Positions 1 through 64,000 of a DNA stretch of 64,000 nt are shown one piece after another. The position numbers were made by a program, and so were the translations under genes. The stretch comes from Azolla caroliniana (taxonomy: Eukaryota > Plantae > Polypodiophyta). Each line of letters opens with the position of its first letter. Positions within the stretch are counted from its first letter, which is position 1. The DNA lies in NCBI GenBank assembly GCA_043228905.1, contig JBHGNT010000009.1, forward strand, positions 15,872,001-15,936,000. Direction: 5' to 3'. The notes below the pieces were generated by a model. The model was not told where the DNA came from. It was given only the letters and a program-made list of their open reading frames with translations, and made no database searches.

Positions 1-2873
1 ATTTGGTTGGCCATCTCGGCCCAACTCCTCATTCAGCCCGTGTAGCCGAAATGAGATCAGACTCTCTCTCAAAGCTCCGATATCCTCATCACGCAGAGGC
101 ATGTCAGCCTCGTTGACCTCTTCTTCAGAATTCGGAATGGAATCATGAGGTATTGTAGGTGAAGGCAAGTTCCACGAAGCGGACTCGTCAAACACGACAT
201 CTCGCCTTACGTGAACTTCCTTTGTTCGGGGGTTATAGCACTTATACCCCTTCTTCTCGTCTCAACAGCCGACCAAGATACACTTCTCGGCTTTGGCATC
301 CAACTTCCTCCTCTTCTCCTTCGGCACATGCACATACGCACTGCTGCCGAAAATCCTCAAGTGTGCTAGGTTCGGCTTCTTTCTGAAATACAACTCGTGT
401 GGCGATACTCCTCCATTAGCAAAGGTCCAATTTTGCAAGTAAACAACCGTCCTTACGACTTCAACCTAGTAAAACTTCGGCATATGCTTCTCTTCAAGCA
501 TTGCCCTAGCGACTTCTTCGATTGTCTGATTCTTTCGCTCGGTCACGCCATTCTGCTCCGGTGTGTATCTACATGAGAATTCGTATCAAATTCCTTCCTT
601 ATGCAGATAACTCGTGAACTGGTCGGAGAAGTACTCCTTCCCGTCATCGGACCATAGGCATTTGATCTTACACCCTGTTTCCCTTTCTGCAAGGTTCTTT
701 ACCTTCAGGAAACATGTGAAAACTTCGCTCTTCTTTGCGATCGTATATGCCCAGGTATGCCGAGTGAAGTCATTGATGAAGCTTACAAAGTAACGACTAC
801 CATCAAAGCTCACGTTTTGTGCCGATTCCCATACATCCGAATGGATCAAATCCAGCGGATTTCGACTACGATTACACTCATTGGGGAATGGAAGTCGGTG
901 CTGCTTCCCAAGTTGGCAGGCTTTGCATACTTGGCCATTATGCCCCCGAAATTTCGACAAACCGAAAACAATGTTCGTCGTCTGCATTTCACAAAGCCAT
1001 GGGAAGTTAACGTAGCCGAACCGCTTGTGCCATAGGTCGATATCCGATTCGACCTTTTGTCCTTTTGCGAACAACGCGGTTCTGGCTTGATTGGTGTCGA
1101 GGATGAGCATCCTCCCTTCACGGCGCCCTTGCGCGATAACTTGGCCTTCCTCTTCGACGTAGCACCCAAGGTGTGTGAATCGAACTTGCATCCCCTGGTC
1201 GACGATCTGACTGACAGACATGTGGTTCTTGGTTAATATCGAGACATGCAACACGTTCATGAGTTTCCCTTTCTGCCCGACGTTGCTGAGGGGAACTTCA
1301 CTGACATGTTCGATGGTATACGAAGTGTCGTCTCCCGTTTCAACCACTCCTTGCTTTTCCGGTTTCTCCAAGTATGAGAACCATTCCTCATGAATCTTCA
1401 TATGATTTGATGCTCCCGAATCAACATACCACACCTCGCTCGATTTCGAGGTGTTCACAACCATCGAATTGGCGTTGTGCTTCATTACGAAGGCTGGGCC
1501 CGATCCATTTCCGGCTCGTTCGGAGTCCTCAACATAGTGCGATTTCTGATGCCTTCCTGTGTCTCTTCCGCTCGATCCGGCTTTGTCCGAATCAGCTCTC
1601 TTCTTCCAACACTCACTCTCCCTGTGGCCTTTCTTGCCACAGTACCAACATTCCGTCACAACCTTCTCTTGACAGCTTCCGGCCATGCTGTGACTCCCCC
1701 TGCTTCCGGAGGGTTCGGAATTGCTTCTGACATTTCGATTATGTCGCTCGTTCTGCTCTTTTCGGCCATCTCTATTGTGCACCGATCTACCTCGTCCGCC
1801 ACAACTACGGGGCCTATCTTCCTTCGTGTACAACATCCTACCATTGGTGTGCATACTCGTTGATGCACCCACGTGATTTTCCTCCACGAGCAACATCGAA
1901 TGAATATCAAAGAACGAAGGCGTAATCTCCCTTGTGCAGACCGCCGTCTGGAACGCTCCGAACTTTGATGCTAACCCACCAAGACAAACCTACACCATTT
2001 TGTCCTCCTCGACGTTCACGTTGATGGAGGCGAGAGAGTCACAGATCTCCTTGATTCGGGCCGTGTAATCGGCCATAGACAGATCTTTCTGTCAGACATT
2101 GTTGAGCTCCTGCTTGAGCTGCAACTTCCTGGCCATTGTGGTAGCAGCGAAAATCGTCTTGAGATTCGTCCACGCGTCCTTTATCGTCTTTGCATCACGC
2201 GAAGCAAGAAAGAACTCTGCTTGCTTGCCACTTGTTCCCAAGCCGAAAAATCTCTGTGTGTCGATTCGGGTGCTGCATCATTAGCTCCATCGACATAACT
2301 CCAGTAACCATGACCAAGAAAATACTTGTGCATCTTGTACGACCAAGATGCATAGTTACTCTTGTCAAGCTTCTCAGTTGGTAGCGAGCTTCCCATTCCT
2401 CTGTCCATATTGCTATCTTATCCTTTCCGAAAACAATAACTTAACTCTGTCTTTATTGCAAGCTTATCTGTCGACTATAGAGGAGTCTCAACCTTCGTGC
2501 TTTGATACCATATAAAAGAATACGTGTGCGGAAGCGTATGCATAAGACACTGAGTACACGGTTCGGAAGTACGACACTTTGGTAAAACACAGAAATCACA
2601 GAGAAGGAGAGGGAGAGAGAGAGCGCAGAAAACGTAACTATATTCAGAAATAATTCTCTATATATTCTCTGTACATACTTGGTACAAGTATTACAGTATC
2701 TCACTGCTCATAAATGAGCATCCTACACTTACCCCCAAAATAATTCCTTGAGAGGAATAACATTCTAACTGCCTCTCGGTTTACATACCGCTACGACCAT
2801 ATTTTGCGTACGGTTTTACGCACCCAGTCTACGCACCTGTTTACACACCCAATGTTGAGCTTGTCTCTCAACA
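1..2873 (-). mobile_element. Ty1/copia LTR retrotransposon, 5' part (5' LTR, PBS, gag, protease, integrase), degenerate; runs off the window start
   Basis: PBS TGGTATCAAAGC (tRNA-iMet type) at 2499-2510. Gag EKLDKSNYASWSYKM, zinc knuckle CWYCGKKGHRESEC, protease WYVDSGASNHM, integrase LWHKRFG...C..C and IHSDVW. Stops and frameshifts present. Confidence 0.95.
2511..2873 (-). repeat. 5' LTR of the copia element
   Basis: Abuts the PBS. Begins TGTTGAGAGACAAGCTCAACA on the minus strand, like the other copia LTRs in the window. Confidence 0.85.
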
Positions 2874-3223
2874 TTCCTCATCCTCCAAAGCTTTTTGAGC
2901 TCTCTCTTCTTTTGACTTTATATCTATTTTTGCATTTTTTCTTTCCTCCAATGTAGTTTCATAACAGGCATGTAGCCTTGTTAAGATCTACGACATATAG
3001 AAACATGGAAAATTATATATTCATAGAGATACTAACAAGAAAAATAATAGTATGAATTAAATCCTTACCCTAATCATGTATATGTGAATAATCAATCCAC
3101 TAATACAAACATGCAAAGATACCATATGTAGACCAATGGTAAAGAAACTTTAACATCAATCCTAATATGGAAGCTTAGATGAATTATAACCTTCACGTAA
3201 ATAATCATGAACACACCCACAAA

Positions 3224-3443
3224 TAACAATTAGCAACGGTTTGGTTTGAACCAAACCGAACCACGAAATCACGGCTTAATGGTTTCAACGGTTCGGTTCG
3301 GTTCAGTTCAGTTCGACCCCTCATCGGTTTAACGGTTTAGGTTTAAAAGGTTTGAAACCCATGGTTTAAACGGCTTAACGGTTTGGGTGAAAGTTTTATA
3401 AATATTTTCTTTTAACACATTTTTTAAAGGTCAGTTGTATCAA
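3224..3443 (+). mobile_element. Orphan left end of a hAT-family DNA transposon
   Basis: TAACAATTAGCAACGGTTTGG... aligns with the hAT left end at 30050-30285 and has the same GGTTY/AACCG subterminal repeats. Truncated by a copia LTR. Confidence 0.8.
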
Positions 3444-4596
3444 TTTTAGAAAATTTGAAAATAGGTTTTGACCAAACTTCTAAAAAACACATCTTCTGCT
3501 GCTTCTTCTTCTTCGAAAACAAACTCTCTAGTTTCTGTTGAGATTTTGACACAGGGTACAAGATTATGGCAAACAGGAATGATGGAACAACTTGGAATGC
3601 AAATAAGAAATTTGATTAACAAAATAAGCTGGTAATACACCAACTGAGAGAGATGGCTAAAAGATGCAAGGATGCAGAGCACAACAAACAGGTTCCCCAA
3701 CTTCCTCTTTATATAGCGGAGGAAGTGGAGGGAAAAATGAGGTAAGCTTTTGAAATACAACTAATATGAAAACTAAAATACAACTAATGTGAAAAACTGA
3801 AATACAACTAATGTGAAAAATTGTTTCCTTTTACTAATAATAACTTGGGGTGTGGGGTTATATTTAGTAATTAACTAAGTAGTTGCTCATTGACAACTAA
3901 TTAGTTAATTATAAGTTCTAACACCCCCCTTAACACCAACACCACACTTGAGGCCAATGTTTTGACAACATGACCAGTGTTTGAGAGAAGGGACTAGTTT
4001 TGTCAAAAAATCAACCCACATGGTAAGAGTGGGAGTATAACCAATCTGTAAGACGCCATCTTCAAATAATTCACACAAGAAATGATATCGAGCCTGAATA
4101 TGCTTATTTTGATCAGTGATTTTAGGATTCCGTGAAATCTTTACGCATGTTTGGTTATCACAACAAAGTCGAAATTCGGTTATGTGGATGATGTCGAGTT
4201 CCGAAAAAATTGATTGTAGCCAAAGTCCCTCAGCAACCAAAGTAGCTGCAATATATTATGCTTCGGTGGAGGATAATGCCACGGTAGCTTGTTTCTTGGT
4301 TCTCCATGTAATGGCATCACCAGCAAAAGTGAAAACAAACCCAGATGTGGACCGAGATGTGTCCTTATCACCTCCCCAATCCGCATCTGTCCAACCTTGA
4401 AGGACCACCATGTCTCATTTAGAGGAGGGATATAAGGCTTTATAGGTTAGTGTCATATCTCTTGAATATTTCAAGTAGCGGAGGACACGTTTCAAAGCTT
4501 CCCAATGACGAGGGCCAGGGTTCTCCATTACCCTAGATAAGAATCCCGTAGAATAGGATAGGTCTGGCCGAGTGCAACTCACCAAGTATCTTAAAC
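3444..4596 (-). mobile_element. Ty1/copia 3' end: RT C-terminus, RNase H, PPT, 3' LTR (~3444-3923)
   Basis: LRYLVSCTRPD, WTDADWGG, CDNQ..., KHIQARYHFL motifs. PPT AAGGGGGG at 3924-3931 followed by TGTTAGAAC. Left LTR edge is approximate. Confidence 0.88.
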
Positions 4597-6185
4597 TATT
4601 GGGAAATTGGTCCCTCCGGATGGGATCCGGTGAGAACTGGAAGAGACCCGGTGTCGTGAAGATTTTCGGCAACGATGTGAAAATGGAATGGAATGTACAA
4701 AATCGAGTGTGGTTCTTCACACACAACATAAAACAATAATAGTGAAGATACTATTTTATACTAGTTTAATATCTTGGTACAAAAAGATGGAGGTCTTCAA
4801 GAGCTTTCGAATACACTTTATTTACCACATAAGAAACGGACAACTAAGTGGCAAGTTATGTGGGTATGAAGTTTGCGAAGAAGAAGAGAAAAAACAAACT
4901 ACGAGATATCCCACATAGACAGGACAAATAAGGATATCAGAGTATATAAGCAGGGCCAAAATCTATTACTTTGTGTCTATGAGTGGATTATAGAATGTCC
5001 AAGGTGAATTGAGCAAAACTAATCGGATAAATGGGTGTGGCCTAACTACTTGTAAAGGTTTTGGCCGACCGGACGGAGTCGGCGAGACGGGGACCGGGGA
5101 CCGAATGGTGATGGACAGGATCGGATCAAGATCGGATTGAACCGGTCGGGACAGACGGATCGGTTGGTTGATTGGGGTGCATGGTGTTTTGAAGATTTTT
5201 GGTGTAAATACAAGACCAAAAGCCTATAATATTTTGTGTTTTTTTAAAAGGGATGTGAGCAAGGCTTGAACCTTGCACTTCCAAGATAGGAAGCAATATA
5301 CTTACCACTAAGCAAAGAAAATAGAAATTATAATTTTATCATTATACTTTTACATGTAAATTCTCATACATGAGAGCTTAGATGATGGCGTGGCAAGCAT
5401 GCATTGCATGCATTACGTGCATGTCTTGCACCCCATGCACCATATGCATGGGGGCATCTATAAAAGAGTGGAGGAATCAAGAAAATATGACTAATGAAAA
5501 TTTTGGGAAAAATAAGAAACTTGTAATCCTATTGTTGATGTATCTTCTCTCTTAAATCTAAAAGTTAAAAGTTCAATCTTTATCTCAATATCTCTCTTTC
5601 GTCATATCAGTCTCTCTCAATCTATTTCTAGCCCTAAGTTCATATAAGTATAAATATGACTTAGGGCAATCACTTAGTATAGTGTGCATAGTGTTGTTGT
5701 CATACTGTTGAAACTGTTGTATAGAGAGCAACAAAGAGAGAGTGTGTGAGATATAGAGCGATACTCTATTGTAACCGCCGGTTGGCAAATATATAGAGCT
5801 CGAGGTCGTTGCCTCTGAGGCTCTGAATGTACCTTTCTTATATAGTGATAGTTTGGAGTCTGTGGGCTCCCGTGGTTTTTCCCTATTAGGGTTTTCCACG
5901 TAAACATCCAGTGTATTTCCTTGTGTACTCTCCATTTCCCATTTCTGTGTTTCATTCTCATAGAAGTGATTCAAGACTCGATTGTGGCCGAGCAATATTC
6001 CGCGCTATTCTCTTCAACCTGGTATCACAGCAAACAACACAGGAAATGGAAGAATCGTTCGGCGATATGTTCAAGCTCACCGGCTCCAACTACTCAGTGT
6101 GGATGTCAAAGATGAGCGATATGTTGGAGGTTAAAGATCTTTGGTTGCCGGTTCAGTTCGGGGACAACAGACCGGATAAGATCGA
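4597..6185 (+). mobile_element. Ty1/copia (Tork/Tnt1-like) 5' LTR (~4597-6016), PBS and gag start; truncated by a gypsy insertion
   Basis: Start TATTGGGA..GGTCCCTCCGGATGGGA, the TATAAATATGACTTAGGGC box and the U5 region match the LTR at 61481-62160. PBS TGGTATCACAGC at 6020-6031. Gag MEESFGDMFKLTGSNYSVW. Confidence 0.88.
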
Positions 6186-7919
6186 TGTCAGAACCAAGGA
6201 TAAAAGATAGAGTGATGGAAGAAGGATATTAGAGAACACGAGAAGAATGGATGTATAAGATAGAGAAAGAAAGAGAATGGATACAAGGTATGTAATGAGA
6301 GCTAAAGACTGGTGTTGATTCGAATTGATTTGAGAATACATGTATGCCCTTATTAATAGGTTCCTATAGAATAGATTAGAGATTTCTAGAATGTTCTAGA
6401 ATGTTCTAGACCTAAAATGCTCTAGGACATTCTAGAACATTCTAGAATAATCTAGAGTTTTTACAATAATCAATGTAATATAAGAAGTAGCTTTTATTGT
6501 TTCATATAACAATAAGCTATCTTAATGGTTGAGGTTTTCAAGTATGGATTACAAGGTTCGAGGTTCAAGTCCGGGTGATGCCATAACGGTCATGTGTTCA
6601 TGGCACTATCCCTCCTTCAGCATTACAAACGTTATCGATGGGTTCCCAAGTGCGATCACTCGGAGGATAGCCAAGCCAATCAACTAGATAATAAAGTTTA
6701 TTGCGCACAATCTTAGAATCGAGAATAGCAGCTACCTCGTATTCGGGGCCGTCCACAAGTTGTACAGAAGGCGGTGGTGGCACGACACGATTAGGAATTA
6801 AAGAGGTGCGGCAAGGTTCCAAAAGAGAGCAATGAAAGACAGGGTGAAGCCGCATATGCACAGGAAGGTTAAGACGAAATGTTGCATCATTAATCTGCGC
6901 CGTGATGACAAAAGGACCTAAGCGTTGATAGTCAAGCTTAGCACACGGTCGGGTAGTCTTGATGTGACGACGAAGCAACCATACACCGCTACCAACCTTA
7001 AACAGAGACTTAAGACGATGTCGATTGGCATTGGTCTTATGGTGTGCTTGCGCTTTTTGAAGATGTGACGATAACTCGAACTGGATTTGTTGTAGTCGGT
7101 GGAGGTGATGCGCCACACTAGGGTTTCGTGACACCTCGGGAAGATCCAGTATACACCATCGAGGGTGGTTGCCGGTGTAGGCAAAGAAAGGTGTAACTTT
7201 GGTAAAAGAGTGGACCGTGTTGTTGTATGTAAACTCGGCAAGATGTAAAATATTACTCCAATCATCTTGTTGATAACTAATGAAACATCGAAGATATTTC
7301 TCGAGTGTTTGATTTGTGCGCTCTGTTTGTCGGTCAGTTTGTGGATGATATGCCGAAGAGAGTTTGCAAGAGATTTTGAGGCCTGCCCATAGGTGCTTCC
7401 AAAAGTGTGAGATAAATTGAGGACCTCGATCGCTAATAATATCCTTCGGGAGACCATGATGGCGAAACACTTCACGCATAATGAGATCTGTAGTTTCTTC
7501 ACTATTGATGGTCTTTAGACATGGTACAAAATGTGCCATCTTGGTGAACCGATCCACTACTGTTAAAATAGTATCAAAGCCTTTGGAAGGTGGCAGATCC
7601 GTAATGAAATCCATAGAAATAGACTGCCATGGCTTGTTGGGAGGGGGTAATGGTTGTAGTAAGCCATAAGTGTGATGCCGGGGTACTTTGGCGCGACAAC
7701 AGGTGTCACAAGTGCGAACATAATCTTCGACAAATTTTTGCAAGTGAGGCCACCAAAACGAACGTTTCACCAGCTCAATGGTCTTCGAAATACCAAAATG
7801 TCCAACCATGGGGGCATCATGACAATGTTCCAACACTTGAAGTCGGGGTGATCCGTTGGGGACGTAAAGGAGATTCTTGTAGAAGAGTAAGCCATCTTGC
7901 CACTTGAAGTCCTGATAAT
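6186..7919 (-). mobile_element. Ty3/gypsy chromovirus copy A: 3' LTR (6186-6605), chromodomain and integrase
   Basis: TGTCA...TGGCA LTR homologous to 34867-35310. Integrase H..GH, C..C, SISMDFIT, SDRGPQF, ERTNQTLE. Chromodomain EYEVAAILDS...YLVDWLGY...TWEP. Confidence 0.95.
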
Positions 7920-9067
7920 CAAGAACCCTTGCAACATAGCATTCATTAGTTGTAGTTGATGTGATATAAGATTTTCTTGCCATCTTGCCCTACCGTGCCT
8001 TCATCATCAAGAACCCTTGCAACATAGCATTCATTAGTTGTAGTTGATGTGATATAAGATTTTCTTTTGCTCATCCAATCAGTCAGAGACATTCACAAGA
8101 AATAAACCTATAATGTGCAATATTGTTTCTTGAATATCTAAAGATCCTCTTGGGTTGTTCACTGTGCATCTTATAAATAGGCATCTTGCCCCTGAGTTTG
8201 CTCTAATCTCCTGTTTGTAAATTAAATTTGCGTCCTAGCTCTGTGTAATCATCAACCTTTGTTAAAAACTCCTCTGAAGAGATCAAATTGAAGAAGAAAC
8301 TCCCAAGAAAAATGTAAATTGAATGCAACTATATGTATTCAAAGGGCTAAACGTTGGCATAACACAGTAACGTGTGATGTTGAAATGATAATGGAGGAAA
8401 AAATGGCGCAAAAGGAATTAAAATTGACTTCAAAATTATCAAGATTGAAATTGTGGTAACATCCCTTTTAACAAATAAAAAATTATACAGAAGTATAGAA
8501 CATTGTCACAAGGGATGGGGTGTAAGACCAGAGTCCAGGAATGGGGAGAGACAATCAGGAGTCAATGCAATATAGAAAAGTAAAGGTAAAATATATCTGT
8601 AAGTACATATGCTCTAAGATATATTGAAAGCATACAAGTGTCAAAAACAGACCACCCCGAGAAGGGATAGGGATGATAATGCACAAGCAGGCTTCCATGA
8701 GGGGCAATTCGTGTTAGCAATAAGGCATTAAAATCATTGGAAATAAATGGGCAGCCCATGGGTATAATTTTCAAAATTTGAATATTCTTTCCAGTACACT
8801 TCAAATTCTAAAATAGTTCTTAATGTAATATTTCATTCAAAGTGTATACAAAGTTCAAACCAAATAATATTATACTAGAAGTTGAGGCGAATGATGCCAT
8901 GTTGACACTAAAGAAGTTAAATGAATGTATATTGAGCTAATTATAAATTGCAAGTTGATTATAATCCTTAAATATGTTGTGTAAAATTTCACGTTAACTT
9001 TACAGGACATTATGGATTAAATTTGTACGAAAAAGAAAACAAAAAACTTTAGATCGCAGGTAGCACT

Positions 9068-10579
9068 GTGTCTACAAACTTGTATCTAAAATCTTCCCTA
9101 ACATCTGATGGTGCTAGTGATGCTATTATGGCCTCGAATGAGTTGGGTAGATTGTTACATGATATGCATGGAGATGATATTTTGCCTTCATCAAATATGT
9201 TGAGATGTATGGTTCATGTATTTCAACTTGGTATTAAGGCTGCATTAGAGGTCATCTCACCTTCCACTATGAAGTCGAGAAATATTTTGTTATCCATATG
9301 TTCTAATAAAATTCGTAGAGCTATATTTAGAAAGTATTCTAAATCAATGTATGAGCATGGAGAGCAGGAGCCACCTTGCCTTGATATCATTACAAGATGG
9401 AATTCCACCTTAGAAATGTATCAAGAAGCCTTGAAACTTAGAGATGTTTTAAGTTGCACTATAGCCGACTCTATTATTGTTGTGGATTTCGTTGATAGTA
9501 TGCTTACTATAGATATTGGAACCACATACAAGCAATGGAGCAATGGCTTCTTCTACCTTCTAGAATTTGTACCTATTTAAGTGGGTCAAAGTACCCCACC
9601 CTCTCAATAGCTTCTCTTGCCTTCAATGGCATGTTAACACATTGTAACAAGTATTTGGGAGTGGATGTGGGATCAATAGAATCTAGCTCAAGTAAGGAAA
9701 CTCTCGAACTGCAAGAAAAAGCTAGTGAGAAATGTTTCCAATATTTGATAAGATATCAAGAATCGTTGAAATTCATATATTCTCGAATTGCGATCTTTCT
9801 TGATGCACGGTATGTTACTCTATTAATAGTTTTTTTCATACATAATAAATTGATTGCTATATGTTTTCTCATACATAATGTGTTTCATCTTCATATATGT
9901 TTTTTCAGAGTTCCAATATCCAATAACACAATTGAGAGGAATTTGGATATTGATTTGGTTCACAAAGTATTGGAAAAAAATTATGTAGTTTATGTTCCAA
10001 ACTCTATTGATGAAACACATGAAAGAAATCTTACAAAACATGAAGATATTTGGGAAATCTTAGGTGTCAATAAGCCTTCTCAAGAATCAATGTCATCTTC
10101 ACAATTAGAAATAGAACAGTTTATGAGATTTCCTCGAGCACAAACCAATACCGATCCAATTCAATGGTGGTTCAACAATAGGTTTGCTTCACATTTCTCA
10201 ATTATAAATTTAACATTTTTCATCAATTTTGTGCAAAACCAGTTTCTAAATGTTTGTTTACATTTAAACCAAGTTTGCTTTACCTCAAATGTACAAGATG
10301 GCGTGTTACTATTTAGCAATACTAGCATCATCAGTGCATTCAGAGGAGGCTAATTCTGAAGCAAAATATAACTTTCAAGATAGAATTTGTCTACACTCAT
10401 GCACTTTCAAGGCTGAAATGTGCATTAGGTCATGGTTGGATGTCCTTAATGAGGCAAATGTTTCATTACCTAAAGACTTTAGTGAAGCGTATAATAAGTT
10501 GGATATAGATGTGGAAGATATTGCTATGGAGGATGATGTAGTTGACTATATTTTGAGTCAAATTAGAACATGTGCTTAA
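9068..10579 (+). pseudogene. hAT transposase C-terminal half, duplicated copy without TIRs
   Basis: Same translation as 32368-33879: TSDGAS, RCMVHVFQL, DIITRWNST, SGSKYPTL, hAT dimerisation region LAILASSVHSEEANS. Confidence 0.9.
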
Positions 10580-10640
10580 TTGCCCATATATTTCTTTTTA
10601 ATTTCGAACATTTTACTTTTATACTCTTGTCATTCATATT

Positions 10641-11566
10641 TGTAAAGAATCGGGTATGATTCTTGTGTAGCGGAAGAGATATGTGTTATGTGTATGTGTG
10701 AGAGGAAATAGAGAAGAGAAGAGAAGACACAAGATGGATAGATAGAATTGAAATAGAATAATCAAGAAGAAGAAGAACATGTATATTCACAAGGAGAATA
10801 TGAAATACAAAAATGTAGCATTACAAGGAGTCACAACCGACTTAATATGAAGTATGGGGAGGGTGCTTTATATATAGTAACCCTCTCTCTTCATTAACTA
10901 ACTACAACAAACACTCTCTCTTGGGGAATGTGAAGACTCATTGTCATGGGGAATATGTAACTCATTAGTTATATGTCATAGAATATGATTCTATGACACA
11001 TAGTTAATGTGTAGAGAGTAGTGGTGTCACTCTTGACCTTTGAGTAATCATAGATTCTCAAAAAGTGTGTTCACACGTTGAACTATGTTGAGCTTGATTC
11101 TCAACACACACCCTCAAGCTCAACTCGGCTCGGTTCCTTTCTATTGATGTTCGCTTCGGCTTGTATCCGGTTCGGACGATCTCTGGTGTCCGCTTCGGCT
11201 CGTACCCGGTTTGGATGGTATCTGGTTCTTGCTTGTACTCCTCCTCAAGCTTGGCAAGTCAATGATCGCTAATCCAAGGTCTAACATGAATTGCCAAAGC
11301 TTGTCAGCACCTAGGGTCTTGGTGAAGATGTCAATTGTCTGAAAATTCGTGTTGATGTGTAGAAGATCGACATCTCCGGCTTGAGCACGCTCTCGAATGA
11401 AGTGGTAGTGCACTTCGATATGCTTTGTTCGTTCATGGAACACTGGGTTTTGGGCCAGATATATACTACTCATGTTGTCGCAGTAAATGGGAGTCAGATC
11501 CTTGATGGGAACGCCCAGATCCTTCAAAATCTTCGTGAGGCATACGGCTTCACACGCAGCTACGGT
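10641..11566 (-). mobile_element. Duplicated copia 3' LTR (10641-11106) plus RNase H end
   Basis: Copy of 33941-34866. YCDNMS..., RTKHIEVHYHF. Confidence 0.92.
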
Positions 11567-14500
11567 TGTTAGAACCAAGGATAAAGGATAGAGTGATGGA
11601 AGAAGGATATTAGAGAACACGAGAAGAAAGGAACGAAATACTAACAGAAGAATGGATGTATAAGATAGAGAAAGAAAGAGAATGGATACAAGATATGTAA
11701 TGAGAGCTAAACACTGGTGTTGATTCGAATTGATTTGAGAATACATGTATGCCCTTATTTATAGGTTCCTATAGAATAGATTAGAGATTTCTAGAATGTT
11801 CTATAATGTTCTAGACCTAGAATGCTCTAGGACATTCTAGAACATTCTAGAATAATCTAGACGTTTTACAATAATCAATGTAATACAAGAAGTAGCTTTT
11901 ATTGTTTCATATAACAATAAGCTATCTTAATGGTTGAGGTTTTCAAGTTTGGATTACAAGGTTCGAGGTTCAAGTCCGGGTGACGCCATAATGGTCATGT
12001 GTTCATGTCACTATCCCTCCTTCGAGAACGCCGAGTGGAAGTCAGCGTTAACATTGTTGGGCCGGGCTTGTTTGGATAGTGACGATGGAAGTCATTGACC
12101 AGAGCTTCAGCATTACAAACGTTATCGATGGGTTCCCAAGTGCGATCACTCGGAGGATAGCCAAGCCAATCAACTAGATAATAAAGCTTATTGTGCACAA
12201 TCTTAGAATCGAGAATAGCAGCTACCTCGTATTCGGGGCCGTCCACAAGTTGTACAGAAGGCGGTGGTGGCACGACATGATTAGGAGTTAAAGAGGTGCG
12301 GCAAGGTTCCAAAAGAGAGCTATGAAAGACAGGGTGAAGCCGCATATGCGCAGGAAGGTTAAGACGAAATGTTGCATCATTAATCTGCGCCATGATGACA
12401 AAAAGACCTAAGCGTTGATAGTCAAGCTTAGCACATGATCGGGTAGTCTTGATGTGACGACGAAGCAACCATACACCGTCACCAACCTTAAACGGAGACT
12501 TAAGACGATGTCGATCGGCATTGGTCTTATGGTGTGCTTGCGCTTTCTGAAGATGTGACGATAACTCGAACTGGATTTGTTGTAGTCGGTGGAGGTGATG
12601 CGCCACACTAGGGTTTCGTGACACCTCGGGAAGATCCAGTATACACCATCGAGGGTGGTTGCCCGTATAGGCAAAGAAAGGTGTAACTTTGGTAGAAGAG
12701 TGGACCGTGTTGTTGTATGCAAACTCGGCAAGATGTAAAATATTACTCCAATCATCTTGTTGATAACTAATGAAACATCGAAGATATTGCTCGAGCGTTT
12801 GATTTGTGCGCTCTGTTTGTCCGTCAGTTTGTGGATGATAAGCCGAAGAGAGTTTGCAAGAGATTTTGAGGCCTGCCCATAGGTGCTTCCAAAAGTGTGA
12901 GATAAATTGAGGACCTTGATCGCTAATAATATCATTCGGGAGACCATGATGGCGAAACACTTCACGCATAATGAGATCTGCAGTTTCTTCATTATTGATG
13001 GTCTTTACACATGGTACAAAATGTGCCATCTTGGTGAACCGATCCACTACTGTTAAAATAATATCAAAGCCTTTGGAAGGTGGCAGATCCGTAATGAAAT
13101 CCATAGAAATAGACTGCCATGGCTTGTTGGGAGGGGGTAATGGTTGTAGTAAGCCATAAGGGTGATGCCGAGGTATTTTGGCGCGACAGCAAGTGTCACA
13201 AGTGCGAACATAATCTTCGACAAATTTTTGCAAGTGAGGCCACAAAAACGAACGTTTCACTAGCTCAATGGTCTTGGAAATACCAAAATGTCCAGCCATG
13301 GGGGCATCATGACAATGTTCCAACACTTGAAGTCGGGGTGATCCGTTGGGGACGTAAAGGAGATTCTTGTAGAAGAGTAAGCCATCTTGCTACTTGAAGT
13401 CCTAATAATGTTGAGATGACCCTGGCAATGTGGAGCAAGATGGACGACTTGAACCACAGTGGGCTAAGACATCCTTAGCGAAATCATCCGAATGAAGTTG
13501 TTGCCGAATAGTGTCAAGAAGGGTAGAATCAAGTGGCGTGGCATAAATTGTTGTTACCTGTAGCTTTGATGGCCCGAGGAGAATTTGCTTTTGATTGTCA
13601 AAGGCCGGATCTCCAGGTCGAAGTGCTAGATACGAATGCCGAGACAAAACATCTCCTTTCCCTTGTTGTTTTCCGGGGCGAAAAATGATCTTGAAATCGA
13701 AACGCGTTAGAAATTGGGCCCACCGAGCTTGTCGTCTATTTAATACTCGAGTTGTTTGAAAATATGTGAGATTTTTGTGATCACTATAAATGATAATCTG
13801 ATGAGGTGATCCTTCTAGAAAATGACGCCATTGCTCGAATGAGTCGACCACAGTTAGTAACTCCTTGTCATGCACCTCATAGTTTATCTCCGAAACAATA
13901 AATTTTCTCAAGTGAAACGCGACTGGATGTGTCTTCCCGTCCTCGCTTGGTTGCAATAGGATACTCCCCAATGCAAAGTCTGATGCATCCACCTCAATAG
14001 TAAATGGCTTTTCAGGATCAATATGTGCTAGGATGGGTGCTGATGTGAATGCCTCTTTCAGCTGCGTAAAAGCCTTGTCCGCTTCGATGCTCGAAAAAAA
14101 TGCTTGATTTTTCTTGGTGAGTTGAGTAAGGGGCAACACAATGCTTGAAAAATTATGTATGAATTTGCGATAGAAGTTCGCAAATCCGAGGAAACATTGG
14201 ACATCTCGAACTGAGCATGCGGGTTTCCATTCCAATATTGTTTGGACTTTTGCCGGGTCCATGAAAACACCCTGGGATGAAATAGTGTATCCCAAAAATT
14301 CGAATTGTTTGCAATCAAAACTACATTTCTCAAGTTTGGCATAAAGACCATACTTCCTTAGGCGTTCAAGTACTTGCCGCACATGTATATCATGCTCCCC
14401 CTGTGTTTTAGAGTAAATCAATAGATCATCTAGGTAGATGATTAGAAAAATATCCAAGAAATCCCGGAAGATGTCATTTGCCATATGTTGGAATACTGTA

Positions 14501-15938
14501 GGTGCATTTGTGAGCCTGAAAGGCATGACTGTATACTCGAAATGACCATATCGAGCACGAAATGTTGTTTTCCACTCATCTCCCGACCGAACTCAATTTT
14601 GGTAAAATGCTTTGCCCTACCAATGCGTTCTAAGAGATTGGAGATTAAAGGTATAGGATACCTATTCCTTATGGTGAGTTTATTTAAGCCTCGATTGTCC
14701 ACGACCAAACGAAGGGAGCCGTCCTTTTTCTTCACAAAAAAGATAGGAGCACCAGCTGGAGACTTTGAATGTCGAATAAACCCATGTGCAAGATTTTCCT
14801 CGATGTATTCTCGAAGAACCACAAGCTTAGTGGGTGATAAATTGTAAATCGGACCCCACGGTGGCTCTTTTCCTAGTTAGAGATCAATAGAACAGTCGTA
14901 CAACCGATGCTTTGGAAGAACACTAGCTTTGACTTTGTCGAAAACATCAACATAGTCTTGATATTTCTTGGGAATTTGGATGTCTGAATTCCCTTGAGTG
15001 ACACTAGAAGGTGTCACTGATACTGCAAATAAGAAAAGGTCCTCCTTGCCTCCCACTCGGCACAATTGTTGCAATGTGATGGCTGAAATTTGATGAGAAG
15101 GATATGGTGCATCGGTAAAACTATATACTTTAGGAGGATAATCCCGAGTTCGATCCTTGACAATGATATTTTCTACTAAAGGGCACCTAATTTCTCGCTT
15201 CCTCCAGTCGATTCTAGGGTTATGTAGCTCGAACCATGGCAAACCAAGGACAATTGGATGCTTAGGACTACGGATTATGTTAAAGGAAACTACACATCCT
15301 AAATCACCCAAGAGTATGTGTATTGGCTCAGACCTTTCAAATATCTTCCCGGAAGCTATGGGGCGTCCATCAATCACTACTACGGAAACTGGACAAGAAA
15401 GTGTATGGAAGGATATTTGGTGTTTTTGGGCAAAATCTCTATCCATGAAACAAGAATTGGCTCCAGTATCTAAGAGGGCTTGGACTTGAAGTTGATAACT
15501 GGGTGTCCTAACTTGTACTAGGGCTGAGAAGACTCTACTAACATGCTTGGAAGAAATGGAACCCACACTAAGTTGTACATATCTAGGGTTGTCCAACCAA
15601 ATGGCTCCTATTTTGGCCGGACTTATTCGTTTGACTCCTCTTCTAATTGGCTTAGGACTTCAAATTTATTAGATTCACTAACTGCTTCTAAAATGTTGGA
15701 CTCATTTTTATTGACTTAGTGAATTTGATTTACTTGACGTCTCAGCCTATGGGAGCAATGAATGGCTATATGTCCTGGACCTCCGCAATATAAGTACAGA
15801 TGGTTTGCTCGACGACGTTGCTTCTCTTCGTCTGACAACGGTCCTTGTCGTTGAGTCATGTCAATCTCCATGGGTGCAGGACTATCCATTGGGAGTGAAT
15901 CTTGATCTTGTTATTTGTTGTTGTCGCTCACATCGACA
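11567..15938 (-). mobile_element. Ty3/gypsy chromovirus mosaic: copied 3' LTR, INT, RH and RT of copy B joined to the protease and gag end of copy A; 5'-truncated
   Basis: LTR at 11567-12010. YLDD RT motif, EVDASD RNase H, LLDTGA protease, gag zinc knuckle near 15760-15800. Abrupt junction to copia sequence at ~15938. Confidence 0.9.
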
Positions 15939-17619
15939 AACTTACCACATTTGAGTTAGGTGGCTTTTGGACAACTGTGCATGTGTGATTCTTGTATAGT
16001 GCATCAGCCTCAACTTTTACTGCCTCCAGCCATTTGTCTTTGTTTGGACTTTGTAGAACCAGTCTCAGTGTAAGTATAGGAACAAATGTAACAATATCAT
16101 TTGTAACATATGGATGTAATGCAGAAACATCTGAATCTACAATAGATACGAAGCAGTTCTCTATCATATTTGTAGCATCATAGATTTCGCGTAGAGACCG
16201 AGTTTTCCCTTTCTTTGCCCGATCTTGTGTTGATGTTCCTATTGTAGTAGATATCGATCGTGAGCAAGGTGGTGAATTTTCCCGAGCATGTGTTGCCTGC
16301 TTCCCAAGTATGAATTCCTTCCCATGTGATCTTGTACTCGTTTTGATTCTTTGAGCATCCTTAATTGTTGTATCTCCTTGAGCAACATCAAGTTGTAATT
16401 CTTGTATACATACTCCATCATCCATATGTGAGGTTCCAGATGATGATTTACCTTCATCAAATAACCAGTCTTCATCAAATTTAACAGATCTACTATATAC
16501 CACCTTACCAGTCTGTGAGTTGTAGATTTGTATTCTTTCATGCCATTGGAATCACCATATCTAATGAATCTTCCTTTGAAACATTGATCATCTAGTTTGG
16601 ATTTGTGGTGCTCATGGACATACACATAGGCAACTGCACCAAATACTTTAAGATGAGAAACATTAGGTGGATAGCCATACCATAATGTAAAAGGGATTGC
16701 ATTTCCTAATGCACTGTGTGAAAATATGTTTTGCAGGTAGCAAGTAGTGGAGATTGCCTCCTCCCAAAAGTTTTCAGCATGCAGCGGGTTGCATTAAGCA
16801 AGGTTCTATTTTTTCTTTCTACCACACCATTTTGTTGTGGTGTGTAGGGGACCGTTTTCTGGTGAAGTATACCATTTTCTTGACAAATTTTTTCTCATTC
16901 ATGAGAGATATACTCCCCTCCATTGTCGCTGCGAAGTATCTTGATGGTGCTTGATGTTTGTTTTTCTGCATATTTTTTATACTTGCAGAATGCTACAAAT
17001 GCTTGATTTTTTTTCTTAATAAAGATTACTATTATGAATCTGGTAGTATGATCTATGAAAGAAATGAAATACCTTGCACCTGATAAGGATGGTATCGGGA
17101 ATGGTCCACATAGATTTGTATGGACGAGTTGAAGTAGACGCTCTATCGTTGTTGAATTGTCTGTAAATGGTTGGTGTGTCATTTTTCCAAATAGACAACT
17201 TTCACACATGAGATCTGAATTGAAGATTTTGGATGGCAACCCTTGAACTCTTTTTTGTTGTTGACATTGTTGTAATGCTTGATAGTGTGCATGCCCAAGC
17301 TGGCAATGCCATAATTGAGTTAGTGAAGATCTTTTCTTGTGATGTATTTGCAAGACTGCTGAGAATGCATTTGGAGGATGACTCCGTATTGGATATAAGT
17401 GCTTCTCCTTGGGAAACACCAACTATGTACCTGTGTTTCCATTTTTGAAAAATAGAATTGCTTTCTCTTTATAAAATTGTATTATTTGTCCATCTACAGT
17501 TGCTTGTCCAACTGATAACAGGTGTTTAACTAGTCCTGGTACATAATAGACATTTGGGACTGTAATCTCGTGATTATCTGACAATCTGAGTTGAATGCTT
17601 CCTTTGCCGATTGTTGTTA
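15939..17619 (-). mobile_element. Ty1/copia internal fragment (protease end, integrase, start of RT), degenerate
   Basis: LWHCQLGH, CESCLFGK, LRSDNGGEY, VFGAVAY, SRSVKFDE, KWLEAVKVE. Possibly the upstream part of the element whose 3' end lies at 3444-4596. Confidence 0.88.
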
Positions 17620-19263
17620 CCTAGCCGAATTTTGAGACTTCCAACAGCTGTGCAAGAAGTTTATCCAACTATTCCATCGGCGGATTCCAGAGTGAAAAAT
17701 GATGAGCTAGTTCTACGTGGTGTACTAGGAACTGCATGAGATAGTTCCACAGTTCGTCATTCGATTCCAGAATCTTTGGTGGTAGTTGGCATGCCCTCCC
17801 CCGACAGAGGAGTTCAAAGAGACATTTTTGTCGGCCCTCTGAGAACCACTTAGAATGACCTTCGTAGTCATTGATTTCACAAGGACGACACTCGATGACG
17901 TCATCAATTGGGTGTTGATCATGGACAATGCCCAAACCAACAACAACATGTCAATGGTACAGTGGTACAGTGGATGACGAATTGTGCTTTCGACAAGTGG
18001 TACAGTGCACGACTTGCCTGAACCCAAGCCATTCGGCAGTTGAATGCACACTACGGACGCATTGTCCAATCTGCCACTCGAGGGCTCATACTCTTGAGCA
18101 ATGTGAGTATAACCTGCTGAACAAATTAGTAGTGTCGTTTCGACAAATAGACCCGCAGCAGACCTGACCCTGGACAGACGGTCGGTTTCGGTAGCTGGCC
18201 CGCTATAGGGACGACAAGCGGCCCCGTTATGTTGAAAGACCCTGGCAAGAAGAGGATTGGTATTAGGAGGACAACTATAGGCGTGATTATCGTGATTGTT
18301 ACGACAATGATTATGCACCCCGATACGACCATTGGCCGCCGACAAACAACAGGGTGGATTTGCCAAACCTAGGCATTATGGGGACAATTGAAATCAACGT
18401 CGAATGGATGACAACCAAGGGAACGGTCTTCGAAAGTTGCCACATAACAATCGGAGGGATAATCTCGACAACCTCGACATACGAGGCAATATCAATGCAA
18501 TCCTCAGATTTGAGAGGAACCAGAAATGCAACCAAAGTTGCCGCACACGGTGCCAATAGAGCAAGGATAATCTAGCACGACGGCGGAACTCCAATGTTTT
18601 ACTTGACAACAACCCAGCCACTATGCCAGTCAGTGCCCTCGAAGGGATAAGTGCAAGGAACCAGCCGTGAACACTATCATGGCAGAAGTCCAACAAGTCA
18701 CCACGTGGAGCAAAACGAAGCAATCAGACTAGGAAGTACAGGACGAGATCCCAAAGGCATCAAAGGTATGGATCGAAAAAGCCAATGGGACCAATGCCGA
18801 GTGGATACAAGAAGAGATGCAAAATAGTTTGATACTAGATCGCTTACCCCGACCACAATTGTCGACTGCCAACGAACCACGAGACAAGGACCCCATTTGG
18901 CAAGCTTTGACGGATTGTTAGATCACAATGATCATGATCAAGCTGCTAAATCTAGTCCCTCGGTTCAAAGAATCAGTAGCGGCAATAATGCACAACAATG
19001 AACAATCGACGGTGCCCAGTCACCTTGTTGAACCGACGGACGAGCCGTTCATCATGGACCACTAAAAGCCCCCAATCATGGTAATCATCAATGGGTAGGA
19101 GCTAACCTGGCTGATAATCGACAGTGCTTCAAGGGTGAATGTCCTTACTAAAGCCACATGCGATTGGTTGGGCATCAAGTAGTGGGAGGTTTACCCATTC
19201 TGGCTTCGGATGGATGACAGAAGCTCTGTTCATCCCCTAGGGCTTATCCGAAATCTGGAGAAC
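17620..19263 (+). mobile_element. Degenerate non-chromovirus Ty3/gypsy gag-protease fragment
   Basis: Twin CX2CX4HX4C knuckles (CTTCLNPSHSAVEC, CPICHSRAHTLEQC). Decayed protease IDSASRVNV and FWLRMDD..VHPLGLIRNL. Confidence 0.7.
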
Positions 19264-22200
19264 TGTGGAAAATATTAAGCAAAAATTAATAAATTAATAT
19301 ATATTAATAGTTAATAGTTCTTATGAATACGGTTTCCTTCATGAGAAGAAAACCGTAATTGTTTTAGTGGTGGTTTTATAAAGCCACCACCAACGTTGTA
19401 ACTATTAGGCATTGTAATAAAACAATACGTTTTCGGTTTCCCTAATCTCTCTCTCTCTCTCTCTCTCTCTTCTTTCTCTCTCTCTTTCTTCTCTCTTTCT
19501 CTTCTTTCCCTACATGGTATCAGAGCCAAACGATCTATAACCTATAGTGTATGCCTTTCTTAAATCACAAAACACATGCCCCCATCATAATTTAACTTTC
19601 ATGCCCATATGAAAATAATCATATTTATAGTGTCCAAGATCATCAAGTAACAAAAGACAATTTTGTGTTTGTCGTGCGTTGATCCGGACAACCCTCTGCA
19701 ATAATGGCACAATCTATGTCGTCGTCACAACTCAACATGCGAAAATTCACGATCGAGAAATTATCGAACACAAATTATTGAATTTGGAAGGGAAGATTAG
19801 AATTACTTTTTAAATATAATGAAGTATGGGACATAATTTCAGGATCGTCGACAAAACCTGAAAAAGGCGAAGAACTTGAAGAATATGAAGAAAAAGACTT
19901 GTGTGCAAGAATGGAAATTCTAATGCACGTAAGTGATGGCCCTAGAGAAACATTGCGAAAAATGGAGAAGGCTCATGAAATGTGGAAGCACTTACAAACT
20001 ATCTACGAGCCGAAAAATGATGCCCAACAAGCGCATACACTTCAAGCGCTTGTTAATTACAAAATGAATGACGAACAACTGGTTGGTGAATTTCTATTAA
20101 TATGGCAAAAGAAATTAGATGATGTGTTAACTTCTGGATTAGAAATCCATCATAAATTACAAAAGATTCTCCTTCTTGGTGCTCTTCCTCACTGTTGGTC
20201 CACTTTTAGAACCACCAAAAACTCTATAAATTGTCCAACGCTAATTGATCTTCTTGCAAACATTAGACAAGAGGAAACAATGTGTTCACAAAGGTCTTCA
20301 AATTCAACTCCAAGTGTGGCAATGGTAGCATACAAGAACAAAAGGTTCACCCAAAGATGAGAAAGCTCGAAGCCGTGGATAAAGAAAGATCAAAACACAA
20401 AACAAGGAGGAATGTGGTTCAACAATACCTATTGTAAAATATGCAAACGTACAAATCATGCAACCAAAGATTGTCACGCAAAGTCAAATTTCAAGAGTTA
20501 TCAACCATGGAAGCGTGTACAAGCCCATCTTGTTGAAGAAGAGATGGATGATGAAAAAGTCATAGGAGATGGATATCAAAATGGTGACAAGTATGACGAC
20601 GTCCTTCAAGCATTCATTGCCGAATCACTTTCGGTGACGATTCCAAACCCAAGTAATGTAAATGACATATGGTATCTTGACACTAGTGCTAATAACCACC
20701 TAACTAATAGAAAAGATTGGTTATGTAACTATAAGGATGTTGAACGTCCTATCATTGTAAGATTTGGAAATAATGGGACTAAACAAGTTATTGGCAAGGG
20801 TGATATTACTTTTGAAGTCATAGGAGGAAGACATTTCACAATCAATGAAGTTCTCTATGTCCCGGGCATCACCAAACATTTGCTATCGGTTAGTCAAGCA
20901 ATGACAAATGGTACTATCATTGAATTTCATCCTAACCATGCTATTATTAAACATAAAGCCTCAAATGGAGAACTTATTAGAACATGTTGTAAACAAGAAG
21001 GAGGCTTATATCCCATAAAATGTATTCCTATATCTCTTATTTTAGAAGCACATCATACTACCCCAATACAATCCTCCATATCTTTAACCAATCTTCATTC
21101 TCCTTCTTCTCTTTGGCACTTTCGTCTAGGTCATATGCATTTCAATGCTCTAAAAACACTAAAATGTAATAATCTAGTCCATGGTTTGCCAAAAGAACCT
21201 TTCAAGCCCATCTCTTTGTGTGAAAGTTGTATCCTTGGGAAAATGCCCCAACAACCATTCCCAAAGCATAGATCTAGAGCCACTACCCCTCTTGCATTAG
21301 TACATAGTGATCTATGTGAACCTTTTCCAACCCCTTCTCTTAGTGGAGCCAAATATTTCATTAGCTTTATAGATGACTTTAGTTTATTTACAATCTTGCA
21401 TTTTCTCAAGTACAAAAGTCAAGCTTATCAAGCATTCAAAGAATACAAGGCTTGAGTCGAAGTGCAAACATCATCAAAGATTAAAAGTCTTCAAACCGAT
21501 GGTGGTGGTGAGTATATGTTTCATGAATTTGAAAGTTTATATCAAAATGAAGGCATACATCATAGAATATCAACACCACACACACCAGAACAAAATGGTG
21601 TATCCAAAAGGAAGAATAGATCACTTCTCAATATGGCTCGAAGTATGTTACAATTTGCTCACTTATCGCCTCAATTTTGGGAGGAAGCGATGGGCACCGC
21701 TTGCTATATTCAAAATCGAGGATTTCATAGATCTTTGGGGCTCCAAACCCCTTATGAACTATGGCATGGTCACAAATCTAACTTAAGTAACCTTCATATT
21801 TTTGGTTGTGATGCTTATGCTTTTGTGTCAAATGTTCAAAGAAATAAGCTAGATCCAAGGGCTACAAAATCAATTTTCATCGGGTATGGAGAAGCTTCGG
21901 GATACAAGGCATACAAGCTCTACGATCCACAAAAACGAAGAATATTCTTTAGTCGTAATGTGATATTCCACGAAAATGGGCCTTCTACAAAGGTTTCTTC
22001 TTCACTCTCTTCTAATCTACCTCCCTTATTACCTACCCCTACCCACTTACAACCATCTTCCTCAACCATCTCTAATATTAATAGCTCTCATATTGAAGGA
22101 GCCAACATTAGCTCATCCTCTACTTCCACTATTTGTGTTGCTCTTCCATCTATTCACAAGGCAAAGATTAATCCTACTCAACCAACTAATTCTTCTTCTC

Positions 22201-23147
22201 ATCTTCCCTCATTCGAATCTCTAGATGATTCTCTTTCTCATACTCCTTGAAATACACATTGTTTAACTCCCTCTAATAATACACATAATGTTATCTTCTC
22301 CACTCCCTCTCCTAATCCTTCATTCCAAGCGTCATCACCAACTTCTCCACCAAACTCTCCACCTCCAAAGTATAGATCTCTAAGTAGTATTTATGAACAA
22401 CTTGATCAAATGGAAGCACATTTCGTGGACTTGGACCATGAAGCTTATATACAAGAAGAAGATATTCCAACCCTTAGTGATGACACAAATCTATCGGCCA
22501 AAGATGCACTTTCCGGATCGGATTCTATCAAATGGAGAAAGGCTATGGAAGAAGAAATGAAGGCTTTAATTAAAAATGGTACGTGGACCCTTGTTGAGCC
22601 TCCAAAAGATCGTCAAATAATTGGTTCTAAATGGGTCTTACGCATAAAGCGAGATAATATTGGCAATCCAATTCGCTTCAAGGCTTGTGTAGTTGCTAGA
22701 GGATTATCTCAAGTACAAGGTATTGATTTTCAAGATACATTTAGTCCAACGCTAAAAATATGTGGTTTTCGAATGCTCGTTGCTCTTGCCGCACAACATG
22801 ATCTAGAATTGCATCACTCGGATGTACAAACGACTTTTCTTCATGGATATTTAGATGAAGAACTTTATCTACAACAACCACAATTTTTTGAAGATCCAAG
22901 TCATCGGACACATGTTTATCGACTTCGTAAATCTATTTACGGCCTTAAGCAATCTCCACGCATATGGTATCACAAACTACACTCTTTTCTTATAAAAGAT
23001 GGATATCATCATCTAAACAATGATCCAAATATATACGTTAGAAAAGCCAAATCCAATTTTATTATCATAGGGGTCTATGTTGATGATTTGCCCTTGATCT
23101 CTATGAAAAGAATCGGGTATGATTCTTGTGTAGCGGAAGAGATGTGT

Positions 23148-23201
<54 letters not shown>

Positions 23202-24823
23202 TGAGAGAGAAAAATAGAGGAGAGAAGAGAACACAAGATAGATAAGCAAGAGAAATAAAATACTCAAGAAGAAGGATATTTCACAAGTAGAATGGAGATA
23301 CAAAATTGTAGCAGTACAAGGAGTCACAACCGACTTAATATGAAGTGTGAGGAGGGTGCTTTATATAAGTCACCCTCTCTCTTCATTAACTTACAACAAT
23401 CACTCTCTCTCTTGGGGAATGTGAAGACTCATAGTCATGGGGAATATGGAACTCATTAGTTATGTGTCATAAAATATGATTATATGACACATAGTTTAAT
23501 GTGTAGAGAGTGGTATGACTCTTGACCTTTGAGTGCACATGGATTCTCAAAGGTGTGTTCACACGTTGCACTATGTTGAGCTTGATTCTCAACACTCTAA
23601 TTCTAAATCTTATCTAGCTATTGCAAAGAAGGAACTCTCGCATATTTCTTTCCTATCATCGATTTAGCCCCTATGACACATTTTCTTGGCATAAAAGTAA
23701 CTCAAAATAGAACAAATCATATTATCTCATTATCACAATCAAACTAGATAATTCTATTCTCCAAAGATTTGATATGCAAACCTATTAGTACTCCTCCTAC
23801 CTCTCCATGTAAAATTTCAAATGATGATTCTCCCAAAAATGAACGAGAAATTTCCGAAATGAAGTATGTACCCTATAAACAAATCCTTGGGTGTATAAGA
23901 TATCTAGTAAGTTGCACACGTCTCGATATTTGCTTTGCCACCGGTTTTCTTTCTCGTTTCATGGCTAATCTAGGACCAAAGCTCAAAACATTACTACGAT
24001 ACTTGAAGCATACTCAACATTATGCGTTGATTTACTCGGCCACACAATCTAAGTCAACCACACTTGTGCAAGGATGGACAAATCCCACTAGCCAACTAAT
24101 TGGTTGGCCGGACTCAGATTGGGGGGAGATGTGGACGATCGCAAATCAACAGGTGGCTATGTTTACACACTCGTTGGCGTTGCAATTTCATGGAAGTCGA
24201 AGAAACAAACTACCATAGAATTGTCATCCACCGAAGCTGAATATGTTGTCACGGCTTTAGCGGCTAAGGAAGGCATATGGATTAAAACTATGCTCGAAGA
24301 ATTTAAACTATTTATTATTCCAACAGTGACTTTGTTTTGCAACAATCAATCTTGCATCAAGTTAGCCAACAATCCGAAGATGAGCAACAATATACGTCAT
24401 GTGGATTTAAAACATCATTTTTTTCGCGATCTCATTGAAACAAAGAGGATAGAGTTAAAGTTTGCTCGCACTCATCAAATGTGGGCCAATTTTAAAACGA
24501 AGCCTCTTCAACACTCTAAGCACATTATTTGTTGCAAGCAAGTTGGATTAATTGATGTAATCCAAGATAAAGATGAAAACCTACACTTCTAGAAATTTTC
24601 GCTTAGGGGGGAGTGTGGTAAATACTAAGCAAAAATTAATAAATTAATATATATTAATTGTTAATAGTTCTTATGACGGTGGTGGTCTTATAAAGCCACC
24701 ACCAACGTTGTAACTATTAGGGCATTGTAACAATACAATACGTTTTTGGTTTCCCTCATCTCTCTCTCTCTCTCTCTCTTCTTTCTATCTCTCTTTCTTC
24801 TCTCTTTCTCTTCTTTCCCTACA
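19264..24823 (+). mobile_element. Full-length but decayed Ty1/copia element
   Basis: LTRs 19264-19514 and 24614-24823 (TG..CA). TSD AGAAC on both sides. PBS TGGTATCAGAGC at 19515-19526, PPT at 24605-24613. Gag-PR-INT-RT (YVDD)-RH in fragments. Confidence 0.96.
23104..23594 (-). mobile_element. Solo LTR of the 33941-48142 copia family, inserted in RT
   Basis: Homologous to 33941-34406. TSD CTCTA at 23099-23103 and 23595-23599. Contains a (TG)n tract at ~23150-23198. Confidence 0.95.
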
Positions 24824-26340
24824 AGAACATCTTTTCTTCAATTTGTTTTTCATCTCACTTAGAAACATCCATCTTGACTAGTAGTTCTTCTAAGGTTTGG
24901 GTTGAAATGGTAGTGGTGGGGAGTGTCTGGAGAAGCCGGTGTAGAGAGCTCCCGTTGTAACCATCATTGTATCCATAGCTCCTCCTATGTTCTATTCTAC
25001 TACTTCATCATGATCGCCATATCCTTCAAAGTGTTCTCCATTTTGTCTTCAAGACGCTTATTGAATGTTTGGTGTTCATCATTGTTCTATTCTTGCATGC
25101 GATACAGATCACGTTTCATGGAGGTGATCTTTGAATAAAGAAACTTCTCTCATCTTTCTGCAGCAGCGAGCTTCTCCTCCATAGCTGACAGGTGGGACAA
25201 AAGATTCCTCAAGCTTTATAGACTCATTCATCAATAGAAAAACTGAAAAGTGATGGATCAAATCAGGAAGAGTTGAAATGGAAAAGAACATTCCCCCTCT
25301 AGTAGTCAAAAAGGAAAAGGAAAACTAAAGAGAGAAGCCAATGTCTTTCACTATAAAGTGGCAATACACTAGATGGAGATGGAGATGGAGGTCTTCCGTG
25401 TGCAAGAACCTATGCGAGATGAAGAAATGGAGGGAATGGATGGAATAAAGAGGGAGATAAAGAGACTTCCTCTCAAGGGAGGGTCGGTCGTAGGGCGTGC
25501 CAAGTGTTTATGGGTGGATGGTGGAGCCAAGAACAACTCCACCCCCCTCCCAAGGAGGTTACACATGAGGGAGAGAGAAACAAAGATACAAAAATGAGAG
25601 GGGAAACTTCTTCTATTACATGATGCCCCATGGTTGGGGTTTATATATGTACAAGAGGTAACCGTTACAAATAAAGAATGAGACAAGTAGGGAGTTACAC
25701 TACTTACCCACTCTGTCATCTTTGTACACATCCACACAAATCTGCATGTGTTCATACACATATTCATCCTCACACATTCATATACATTACACATATACAA
25801 CAACTACTTTATCGTGCTCCACCCTTATACCCCCCCGTATAACTTCTACGGGTAACAATTGGTGTAATGCCCTTCTTTTTGACCATTATAGAAAGTCGGC
25901 TTCACCGGCTCACTTAGCTCTCCTCTGCCCATTAAGGCCTGTTGTGGGCCAATAGTCAGTTGTGCTGCCTCCTCCTGATGTCATGGGTTATAATCGAATT
26001 TCCTAGCACTCCAAGGCCTTCGCCTATTGTCGAGGGCCCTTCGGTTCTCCTACGATTGGAATCGACTATTCCTTTGCCTATTGTCCTCAAACCATCTCTA
26101 GTCATATTGTCAGCGTTAATCTCTATCTCGCCGGGAATTGGCAAAACCTATTGTTACTCCCTCCTAGAGAAAAAATCTTCGATTACCCCTCCTGAGTAGT
26201 CGGATCAAGATATCGTGGTGCGAAGGATATTGAGGTCACAACCCCACTGTTGAGACCGTTAACCGAAGAGTCCCAAAGTAAATGGACTTCCTCGTTGTAT
26301 TTGTGATTTCCATAGATCCTTATTTAGACCACCCTACGTA

Positions 26341-26536
26341 TATGGGGTTACAACCCACTAAATCAAGAACTGTGTTCCGTGAGATCGGCTACAATCAATC
26401 CTTAGACATGCCTTAGACCCCACTTCTATGTATGTGTACATATATATATATGGGGTTACAACCCACTAAATCAAGAATTGTGTTCCGTGAGATCGGCTAC
26501 AATCGATCCTTAGACACGCCTTAGACTCCACTTCTA
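26341..26536. repeat. Two-copy ~108-bp tandem repeat within an LTR-like segment (~25863-29760, split by gypsy C)
   Basis: TATGGGGTTACAACCCACTAAATCAAGAA... occurs twice. The surrounding segment has TGTAA...TTACA ends but no TSD. Confidence 0.7.
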
Positions 26537-26546
26537 TATCTATATT

Positions 26547-29388
26547 TGTCGAGACTCGTGGGTAGAAGATAGAGTGAGAGCGAGAGCGAAAGAGAGAGGG
26601 TGTGTGTGTGTGCGTGAGAGAGAAAGAGAGAGTGAGAGCAAGAAGACTTGAAATAGAAATGAGATTATATTATGATGAAACAAGATTACAATGAGTAGGC
26701 TAAGGGCTAAAGACTGGTGTTGAACCGAATGAGTTGAAACGAATGTATAGATAGTTATTTATAGGTCCTTATGGAGTAATCTAGAATGTTCTAGAATATT
26801 TTAGATTTTATGATAAGAAATATAATCATGAAATATTAAAGGATGTTCTAGAATAATCTAGAATATTTTAGAATATTCTAATATCTTGTGATAACTAGAA
26901 ACATAATTATTATAATCACACAACATATATGTTATTACAATGGTTAAGGGTTCAACACATAGACCAAGAAGTCATGGGTTCGATTCTTGATAACCAAAAT
27001 GTTGTCTTCATGACATTATTCTCCCCTTTCGATGACGAGTTCCACGAGTCGGAAGACAAGAGTTCGGACTTGGTTTATGGGGATATTTGTCGTGAAATGC
27101 AAAAACCATGTCAGAGGCATTAGCAAGATGCTTGGTAGGCTCCCATGTTCGATCATTAGGTGTATAACCTAACCAATCAACCAAATAATATAGTTTGTTG
27201 CGGATGATCTTGGAGTCGAGAATAGCAGCAACCTCATATTCAAAGCCATGGGAAACTTTGATTGGAGGTGGGGGAGGTGTAAGACGGCCCGGAATAGAGC
27301 TTGTTGTGTAGGGCTCCAAAAGTGAAATATGGAAAAACCGGTGAAGACACATATGAGGAGGGAGATCAGGACGAAATGTCACATCATTGATCTTACCAGA
27401 GATCACATATGGGCCGAAACGTTGATAATCCAATTTGTAGCAAGGTCGAGTGGTTTTAATGGTACCTTGTAAGAGCCATACACGATCTCCTACTTGAAAC
27501 GTAGTCGATGAATCACGCCGATGACGATCAACAATCTTCTTTTGAGTGTTTTGGGCATCACATAAATGATGCAAAAGTATATCTTGAATTTCTTGGAGTC
27601 GAGTGAGCCGATCTTCAGCAGTTGGGTTTTTCAGGAGTTCGGGATGTTCAAGCATCGTCCAACGAGGATGGTACCCAATGTTAGCAAAAAATGGGGAATA
27701 ACCAGTAGAAGAATGTTCGAAGTTGTTGTAAGCAAATTCCGCCAAATGTAATAAATCCACCCAATCATCTTGTTGATAGTTGACAAAACAATGTAGATAT
27801 TGTTCGACTGTTTGGTTGGTGCGCTCACTTTGCCCATTAGTCTCTGGATGGTAGCCGGAAGAGAGTTTACAAGAAGTATGTAAGAGTTTGAACATGTGCT
27901 GCCAAAATTTCGAGATGAATTGGGGACCCCGATCACTGATAATATCATCTAGAAGACCATGATGGCGAAACACCTCCCGCATGAGTAAATCGGTTGTCTC
28001 TTGACTAGTAATGGTCTTCGTGCATGGAAGGAAATGCGCCATCTTCGTAAAATGATCGACTACCGTGAGAATAGAATCAAATCCCTTGGAAGGTGGAAGA
28101 TCCGTAATAAAGTCCAAGGATATAGATTTCCATGGGCTCTCCGGAATAGGCATTGGCTGTAATAGGCCATATGGATGATGTCGAGGCTTTTTTGATCGGC
28201 AACATGTATCACAACTACGAACATAATCCATAACAAAATGGCGAAGCCGTGGCCACCAATATCGGCGAGAAATCAACTCAAAAGTCTTGTGGATGCCGAA
28301 ATGTCCAGCCATTGGCGTGTCATGACATTGTTGCATGACTTTGAGCCGAGAAGGACCGTCAGGCACATACAAGAGAGTTTGTCGAAAAAGCAAACCATCA
28401 TGCCAATTGAACTCGGTGTAGTCTAGACGAGGATTTTTAGATTGAGAGCTGGAAGCACGATCTGGGATAATATGACTCAAAACCTCTTGGGCGAATGCAT
28501 CTGTCACAATCTGCTCCCAAATGGAATCAAGAAGCCTCGAATCTCCTGGTGTGTTGATAGTATGTATTGCCATTACTCGTAGACGATCAGGACCTAAGAG
28601 GATTTGCTTTTGACTTTCAAATGCGGCCTCTCCTGGTTGAAGTTCCATATACGAACGTCGAGATAAAGCATCTGCTTTTCCTTGTTGCATCCCAGGGCGA
28701 TATAGAATTACAAAATCAAAACGAGTTAAGAATTGCGCCCAACGAGCTTGTCGACGATTCAAAACTCGAGCACTTTGGAAGTATGTTAGATTTTTGTGAT
28801 CATTGAAGACAATAATCTGTTGAGAAGAACCCTCCAAAAAATGTCGCCATTGTTGAAAAGAATCCACAATGGCAAGAAGCTCTTTGTCGTGAATCTCATA
28901 GTTGATTTCTACGGCTTCAAATTTCCGTGAGTGAAAAGCCACAGGGTGCAGTTCGCCATCTTCACCAATCTGGGATAGTATGCTTCCAAGTGCGAAATCA
29001 GATGCATCAGCTTCAAGTATAAAGCGCCTCATTGGATCGACATGCATTAAAATTGGTGCAGATGTAAACGCTTGAAACCGAATGAGTTGAAACGAATGTA
29101 TAGACAGTTATTTATCGGTTCTTATGGAGTAATCTAGAATGTTCTAGAATATTTTAGATTTTATGATAAGAAATATAATCATGAAATATTAAAGGATGTT
29201 CTAGAATAATCTAGGATGTTCTAGAATAATCTAGAATGTTCTAGAATATTCTAATATCTTGTAATAACTAGAAACATAATTATTATAATCACATAACATA
29301 TATGTTATTACAATGGTTAAGGGTTTAACACATAGACCAAGAAGTCGTGGGTTCGATTCTTGATAACCAAAATGTTGTCTTAATGACA
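26547..29388 (-). mobile_element. Ty3/gypsy chromovirus copy C (second family), internally deleted
   Basis: 3' LTR 26547-27015, PPT GAAAGGGGAGAATAA, open RH-INT-chromodomain frame 27008-29047, partial 5' LTR ~29075-29388. Flanks ATATT and ATATC inside an (ATATCT)n tract. Confidence 0.93.
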
Positions 29389-30663
29389 ATATCTATATCT
29401 ATATCTATATCTATATATTAGATCGTACAGAGATAGAACACTGAAGTTAACCACAAAGTATATTCCATTAGAAATGTATGCACACAGATACAAGTACCAA
29501 ATACTAACGGTAAAACACTCACTCACTCTCTATATTCTTCTATTCCTGTCCTAGTCCTCTCTTTCTCCTCTCCCTTTTGTGTTCGCTAATACCCGATATA
29601 TATAGTCCCCTTATGCTTGGCGCTTTCCAACTGTTCCTTCCTTAATATTTGGCTTCCTTTGTTCGACTGCTAGTGCTTGGCTCCTTTTGATTCGTTTCAC
29701 ACCTTGTCACACTTCTCCCACCGGGTAACACCTGGCACACCCGTGGGACAATGCCTTACACGTTGAACCCAACTCGAAAAAGAGTTCAGAAAACTCGAAA
29801 ATAAAAAAAATCGAAAGAATAAAAAATGGGTAATATACATTATTCTTCTTCCAAAATGTGCAAGATGCTCACCAATTTCTGCGAGTTATCTGCTTTGTCA
29901 GCGAATCAGGCCAAGTGGTCGGGCCGTGTGTTTTGCTCCTTGGCCGTTGGTTGTGGTCTGCAGGGCTGGTTCGCTGAGTGCATTGTTTAGGTCAGTGTGT
30001 TGGTGGACCGAGTCTTCTTGCATATCTGTTCCTCGTTTCCCAATGTTACTAACAATCGGCAACAGTTCGGTTCGAACCAAACCAAACCGCGAAATCGCAG
30101 CTTACTGGTTTAAACGGTTTGGTTTGGTTTGGTTCAGGTTTGGATTTTCACAAATGGTTCGGTTCAGTTTGAGCCCTCATCAACTTAACGGTTTCAGTTT
30201 TAAACGGTTTAATGGTTTGGTGAAACACTTTTATAAATATTTTCTCTCAACACATTTTTTGAAGTTCAATTCTATCAATTTAAGAAAAAGGGATCATTCA
30301 TTCAATAAAATTTAACCTAGCTTTTAAAAAACACTTATGTTGTGAGTAAGGATTTTGTACACATGTTTTCCTTTTATTTCTTTATCAAACAGTAAACTCT
30401 CGAGTCGTGATTCTCGTCTCCTTCTTCTTCTGCAGTAGTCAGGCTAGCTTGTGAGTGTAAAAACTAATCAGGTATTTTTCCTAAACACAGTTACACAAGT
30501 TTTTGTACTTCTCATCCCAATTCTTTGACTCAAAGAAGTATTTATGTTAGTGTAATCGTACATATTTATGTCCAATCGTTATGATATTGGGGTTTAGGGT
30601 TGAAATATTGTGTGGTTATCTTTCTAAACTCTCAGGGTCTATCATACTTTGGAATTTGAATGG

Positions 30664-30956
30664 TTAATTAATAATGATCCTGTTTGTATTACCATCACAT
30701 GCCTGTCCTGATACAGCTTCTTGCAAAATCAATGTATTTTTAGTTATTTCTTCCACATTCTCACCAAACATAGACTTCCTCAATTCATCCATAGCTTTCT
30801 TTATCCGATCCAAATCCTCTTGAGGAGCACCTTTCTCTTTATCTTCTGGGTACTCTTCTCAGCAAATGCAATAATTTGCTCCCCGTTTTCTTTTGCATAA
30901 GCAACATTCTTTCTCTTTTCATCTTCGTCAGCATATATCTCTACATCCTTCACCAT
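30664..30956 (-). pseudogene. Captured Hsp70/DnaK C-terminal lid-like fragment inside the hAT element
   Basis: Manual translation across two compensating frameshifts: MVKDVEIYADEDEKRKNVAYAKENGEQIIAFAEKS...EKGAPQEDLDRIEKAMDELRKSMFGENVEEITKNTLILQEAVS. This follows the residue pattern of the organellar Hsp70/DnaK lid as recalled from memory. Confidence 0.7.
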
Positions 30957-32367
30957 CCTAACTAGTTGATTTATGCTTAGAATGGAATTGTCTTCCTAGT
31001 GGATATATATTGCATGCATGTCAAAATGCTATAGCTCAATCTATCATAACAATCTCTTGGAGACTTCCATAGAAGAGATTTATAGAACAACCCAATCAAA
31101 AATCAAGGAAAATGGGAGAATAGAACAAAAAAGAAAAGCTTCATAAACCTAGACTTTGGATGCTAAGAAACCATGATTTTCTTCAAAGGAAATTGTTGCT
31201 CCATTTCTGAAGTAAAAAATGACATTTCTTGCGTCTATGGAACACATGTATTGAGTAGATAAGGCAATAGTTAAAGTCTATATTTTTTCCTACCGTGCCT
31301 TCATCATCAAGAACCCTTGCAACATAGCATTCATTAGTTGTAGTTGATGTGATATAAGATTTTCTTTTGCTCATCCAATCAGTCAGAGACATTCACAAGA
31401 AATAAACCTATAATGTGCAATATTGTTTCTTGAATATCTAAAGATCCTCTTGGGTTGTTCACTGTGCATCTTATAAATAGGCATCTTGCCCCTGAGTTTG
31501 CTCTAATCTCCTGTTTGTAAATTAAATTTGCGTCCTAGCTCTGTGTAATCATCAACCTTTGTTAAAAACTCCTCTGAAGAGATCAAATTGAAGAAGAAAC
31601 TCCCAAGAAAAATGTAAATTGAATGCAACTATATGTATTCAAAGGGCTAAACGTTGGCATAACACAGTAACGTGTGATGTTGAAATGATAATGGAGGAAA
31701 AAATGGCGCAAAAGGAATTAAAATTGACTTCAAAATTATCAAGATTGAAATTGTGGTAACATCCCTTTTAACAAATAAAAAATTATACAGAAGTATAGAA
31801 CATTGTCACAAGGGATGGGGTGTAAGACCAGAGTCCAGGAATGGGGAGAGACAATCAGGAGTCAATGCAATATAGAAAAGTAAAGGTAAAATATATCTGT
31901 AAGTACATATGCTCTAAGATATATTGAAAGCATACAAGTGTCAAAAACAGACCACCCCGAGAAGGGATAGGGATGATAATGCACAAGCAGGCTTCCATGA
32001 GGGGCAATTCGTGTTAGCAATAAGGCATTAAAATCATTGGAAATAAATGGGCAGCCCATGGGTATAATTTTCAAAATTTGAATATTCTTTCCAGTACACT
32101 TCAAATTCTAAAATAGTTCTTAATGTAATATTTCATTCAAAGTGTATACAAAGTTCAAACCAAATAATATTATACTAGAAGTTGAGGCGAATGATGCCAT
32201 GTTGACACTAAAGAAGTTAAATGAATGTATATTGAGCTAATTATAAATTGCAAGTTGATTATAATCCTTAAATATGTTGTGTAAAATTTCACGTTAACTT
32301 TACAGGACATTATGGATTAAATTTGTACGAAAAAGAAAACAAAAAACTTTAGATCGCAGGTAGCACT

Positions 32368-33879
32368 GTGTCTACAAACTTGTATCTAAAATCTTCCCTA
32401 ACATCTGATGGTGCTAGTGATGCTATTATGGCCTCGAATGAGTTGGGTAGATTGTTACATGATATGCATGGAGATGATATTTTGCCTTCATCAAATATGT
32501 TGAGATGTATGGTTCATGTATTTCAACTTGGTATTAAGGCTGCATTAGAGGTCATCTCACCTTCCACTATGAAGTCGAGAAATATTTTGTTATCCATATG
32601 TTCTAATAAAATTCGTAGAGCTATATTTAGAAAGTATTCTAAATCAATGTATGAGCATGGAGAGCAGGAGCCACCTTGCCTTGATATCATTACAAGATGG
32701 AATTCCACCTTAGAAATGTATCAAGAAGCCTTGAAACTTAGAGATGTTTTAAGTTGCACTATAGCCGACTCTATTATTGTTGTGGATTTCGTTGATAGTA
32801 TGCTTACTATAGATATTGGAACCACATACAAGCAATGGAGCAATGGCTTCTTCTACCTTCTAGAATTTGTACCTATTTAAGTGGGTCAAAGTACCCCACC
32901 CTCTCAATAGCTTCTCTTGCCTTCAATGGCATGTTAACACATTGTAACAAGTATTTGGGAGTGGATGTGGGATCAATAGAATCTAGCTCAAGTAAGGAAA
33001 CTCTCGAACTGCAAGAAAAAGCCAGTGAGAAATGTTTCCAATATTTGATAAGATATCAAGAATCGTTGAAATTCATATATTCTCGAATTGCGATCTTTCT
33101 TGATGCACGGTATGTTACTCTATTAATAGTTTTTTTCATACATAATAAATTGATTGCTATATGTTTTCTCATACATAATGTGTTTCATCTTCATATATGT
33201 TTTTTCAGAGTTCCAATATCCAATAACACAATTGAGAGGAATTTGGATATTGATTTGGTTCACAAAGTATTGGAAAAAAATTATGTAGTTTATGTTCCAA
33301 ACTCTATTGATGAAACACATGAAAGAAATCTTACAAAACATGAAGATATTTGGGAAATCTTAGGTGTCAATAAGCCTTCTCAAGAATCAATGTCATCTTC
33401 ACAATTAGAAATAGAACAGTTTATGAGATTTCCTCGAGCACAAACCAATACCGATCCAATTCAATGGTGGTTCAACAATAGGTTTGCTTCACATTTCTCA
33501 ATTATAAATTTAACATTTTTCATCAATTTTGTGCAAAACCAGTTTCTAAATGTTTGTTTACATTTAAACCAAGTTTGCTTTACCTCAAATGTACAAGATG
33601 GCGTGTTACTATTTAGCAATACTAGCATCATCAGTGCATTCAGAGGAGGCTAATTCTGAAGCAAAATATAACTTTCAAGATAGAATTTGTCTACACTCAT
33701 GCACTTTCAAGGCTGAAATGTGCATTAGGTCATGGTTGGATGTCCTTAATGAGGCAAATGTTTCATTACCTAAAGACTTTAGTGAAGCGTATAATAAGTT
33801 GGATATAGATGTGGAAGATATTGCTATGGAGGATGATGTAGTTGACTATATTTTGAGTCAAATTAGAACATGTGCTTAA
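32368..33879 (+). pseudogene. hAT transposase (catalytic and dimerisation regions), frameshifted, with two inferred introns
   Basis: TSDGAS (first D), CMVH, DIITRWNST, FLDAR, WW..N, ASSVHSEEANS. Introns 33110-33208 (GT-AG) and ~33482-33572 (decayed acceptor). No BED finger recognised. Confidence 0.9.
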
Positions 33880-35294
33880 TTGCCCATATATTTCTTTTTA
33901 ATTTCGAACATTTTACTTTTATACTCTTGTCATTCATATTTGTAAAGAATCGGGTATGATTCTTGTGTAGCGGAAGAGATATGTGTTATGTGTATGTGTG
34001 AGAGGAAATAGAGAAGAGAAGAGAAGACACAAGATGGATAGATAGAATTGAAATAGAATAATCAAGAAGAAGAAGAACATGTATATTCACAAGGAGAATA
34101 TGAAATACAAAAATGTAGCATTACAAGGAGTCACAACCGACTTAATATGAAGTATGGGGAGGGTGCTTTATATATAGTAACCCTCTCTCTTCATTAACTA
34201 ACTACAACAAACACTCTCTCTTGGGGAATGTGAAGACTCATTGTCATGGGGAATATGTAACTCATTAGTTATATGTCATAGAATATGATTCTATGACACA
34301 TAGTTAATGTGTAGAGAGTAGTGGTGTCACTCTTGACCTTTGAGTAATCATAGATTCTCAAAAAGTGTGTTCACACGTTGAACTATGTTGAGCTTGATTC
34401 TCAACACACACCCTCAAGCTCAACTCGGCTCGGTTCCTTTCTATTGATGTTCGCTTCGGCTTGTATCCGGTTCGGACGATCTCTGGTGTCCGCTTCGGCT
34501 CGTACCCGGTTTGGATGGTATCTGGTTCTTGCTTGTACTCCTCCTCAAGCTTGGCAAGTCAATGATCGCTAATCCAAGGTCTAACATGAATTGCCAAAGC
34601 TTGTCAGCACCTAGGGTCTTGGTGAAGATGTCAATTGTCTGAAAATTCGTGTTGATGTGTAGAAGATCGACATCTCCGGCTTGAGCACGCTCTCGAATGA
34701 AGTGGTAGTGCACTTCGATATGCTTTGTTCGTTCATGGAACACTGGGTTTTGGGCCAGATATATACTACTCATGTTGTCGCAGTAAATGGGAGTCAGATC
34801 CTTGATGGGAACGCCCAGATCCTTCAAAATCTTCGTGAGGCATACGGCTTCACACGCAGCTACGGTTGTTAGAACCAAGGATAAAGGATAGAGTGATGGA
34901 AGAAGGATATTAGAGAACACGAGAAGAAAGGAACGAAATACTAACAGAAGAATGGATGTATAAGATAGAGAAAGAAAGAGAATGGATACAAGATATGTAA
35001 TGAGAGCTAAACACTGGTGTTGATTCGAATTGATTTGAGAATACATGTATGCCCTTATTTATAGGTTCCTATAGAATAGATTAGAGATTTCTAGAATGTT
35101 CTATAATGTTCTAGACCTAGAATGCTCTAGGACATTCTAGAACATTCTAGAATAATCTAGACGTTTTACAATAATCAATGTAATACAAGAAGTAGCTTTT
35201 ATTGTTTCATATAACAATAAGCTATCTTAATGGTTGAGGTTTTCAAGTTTGGATTACAAGGTTCGAGGTTCAAGTCCGGGTGACGCCATAATGG

Positions 35295-38204
35295 TCATGT
35301 GTTCATGTCACTATCCCTCCTTCGAGAACGCCGAGTGGAAGTCAGCGTTAACATTGTTGGGCCGGGCTTGTTTGGATAGTGACGATGGAAGTCATTGACC
35401 AGAGCTTCAGCATTACAAACGTTATCGATGGGTTCCCAAGTGCGATCACTCGGAGGATAGCCAAGCCAATCAACTAGATAATAAAGCTTATTGTGCACAA
35501 TCTTAGAATCGAGAATAGCAGCTACCTCGTATTCGGGGCCGTCCACAAGTTGTACAGAAGGCGGTGGTGGCACGACACGATTAGGAGTTAAAGAGGTGCG
35601 GCAAGGTTCCAAAAGAGAGCTATGAAAGACAGGGTGAAGCCGCATATGCGCAGGAAGGTTAAGACGAAATGTTGCATCATTAATCTGCGCCATGATGACA
35701 AAAAGACCTAAGCGTTGATAGTCAAGCTTAGCACATGATCGGGTAGTCTTGATGTGACGACGAAGCAACCATACACCGTCACCAACCTTAAACGGAGACT
35801 TAAGACGATGTCGATCGGCATTGGTCTTATGGTGTGCTTGCGCTTTCTGAAGATGTGACGATAACTCGAACTGGATTTGTTGTAGTCGGTGGAGGTGATG
35901 CGCCACACTAGGGTTTCGTGACACCTCGGGAAGATCCAGTATACACCATCGAGGGTGGTTGCCCGTATAGGCAAAGAAAGGTGTAACTTTGGTAGAAGAG
36001 TGGACCGTGTTGTTGTATGCAAACTCGGCAAGATGTAAAATATTACTCCAATCATCTTGTTGATAACTAATGAAACATCGAAGATATTGCTCGAGCGTTT
36101 GATTTGTGCGCTCTGTTTGTCCGTCAGTTTGTGGATGATAAGCCGAAGAGAGTTTGCAAGAGATTTTGAGGCCTGCCCATAGGTGCTTCCAAAAGTGTGA
36201 GATAAATTGAGGACCTTGATCGCTAATAATATCATTCGGGAGACCATGATGGCGAAACACTTCACGCATAATGAGATCTGCAGTTTCTTCATTATTGATG
36301 GTCTTTACACATGGTACAAAATGTGCCATCTTGGTGAACCGATCCACTACTCTTAAAATAGTATCAAAGCCTTTGGAAGGTGGAAAATCTGTAATGAAAT
36401 CCATAGAAATAGACTGCCATGGCTTGTTGGGAGGGGGTAATGGTTGTAGTAAGCCATAAGGGTGATGCCGAGGTATTTTGGCGCGACAGCAAGTGTCACA
36501 AGTGCGAACATAATCTTCGACAAATTTTTGCAAGTGAGGCCACAAAAACGAACGTTTCACTAGCTCAATGGTCTTGGAAATACCAAAATGTCCAGCCATG
36601 GGGGCATCATGACAATGTTCCAACACTTGAAGTCGGGGTGATCCGTTGGGGACGTAAAGGAGATTCTTGTAGAAGAGTAAGCCATCTTGCCACTTGAAGT
36701 CCTGATAATGTTGAGATGACCCTGGCAATGTGGAGCAAGATGGACGACTTGAACCACAGTGGGCTAAGACATCCTTAGCGAAATCATCCGAATGAAGTTG
36801 TTGCCGAATAGTGTCAAGAAGGGTAGAATCAAGTGGCGTGGCATAAATTGTTGTTACCTGTAGCTTTGATGGCCCGAGGAGAATTTGCTTTTGATTGTCA
36901 AAGGCCGGATCTCCAGGTCGAAGTGCTAGATACGAATGCCGAGACAAAACATCTCCTTTCCCTTGTTGTTTTCCGGGGCGAAAAATGATCTTGAAATCGA
37001 AACGCGTTAGAAATTGGGCCCACCGAGCTTGTCGTCTATTTAATACTCGAGTTGTTTGAAAATATGTGAAATTTTTGTGATCACTATAAATGATAATCTG
37101 ATGAGGTGATCCTTCTAGAAAATGACGCCATTGCTCGAATGAGTCGACCACAGTTAGTAACTCCTTGTCATGCACCTCATAGTTTATCTCCGAAACAATA
37201 AATTTTCTCAAGTGAAACGCGACTGGATGTGTCTTCCCGTCCTCGCTTGGTTGCAATAGGATACTCCCCAATGCAAAGTCTGATGCATCCACCTCAATAG
37301 TAAATGGCTTTTCAGGATCAATATGTGCTAGGATGGGTGCTGATGTGAATGCCTCTTTCAGCTGCGTAAAAGCCTTGTCCGCTTCGATGCTCGAAAAAAA
37401 TGCTTGATTTTTCTTGGTGAGTTGAGTAAGGGGCAACACAATGCTTGAAAAATTATGTATGAATTTGCGATAGAAGTTCGCAAATCCGAGGAAACATTGG
37501 ACATCTCGAACTGAGCATGGGGGTTTCCATTCCAATTTTGTTTGGACTTTTGCCGGGTCCATGAAAACACCCTGGGATGAAATAGTGTATCCCAAAAATT
37601 CGAATTGTTTGCAATCAAAACTACATTTCTCAAGTTTGGCATAAAGACCATACTTCCTTAGGTGTTCAAGTACTTGCCGCACATGTATATCATGCTCCCC
37701 CTGTGTTTTAGAGTAAATCAATAGATCATCTAGGTAGATGATTAGAAAAATATCCAAGAAATCCCGGAAGATGTCATTTGCCATATGTTGGAATACTGCA
37801 AGTGTATTTGTGAACCCGAAAGGCATGACTGTATACTCGAAATGACCATACCGAGTACGAAATGATGTTTTCCACTCATCTCGCGGCCCAATTTGAACAA
37901 GATTATATGCACCCCTTAGATCAATTTTGGTAAAATGCTTTGCCCCACCAATGCGTTCTAAGAGATTGGAGATTAAAGGTAAACCATACATATTCCTTAT
38001 GGTGACTTTATTTAAGCCTTGATAGTCCACGACCAAACGAAGGGAGCCGTCCTTTTTCTTCACAAAAAAGATAGGAGCACCAGTTGGAGACTTTGAATGT
38101 CGAATAAACCCATGTGCAAGATTTTCCTCGATGTATTCTCGAAGAACCTCAAGCTCAATGGGTGATAAATTGTAAATCGGACCCCACGGTGGCTCTTTTC
38201 CTGG
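35295..38204 (-). CDS. pol: Pol region of gypsy B: RT-RNase H-integrase-chromodomain, uninterrupted frame
   Basis: 922-aa ORF with KIDLRGAY, YLDD, EVDASD, the D-D-E integrase core, GPY/F-like QRLGLF and a canonical chromodomain. Ends inside the 3' LTR. The upstream protease part carries stops and a deletion. Confidence 0.92.
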   Translation of the reverse strand, partial: PGKEPPWGPIYNLSPIELEVLREYIEENLAHGFIRHSKSPTGAPIFFVKKKDGSLRLVVDYQGLNKVTIRNMYGLPLISNLLERIGGAKHFTKIDLRGAYNLVQIGPRDEWKTSFRTRYGHFEYTVMPFGFTNTLAVFQHMANDIFRDFLDIFLIIYLDDLLIYSKTQGEHDIHVRQVLEHLRKYGLYAKLEKCSFDCKQFEFLGYTISSQGVFMDPAKVQTKLEWKPPCSVRDVQCFLGFANFYRKFIHNFSSIVLPLTQLTKKNQAFFSSIEADKAFTQLKEAFTSAPILAHIDPEKPFTIEVDASDFALGSILLQPSEDGKTHPVAFHLRKFIVSEINYEVHDKELLTVVDSFEQWRHFLEGSPHQIIIYSDHKNFTYFQTTRVLNRRQARWAQFLTRFDFKIIFRPGKQQGKGDVLSRHSYLALRPGDPAFDNQKQILLGPSKLQVTTIYATPLDSTLLDTIRQQLHSDDFAKDVLAHCGSSRPSCSTLPGSSQHYQDFKWQDGLLFYKNLLYVPNGSPRLQVLEHCHDAPMAGHFGISKTIELVKRSFLWPHLQKFVEDYVRTCDTCCRAKIPRHHPYGLLQPLPPPNKPWQSISMDFITDFPPSKGFDTILRVVDRFTKMAHFVPCVKTINNEETADLIMREVFRHHGLPNDIISDQGPQFISHFWKHLWAGLKISCKLSSAYHPQTDGQTERTNQTLEQYLRCFISYQQDDWSNILHLAEFAYNNTVHSSTKVTPFFAYTGNHPRWCILDLPEVSRNPSVAHHLHRLQQIQFELSSHLQKAQAHHKTNADRHRLKSPFKVGDGVWLLRRHIKTTRSCAKLDYQRLGLFVIMAQINDATFRLNLPAHMRLHPVFHSSLLEPCRTSLTPNRVVPPPPSVQLVDGPEYEVAAILDSKIVHNKLYYLVDWLGYPPSDRTWEPIDNVCNAEALVNDFHRHYPNKPGPTMLTLTSTRRSRRRDSDMNT

Positions 38205-38932
38205 TTAGAGATCAATAGGACAGTCGTACGGCCGATGCTTTGGAAGAACAGTAGCTTTGACTTTGTCGAAAACATCAGCATAGTCTTGATATTTTTTGGG
38301 AATTTGGATGTCGGAATTCCCTTGAGTGACACTAGAAGGTGTCACTGATACTGCAAATAAGAAAAGGTCCTCCTTGCCTCCCACTTGGCGCAATTGTTGC
38401 AATGTGATGGCTGAAATTTGATGAGAAAGATATGGTGCATCGGTAGAACTATACACTTTAGGAGGATAATCCCGAGTTCGATCCTTGAAAATGATATTTT
38501 CTACTAAAGGGCACCTAATTTCTCGCTTCCTCCAATCGATTCTAGGGTTATGTAGCTCGAACCATGGCAAACCAAGGACAATTGGATGCTCAGGACTACG
38601 GATTATGTTAAAGGAAACTACACATCCTAAATCACCCAAGAGTATGTGTATTGGCTCAGACTCTTCAAATATCTTCCCGGAAGCTATGGGGCGTCCATCA
38701 ATCACTACTACGGAAACTGGACAAGGAAGTGTATGCAAGGATATTTGATGTTTTTGGGCAAAATCTCTATCCATGAAACAAGAATTGGCTTGGACTTGAA
38801 GTTGACAACTGGGTGTCCTAACTTGTACTAGGGCTGAGAAGACTCTACTAACATGCTTGGAATAAATGGAACCCACACTAGGTTGTACTTATCTAGGGTT
38901 ATCCAACCAAATGGCTCCTATTTTGTACGGAC

Positions 38933-40096
38933 TTATTCGTTTGACTCCTCTAATAATTGACTTAGGACTTCAAATTTATTGGACAAGGGTGGATTATTCA
39001 TAATATTAGATTCACTAACTGTCTCTAAAATGTTGGACTCATTTTTATTGTCATAGTGAATTTGATTTACCTGACGTCTCGGCCTACAGGAGCAATGAAT
39101 GGCTATATGTCCTGGACCTCCGCAATATAAGCACAGATGGTTTGCTCGACGACGTTGCTTCTCTTCGTCTGACAACGGTCCTCGTCGTTGAGTCATATCG
39201 ATCTCCATGGGTGCATGACTATCCATTGGGACTGGACTACGTGTTTGCCTTGGAGTTGGAGCAGGGCTATACATTTGCCTTGGGGATGATTGCGTCGTTG
39301 CTGATGCATAAGTTGGTGTGAATCTTGATCTTATTATTTTTTGTTGTCGCTCACATCGACACTCAAAAAGGCGATTATCACACCGTATTGCTTGACTAAT
39401 AGCTTATGTAAGTGACCTTGGATCCTCGGGGAAGGTAAGAAGTAAGTCTTTGACATCATTACGAAGGCCTGAACGGAATTGCTCCATTAGGGCTTGTTCA
39501 TCCCAACGAATATCGCTTGCAATGAGACGGAAATTGGCAGCATATGTCGAAGCTGGTTGATCACCTTGACGAAGTGTATGAATCTTGTTGATAGTTGTTC
39601 TTGCCCCATTAGTATCTCCGAAACAAGCCTTAAATTCCTTGATAAATTCCTCGAAATTATTCAATAGAGGAGAATTGGTCTCTAGCAATGGAGCAAACCA
39701 CGACAACACTACGCCAGTCAATAAGGTGCCCACTAGCCCGACTCGTGATGCATCTGTTGGATAACGCGCGGGATGCATTTGAATCACCAACCGTACTTGA
39801 TTCAAGAAACCTCGGAAATGCGCCCTCGACCCATCAAATTTAGCTGGGAGGCTAATTTTGGGCTCCTTGATAAGTCCATGACCTTCAACCTTTTGTTGTT
39901 GTAACACTACGATTGTCGACGCTAACTGTTGCACTTGTCGTGTGAACTCCTCTTGTTGTTGTTGCTTCTCTATAGTAACCTTTTGTTGATCCCCAAGTAG
40001 ACGTTGATTCTCTACTTCAAGAGATGCGAACTTGGATTTAAGGTTCTCCATTTCGGCAACAAGGGTGAGATATTCTTCTGAGTTAATGGCAACCAT
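38933..40096 (-). pseudogene. gag: Gag of gypsy B (one premature stop at 39404)
   Basis: Coiled coil, PAKFDG, LRQG...YAANF, FRSGL, APMEID and CLYCGGPGHIAIHC motifs. Confidence 0.92.
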
Positions 40097-40121
40097 GGTT
40101 TCAGGATGGTTGCAAAGGAGG

Positions 40122-40152
<31 letters not shown>

Positions 40153-40157
<5 letters not shown>

Positions 40158-40164
40158 GAATCAA
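40153..40164 (-). promoter_or_regulatory. Self-priming primer-binding site of gypsy B
   Basis: TTGATTCGAATT lies 2 nt inside the 5' LTR edge. It is the exact complement of AATTCGAATCAA (40331-40320), which starts 32 nt downstream of TATAAATA (40363-40356). No TGG tRNA-type PBS is present. Confidence 0.8.
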
Positions 40165-40388
40165 ACTGTCAGAACCAAGGATAAAAGATAGAGTGATGGA
40201 AGAAGGATATTAGAGAACACGAGAAGAAAGGAACGAAATACTAAGAGAAGAATGGATGTATAAGATAGAGAAAGAAAGAGAATGGATACAACATATGTAA
40301 TGAGAGCTAAATACTAGTGTTGATTCGAATTGATTTGAGAATACATGTATGCCCTTATTTATAGGTTCCTATAGAATAACTTAGAGAT

Positions 40389-40460
40389 TTCTAGAATGTT
40401 CTAGAATGTTCTAGACCTAGAATGCTCTAGGACATTCTAAAACATTCTAGAATAATCTAG
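40389..40460. promoter_or_regulatory. Heat-shock-element array upstream of the LTR TATA box
   Basis: TTCtaGAAtgTTCtaGAAtgTTCtaGA matches alternating nGAAn/nTTCn. Also present at ~6384-6455, 11789-11860, 35089-35160, 26780-26880 and 29133-29253. Confidence 0.7.
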
Positions 40461-40522
40461 AGGTTTTACAATAATCAATGTAATACAAGAAGTAGCTTTT
40501 ATTATTTCATATAACAATAAGC

Positions 40523-40577
40523 TATCTTAATGGCTAAGGTTTTCAAGTATGGATTACAAGGTTCGAGGTTCAAGTCC
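40523..40577 (+). promoter_or_regulatory. tRNA-like Pol III A-box/B-box cassette in LTR U3, antisense to the element
   Basis: A box TATCTTAATGG (40523-40533) and B box GGTTCAAGTCC (40567-40577), 33 nt apart as in tRNA genes. Present in every chromovirus LTR in the window. Confidence 0.65.
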
Positions 40578-43500
40578 GGGTCACACCATAATGGTCATGT
40601 GTTCATGACAACGGTTGTGCCAATGTATTTGGCCTCCATACTCGAAAATGCGACGGTAGGTTGCTTTTTACTACTCAAGATATTGATCCGCTGTCAAGCG
40701 AGAAGACAAATCTGGATGTTGATCGTCGATCAGCTCTGTAGCCGGCCCATTCGGCATCTGTGTACCCTTCGAGTCGAATTGGTATGGCCGACACGTAAAG
40801 GATGTCATAATCCATTGTGTTGCTCACATATCATAATACTCGCTTAGTGCAATCGAAATGGATATCTCGCGGAGTTTGCACGAATTGGCTAAGGATGCCG
40901 ACCAGATAGTTGAGGTCGGAACACGTGATCGTGAGATAGATGAGGCTCCCAATCAGTTGTTGATATTGAGTCAGCTCGCACTCATCTATGCCGGAGTCGG
41001 CATCTAGTTTGAGGTTTCGATCAAGAGAGGTTGACACAGATTTGCACTCTGTCATCCCGAACTTGTATAATAAGTTGAGAATATAGTGTCGTTGAGAGAT
41101 CATAATGTCGGTCGGAATCCGAATTACTTCGATGCCTAGGAAGTAATGAAGTTCCTTCATGTCCGTCATCTTCAATTTGTTGGAGAGGAGGGATTTCACC
41201 TTGTTGATGTCGACCAAACTTTCTCCTCCAATGACCAGATCATCCACGTATAGGACGATGACAATCGAGCTTCTAGAGTCGTTTTGTACATAGAGGGAGT
41301 TGTCGGATTTCAACATTCGAAAGCCGATTTGATGAACATATTGCGTAATCTTCGAATGTCAGGCACGCGGTGCTTGCTTGAGGCCGTAGAGAGGTTTCTT
41401 GAGTTAGCATACAGCATTCGGATGAATGTTGGATTCAAAGCCGGGTGGTTGTACCATGTACACCTCTTCTAATTCACCTTGAAGAAAGGTGTTCTTGACG
41501 TCCATTTGGTGGAGGTGCCACCCTTTCGCCGTTGCGAGTGCGATCACGGTCCGCACAGTCGTCTTCTTTGCCACCGGGGAAAATGTCTCTTCGTAGTCAA
41601 CTCCATGCGTATGTGTGTATCCTTTTGCTACGATCGAGCTTTGTCACGGTTTACGAAGCCGTCGGCGTTATACTTCACCTTGTAGATCCATCTGCAACCG
41701 ATCACCTTCTTGTGCGGCAAGTGGGGGAGAAGATCCCATGTCTTGTTTTTGGAGAGTGCTTGCATCTCCTCATTCATCGCTTCAACCCATTTGGGGTCCT
41801 TCCCGGCTTCGGAAAACATTTCCAGCTCCCGTACTGTCGCTACATTCATCATAAAGGTGTAATGGTACGCCATATAATCGTTGTAGCCGAATCGGCTTAT
41901 GGGGTTCTTTTCACGAGTGGATCGGCGGAGCTTCTTGTTTGCGGATACTAAGGCTTTCTTCGCTCCATTTTTCTGGATGTCAAGGCCTTCGAACTCACTA
42001 TCAAGGGAGTGAGTCGATTTGTTGTCGTCGAAGTGATCGTCTTCATACTCAGGCATTTTCGCCTTCCGTTTGTCCAGCTTCAGACTTGGCCGAGATGTGC
42101 TTTCATCGCTCGGAGGCTCTTGTGGACCACTAAGCCTTGTCCTAATCGGGATTTCTTCGAACATGCACGTGAACCGATCTTCGGTTTCTATCTCTATTTC
42201 GGCGGATTCCAGACCGAGCAAAATCGGTCCAGTCGAAGTTGTCTCTGGTGCATACCAAGATGTGGACTCGTCGAAAACGACGTCTCGACTTACTCGCGAT
42301 TTCTGAGTGGAGGGGTTATAGCACTTGTACCCCTTTTGCTCCAGTGAGTATCCTACGAGGATACATTTCTCCGACTTCAAGTCGAGCTTCTGTCGCTTCT
42401 CGTCAGGGATGTGCACGTATGCAATTGAGCCGAATATCCGAACATGTGATAGGTCCCCAGCTTCTTTCCAAAAATCGTCTCGTGCGGAGTAAGTTCGTGC
42501 ACACCTCATGTCGTACACCGATTCATGAGGTATACAGCCGTGTTAGCCGCTTCTGCCCAGTACTACTTCGGTATGTGCTTTTCGTTCATCATGGTTTGTG
42601 CTACTTCGAGGATGTGCCGATTCTTTCGTTCGGCGACTCCGTTTTGTTGTGGCGTATGTCAACACAAAAACTCTCACTGAATTCCTTCTTTCTGTATAAA
42701 AGCCAAAAATTCGTCGGAGAAGTACTCCTTGCCTCCATCCGACCGAAGACATCATACATATCGGCCCGTTGTTTTCTCGACTTCATTCTTAAATTTTTGG
42801 AAGTGTTCGAACACTTCGCTCTTTTGTTGCATGGGGTACATCCAGGTGTGGCTGGAGAAGTCATCGATGAAGGCCACGTAGTATCTGCATCCGCCGAATG
42901 TAGCCGTCTGAGCCGAACCCCATACATTAGAATGAATTATGTCGAGTACTCCTTTGCTCACGCTCCACTCCTTTGGAAATGGGTGCCGATGTTGCTTGCC
43001 GAATTGGCAAGCAGCACACACGCCTTCAATCTCATTCTCCTTTAATGTAAGGAGCCCGATGACTACTCCTTTCTATTGCATTGCCTTGAGCTTTTGGAGG
43101 TTGATATGGTCATTGCCTTGAGATTTTGGAGGTTGATATAGTCAATCCGCTTGTGCCATAACTCTATGTCAGAATCGGCTTTCATGCCCTTTGCGAACAT
43201 GGCCAATTTGATCTCGTGCTAGTCGAGAATAAACATTCGGCCCTCTCTTCGTCCGCGAGCGATGAGTCGGCCCTCTTCTTTGATGAAGCAACCGCCTTGA
43301 TTAAATCGTACTTGCATCCCTTGCTCAACAATTTGGCTGACGGAGACCAAATTCTTCGTAATGGTTTGTACATGCAAGACATTCTTAATAAAAGTTTGGT
43401 TACCTTCTTTGTCGAATGGGACATTGCTGATGTGTTCAATCGGATGTGTAGTGTCGTCTCCGGTTTCGACATAGTCGGGTCGTTCTAGCTCTCGAAGTTC

Positions 43501-43651
43501 TCGAAATCATTCTTGATGAGACGTCATATGGTTCGAGGCACCGGAGTCGACGAACCATACGTCTTCCGGACTAGATGCATTATTCCAAGTAGAAGCTGAC
43601 ATAGAATTTGCTCTATGTCTCATCACGAACATTCCGCCACGATTGTTATAG

Positions 43652-46615
43652 AACACGTTCACGTTCACAAGTGGAAGGATAAGGAATATTCCGTTTAATT
43701 TTGGGGTTTTTTTTGCCATTTCACAAAACATCTTGATACTAGTATCACATGTTCTCCAAAACTTGATGAAAAAGTTAAAAATTTCACCATTTGGTAAAAT
43801 TGAAAATTGCAAAATTTGGGTCAAATACGAAAAGTAACTTTGTGGATTTTTAAAGAAAAATGACAACTAATAAGTTTTTAGATCTTAAAGAAATCGAAAG
43901 TAGAAGATTTCAAAACAATGAATGTTTTTTTCCATTCGATAAAATGTTGTCTAAATTTGTTACATATAGTTGCACAACAAATACATTTGGGAGTTATTTG
44001 CATGACTATCATCATTCTTTTCCTGAGAATCACTACTATAGATAATTTACAATTGTGACTCTTTCTCCTCATCTTCCAATGTACCAATCAAATCATTGTC
44101 TTCACCAAATGGTATCTCCAAATTGTGTGCAATAAATCTTCTTCGCCTTCAATCTGAGATATCTTCTCGACTTGCTAATATCTCTTTTATTATGTATATC
44201 ATTGTTTTCCTTAAACATCTAACTTTTGTCTGTGTAAAGTCATACATAATGATATCCACCTCATTAATGTCAATGATAGATGTATTACAAAGGTTTAATG
44301 CATCATCACATCCAAAACTTTACCAATGTAGAATTGGTACCCTAGGTCATGGCCATCTACATGTGTAACTATTAATATCCCCACCTTGACTTTTGGCAAG
44401 TTTCCTTGTCACCTGAGTTATGCTTGTGTTATCATCCTTCATTCCAACTATAAAGATCAACATTAAGTAGTGATTGAGAACCACGCTAACACTTTACAGA
44501 CAGTGTAAATGGCATTTGCAAGGTTCAATTACCATCAACACAATTATTAATAGTTTTTTGTTAATCAATGATGCACATGTTCACCATAAAGTATCTTATT
44601 GTACAACATACTTGTTTGCACTATCGATATGCATCTTTTTCTCTTGTAAAAACAAAGATTTTAGTACGATTCAAGTTCACGTTTAAAAAACCTCTTTTAT
44701 TTGAAAAACAACAAGATTTTAAACATTAACTCGATATGTTGTATCGAGCTGATGTAAAAAATAGAGTTTTCATCATAATTCCATACAATGTATTGAATTC
44801 TTGCTCAAAGTTTTTCTTACCTAATTTAAATAATAATAATAATAATAAATTAAGCTTGAGATGATAGAAAAACAAGATTTCTCATCACAATTCAATACAA
44901 TGTATCAAGTTCATGTTTAAAGTAATTTTTTCTAATTTTTTTCAATTTTTCTTCAATTTTTTTCAGTTTTTTATTGTTATTTTTCAAAAAAAAAAAATTA
45001 TTTTTTATGGAAAAAATAATAATTTTAAACATGAATTCGATACATTGTATCAACTTGTGATAAAAACTCTGGTTTTTTCATCACTTATTAAAGCGCAATT
45101 TTTTAAAAAAATACCAAAATAAAATAGAAAAAAATGTTTTTTTTTTTTTTAATCCAAAATAAAACTTTAAACATGAACTCGATATGCCGTATCCTTTTTG
45201 ACATGAACTTGATACGGCATATCGAGTTCATGTTTAAAACTCCGTTTTTTCATTCGTGTCGAAAAGCTGACTTTTCGACACGAACTCGATACAATTTATC
45301 GAGTTCATGTTGAAAATGTTTCGACATGAACTCGATACATTGTATCGAGTTGTTCGTGTTGAAAACTCAAATTTTCAACATGAACTCGATATAATGTATC
45401 GAGTTCATGTTTAAACTTTTTTATCGGGTTTTTGAAAAAATTAATTGCATTTTTTATTTTTATTTTTGGTTTTTTGTGTTTTGTTTTGGAATTTTTTTTT
45501 GTGCTTCAATAAGTGATGAAAAAACCAGACTTTTTACCACAAGTCGATACAATGTATCGAATTCATGTTTAAAATTATTATTTTTTCCATAAAAAATCAA
45601 AAAAAATCAAAAAAATTGAAAAAAAATTGAAAAAAATTAGAAAAAATTACTTTAAACATGAACTCAATACATTGTATCGAATTGTGATGAAAAATCTGGT
45701 TTTTATATCATCTCAAGCTTCTTTTTTTTTTTCTTTTTTTTTAAATCCAGTAAAAAAAACTTTGAAAATGAATTCAATATATTGTATGGAATTATGATGA
45801 AACTCTATTTTTTACATCAACTCAATACAATATATCGTGTTCATGTTTAAACCTCTTGTTGTTTTTCAAATAAAAGAGGTTTTTTAAAGATGTATGTTGC
45901 ACAACAAGATACCTTATGGTAAACATGTGCTTCATTTATTAGAAAAAAACCATTAATAATTATATTGATGGTAATTGAACTTCTCAAATGCCGTTTACTT
46001 CACAAATTTTGTAGGGGAATTCTTTTAAGGAAGAAGAGGATAACATTGTAGATACCCTGATAACTATGTGTTATGTTCAAATTGATATATTAATGTTCAC
46101 ATCTAAAGTTTGACAGTTTATGAATATCGTCTACATTTTAGGAGTTGTGGATTTATCAAAATTGTTTATGAATATTGTCTACATTTCTTGACTTGTGAAT
46201 TTATGGATGTTAATGAGCACTAATTTATAGATGATGACATTAAGGATTGCAATGTTACCTTTTATACTTAAAACATTTTCAAGTCTAACAATATATGTAA
46301 TCTTAATCTCCTCAAGATGGTGAAACCATTAATCTTAACTTGTGCCTTGAGTTGACCATTGTGATTTTCTTTAAGTTAACTACATTTCATATCTACAAAC
46401 CATCAACATTTAAACATTTATTGAAAAACTATTCAATTTTAGAAATTATCATTTTGAAACTTGTTAAATCTCAAAAATTTAGCAAATTTTACATACTATT
46501 TCAAACATGTGATACTGGTGTATCAAGTTTTTGGAAATTGTCTAAAATCGCAATATTATAAAAGGAATCTATAAGTGGAATGCGCAATCCTTCCACTTGT
46601 GAACGCAAAGGTGTT
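43652..46615. mobile_element. Non-autonomous foldback-type TIR DNA element
   Basis: 29-bp TIRs (26/29) AACACGTTCACGTTCACAAGTGGAAGGAT. ATAG flanks both ends, and removing the element restores the copia reading SDYNNRGGMF. Large internal inverted repeat at ~44505-45998. Confidence 0.88.
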
Positions 46616-48904
46616 ATAGTCGGACTTGGTGGCGTAATTGGTGAGTTGTCGCCTACTAGAAGCCGACTCGCGTATCTGCTTACGGCACTATTCTTCGTGG
46701 TGACTGATTTTTCCGCAATATTCGCATTTGACCGTGTTCTGTCAGCTCGAACCGGAATAGAAGCTCCCCCTTCTTCCGAAGGTTCCTTGATGGTTTCCGT
46801 CTTAATGCCGAAATTGCGAGTTGTTTTCGTAAGTCGAGCCTCGTCCGCCTCGTCCTTGGCCGAATCGGCCTCTTCTTGCACGGTCGCGTCCTCTTCCTCC
46901 GTCCAAGTGTGAGTAAAGCATGTGGCCTTCCGAGGCGTTGCTCCTTGTTCGAACATGGTTTTCTTTGACCAACAACATGGATTGAAGATCGAGGAAGGAG
47001 GGCGAATTCTCCCGTGCTAATATTGCGGTCCTCATCGCGTCGAACTGTGGTGCAAGGCCCCTGAGGCATATTTGCACCATCTCATCATCGTCCACATTGA
47101 TGCTTATCGAGCCAAGCGAGTCGCAAAGCTCCTCGATCTTCAAGATGTAGCTCGTGATGGACATATCCCTTTGTTGGATGTTGTTCAACTCTTGGTGGAG
47201 TTGAAGCTTTCTTGTCGTTGTGTTGGCGGTGAAAATCTTTTGTAGATTCTCCCACGCTTCCTTTGGTGTCTCAGCTTCTCGAATGTAGCCGAGTATGTTG
47301 TCATGAACACATGTCGCCAAGCAATACATCACTCGGCCTGCCGCTTGCTCCCATGTTGCGTAGTCGGCGTCTTTCGGGTCGGGTCGGTTTTCTTGTGCTC
47401 CTTTGATGTAGCCCCAATAACCTTGGCCGACAAGGTATTGGTGCATCTTGTACTCCCAAGATGCAAAGTTGTTTCAATCTAGCTTCTCGCTAGGGAGAGC
47501 GCACCCCATCTGAGTATTCATTGTCGATGAAGATTTCTTCCTTCGTTTCTTTTTCTTATCTCTCGAATACGAGCTATGTAGTCACACTATGATAGCGATG
47601 GACCGGTTCCTCTCGAATGTCAGCGTAGAACACAACACACGCGTAATGGCTACATCGAGCTACCAAACCCCTCTGATACCACGTAAAGAATCGGGTATGA
47701 TTCTTGTGTAGCGGAAGAGATATGTGTTATGTGTAGGTGTGAGAGGAAATAGAGAAGAGAAGACACAAGATGGATAGATAGAATTGAAATAGAATACTCA
47801 AGAAGATGAAGAAGATGTATATTCACAAGGAGAATATGAAATACAAAAATGTAGCATTACAAGGAGTCACAACCGACTTAATATGAAGTATGGGGAGGGT
47901 GCTTTATACATAGTAACCCTCTCTCTTCATTAACTAACTACAACAAACACTCTCTCTTGGGGAATATGAAGACTCATAGCCATGAGGAATATGTAACTCA
48001 TTAGTTATGTGTCATAGAATATGATTCTATGACACATAGTTAATGTGTAGAGAGTAGTGGTGTCACTCTTGCCCTTTGAGTAATCATAGATTCTCAAAAG
48101 GTATGTTCACGCGTTGCACTATGTTGAGCTTGATTCTCAACAATATTTATAAAATATCACAGGATTTTTTGGTATTTTTTAAAGTCTACATTTTTTTTAT
48201 GAATTTTTATGTTTTTAATGCATTGTATTTAGTTATTTGTCCTCACGATCACTACAAGCAGAGCTTACAAAGTTGAGAACCCCATCTTTTTTATTGTTCA
48301 TAGGACACAAATATATATCTTAGCATGTCAATACTGTAGATAATGATCCAATGATCTTGTAATATTTGAATCTATATTCAAATTATAGAAACCTCATTTT
48401 TATTCTAGATGTATGATCCCACATGCAAAGCTTTCAATTATCTAGAAGGTAGAGTTCATACTACATTGAGCTCCTATAATGGAGATTATGAAAAAGCAAA
48501 ATTTGTAAGTACATTAGTGTAAGTTATATTATTTCGGCTCCTATTATAGTAAGATTTCCTCCATGAGATACCTTTTCGCTAACATTTTGTAATTTTTGTG
48601 AAAAAATTGGTGAAGTTTATTTTAGGCCTCCAAATTCCAATTAAGTTTTGTATCATTCTTTATTATGGAACCTTTTATTTATTGTATATGTCAAAACTGA
48701 ACCATGAAACCGCGGTTTAATATGTTTAACGGTTTAACCGTTTGGTTCAGCTTTGAATATTGTGTAAACGGTTCGGTTTCAACGGTTTCGGTTTAGAAGG
48801 TTTTGTGGTTCGGTTTAGGTTACAACTTTTTCTTAAGAGTTCGGTTTGAACTGGTTTAGGTTTGAGAATTCTGAACCGAACCATTGCCGATTGTTAAATG
48901 TTGC

Positions 48905-49911
48905 CACTTGCTTGGTCATGCTTTCTCGGGGAGCTTCTTATTTGTCGTTTGTTGGGGCATGATTTTCAGTTTTGACCTAGAGTCACTCCCTTTCGTATTT
49001 GTCCAGATCAATGGCAAGTTGGAGTTGCTCGTCAGTGAATTCCTTGCGTAGGGTTCCGATCCCCGTGGTGTGCATCTGTGCGAGGGCGTGGGCGTGGAAC
49101 TTGTCGGTGAGGTCCTCTCAGAGTAGTTGAATGTTGTTCTCGTCCATTTTATAAAATCCGCAACCCTCCTTTTTGCAGTTTTCAACATCTGCTCAAAGTA
49201 TTTGTAATTCGGCCACTAAACCAATCATTCCATCCCCTACCTAGTGAATCTTGTATGGTCTGGTTCAACCATTGCCAATGTTTTACCAATAAGGCTTTGA
49301 CTCGGGTTTTGCCCATCTCATATTTGGCTCTCAACGCTTGTAATTCGCTTGTGGCGGTTTGGACCTCGAGTTCAAGCTTTGCTTTCGTGATGTTGAACGA
49401 GGAGATGATCCCATCAAGCTTTTTTCAGAATAGCTCTGTATCCTGCGAGTCATATTTGTGAATGAGGCTGGCTTTCTCTTCTTCGACCTCTTGCTTGCAT
49501 TGGTCTAGTTCTTGTTTGGCTAGTTTTTGCTGATGCGGCCTACTCCTCTTTTGCTTGAAGTGTGTGTGTGTATTCATTTGCCTTCTCCTTCAAGGTTGTG
49601 TCGAATTGCGCGAGCAACTCGACTTCTTGATGTTGGAGGTTTGTGCGGAGTTCCTCGATTTCGGCGAGGGTTGCGATGTAATGTTCCTTGGCCTTTGTGG
49701 ACACCATCGTTTGTATTGCTAGGCTTTTTGTGAGGTTGTCAAGAGTGCTGGTGTCAACAACAGTCGATATCGTATGGGCAATGGCCTCTTGTGTGATGGT
49801 TTCAGCTTGTGTGAGGGTGTTCGAGCTCTGGTTGGTATCGGCCGGATCCATGAGGGGGAGAGGAGCGTCTAAGTCGGGGGCATCGGCAGAGATGTGATGA
49901 GGTATAGACAT
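48905..49911 (-). pseudogene. Decayed coiled-coil ORF of unknown, probably TE, origin; continues at ~29880-30049 across the hAT insertion
   Basis: Heptad-like segment EHYIATLAEIEELRTNLQHQEVELLAQF. Similar composition on both sides of the hAT TSD. Stops and frameshifts. Confidence 0.4.
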
Positions 49912-49947
49912 GTAAGAGTGTAACACGCGTCACGTTTTATGCTCGAT

Positions 49948-50743
49948 TATAATGAAAAAGGAACACAAGAAACACACACAATGACACAACAAAGATTACA
50001 CAAGATTTAACGTGGAAAAACCCTCAATGAGGGAAACAACCATGGGACAAAAGTCCAAAACCAATCCACTATCACCAAAGATATACAACACAAGTACAAA
50101 TTCTACTTCTAGATATACTGGAAATAAGTAGAGATATGTAGCATAGTACTACCGACAAAGATGGTACAATAATCCAAAGGGATAAGATTATCTCTCAAGC
50201 ATATACAAGAAAAGAAGAGAGAAGAAAACCCGGATAAGAACGTCCACAAGTCGAAGTAGTAGCTGTGTAGATCTCACGTTGAGTAGTGGAGATGGAAAGG
50301 AGATTGGGTGTAGATGAGTTGAGCACCAAGCTTCACCAAGCTTCTCCAAGCTTCACTATGCTTCTCTATGCTTCACTATACTTCACACTCATCCTTTGTT
50401 CTTGCAAATGGCACACGTACTTGATTAATTTCAAAATGTCTAAAAACCTTTTAGGGAAATAAACCTTTGCCCCAACTATTGTGTGCCCAAGCATGCAAGA
50501 CATCAAGCTCCAAACTTGAATTTTTGTATTTGAAACATATGGGTACAGACACAGTGGGGGAAGATAGAGATTTGCAATGACATCGCACACATGAAAACTG
50601 CTCATAAAGGGTCAATCTTTAAGAGTCTTTAAGGAAATGAGACATTTAACTTCATTGCTTGTTCCACGCTATTTGCTTGGTTAGTCGATTTGCCATCAAT
50701 GTGTAGCTTAATTAAGGCGAACCAATGGTTCATGCCAATAACA
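49948..50743 (-). mobile_element. LTR-like fragment related to the Tork-like copia LTRs
   Basis: ACGTGGAAAAACCCT...AACCATGGG is the reverse complement of the U5 motif at ~5870-5902 and ~62006-62043. Boundaries uncertain and no TSD found. Confidence 0.55.
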
Positions 50744-52332
50744 TGATCACGAATGAAAATAGCTTAGCTATGGCATTTGATGATAGTGATTTTAGATTGA
50801 TTTAAACATCTTGGCAAATGAGCTACTTCGCTATAAATCAGTAGCATCTCAGTAAATGCACATAGACAGGGTAGAATTTGTAACATTTCCCTATAACATC
50901 TTAGTAATCAACTTCACTTTCAAGTTCCTAGGATAGTTCACCAAAGGAAGAATTGTTCACTCATTTCTACCACTGGCACAACTTCCAAATCGTTAATACT
51001 ATTGATAATACACACATGTGTGCATGTGTAATCAAGCATAGCTTTCCATTGGTGATGTGTTATGGGCTGCTTTTATAAGGGTGGCTCGTGCCACCCATGC
51101 ATCTACAAGTTGAGGCCATCTTCATCCAACCCTCAGGCTATGAGTGTTTTAAGATAGTCCTGAAGATTCAATGCACACAAATGCATTTGATATTCCCAAG
51201 ATGTTCCTTCAGTCCATGCTGCTGCCAAATTTGAGCCCCATAATTTGAGAAATCAACCCCAAATGAATTCATTGGGTCCTTCTGATGTGGCCATAACACT
51301 ATCATAGCTCATCTATGATACCAATTTTTACTTCTGATAAAGAGCCTAACAGATTGTCTTCACCATGGACAATTTAATTGAATATGAGCCTAATCTGGTT
51401 TTTCCTTTTGAAATAAAAGAAAATCCTCTGTCCATATATCAAACAAAAACCCAATTCTCATTATCACAAAGGCATAGATTTATCAAACCAATCTGGAGTT
51501 CATTATCATGTGAGCTTAACACATCAAAGAAATGCATCAAAACTGCATCAATATAATAGAGATGTTTCAAGAGTAAGCAAAGGATTTCCAGTGACGAATC
51601 TGTTTCCCATCAAGATGCATGAATATAAACTAAATCAACTACAACGAGTTCAAAAGAGCAAACCATAAAAAATATGGGATGCTAAAGATCAATTAAAGAG
51701 CAGACAAATACATGACATGTTTAAGAAGTAAAGAATACACATTTAACGTTGTAAAAGATCAAGTAAACCCAAGAATATACATGAATGACACAATGAAAGA
51801 TCCAGTATAGACAGGGGGACGAAAGACGAAGTAAATCCAAGAATATACATGAATGACACAATGACAGATCCAGTAAAGAGTATAGATACATGACATGATG
51901 AATGATCAGGATAACAAAGCATGGTAATAATAGTGACACAGCCCCCAAGTGAATGCATGAAAAAAGAGAAGGAAACCAAGTAAACCACCACTCCAGCGTC
52001 TTATACAACCCAAATTCTTATACTACAATTGTATAAAGTTAAGAGCTCCTCGCCATTCAGAGAGCCTGTCAATTTTGATTAGCACACAAACGAGGAAGAA
52101 GCTTTTTATGGAATGTTATCGAAGATACTGTTATATAATCATGTTCCATTGCTGGGACTATACACATGATAAGAAACTCTTAAACAATTGTTGTAAGAAT
52201 GGTTTCCCATGTTCACCTTGGTATTTAAGAAGCTGACCCTTCTGCTAAAAAGCAGTCCATGCTTTCCTACCCCTTTCTTATCTCCTTAAATAAGATTCTC
52301 ATAAAACCGATCGCTTGATTATGTCCCAAATC

Positions 52333-54231
52333 TTACGAACCTGCCAAAAATATGTAGGACAATGAACCAGCTTAAAAAGAGGCACATGATGTGGGGGTTG
52401 GTTTATAAATCAGCTGATTTGCAAGAAAATCGAGAAAATTATGAGAAAACTAGGAAATAAATTCTGGTTAAGTTTCACAAAAACCTACTATATTTCCATA
52501 TTGGAAATCACACATACTATCAATGTTTCCAACTGAAGCTCAAAATCTACATGTAAAGCCTTACATGATTCCAAAAGAGACGCGTTTACAATAATCAACC
52601 AATATAAATTAGTTTCATATAAATGATTGATGTGAACCAATATACCCACAATGATTCAACATTATGTTCAGACAAACATTGAGTTGGTCTTTGTAAGACG
52701 ATGTCAATGCAATACATTAGCCTCTCTGTGGCAAAAAATTTAATAGTATTTTCACAGAGAATGATTCAGTAACAATTACCTTCTGGCTTTGTCTCATCAA
52801 TCAATTCCAGCTCTTCTTCACTATCACTATCATCATCCTCATCATCATCATCATCATCATCATCAGCTCCTAATGAAACTTCAATTATTGTACCTAGCAT
52901 TTCATACATTGATTTTAGCCTTTTCATGTACATATATGGGAATCAGAAAAGTGTGTTGAAACAAAATTTCCTATGAGAAACGGAAAATAATGCAAGTTAC
53001 GCTTTATTAACCTTACTATAAAAAACATCGCTTAATCTTAATTGTTCCTTCAACATTCTTTAGAAAACAATGTTCGCTGGATTACACTATACACTTATCC
53101 TTTTCATGTATTTATCCATCTTATTCAAAACTTGGTCATGAAATGAGTTTGTGTAATCATAAAAATATATATTCCTATTACCATTTTTCTTTCCAAACCT
53201 TCCTGCTTGTTGACTTTGTATAGCCATCAAATATATGTGTAATTATCACTTCGTTCCAAGTGGCAGGTTACTATAATGATCAAACTATTAAGGTTATAAC
53301 CATCTTCCTTCAAAGTTGTCATGTGTTATGATCTTCTTCAAATTTCTTTCATTTGGTGACTTCGTATACTCATTCATCAAAGATATATGTTATGCCCATC
53401 TTCTTCAATAATTCTTGTACATTTGACCTTCTATCCTCACATGCATCTGTACTCTAGTACGTATAAATGTTTTGTATATATTCATGCAGTGACTTTGCAT
53501 AATCATGAAGACACGCATAGAAGACATTCACAAGCATGTATATATACATGCACATATACGTACACCATACATATGCATGACTAAATTACACAAATCATGG
53601 GCTGTTATGTAAACAAGGAAATGGATGCACATATACACACACATATATATACAAATATTTCTTTGTATATATAAATATCAAACAAAAGGAAAATTTGATA
53701 GAGATGATGGTTACCTTTCTCTCCAACAGATTTGATCAGGGAATCCCTGCCTCCTTCCCGGTCTCGTGAAGAAACTGCCATCGAAGAAGACAATAGCCTC
53801 TCTGTCTGTTGGATCAAGCTCCACTCTGCAACTTTCGAGACAGCTCCTATCTTCCCTTTATCTGAACTCCAATTTGAAGTCGCCGAAGAAGAAGATCTGT
53901 ACACATTAGATCTATCTTGCCGAGAAGGTTTCGATACTTTGATCCTTTCGGCGAGGACTTGTAGATCTTTGATGGTATCTTCAGAGGAAGGAATCCAAAA
54001 GGAGGAATTTGGGAGGAACGGAAGGAAGGAAGGTACAGACTTCCTTACCCTATATTCCAAGAAAGCCTCTTCGAGCTTCTTGGCCGCGGATTGCTCGATC
54101 TTTCGACCCAGGAGCTCCTCCCAAAGCGTCTGGGAGTGCGTGCCTCGGATGGTTCTGCTGATATTCCTGAGGAGGGAGGTGGATTGAGTTCGCGTGAGGC
54201 ATCTGCGGGCTTCCATGGCCATCGCCATCAA
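52333..54231 (-). CDS. Host gene: conserved uncharacterised plant protein (RS.P..LPF.P.SS.W.P family), about 212 aa, 3 exons, possible mitochondrial presequence
   Basis: Exons 54231-53715, 52893-52780 and 52340-52333 joined by GT-AG introns, all phase 1, giving an open frame ending ...KPEGS*. Motif KKLEEAFLEYRVRKSVPSFLPFLPNSSFWIP resembles Arabidopsis At1g16840-type proteins (from memory). Arg/Ser/Thr-rich N-terminus. CT and GAG microsatellites upstream. Confidence 0.82.
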
Positions 54232-54240
54232 GTGCTGTGC

Positions 54241-54275
<35 letters not shown>

Positions 54276-55493
54276 ATCGGTTGTGGGTTCGTGGGGACTA
54301 CTCGTTCTCTCATCTTCTCTGTTTTGTTCATTGCGGGGCTATATGAGGCTCTAAGCATTCTTAGCTCTCTATTTCCATTTATTTACAAATCTAGCCTCCT
54401 CCTCCTCCTCCTCCTCCTCCTCCTCCTCCTCCTCTTCAACAAACGAAACCAACCAACCTCTTTGTTTCTTTTACCCTCCTCGCATTACACTTAAAAATAA
54501 AAACTGAGCCTAAACAGAACAAAAAGCCTCTCGCAATCTCAAGGATAATTGTTATCCAAAAAGTATTTGAGTATGTGTGTGTCCGCCTGTCTCTTCCTTG
54601 TTTCCGTAAAGAATGCCCACAATCACACGCCTTTGTTGAGTAATGGTTTTCTCATATCGTCAATATTTGAGCACTAATATCAATGACACGATGCCAATTA
54701 ATAAAGATACAAAATGATAATGATGGGCTAACTACTATGCTACTAATTCAAGTGTGTTGATTAAGTAATGGGCCACTAATTAAGTAAACACCTTAAATAA
54801 GTTTCTCTATCACTAACATGAACACTTGTGGTTATTTCCAACTAAATGTTTGTGGAGTTATGATCCGTGGTTCCAATCTTTGCATATAAGTGGGTTCCCA
54901 CATCCTCGTCCATGCGTTAAATCGTGATGGAGACAATGAGTGGAGCACCTATATTTATGTCCAATGACTATAAAAATTATGTTTTATATCCGTCATTGTT
55001 TCTATGTCCGAAGCAAGCTTGAAAGATGGGCCTATCTTCCCTTTTACTTTATTAGCTTCCTTCGGCTCAGGAGCGCCCTTTTCCATCTCCCTTCTCTTTT
55101 GTTCTCGTGTCTCATGCCTCTTTGTTGGATTAGCCTCCTCGGCTCTCTTCCACTAGTACTCGTGCAAGAATATTGTCGATGCTTGCCATCATCCCTTGCT
55201 CCCACATCATTCGTTCCATCATTGTACACATAAGCCTCATTTGCTCCTCAATTTCTCCTTGTCGCCGCCTTCATGTCGAGTTCACCAAATATGTCGGTGT
55301 TCTTGTGGTTCGTGCAGCGAGGTCACTGAGACTGAGGTTAAAGGGTGTTGTCTAAATTTTAATAAGTCTTGTGCAGTGATATTAGAATTTAGATTAAGGA
55401 TAGGACGAAGAAGAGTTAAGAGTAATGTGTGTGAGAGAGATAAGCACAGATAAGAGACAGAGACAATGTATGATTTAAGAAGCAAGAGTATAT

Positions 55494-56535
55494 TGTGGTG
55501 TGCATGTGTTCCTTTGTGCCACCCTTTTAGCTCACCCTTTTTAGACAAGCCAACCCAAATGGGTTCCGTTGTATCAACTATAAATTGATTAAGAAGTAAG
55601 AAGCTAGGTAGACTGGTTTTGATCTCTTATGTGCATTTCACATATTGGTGGAGAAGCGGGGGACCAGTCCCCCACGTCCAAGCATCCACCTCTTCCCCCT
55701 CACCTTAGGTTGCCCACTAACTTCTTGTCCCACGAGTTTCCCATGATCCCACTCCTACACAATAGCCCTCTTGTCCCCCACCTCAACCAAGTCCAGGTGG
55801 CCCTCAGTCCACAAGAGTGATTGATCTTTCTTTGCCAAATGATCTTTTCCCCAATCCCCCTCTGACACGATAGCCCTCCTGTTCACCACCTCAACCAAGT
55901 CTAGGTGGCCCTCAGTCCACAGGAGCGATTGATCTTCGTCGCCATATGATCTTTCCTCGATCCCCCTCCGACACGATAGCCCTCCTATCCCCCACCTCAG
56001 CAAAGTCCAGGTGGTCCTCAGTCCACAGGAGTAATTGATCTCTATTCGCCGATTGATAGCTCGTTTTCTGTCACTAGCCCCGTCCAACTATCAAGGCCAA
56101 CAGTTCCACGGGGATGTCCTCAACGTCATTGCAACTCAACTACATGTCCGTAGATGTTTACATCCCCACGCCATCTTCACCGAACGCCTCAACAAGACCC
56201 TCAAACACGAGATGGCTGCATAAATCAACCCTTTTCGAGCACTCTATGGGCGTAACCCTCACCTCGCACTAGAATCATCCATGGATTTCCATTTGACAAG
56301 CCACTATTCTTGTTCTTGTTCTTGTTCATGTACCTGTCCTGTTCTTGGTCATGCCCCTCAATCTCTTGTTTCTCGCAGGGGGGAAATGTGGTGTGCATGT
56401 GTTCCTTTGTGCCACCCTTTTAGCTCACCCTTTTTAGCCAAGCCAACTCAAATGGGTTCCGTTGTATCAACTATAAATTGATTAAGAAGTAAGAAGCTAA
56501 GTAGACTGGTTTTGATCTCTTATGTGCATTTCACA
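55494..56535 (+). mobile_element. TRIM (miniature non-autonomous LTR element), gypsy-derived
   Basis: 149-bp LTRs 55494-55642 and 56387-56535 (3 differences). PBS TGGTGGAGAAGCGGGG at 55646-55661, PPT at 56377-56386. ATAT on both flanks. Integrase scraps TERLNKTLK and PFRALYGRNP. Confidence 0.92.
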
Positions 56536-56989
56536 ATATGATATGAACATACTTTATATTAAGAATACAAGATTTTACCAACTTTATAATGCTCAATTGC
56601 AAGATAAAATTTTCCTCTACCAAATTTCAGCTTGAACCCTGGACTTAAGTGTTGAGAGACAATAAACTTCCTAGATGAGCTAGCTTGTTTGTTTGATTAT
56701 TTGATTTTCTAACTTCCCCTCTTTTTATAGGTGCCCCCATGCATATGATGCATGTGAGGGTACAAGACATGCATGAAATTCATGTAACGCATGCGATGCA
56801 TGATAGCCATCTTGCTCATTTGAGCTCTCATATCTGAAAATAGACATTTGATAAGTATAATGATGAAAACATAATTTTGAAAAATAACTTAGCTTAATGG
56901 TATGTACTTTGTACTTGGTTTATAAGGTTGTTGGTTCAAGTCTCTCAAATGTCACTTAATATAATACTTGAGTTTATTTTTATATTGTG

Positions 56990-58278
56990 AAGCAACTCCT
57001 TCATGACACCGGCACCACCCTGACTCTCCTTGTTCGTGGAGGGTGCATTGTTGTCAACACTTCCTCTGTTCCTCTAATTCTGCTCCTATCGGTCGCCTCC
57101 ATTCCATTGTGTGTCACGGGTTCGATTCGTCTCCATGTACAACATCTTGTTGTCAGCGTGCATGATCGTTGACGCACCCATGTGGTTCTCCTCTAGAAAG
57201 ATCATCAACTACAAGTCGAAAAATGATAGAGGCTTCTCCCTCGTGCAGATAGCCGTTCGAATCAGCCTGTATTTTTGTGGTAGACCACCAAGGGATATTT
57301 GTACCATCTTGTCTTCATCCACAGTCACACTGATGGAGCCGATTGCATCACAGATTTCTTTGATCTTTGTAGTGTAATCAATAACCTACATTCTCCTTAC
57401 CGGATGTTGTTGAGCTCTTGTCTGAGCTATATCTTATGGGTTGTGTTGTTGGCGGCAAAGACCCTCTTCAGGTTCCCCCAAGGATCCTTCGACAACTTTG
57501 CATCCCTTATGTACCCAAGCATATGATCGTGAACACACGAAGCAAAGTAGTACAAGACTCGGCTTGTTGCTTGCTCCCAAGCTAGGAAATCTCAGTGTGT
57601 CGGCTCTCGTGGTACTTCGTTTGCTCCTTCCACATAGCTCCAACAACTGTTGTCTCCACGCAAGTACTGATGCATCATGTATGCCCAAGATGCATAGTTG
57701 CTCATGTCGAGTTTTTTTTACGGTAGTGAGCTACCTGTGAATCTTTGTTCGGAGATCAAAAGTTTGTATGTGTTGGAAGCACTTGTCGACAGTAGAGGAT
57801 ATTCAACCCTCGCGTTCTGATATCATGTAAATAATTACGTATGCAAAAGCTTATTAACAAATACAACCAACTCAATCGGATATCAACAACAGTTAGGTAA
57901 ATGTAGAGATAGTAATACATAGTAAGCGGGAGAGGGAGAGACAAAGATAGCAGAACACAAACTGAATTCAAAATAATATCACTCTGTACATACAATGTGC
58001 TCAGTTAGCACTTTTAATACAAGCCTTGACAACGGGCTGACCCAAGTATTGACACACACTTGAATGCTCATAAATGAGTATCTGACACTCACAACCTAAA
58101 ATATTCCTATTGCTAAGAATCGGAATAAAGGCCTGAACAGCCTGTCGGCTTCTTCAGCAGCTCTGGCATTCGGCTTCTCCAACTGATCCTTCCAGCCAAC
58201 TTAGTTGTCGGCTTCTTTAGTTGATCTAGCCTACCAGCCTATAGCCGATTCAGCTCATGTTGATCTTGTATCTCAACA
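56990..58278 (-). mobile_element. Decayed Ty1/copia 5' end: LTR 57826-58278, PBS, gag remnant
   Basis: Decayed PBS at 57814-57825. Gag homologous to 1900-2408. LTR end TGTTGAGATACAAGATCAACA. Confidence 0.82.
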
Positions 58279-59327
58279 CAGAAGTGACTCCTACAAATGT
58301 GCAATAGTACTAAATTGCTTATTGCAAATGGTGTCTCCTTATGGCCCAACACTAATAGTTTTACATGTAGAAAACACAATGGGAATAGTGTAATTGACTA
58401 TGTGCTACTTTTTGAAGGTATTTTGGATCATATACATAAGTTCTCACTTGGTGAATGGACACCGAAATACGATCATAGGGCTTTATGTATTGACCTCAAA
58501 TGTATGCATCAGTTTGATTGTGAGAAGACCATTGAAGATAATAAACAACCCCACTTGAGGATGAACCTTAGGTGAGCGCCCATGTATTCCACGATGGTCG
58601 AGGATATGTTACAAATGACAATCATACAACATGGTGCCACACTAGAATGCAAATGGGAAGCTTTTAAGAAAGTCATTCTCTCATGCACAAATGAATGTTT
58701 TTCAACCAAGCACTCATCTTGCAAATGCATCAAGAAATGTAGTTCAAAGAAAAAATGGTTTGATAACGAATGTCATGAAGCTCGAAAGCGCCTTATGATT
58801 TTTGATGTATTTAAGGATAAGGAAAATTACTAAAAACATTTGCATGAGTACAAAAGGCTTATTCAAAGAAAGAGAAGAATATGGGAAGTTACTCAACAAT
58901 TTCTCCAAACGAAAGAGAAAGCGCATGCATGTGCAAAATTTTGGGGAAATCTAAAGGGGAAATGTGTTGAGAGTTATGGTAACTTAAATCTTCTTGACTT
59001 GTCTATGCATTGCAAGAATCTATATGAGCTATCTCTTGCCGGAAAGATGATGTGTTATGGTTCTCTTTCACATATGTCTCCCTTCTTTACAATTGAAGAT
59101 ATATGCATAAGACATAAGAAATTGGCCTTTCATAAAGCAAGTGATTGAATCAATGTATAAAGCTTGAAATGCTCAACTGGACGAGAAAGGAAGCACATGC
59201 ATGGATAAGCGATATGTTTAATTATGCATTGCAACATGGTATGCCATATGATTGAACTACAAATTGGATCAAACCTTTACATTAAGGTGGAGATGTAAAC
59301 AACTATTCAACCATCATGGTTGGCTCG
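58279..59327 (+). mobile_element. Non-LTR retrotransposon (LINE) ORF2 remnant
   Basis: APE endonuclease end (TC...GNSVIDYVL, YDHRAL), linker WFDNECHEARK, and RT start WIKPLH*GGDVNNYST. Many stops. Confidence 0.8.
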
Positions 59328-61480
59328 TGTAAAGAATCAAGAGATGGATTCTTGTGAAGCGGAAGAGATATGAGTTATGTGTGTGTATGAGAGAGAGAGA
59401 GAGAGAGAGAGAGTGAGTGAGTGAGTGAGACAAGGAATAAGACATAGAGAATACGCAAGGTAAATGTATATTAACAAAGGAGAAAGACTCAACAAAATAC
59501 AAGGTGGGAGGAGGGTGCTTTATATAGTCACCCTCTCTCTTCACTAACTACAAGGCTCATGGAGCATGTGGAATGTGAAAGCTCATAAGTTATATGTCAT
59601 AGAATATGATTCTATGACTCATACTAAATGCTAGAATACAAAGAGGTGACTTAATGGTGACTCTTGACAGTTGGAATGTCTATTCACTCTCAAGGTGAGT
59701 TCACACACTAGACCAAGTTGAGCTTGATTCTCAACACGCCCCCTCAAGCTCAAGTCGGGTCGGTTTCAGACGGTATCCGAAATCCGCTTCGACTCACGTT
59801 CAGAGTCCGCGTCGACTCGTGTCGACTCGCTTTATGCGGAGTTGTGGAATCCGTGCTCCAGCTTGCATTGTGCATAGTTGCAAAGTCTGTGCTTCGGCTT
59901 GCGTCTTTCTTCGCGACTTTGCACGGTAGATCGGCTCTTCGCAGCTTCGTTGCGTGGTTGCGTAATCCATGCGTTGTTGCGTAGTGTGCGCGGCTTGCGG
60001 AATCCATGCGTTATTGCGTAATGTCTTCAGTACTCCCCCTCAAGCTTGGCAGGTCAGGGATCGTCAATCCGAGATCAGTCATGAATTGCCACAACTTGTC
60101 GGCTCCTACGGCTTTAGTGAAGATGTCGGCCGTTTTAAGATTTGTGCTAATGTGTTGTAGGTCGACATCGCCAGCTAGAACACACTCTCGGATGAAGTGA
60201 TAGTGCACTTCGATGTGCTTTGTCCGCGCTTGGAACACCGAGTTTCGAGCCAGATAGATACTGCTCATGTTGTCACAATACAGGGAAGTCGGATCCTTGA
60301 TGGGTACGCCCAGATCCTTCAAAATCCTCTTGAGCCATACGGCTTCACACGCAGCTACGGCTGTGCCCCTGTATTCCGCCTCCGTACTCGAAAGAGCGAC
60401 GGTAGGCTGCTTCTTGCTACTCCAGGATATTGCTCCGCTGTCGAGGGATAAAACAAATCCGGAGGTTGATCTTCTATCGGCTTTGTAGCCGGCCCAATCG
60501 GCGTCTGTGTACCCCTCGAGGCGTATTGGCATCACGGTCTTGTAGAGGATGCCACAATCTATTGTGCCGCTCACGTACCGTAGAACTCGCTTAGCGCAAT
60601 CCAAGTGAGTATCACGCGGTGTTTGCATGAATTGACTAAGGAGACCGACCGGATAACTGAGATCGGGTCTAGTGATCGTGAGGTAGATGAGACTCCCGAT
60701 GAGTTGCCGATACTGAGTCGGCTCACACGCTTTGGTGCCGGAGTTCGCATCTAGTTTGAGATTACGATTGAGCGGGGTTGCCACGGATTTGCACATAGCC
60801 ATACCGAACTTGTATAACAAGTTGAGGATGTAGTGTTGTTGAGAAATCATGATTCCGGCCGGAGTCCGAATTACCTCGATGCCAAGGAAGTAGTGGAGTT
60901 CCTTCATGTTCGTCATCTCGAACTTGTCGGAAAGGAGGGATTTTACCTTATTGATTTCGACGAGATGCTCACCTCCAATGACTAGGCCATCCACATATAA
61001 GATGATGACGATCGGACTTGCAGAATCGCTTCGTATGTAGAGGGAGTTGTCCGATTTTGACATACAGAAGCCGATTTGATGAAGATATTGTGTTATCTTC
61101 GAATGCCAAGCACGCGATGCTTGCTTGAGGCCGTAGAGTGGCTTCTTGAGTCGGCATACAACTTTTGGATGGGTGCTTGAGTTGAAGTCGGGTGGTTGTA
61201 TCATGTACACCTCCTCTTCCAATTCACCTTGTAGAAAGGCGTTCTTGACGTCCATTTGATGGAGGTGCCACCCTTTCACCACGACAAGCGCAATTACGGT
61301 CCGTACCGTCGTCATCTTTGCCACCGGGGCAAAGGTCTCCTCGTAGTCAACTTCGTGCGTTTGGGCGTAGCCTTTCGCTACGAGTCGTGCTTTGTAGCGG
61401 TTGACAGAACCGTCAGCGTTGTACTTCACTTTGTAAATCCATCTACATCCGATCGCCTTTTTGTGTGGTGAGGTGGGAAT
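59328..61480 (-). mobile_element. Ty1/copia 3' end: open RT-RNase H frame, PPT, 3' LTR 59328-59736
   Basis: RYKARLVAKG, QMDVKNAFL, LYGLKQA, YVDG (variant of YVDD), YTDADWAG, KHIEVHYHF. Interrupted at 61481. Confidence 0.95.
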
Positions 61481-64000
61481 TGTTGGGAGACAGGTCCCTC
61501 CGGATGGGAAGGGAGAAGAACAGTGCCGAAACCGGAAGAGGAGTACCCGGCTACGGAGAGCCGGATGGTGCAGACCCGGTGTGAACCGGATGAGGAGTAC
61601 CCGGCTACGGAGAGCCGGATGGTGCAGACCCAGTGAGAACCGGAAGAGGAGTACGCGGCTACGGAGAGCTGGATGGTGCAGACCCGGTGAGAACCGGAGG
61701 AAGAGACATATTCGTAAATATGTTTCTGAGAGCCCATCGAGACTATATTTGTAAATAGCCAAAAAGTCATATTAGTATAAATATGACTTAGGGCAAACTT
61801 TTAGTAGTTGTTGTTGTTGTCATTCTTGTTGGTGTAAGAATAGAGAGTGTGCGTAACTGTACAGAGAGAGAGAGAGAGAGAAAGAGGTTGTTGCCTCTGT
61901 TGTAACCGCCGCTTGTGGCGAAGATCTGTGAGCACGAGGTCGGTGCCTCAGTGAACTCATTGTTGTACATTCCATCATAGTGATAGTTTGCAGCCTGTGG
62001 GCTGCCATGGTTTTTTTCCCCTAGTTTGGGGTTTTCCACGTAAACCTCATGTGTACCTCGTCTCTTCTTTGTGTCGCGTTTTATTTCCCGTTTTTCTGTG
62101 TATCATTCTAAGCTCGGTTGCGGCCGAGCGTTGCACATAAGGAACGACCAGTTCCCGTCAAGTGGTATCAGAGCAAAATCGACACAGAAAATGGACGAAT
62201 CGTTTGGCGGCATGTTCAAGCTCACCGGCTCCAACTATTCAGTGTGGAAGTCGAAGATGAGGGACATGCTCGTTGTTAAAGACCTCTGGTTGGCGGTTCA
62301 GTTCGGGGACAAGAGACCGGACAAAATCGACGCCGCGATATGGGAGGTGATGCACATGAAGACAACGGCATACATACGGTGCTTCATCGACATCAGCCTG
62401 TACAACAACTTCAATGAAGAGAGCAAGGCTCATGAGCTCTGGGAGAAGATCGGCAGAATGTTTCAAAACAAAAATGTTGTTAATCAGGTTTCGGTATTCC
62501 GGAAGCTAGTAAGACTCCGGTACCAAGATGGCTCCAGCATGGCGGAGCACATGAATGCCTTCAAGGGGCTGATCCACCAGGCAACTTCATTGGAAGTACC
62601 TCTCGCCGATGAGGTACTAGCGCTACTCCTACTCGGTTCCCTCCCGGATAGCTGGGAGACGTTGGTTGTCACTTTGGGCAACGCCGGGCCGGAAGGAAAA
62701 TGGTTATCCCTGGCAAGAGTAAAGTCGAGCTTGCTAGATGAGGAGGCGCGTCGGAAAGATAAAGATACGAGCTCTGACTCCAAAGTGCTCCTTACCGAAT
62801 CGGAACGCGGAAGACAGAGAAACCGTAGTCCCCATAACCGGGAGAAGTCGGGGACACGGTCAAAGTCAAGGGGGAGGCCCACTTGCTTCTATTGCGGCAA
62901 GCCGGGACACTTCCAAAAGAACTGTCGGCACTTCCGTAAAGACAAGGAAACGACGGTACCGATTCGAAGCGGACCCCAGACCGGAACGGTAAAGACCAGA
63001 GGGGGCCGGACCGGAAGGGAACGACGGCAATCGCGGCAAGTGAAGAAGAGTTGATGCTCATCACCGAGGAGAGTGAGATAAACCTTGTCGGCGACGAGAC
63101 GACCTGGGTGGTAGACTCCGGAGCGTCGTTCCACCTTACCCCGGACCGAAAATGCTTCTCATTCTACTCAGCCGGTGATCACGGCTGTGTCCGGATGGGG
63201 AATGAAGGTACATGCCGAATTATCGGCATTGGAGACGTGTGGCTGTCAACACCAACCGGATGCAAGTTGCTGCTGAAGGATGTCCGACACGTTCCGGAGG
63301 TTCGTCTGAACCTGATATCAGCCGGTCGGCTAGATGATGAAGGCGGGTAGCATCCGGAACGGTGTCATGAAGTTCAGCAAAGGGAGCCTGATTGTGGCTT
63401 GGGCCAGGAAGGTCAACACATTGTACCTGATGAATGCCCAGTTATGTCCAGAAGAAGTGAACGTGGCATCCGACACTGTCGGTGAGCTGTGGCACAAGAG
63501 ACTGTGTCATATGAGCGAGAAGGGGATGAAGAGGCTTGCAGACGACAACCTCATTCCAGTGAAGAACGTGCACTTGGAGAAGTGCACTGATTGTCTGGCC
63601 GGTAAACAAAACCGAACCTCCTTCCGACCAAGGCCACCGATGAGACGTAATGCACCACTAGAGTTGGTGCATACGGATGTGTGTCAAGTAGACACGAAGT
63701 CACATGCCGGAGCGCAGCACTTCGTGACGTTCATAGATGACCACAGCCGGAAGTTGTGGGCCACACCGCTGAAGACGAAGGATCAGGTGCTATCCGTCTT
63801 CAAAGAGCTCCATGCGAGAGTGGAAAGAGAAACCGGCCGGAAGCTGAAGGTGGTTCGAGCAGATAACGGAGGAGAATACCGGGGGCAATTCGAGGAGTAC
63901 TGCCGCTCGAAGGGAATCCGGCTTGAATTTACCGTGCCGAAGACCCCGGAACTAAACGGACTGGCCGAGAGGATGAACCGGACCATAATGGAGAGGGTCC
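61481..64000 (+). mobile_element. Ty1/copia (Tork/Tnt1-like) 5' LTR 61481-62160, PBS, gag, protease, integrase; runs off the window end
   Basis: TG...CA LTR. PBS TGGTATCAGAGC at 62163-62174. Gag from 62191 with CFYCGKPGHFQKNC, WVVDSGASFH, LWHKRLCH, RADNGGEY. Confidence 0.95.
61531..61692. repeat. 3 x 54-bp tandem repeat in LTR U3
   Basis: ACCGGA(A/T)GAGGAGTAC...GGTGCAGACCC.GTG.GA units start at 61531, 61585 and 61639. Confidence 0.9.

Follow-up and report, generated by a model that had tools for sequence, protein, structure and literature searches.

Why would a protein-coding LTR retrotransposon keep a tRNA-like RNA polymerase III (Pol III) promoter in its LTR, pointing away from its own transcript? 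Pol III promoters in LTRs have previously been described for short non-autonomous elements, in which they drive the RNA of the element, and a backward promoter in a protein-coding element cannot do this; the cassette described here, which is antisense and yet retained in protein-coding elements, apparently under selection, therefore suggests that retrotransposons put the Pol III machinery to a different use. The cassette at 40523-40577 lies in a chromovirus LTR of Azolla caroliniana, within the window (the whole 64-kb stretch of DNA that was analysed). The first-pass annotation had placed such cassettes at six positions, and a pattern scan of the window recovered every coordinate. The form TATCTTAATGG-N33-GGTTCAAGTCC matched at 6518-6572, 11923-11977, 35223-35277, and 40523-40577 (four matches against 0.00 expected), and the family C form TATTACAATGG-N33-GGTTCGATTCT, followed by one T and then GATAACCA, at 26933-26987 and 29306-29360. 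The parts of the cassette at 40523 and the further copies in the window are as follows.

40523..40533, + strand: A box (tRNA positions 8-19), antisense to the element
40559..40563, + strand: variable-loop block (tRNA positions 44-48), reading AGGTT in this copy but AGGTC in the majority of families; nothing else outside the B box is conserved as well
40567..40577, + strand: B box (tRNA positions 52-62), its end 33 nt inside the outer end of the LTR
40471..40515, + strand: AT-rich tract (80% A+T) upstream of the tRNA-like unit, a putative TFIIIB placement site
35223..35277, + strand: cassette in the 3' LTR of the element at 34867..40610
11923..11977, + strand: cassette in the segmental duplicate of the 35.2k LTR
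6518..6572, + strand: cassette in the 3' LTR (6186-6605) of another family A element
26933..26987, + strand: cassette in a family C 3' LTR (26547-27015)
29306..29360, + strand: cassette in a family C 5' LTR (29076-29388, where a deletion joins the LTR to pol)
56890..56943, + strand: cassette in a non-Tcn1 LTR-like repeat (~55292-57008, - strand), antisense
5262..5315, - strand: cassette in a U3-like module of the + strand (~5184-5628), antisense

The six cassettes in Tcn1-like LTRs lie on the + strand and their carrier elements read on the - strand. A looser search, accepting an A box and a B box at a separation of 28-40 nt, gave eight matches in the window against 0-1 per shuffle (12 shuffles), namely these six and the copies at 56890-56943 (+) and 5262-5315 (-). 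The claim that the orientation is always antisense held in 8/8 window copies and in 14/14 LTRs of the metagenome series described below (best 80 of 593 stretches). The 33-nt spacer corresponds to that of a tRNA whose variable loop has five bases, and a CCA end was rejected as a tRNA feature, CCA not being found at tRNA positions 74-76 of the sequence read. The distance from the start of the A box to the TATA box, first given as about 160-170 nt, was 158-160 nt in family A and 168 nt in family C, but it is not fixed across families (113-204 nt). The family A/B copies are related to one another: those at 11.9k and 35.2k lie inside a 98% segmental duplication, a single element has the 35.2k and 40.5k copies in its two LTRs, and the 6.5k copy is 90-92% identical to them. 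The window contains two Tcn1 families, not four independent A/B cases. The cassette is not restricted to two chromovirus families, being present also in non-Tcn1 LTR-like DNA and in many relatives.

Several other features were observed in the window. The segmental duplication itself (7989-15897 versus 31289-39234, 98% identical, 23.3 kb apart) contains nested copia and chromovirus pieces. A host gene without a Pfam match is located at 53605-54297 (-) and has 16 homologues, all four that name an organism being from ferns, which by itself would make a fern the likely host. Nested long inverted repeats at 44500-46000, with sub-threshold Rfam miRNA matches, are likely a foldback DNA transposon, and a common GGTTT/AAACC-rich repeat (3224-3453 versus 30050-30288, 72%) is likely a DNA transposon end. 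A sense B-box-like string, GGTTCAAC, occurs without an A box at 26723-26760 and in the R regions of L003-L012, within the self-primer region of clade I; it is missing from clade II and is probably due to chance.

The carrier of the 40.5k cassette is a full-length chromovirus with the following parts.

34867..40610, - strand: full-length Tcn1-like chromovirus of family A, 5,744 bp (Pfam domains, target-site duplication, LTRs)
40167..40610, - strand: 5' LTR, 444 bp, TG...CA, 426/444 identical to the 3' LTR (34867-35310)
40385..40455, - strand: array of TTCTAGAA-type repeats between the cassette and the TATA box
40356..40363, - strand: Pol II TATA box of the LTR, TATAAATA
40319..40331, - strand: predicted self-primer near the transcript start, complementary to the primer-binding site (PBS)
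40153..40166, - strand: self-priming PBS, GTTTGATTCGAATT, not of the tRNA type
35311..35323, - strand: polypurine tract (PPT) preceding the 3' LTR

Pfam domains of gag, protease, RT, RNase H, integrase, and a chromodomain were found in this element, with interrupted reading frames, and it is flanked by a 5-bp target duplication, ACCGT. The PPT is retained in the chromovirus elements of the window. The PBS is complementary to the R region of the element itself, not to a tRNA, and PBS and self-primer co-vary across relatives (including L007, L010, L012, L024, and L039), from which the Tcn1-like elements are predicted to self-prime. The integrase chromodomain matched Pfam Chromo with an E value of 2.7e-13, and in its translation we took Y, W, and Y to be the aromatic cage. 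The Tcn1 clade is recognised by self-priming together with a chromodomain that has an aromatic cage (PMC6317226), and the carrier is Tcn1-like in both respects. The shared features with the Tcn1 chromoviruses described in the available text of Neumann et al. 2019 (PMC6317226) and Novikova et al. 2010 (PMC2864245) comprise the self-priming PBS, the aromatic-cage chromodomain, a non-seed plant host, TG...CA LTRs, and the 5-bp target duplication. Plant Tcn1 elements were placed there in mosses and lycophytes, whereas the host here is a fern, a group in which the 2010 PCR survey, according to the same text, did not find Tcn1 (PMC2864245). The term 'polymerase III' is absent from the main texts of both papers (PMC6317226, PMC2864245).

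Read from the outer end of the LTR, the U3 consists of 33 nt, the B box, the variable-loop block, the spacer, the A box, the A+T tract, the TTCTAGAA-type array, the TATA box, and the self-primer. The array matches heat-shock elements. Across families, the enhancer-like block between cassette and TATA box contained arrays of this type in A, C, L001, L003, and L010, motifs of the RY/ABRE type in L005, L007, L009, L012, and the 57k repeat, and both in L022. This swapping of the block suggests heat-responsive and desiccation- or ABA-responsive subfamilies. The cassette is always located outward of the enhancer-like block and the TATA box, though the block itself changes. Moreover, the 45 nt upstream of the cassette had 78-87% A+T in 11/14 families and were richer in A+T than the rest of the U3 in 11/14, similar to the DNA upstream of the tRNA genes in the metagenome contigs L002 and L017 (84% and 73% A+T). 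Sequence of the family A LTR was also present in runs from five coded organisms and in metagenomes from plants, leaves, and sediment.

Relatives were collected by a metagenome scan for pol homology, in which the best 80 of 593 confirmed stretches yielded 79 loci, and IMG/VR added seven. The readable set comprised 41 loci in which a scripted 3' LTR start left 130 readable bases, plus L010, read through its 5' LTR; the metagenome contigs may be collapsed repeats. With a scoring matrix trained on clade I families, the scored family being left out, all 14 LTRs of the ERZ-prefix assembly series scored 10-26 bits antisense and at most 6.5 sense (best 80 of 593 stretches). The other 28 relatives scored at most 7.9, and the cassette was present in 0/28 (best 80 of 593 stretches plus IMG/VR); the LTR starts of these 28 loci were script-picked, that of L015 being misplaced but, by eye, also without a B box. 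The IMG/VR relatives were distant only, and the cassette was found in none of them. Some of the cassette-free relatives have two intact LTRs, and these 28 relatives show that the cassette is dispensable for the lineage.

The carriers fall in two pol clades (quick IQ-TREE, SH-aLRT only, 28 chosen rows; best 80 of 593 stretches): clade I contains ten rows, together with families A and C, and clade II contains four rows at ~57% pol identity and is sister to three non-carriers with support 100. FastTree with 73/89 rows gave the same tree shape. The pol tree would need two changes, and two gains fit it equally as well as one gain plus one loss. Both carrier clades occur in one assembly series, which also contains an 84-91% relative of family A, so cassette presence may follow the host lineage. 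Two further observations were made in these contigs: L014, L015, and L016, a Tcn1-like group, have an extra conserved reading frame between chromodomain and PPT, and L002:37-1649 and L017:2350-3001 hold tandem tRNA-Tyr-like (intron-bearing) and tRNA-Pro genes or pseudogenes beside truncated Tcn1 fragments.

In addition to the Tcn1-like LTRs, two LTR-like modules in the window carry the cassette. The 57k repeat starts with TGTCATGAA, interrupts a copia gag, ends before a TGG-type PBS-like site, and is without the Tcn1 self-primer. The 5.3k module is 73% like the U3 of the 57k LTR over 205 nt, and their cassettes differ at 13/18 sites of the anticodon arm and at 1/11 sites of the B box. The 5.3k module precedes a copia LTR, with its own TATA box, and a PBS; a reading of its cassette as a feature of that copia LTR was rejected, as in each run 47-101 contigs have other sequence upstream of 5629, and none among the contigs listed bridged this position; many copia copies lack the module. 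At 55494-56535, within the 57k repeat, an inverted piece of a gypsy integrase and three tandem units of 92-108 nt are enclosed by 149-bp direct repeats.

For the conservation analysis, 16 families were aligned with the B box as the sole anchor, the two non-Tcn1 rows having been found through their boxes. G46 was kept in 16/16 rows and A44 and T47 in 15/16, and the GG of the A box also stood out. The clade II families L024, L028, and L039 had no A box at 32-33 nt, only the B core, and were left out of the 13-row alignment, in which mean pairwise identity was 0.65 in the A box, 0.83 in AGGTC, and 0.74 in the B box, compared with 0.34 in the spacer and 0.33-0.40 in the flanks, for which composition predicts 0.27-0.36. 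Between lineages, the values were 0.61, 0.78, and 0.73 for A box, AGGTC, and B box versus 0.31 in the spacer and 0.34-0.38 in the flanks. Since the B box served as anchor and the non-Tcn1 rows were chosen by their boxes, clade I is the clean test. In its ten families, picked by pol homology, an A box was present at 32-33 nt in 10/10 (best 80 of 593 stretches), and T8, G18, G19, A44, G46, T47, G53, T54, T55, and A58 were invariant, with C56 being T in 2/10 rows. Five disjoint clade I pairs differed at 18/80 sites in A box plus AGGTC versus 89/239 in spacer plus flanks (Fisher p = 0.02). Overall, 13/16 families, namely the ten of clade I, L022, and the two non-Tcn1 copies, have the A box and the B box at tRNA spacing with the invariant bases, which is the arrangement of a type 2 Pol III promoter.

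The expectation of the first-pass annotation that the boxes are kept more than their surroundings was thus borne out, and selection on a tRNA-type promoter is well supported by these alignments. A tRNA origin was likewise upheld by the invariant tRNA positions, the exact 32-33 nt spacing, and the variable loop. Nor does the cassette behave like an ordinary polymorphic SINE insertion: it is present in 6/6 Tcn1 LTRs of the window, and cover over it was continuous in three DNA runs, with only minor skips among those listed. Of 74 within-family differences in Logan contigs, the 40 listed included none located in the A box, in AGGTT, or in the B box, and one run, whose RNA type was guessed, gave three contigs, none over the cassette; neither observation is counted as evidence. 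The original A/B-box model captured the conserved boxes but not the variable-loop AGGTC, which is better conserved than the A box and which A and B boxes alone do not explain.

The fold of a tRNA is not among the kept features. The stem cells of the cloverleaf were paired in 49.8% versus 49.2% in shuffled rows, ARAGORN found 0 tRNAs in the window, no Rfam tRNA matched any cassette (Rfam tRNAs were found only in the true array of L002), and RNAalifold predicted no pair of a common structure; a tRNA gene or cloverleaf was rejected on these four results, and the cloverleaf is decayed, as had been proposed. Strong folding of the tRNA-like strand was nevertheless seen in L003, L010, and the 5.3k copy (z -3.5 to -4.4), and in 4/16 rows additional pairing comes from the spacer (<=5/300 shuffles as stable), whereas most rows fold no better than shuffles. 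In L003:5053-5134, L010:506-587, and L009:4896-4977, the 5' half of the spacer was observed to be an inverted copy of the B-box region of the same family, giving a long hairpin. A shared terminator is missing as well: in 15 families the first T4 lies inside the LTR in five, shortly beyond it in three, and more than 400 nt away in four, and it was not found within the <=600 nt read in three, and families A and C have no T-run terminator inside the LTR. Taken together, conserved boxes, an AT-rich upstream tract, a lost fold, and no shared terminator suggest that the site matters as DNA.

We therefore propose, at slightly less than an even chance, that a type 2 Pol III promoter of tRNA origin serves in these LTRs as a DNA site for TFIIIC and TFIIIB, which would shield the adjacent Pol II enhancer and TATA box. 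In this proposal, the A box, the variable-loop block, the B box, and the AT-rich upstream tract would dock TFIIIC and TFIIIB, and the docked complex, positioned at the LTR's outer edge, would maintain the neighbouring Pol II promoter region in an open state and block silencing or read-in transcription from the flank. An element that is nested in other repeats would profit from such a barrier, the cassette of the 5' LTR lying between the flank and the enhancer-TATA block. Binding of these factors at the cassette is probable, and a barrier or nucleosome-organising role as the selected function is plausible at not quite an even chance. The precedent comes from yeasts, in which tDNAs and TFIIIC sites act as barriers: they attract TFIIIC and TFIIIB, nucleosomes become positioned around them, silencing and the spread of heterochromatin are halted, and Pol II read-through is prevented (PMC7990762, PMC4228148). 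A search of the plant TFIIIC barrier literature gave no paper on the topic by title. Several findings count against a barrier: Pol II transcribing the element would run into the cassette of the 3' LTR and be obstructed by any complex bound there; the A boxes of clade II are decayed, and three invariant bases, A44, G46, and T47, are not part of the stated box motifs; and the distance from A box to TATA box ranges over 113-204 nt, with 28 relatives being free of the cassette.

Alternatively, Pol III could actively transcribe from the cassette, and the antisense RNA or its synthesis would regulate the element, reading from the 3' LTR into the PPT and the chromodomain end of pol and from the 5' LTR into the flank. 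The clade I promoter anatomy is complete, with exact tRNA spacing and an AT-rich upstream tract, strong folds occur in L003, L010, and the 5.3k copy along with the spacer pairing in 4/16 rows, and a MIR in Polr3e is reported to be an antisense Pol III unit that interferes with Pol II (PMC5358760). The missing shared terminator, with T4 inside the LTR in 5/15 families, weakens this alternative, which had also been raised in the first-pass annotation, and a common structure is likewise missing, most rows folding like shuffles, so that we regard it as unlikely.

A function in the RNA of the element was also weighed, in which the complement of the tRNA D loop, variable loop, and T loop, immediately following the PPT, would base-pair with tRNAs of the host at the stage of packaging, dimerisation, or strand transfer. 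The Ty3 bipartite primer site and the HIV-1 U3 motif are precedents for tRNA pairing, and a function of this kind would explain the strict antisense orientation, the adjacency to the PPT, the exact tRNA spacing, and the invariant A44, G46, and T47. It is rather improbable, since Tcn1 families, with co-varying PBS and self-primer, are predicted to self-prime and would need no tRNA primer; positions 49-51, within the stretch that would be paired, vary freely (identity of 0.22 across lineages); C-to-T changes make up most departures (C48 3/10, C56 2/10, C62 6/10) and would place A opposite C; and the HIV-1 U3 motif went without mention in a review.

The tRNA-derived motif might now be read by another DNA-binding factor, with AGGTC-nnn-RGTTCRA as its site, and act as an ordinary enhancer element. 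This core is kept in 14/14 series LTRs (best 80 of 593 stretches), including three clade II families without a placed A box, and the conservation of AGGTC exceeds that of the A box. Against such a factor, A box and spacing persist in 10/10 clade I families, L022, and both non-Tcn1 copies, and AGGTC also stands 5' of the B box in the supplement entry of Helenus-1_SMo (PMC10886601) and in the tRNA-like genes of L002 and L017, indicating that AGGTC comes with Pol III units, and we consider another factor very unlikely. A WRKY W-box reading of the AGGTC complement was rejected, the TGAC core being missing in families A, L001, and L022.

It is more remote still that the cassette acts in integration, either by tethering cDNA ends to Pol III sites or by attracting elements that target tRNA genes to the LTR. 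Only 5-65 nt separate the B box from the end of the cDNA, Tcn1 fragments lie near the tandem tRNA-like arrays of L002 and L017, and the two LTRs of L039 diverge just upstream of the cassette; set against this, insertion upstream of the A box was seen in 0/8 window copies, the full-length family A element is inserted in a copia pol, not at a tRNA gene, and the L002 junction is a truncated gag without LTR or target duplication. An integrase attachment site was rejected, the B box being 5-65 nt from the LTR end. Finally, a functionless passenger, left over from a SINE or a tRNA, replicated together with the LTR and dispersed among families by LTR recombination, has only a slight chance and is largely refuted by the contrast between boxes and spacer, for although U3 modules do move between families, as the 5.3k and 57k copies (73% over 205 nt) illustrate, a passenger would decay evenly, whereas the boxes persist with spacer and flanks near background even between those two copies, and the CG of the B box is kept in 6/10 clade I rows, CG sites in methylated plant repeats being expected to mutate fast.

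The proposed TFIIIC/TFIIIB site can be set beside several known systems. The available text on the Helenus TRIMs (TRIMp3; Kojima 2024, PMC10886601) likewise describes tRNA-derived LTR sequence with conserved boxes A and B. Helenus elements are short and non-autonomous (311-1263 bp, no coding capacity), in contrast to the 5,744-bp element with gag-pol domains described here; their cassette is sense in three supplement entries and proposed as their own promoter, whereas it is antisense at the outer U3 edge here; and they have a tRNA-complementary PBS, whereas the PBS here matches the element's own R region and a Pol II TATA box is present (PMC10886601). The same text notes that 'not a few LTRs' in Repbase contain tRNA-like sequence, non-TRIM cases being undescribed there, and expects autonomous partners not to share such LTR sequence (PMC10886601); because of these Repbase LTRs, earlier undescribed cases are likely. 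No description of an antisense A/B-box cassette in autonomous plant LTRs was found in the literature searched, subscription papers and Repbase entries being outside its scope. The Cassandra and Ajax TRIMs, as described in the same source (PMC10886601), also have a small-RNA-gene Pol III promoter fixed in the LTR with its motifs best kept, but theirs is a 5S-derived type 1 promoter in non-autonomous elements that drives their own RNA (demonstrated for Cassandra, according to that paper).

The tDNA barriers and ETC sites of yeasts, with TFIIIC/TFIIIB recruitment through A and B boxes, are the likely model for the cassette, and ETC9 is described as a tRNA pseudogene that binds the factors without Pol III (PMC7990762, PMC4228148). 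Those barriers are fixed host loci with binding and mutant data (PMC7990762, PMC4228148), as opposed to the mobile plant elements described here. Tracing its origin, we infer that the cassette was captured from a tRNA gene or the head of a SINE. The tRNA-derived SINE heads found in LTRs are similar in having A and B boxes at tRNA spacing and a lost cloverleaf, which makes them a likely origin; unlike a SINE insertion, the cassette comes without body, tail, or target duplication (5-65 nt from B box to LTR end) and is fixed in all copies seen, and no free SINE copy was found in the 64-kb window or in 118 kb of series contigs.

On the present comparisons, the cassette is a real, conserved variant of the Pol III promoters in LTRs. 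It is conceivable, if on balance doubtful, that in this fern lineage autonomous LTR retrotransposons of separate descent have independently acquired, or exchanged among themselves, a portable TFIIIC insulator of tRNA origin at the outer U3 edge, which would let every new insertion hold its Pol II promoter open in silenced chromatin; an anti-silencing boundary of this kind was not found described for plant retrotransposons in the literature searched. Such LTRs can inflate annotations of Pol III promoters or SINEs, and self-priming Tcn1-like elements are added to a fern host. If the barrier reading is true, the cassette would offer a direct test of TFIIIC insulators in plants and a compact candidate insulator for transgenes, and it would show how a chromodomain element that is likely to land in heterochromatin stays expressible.
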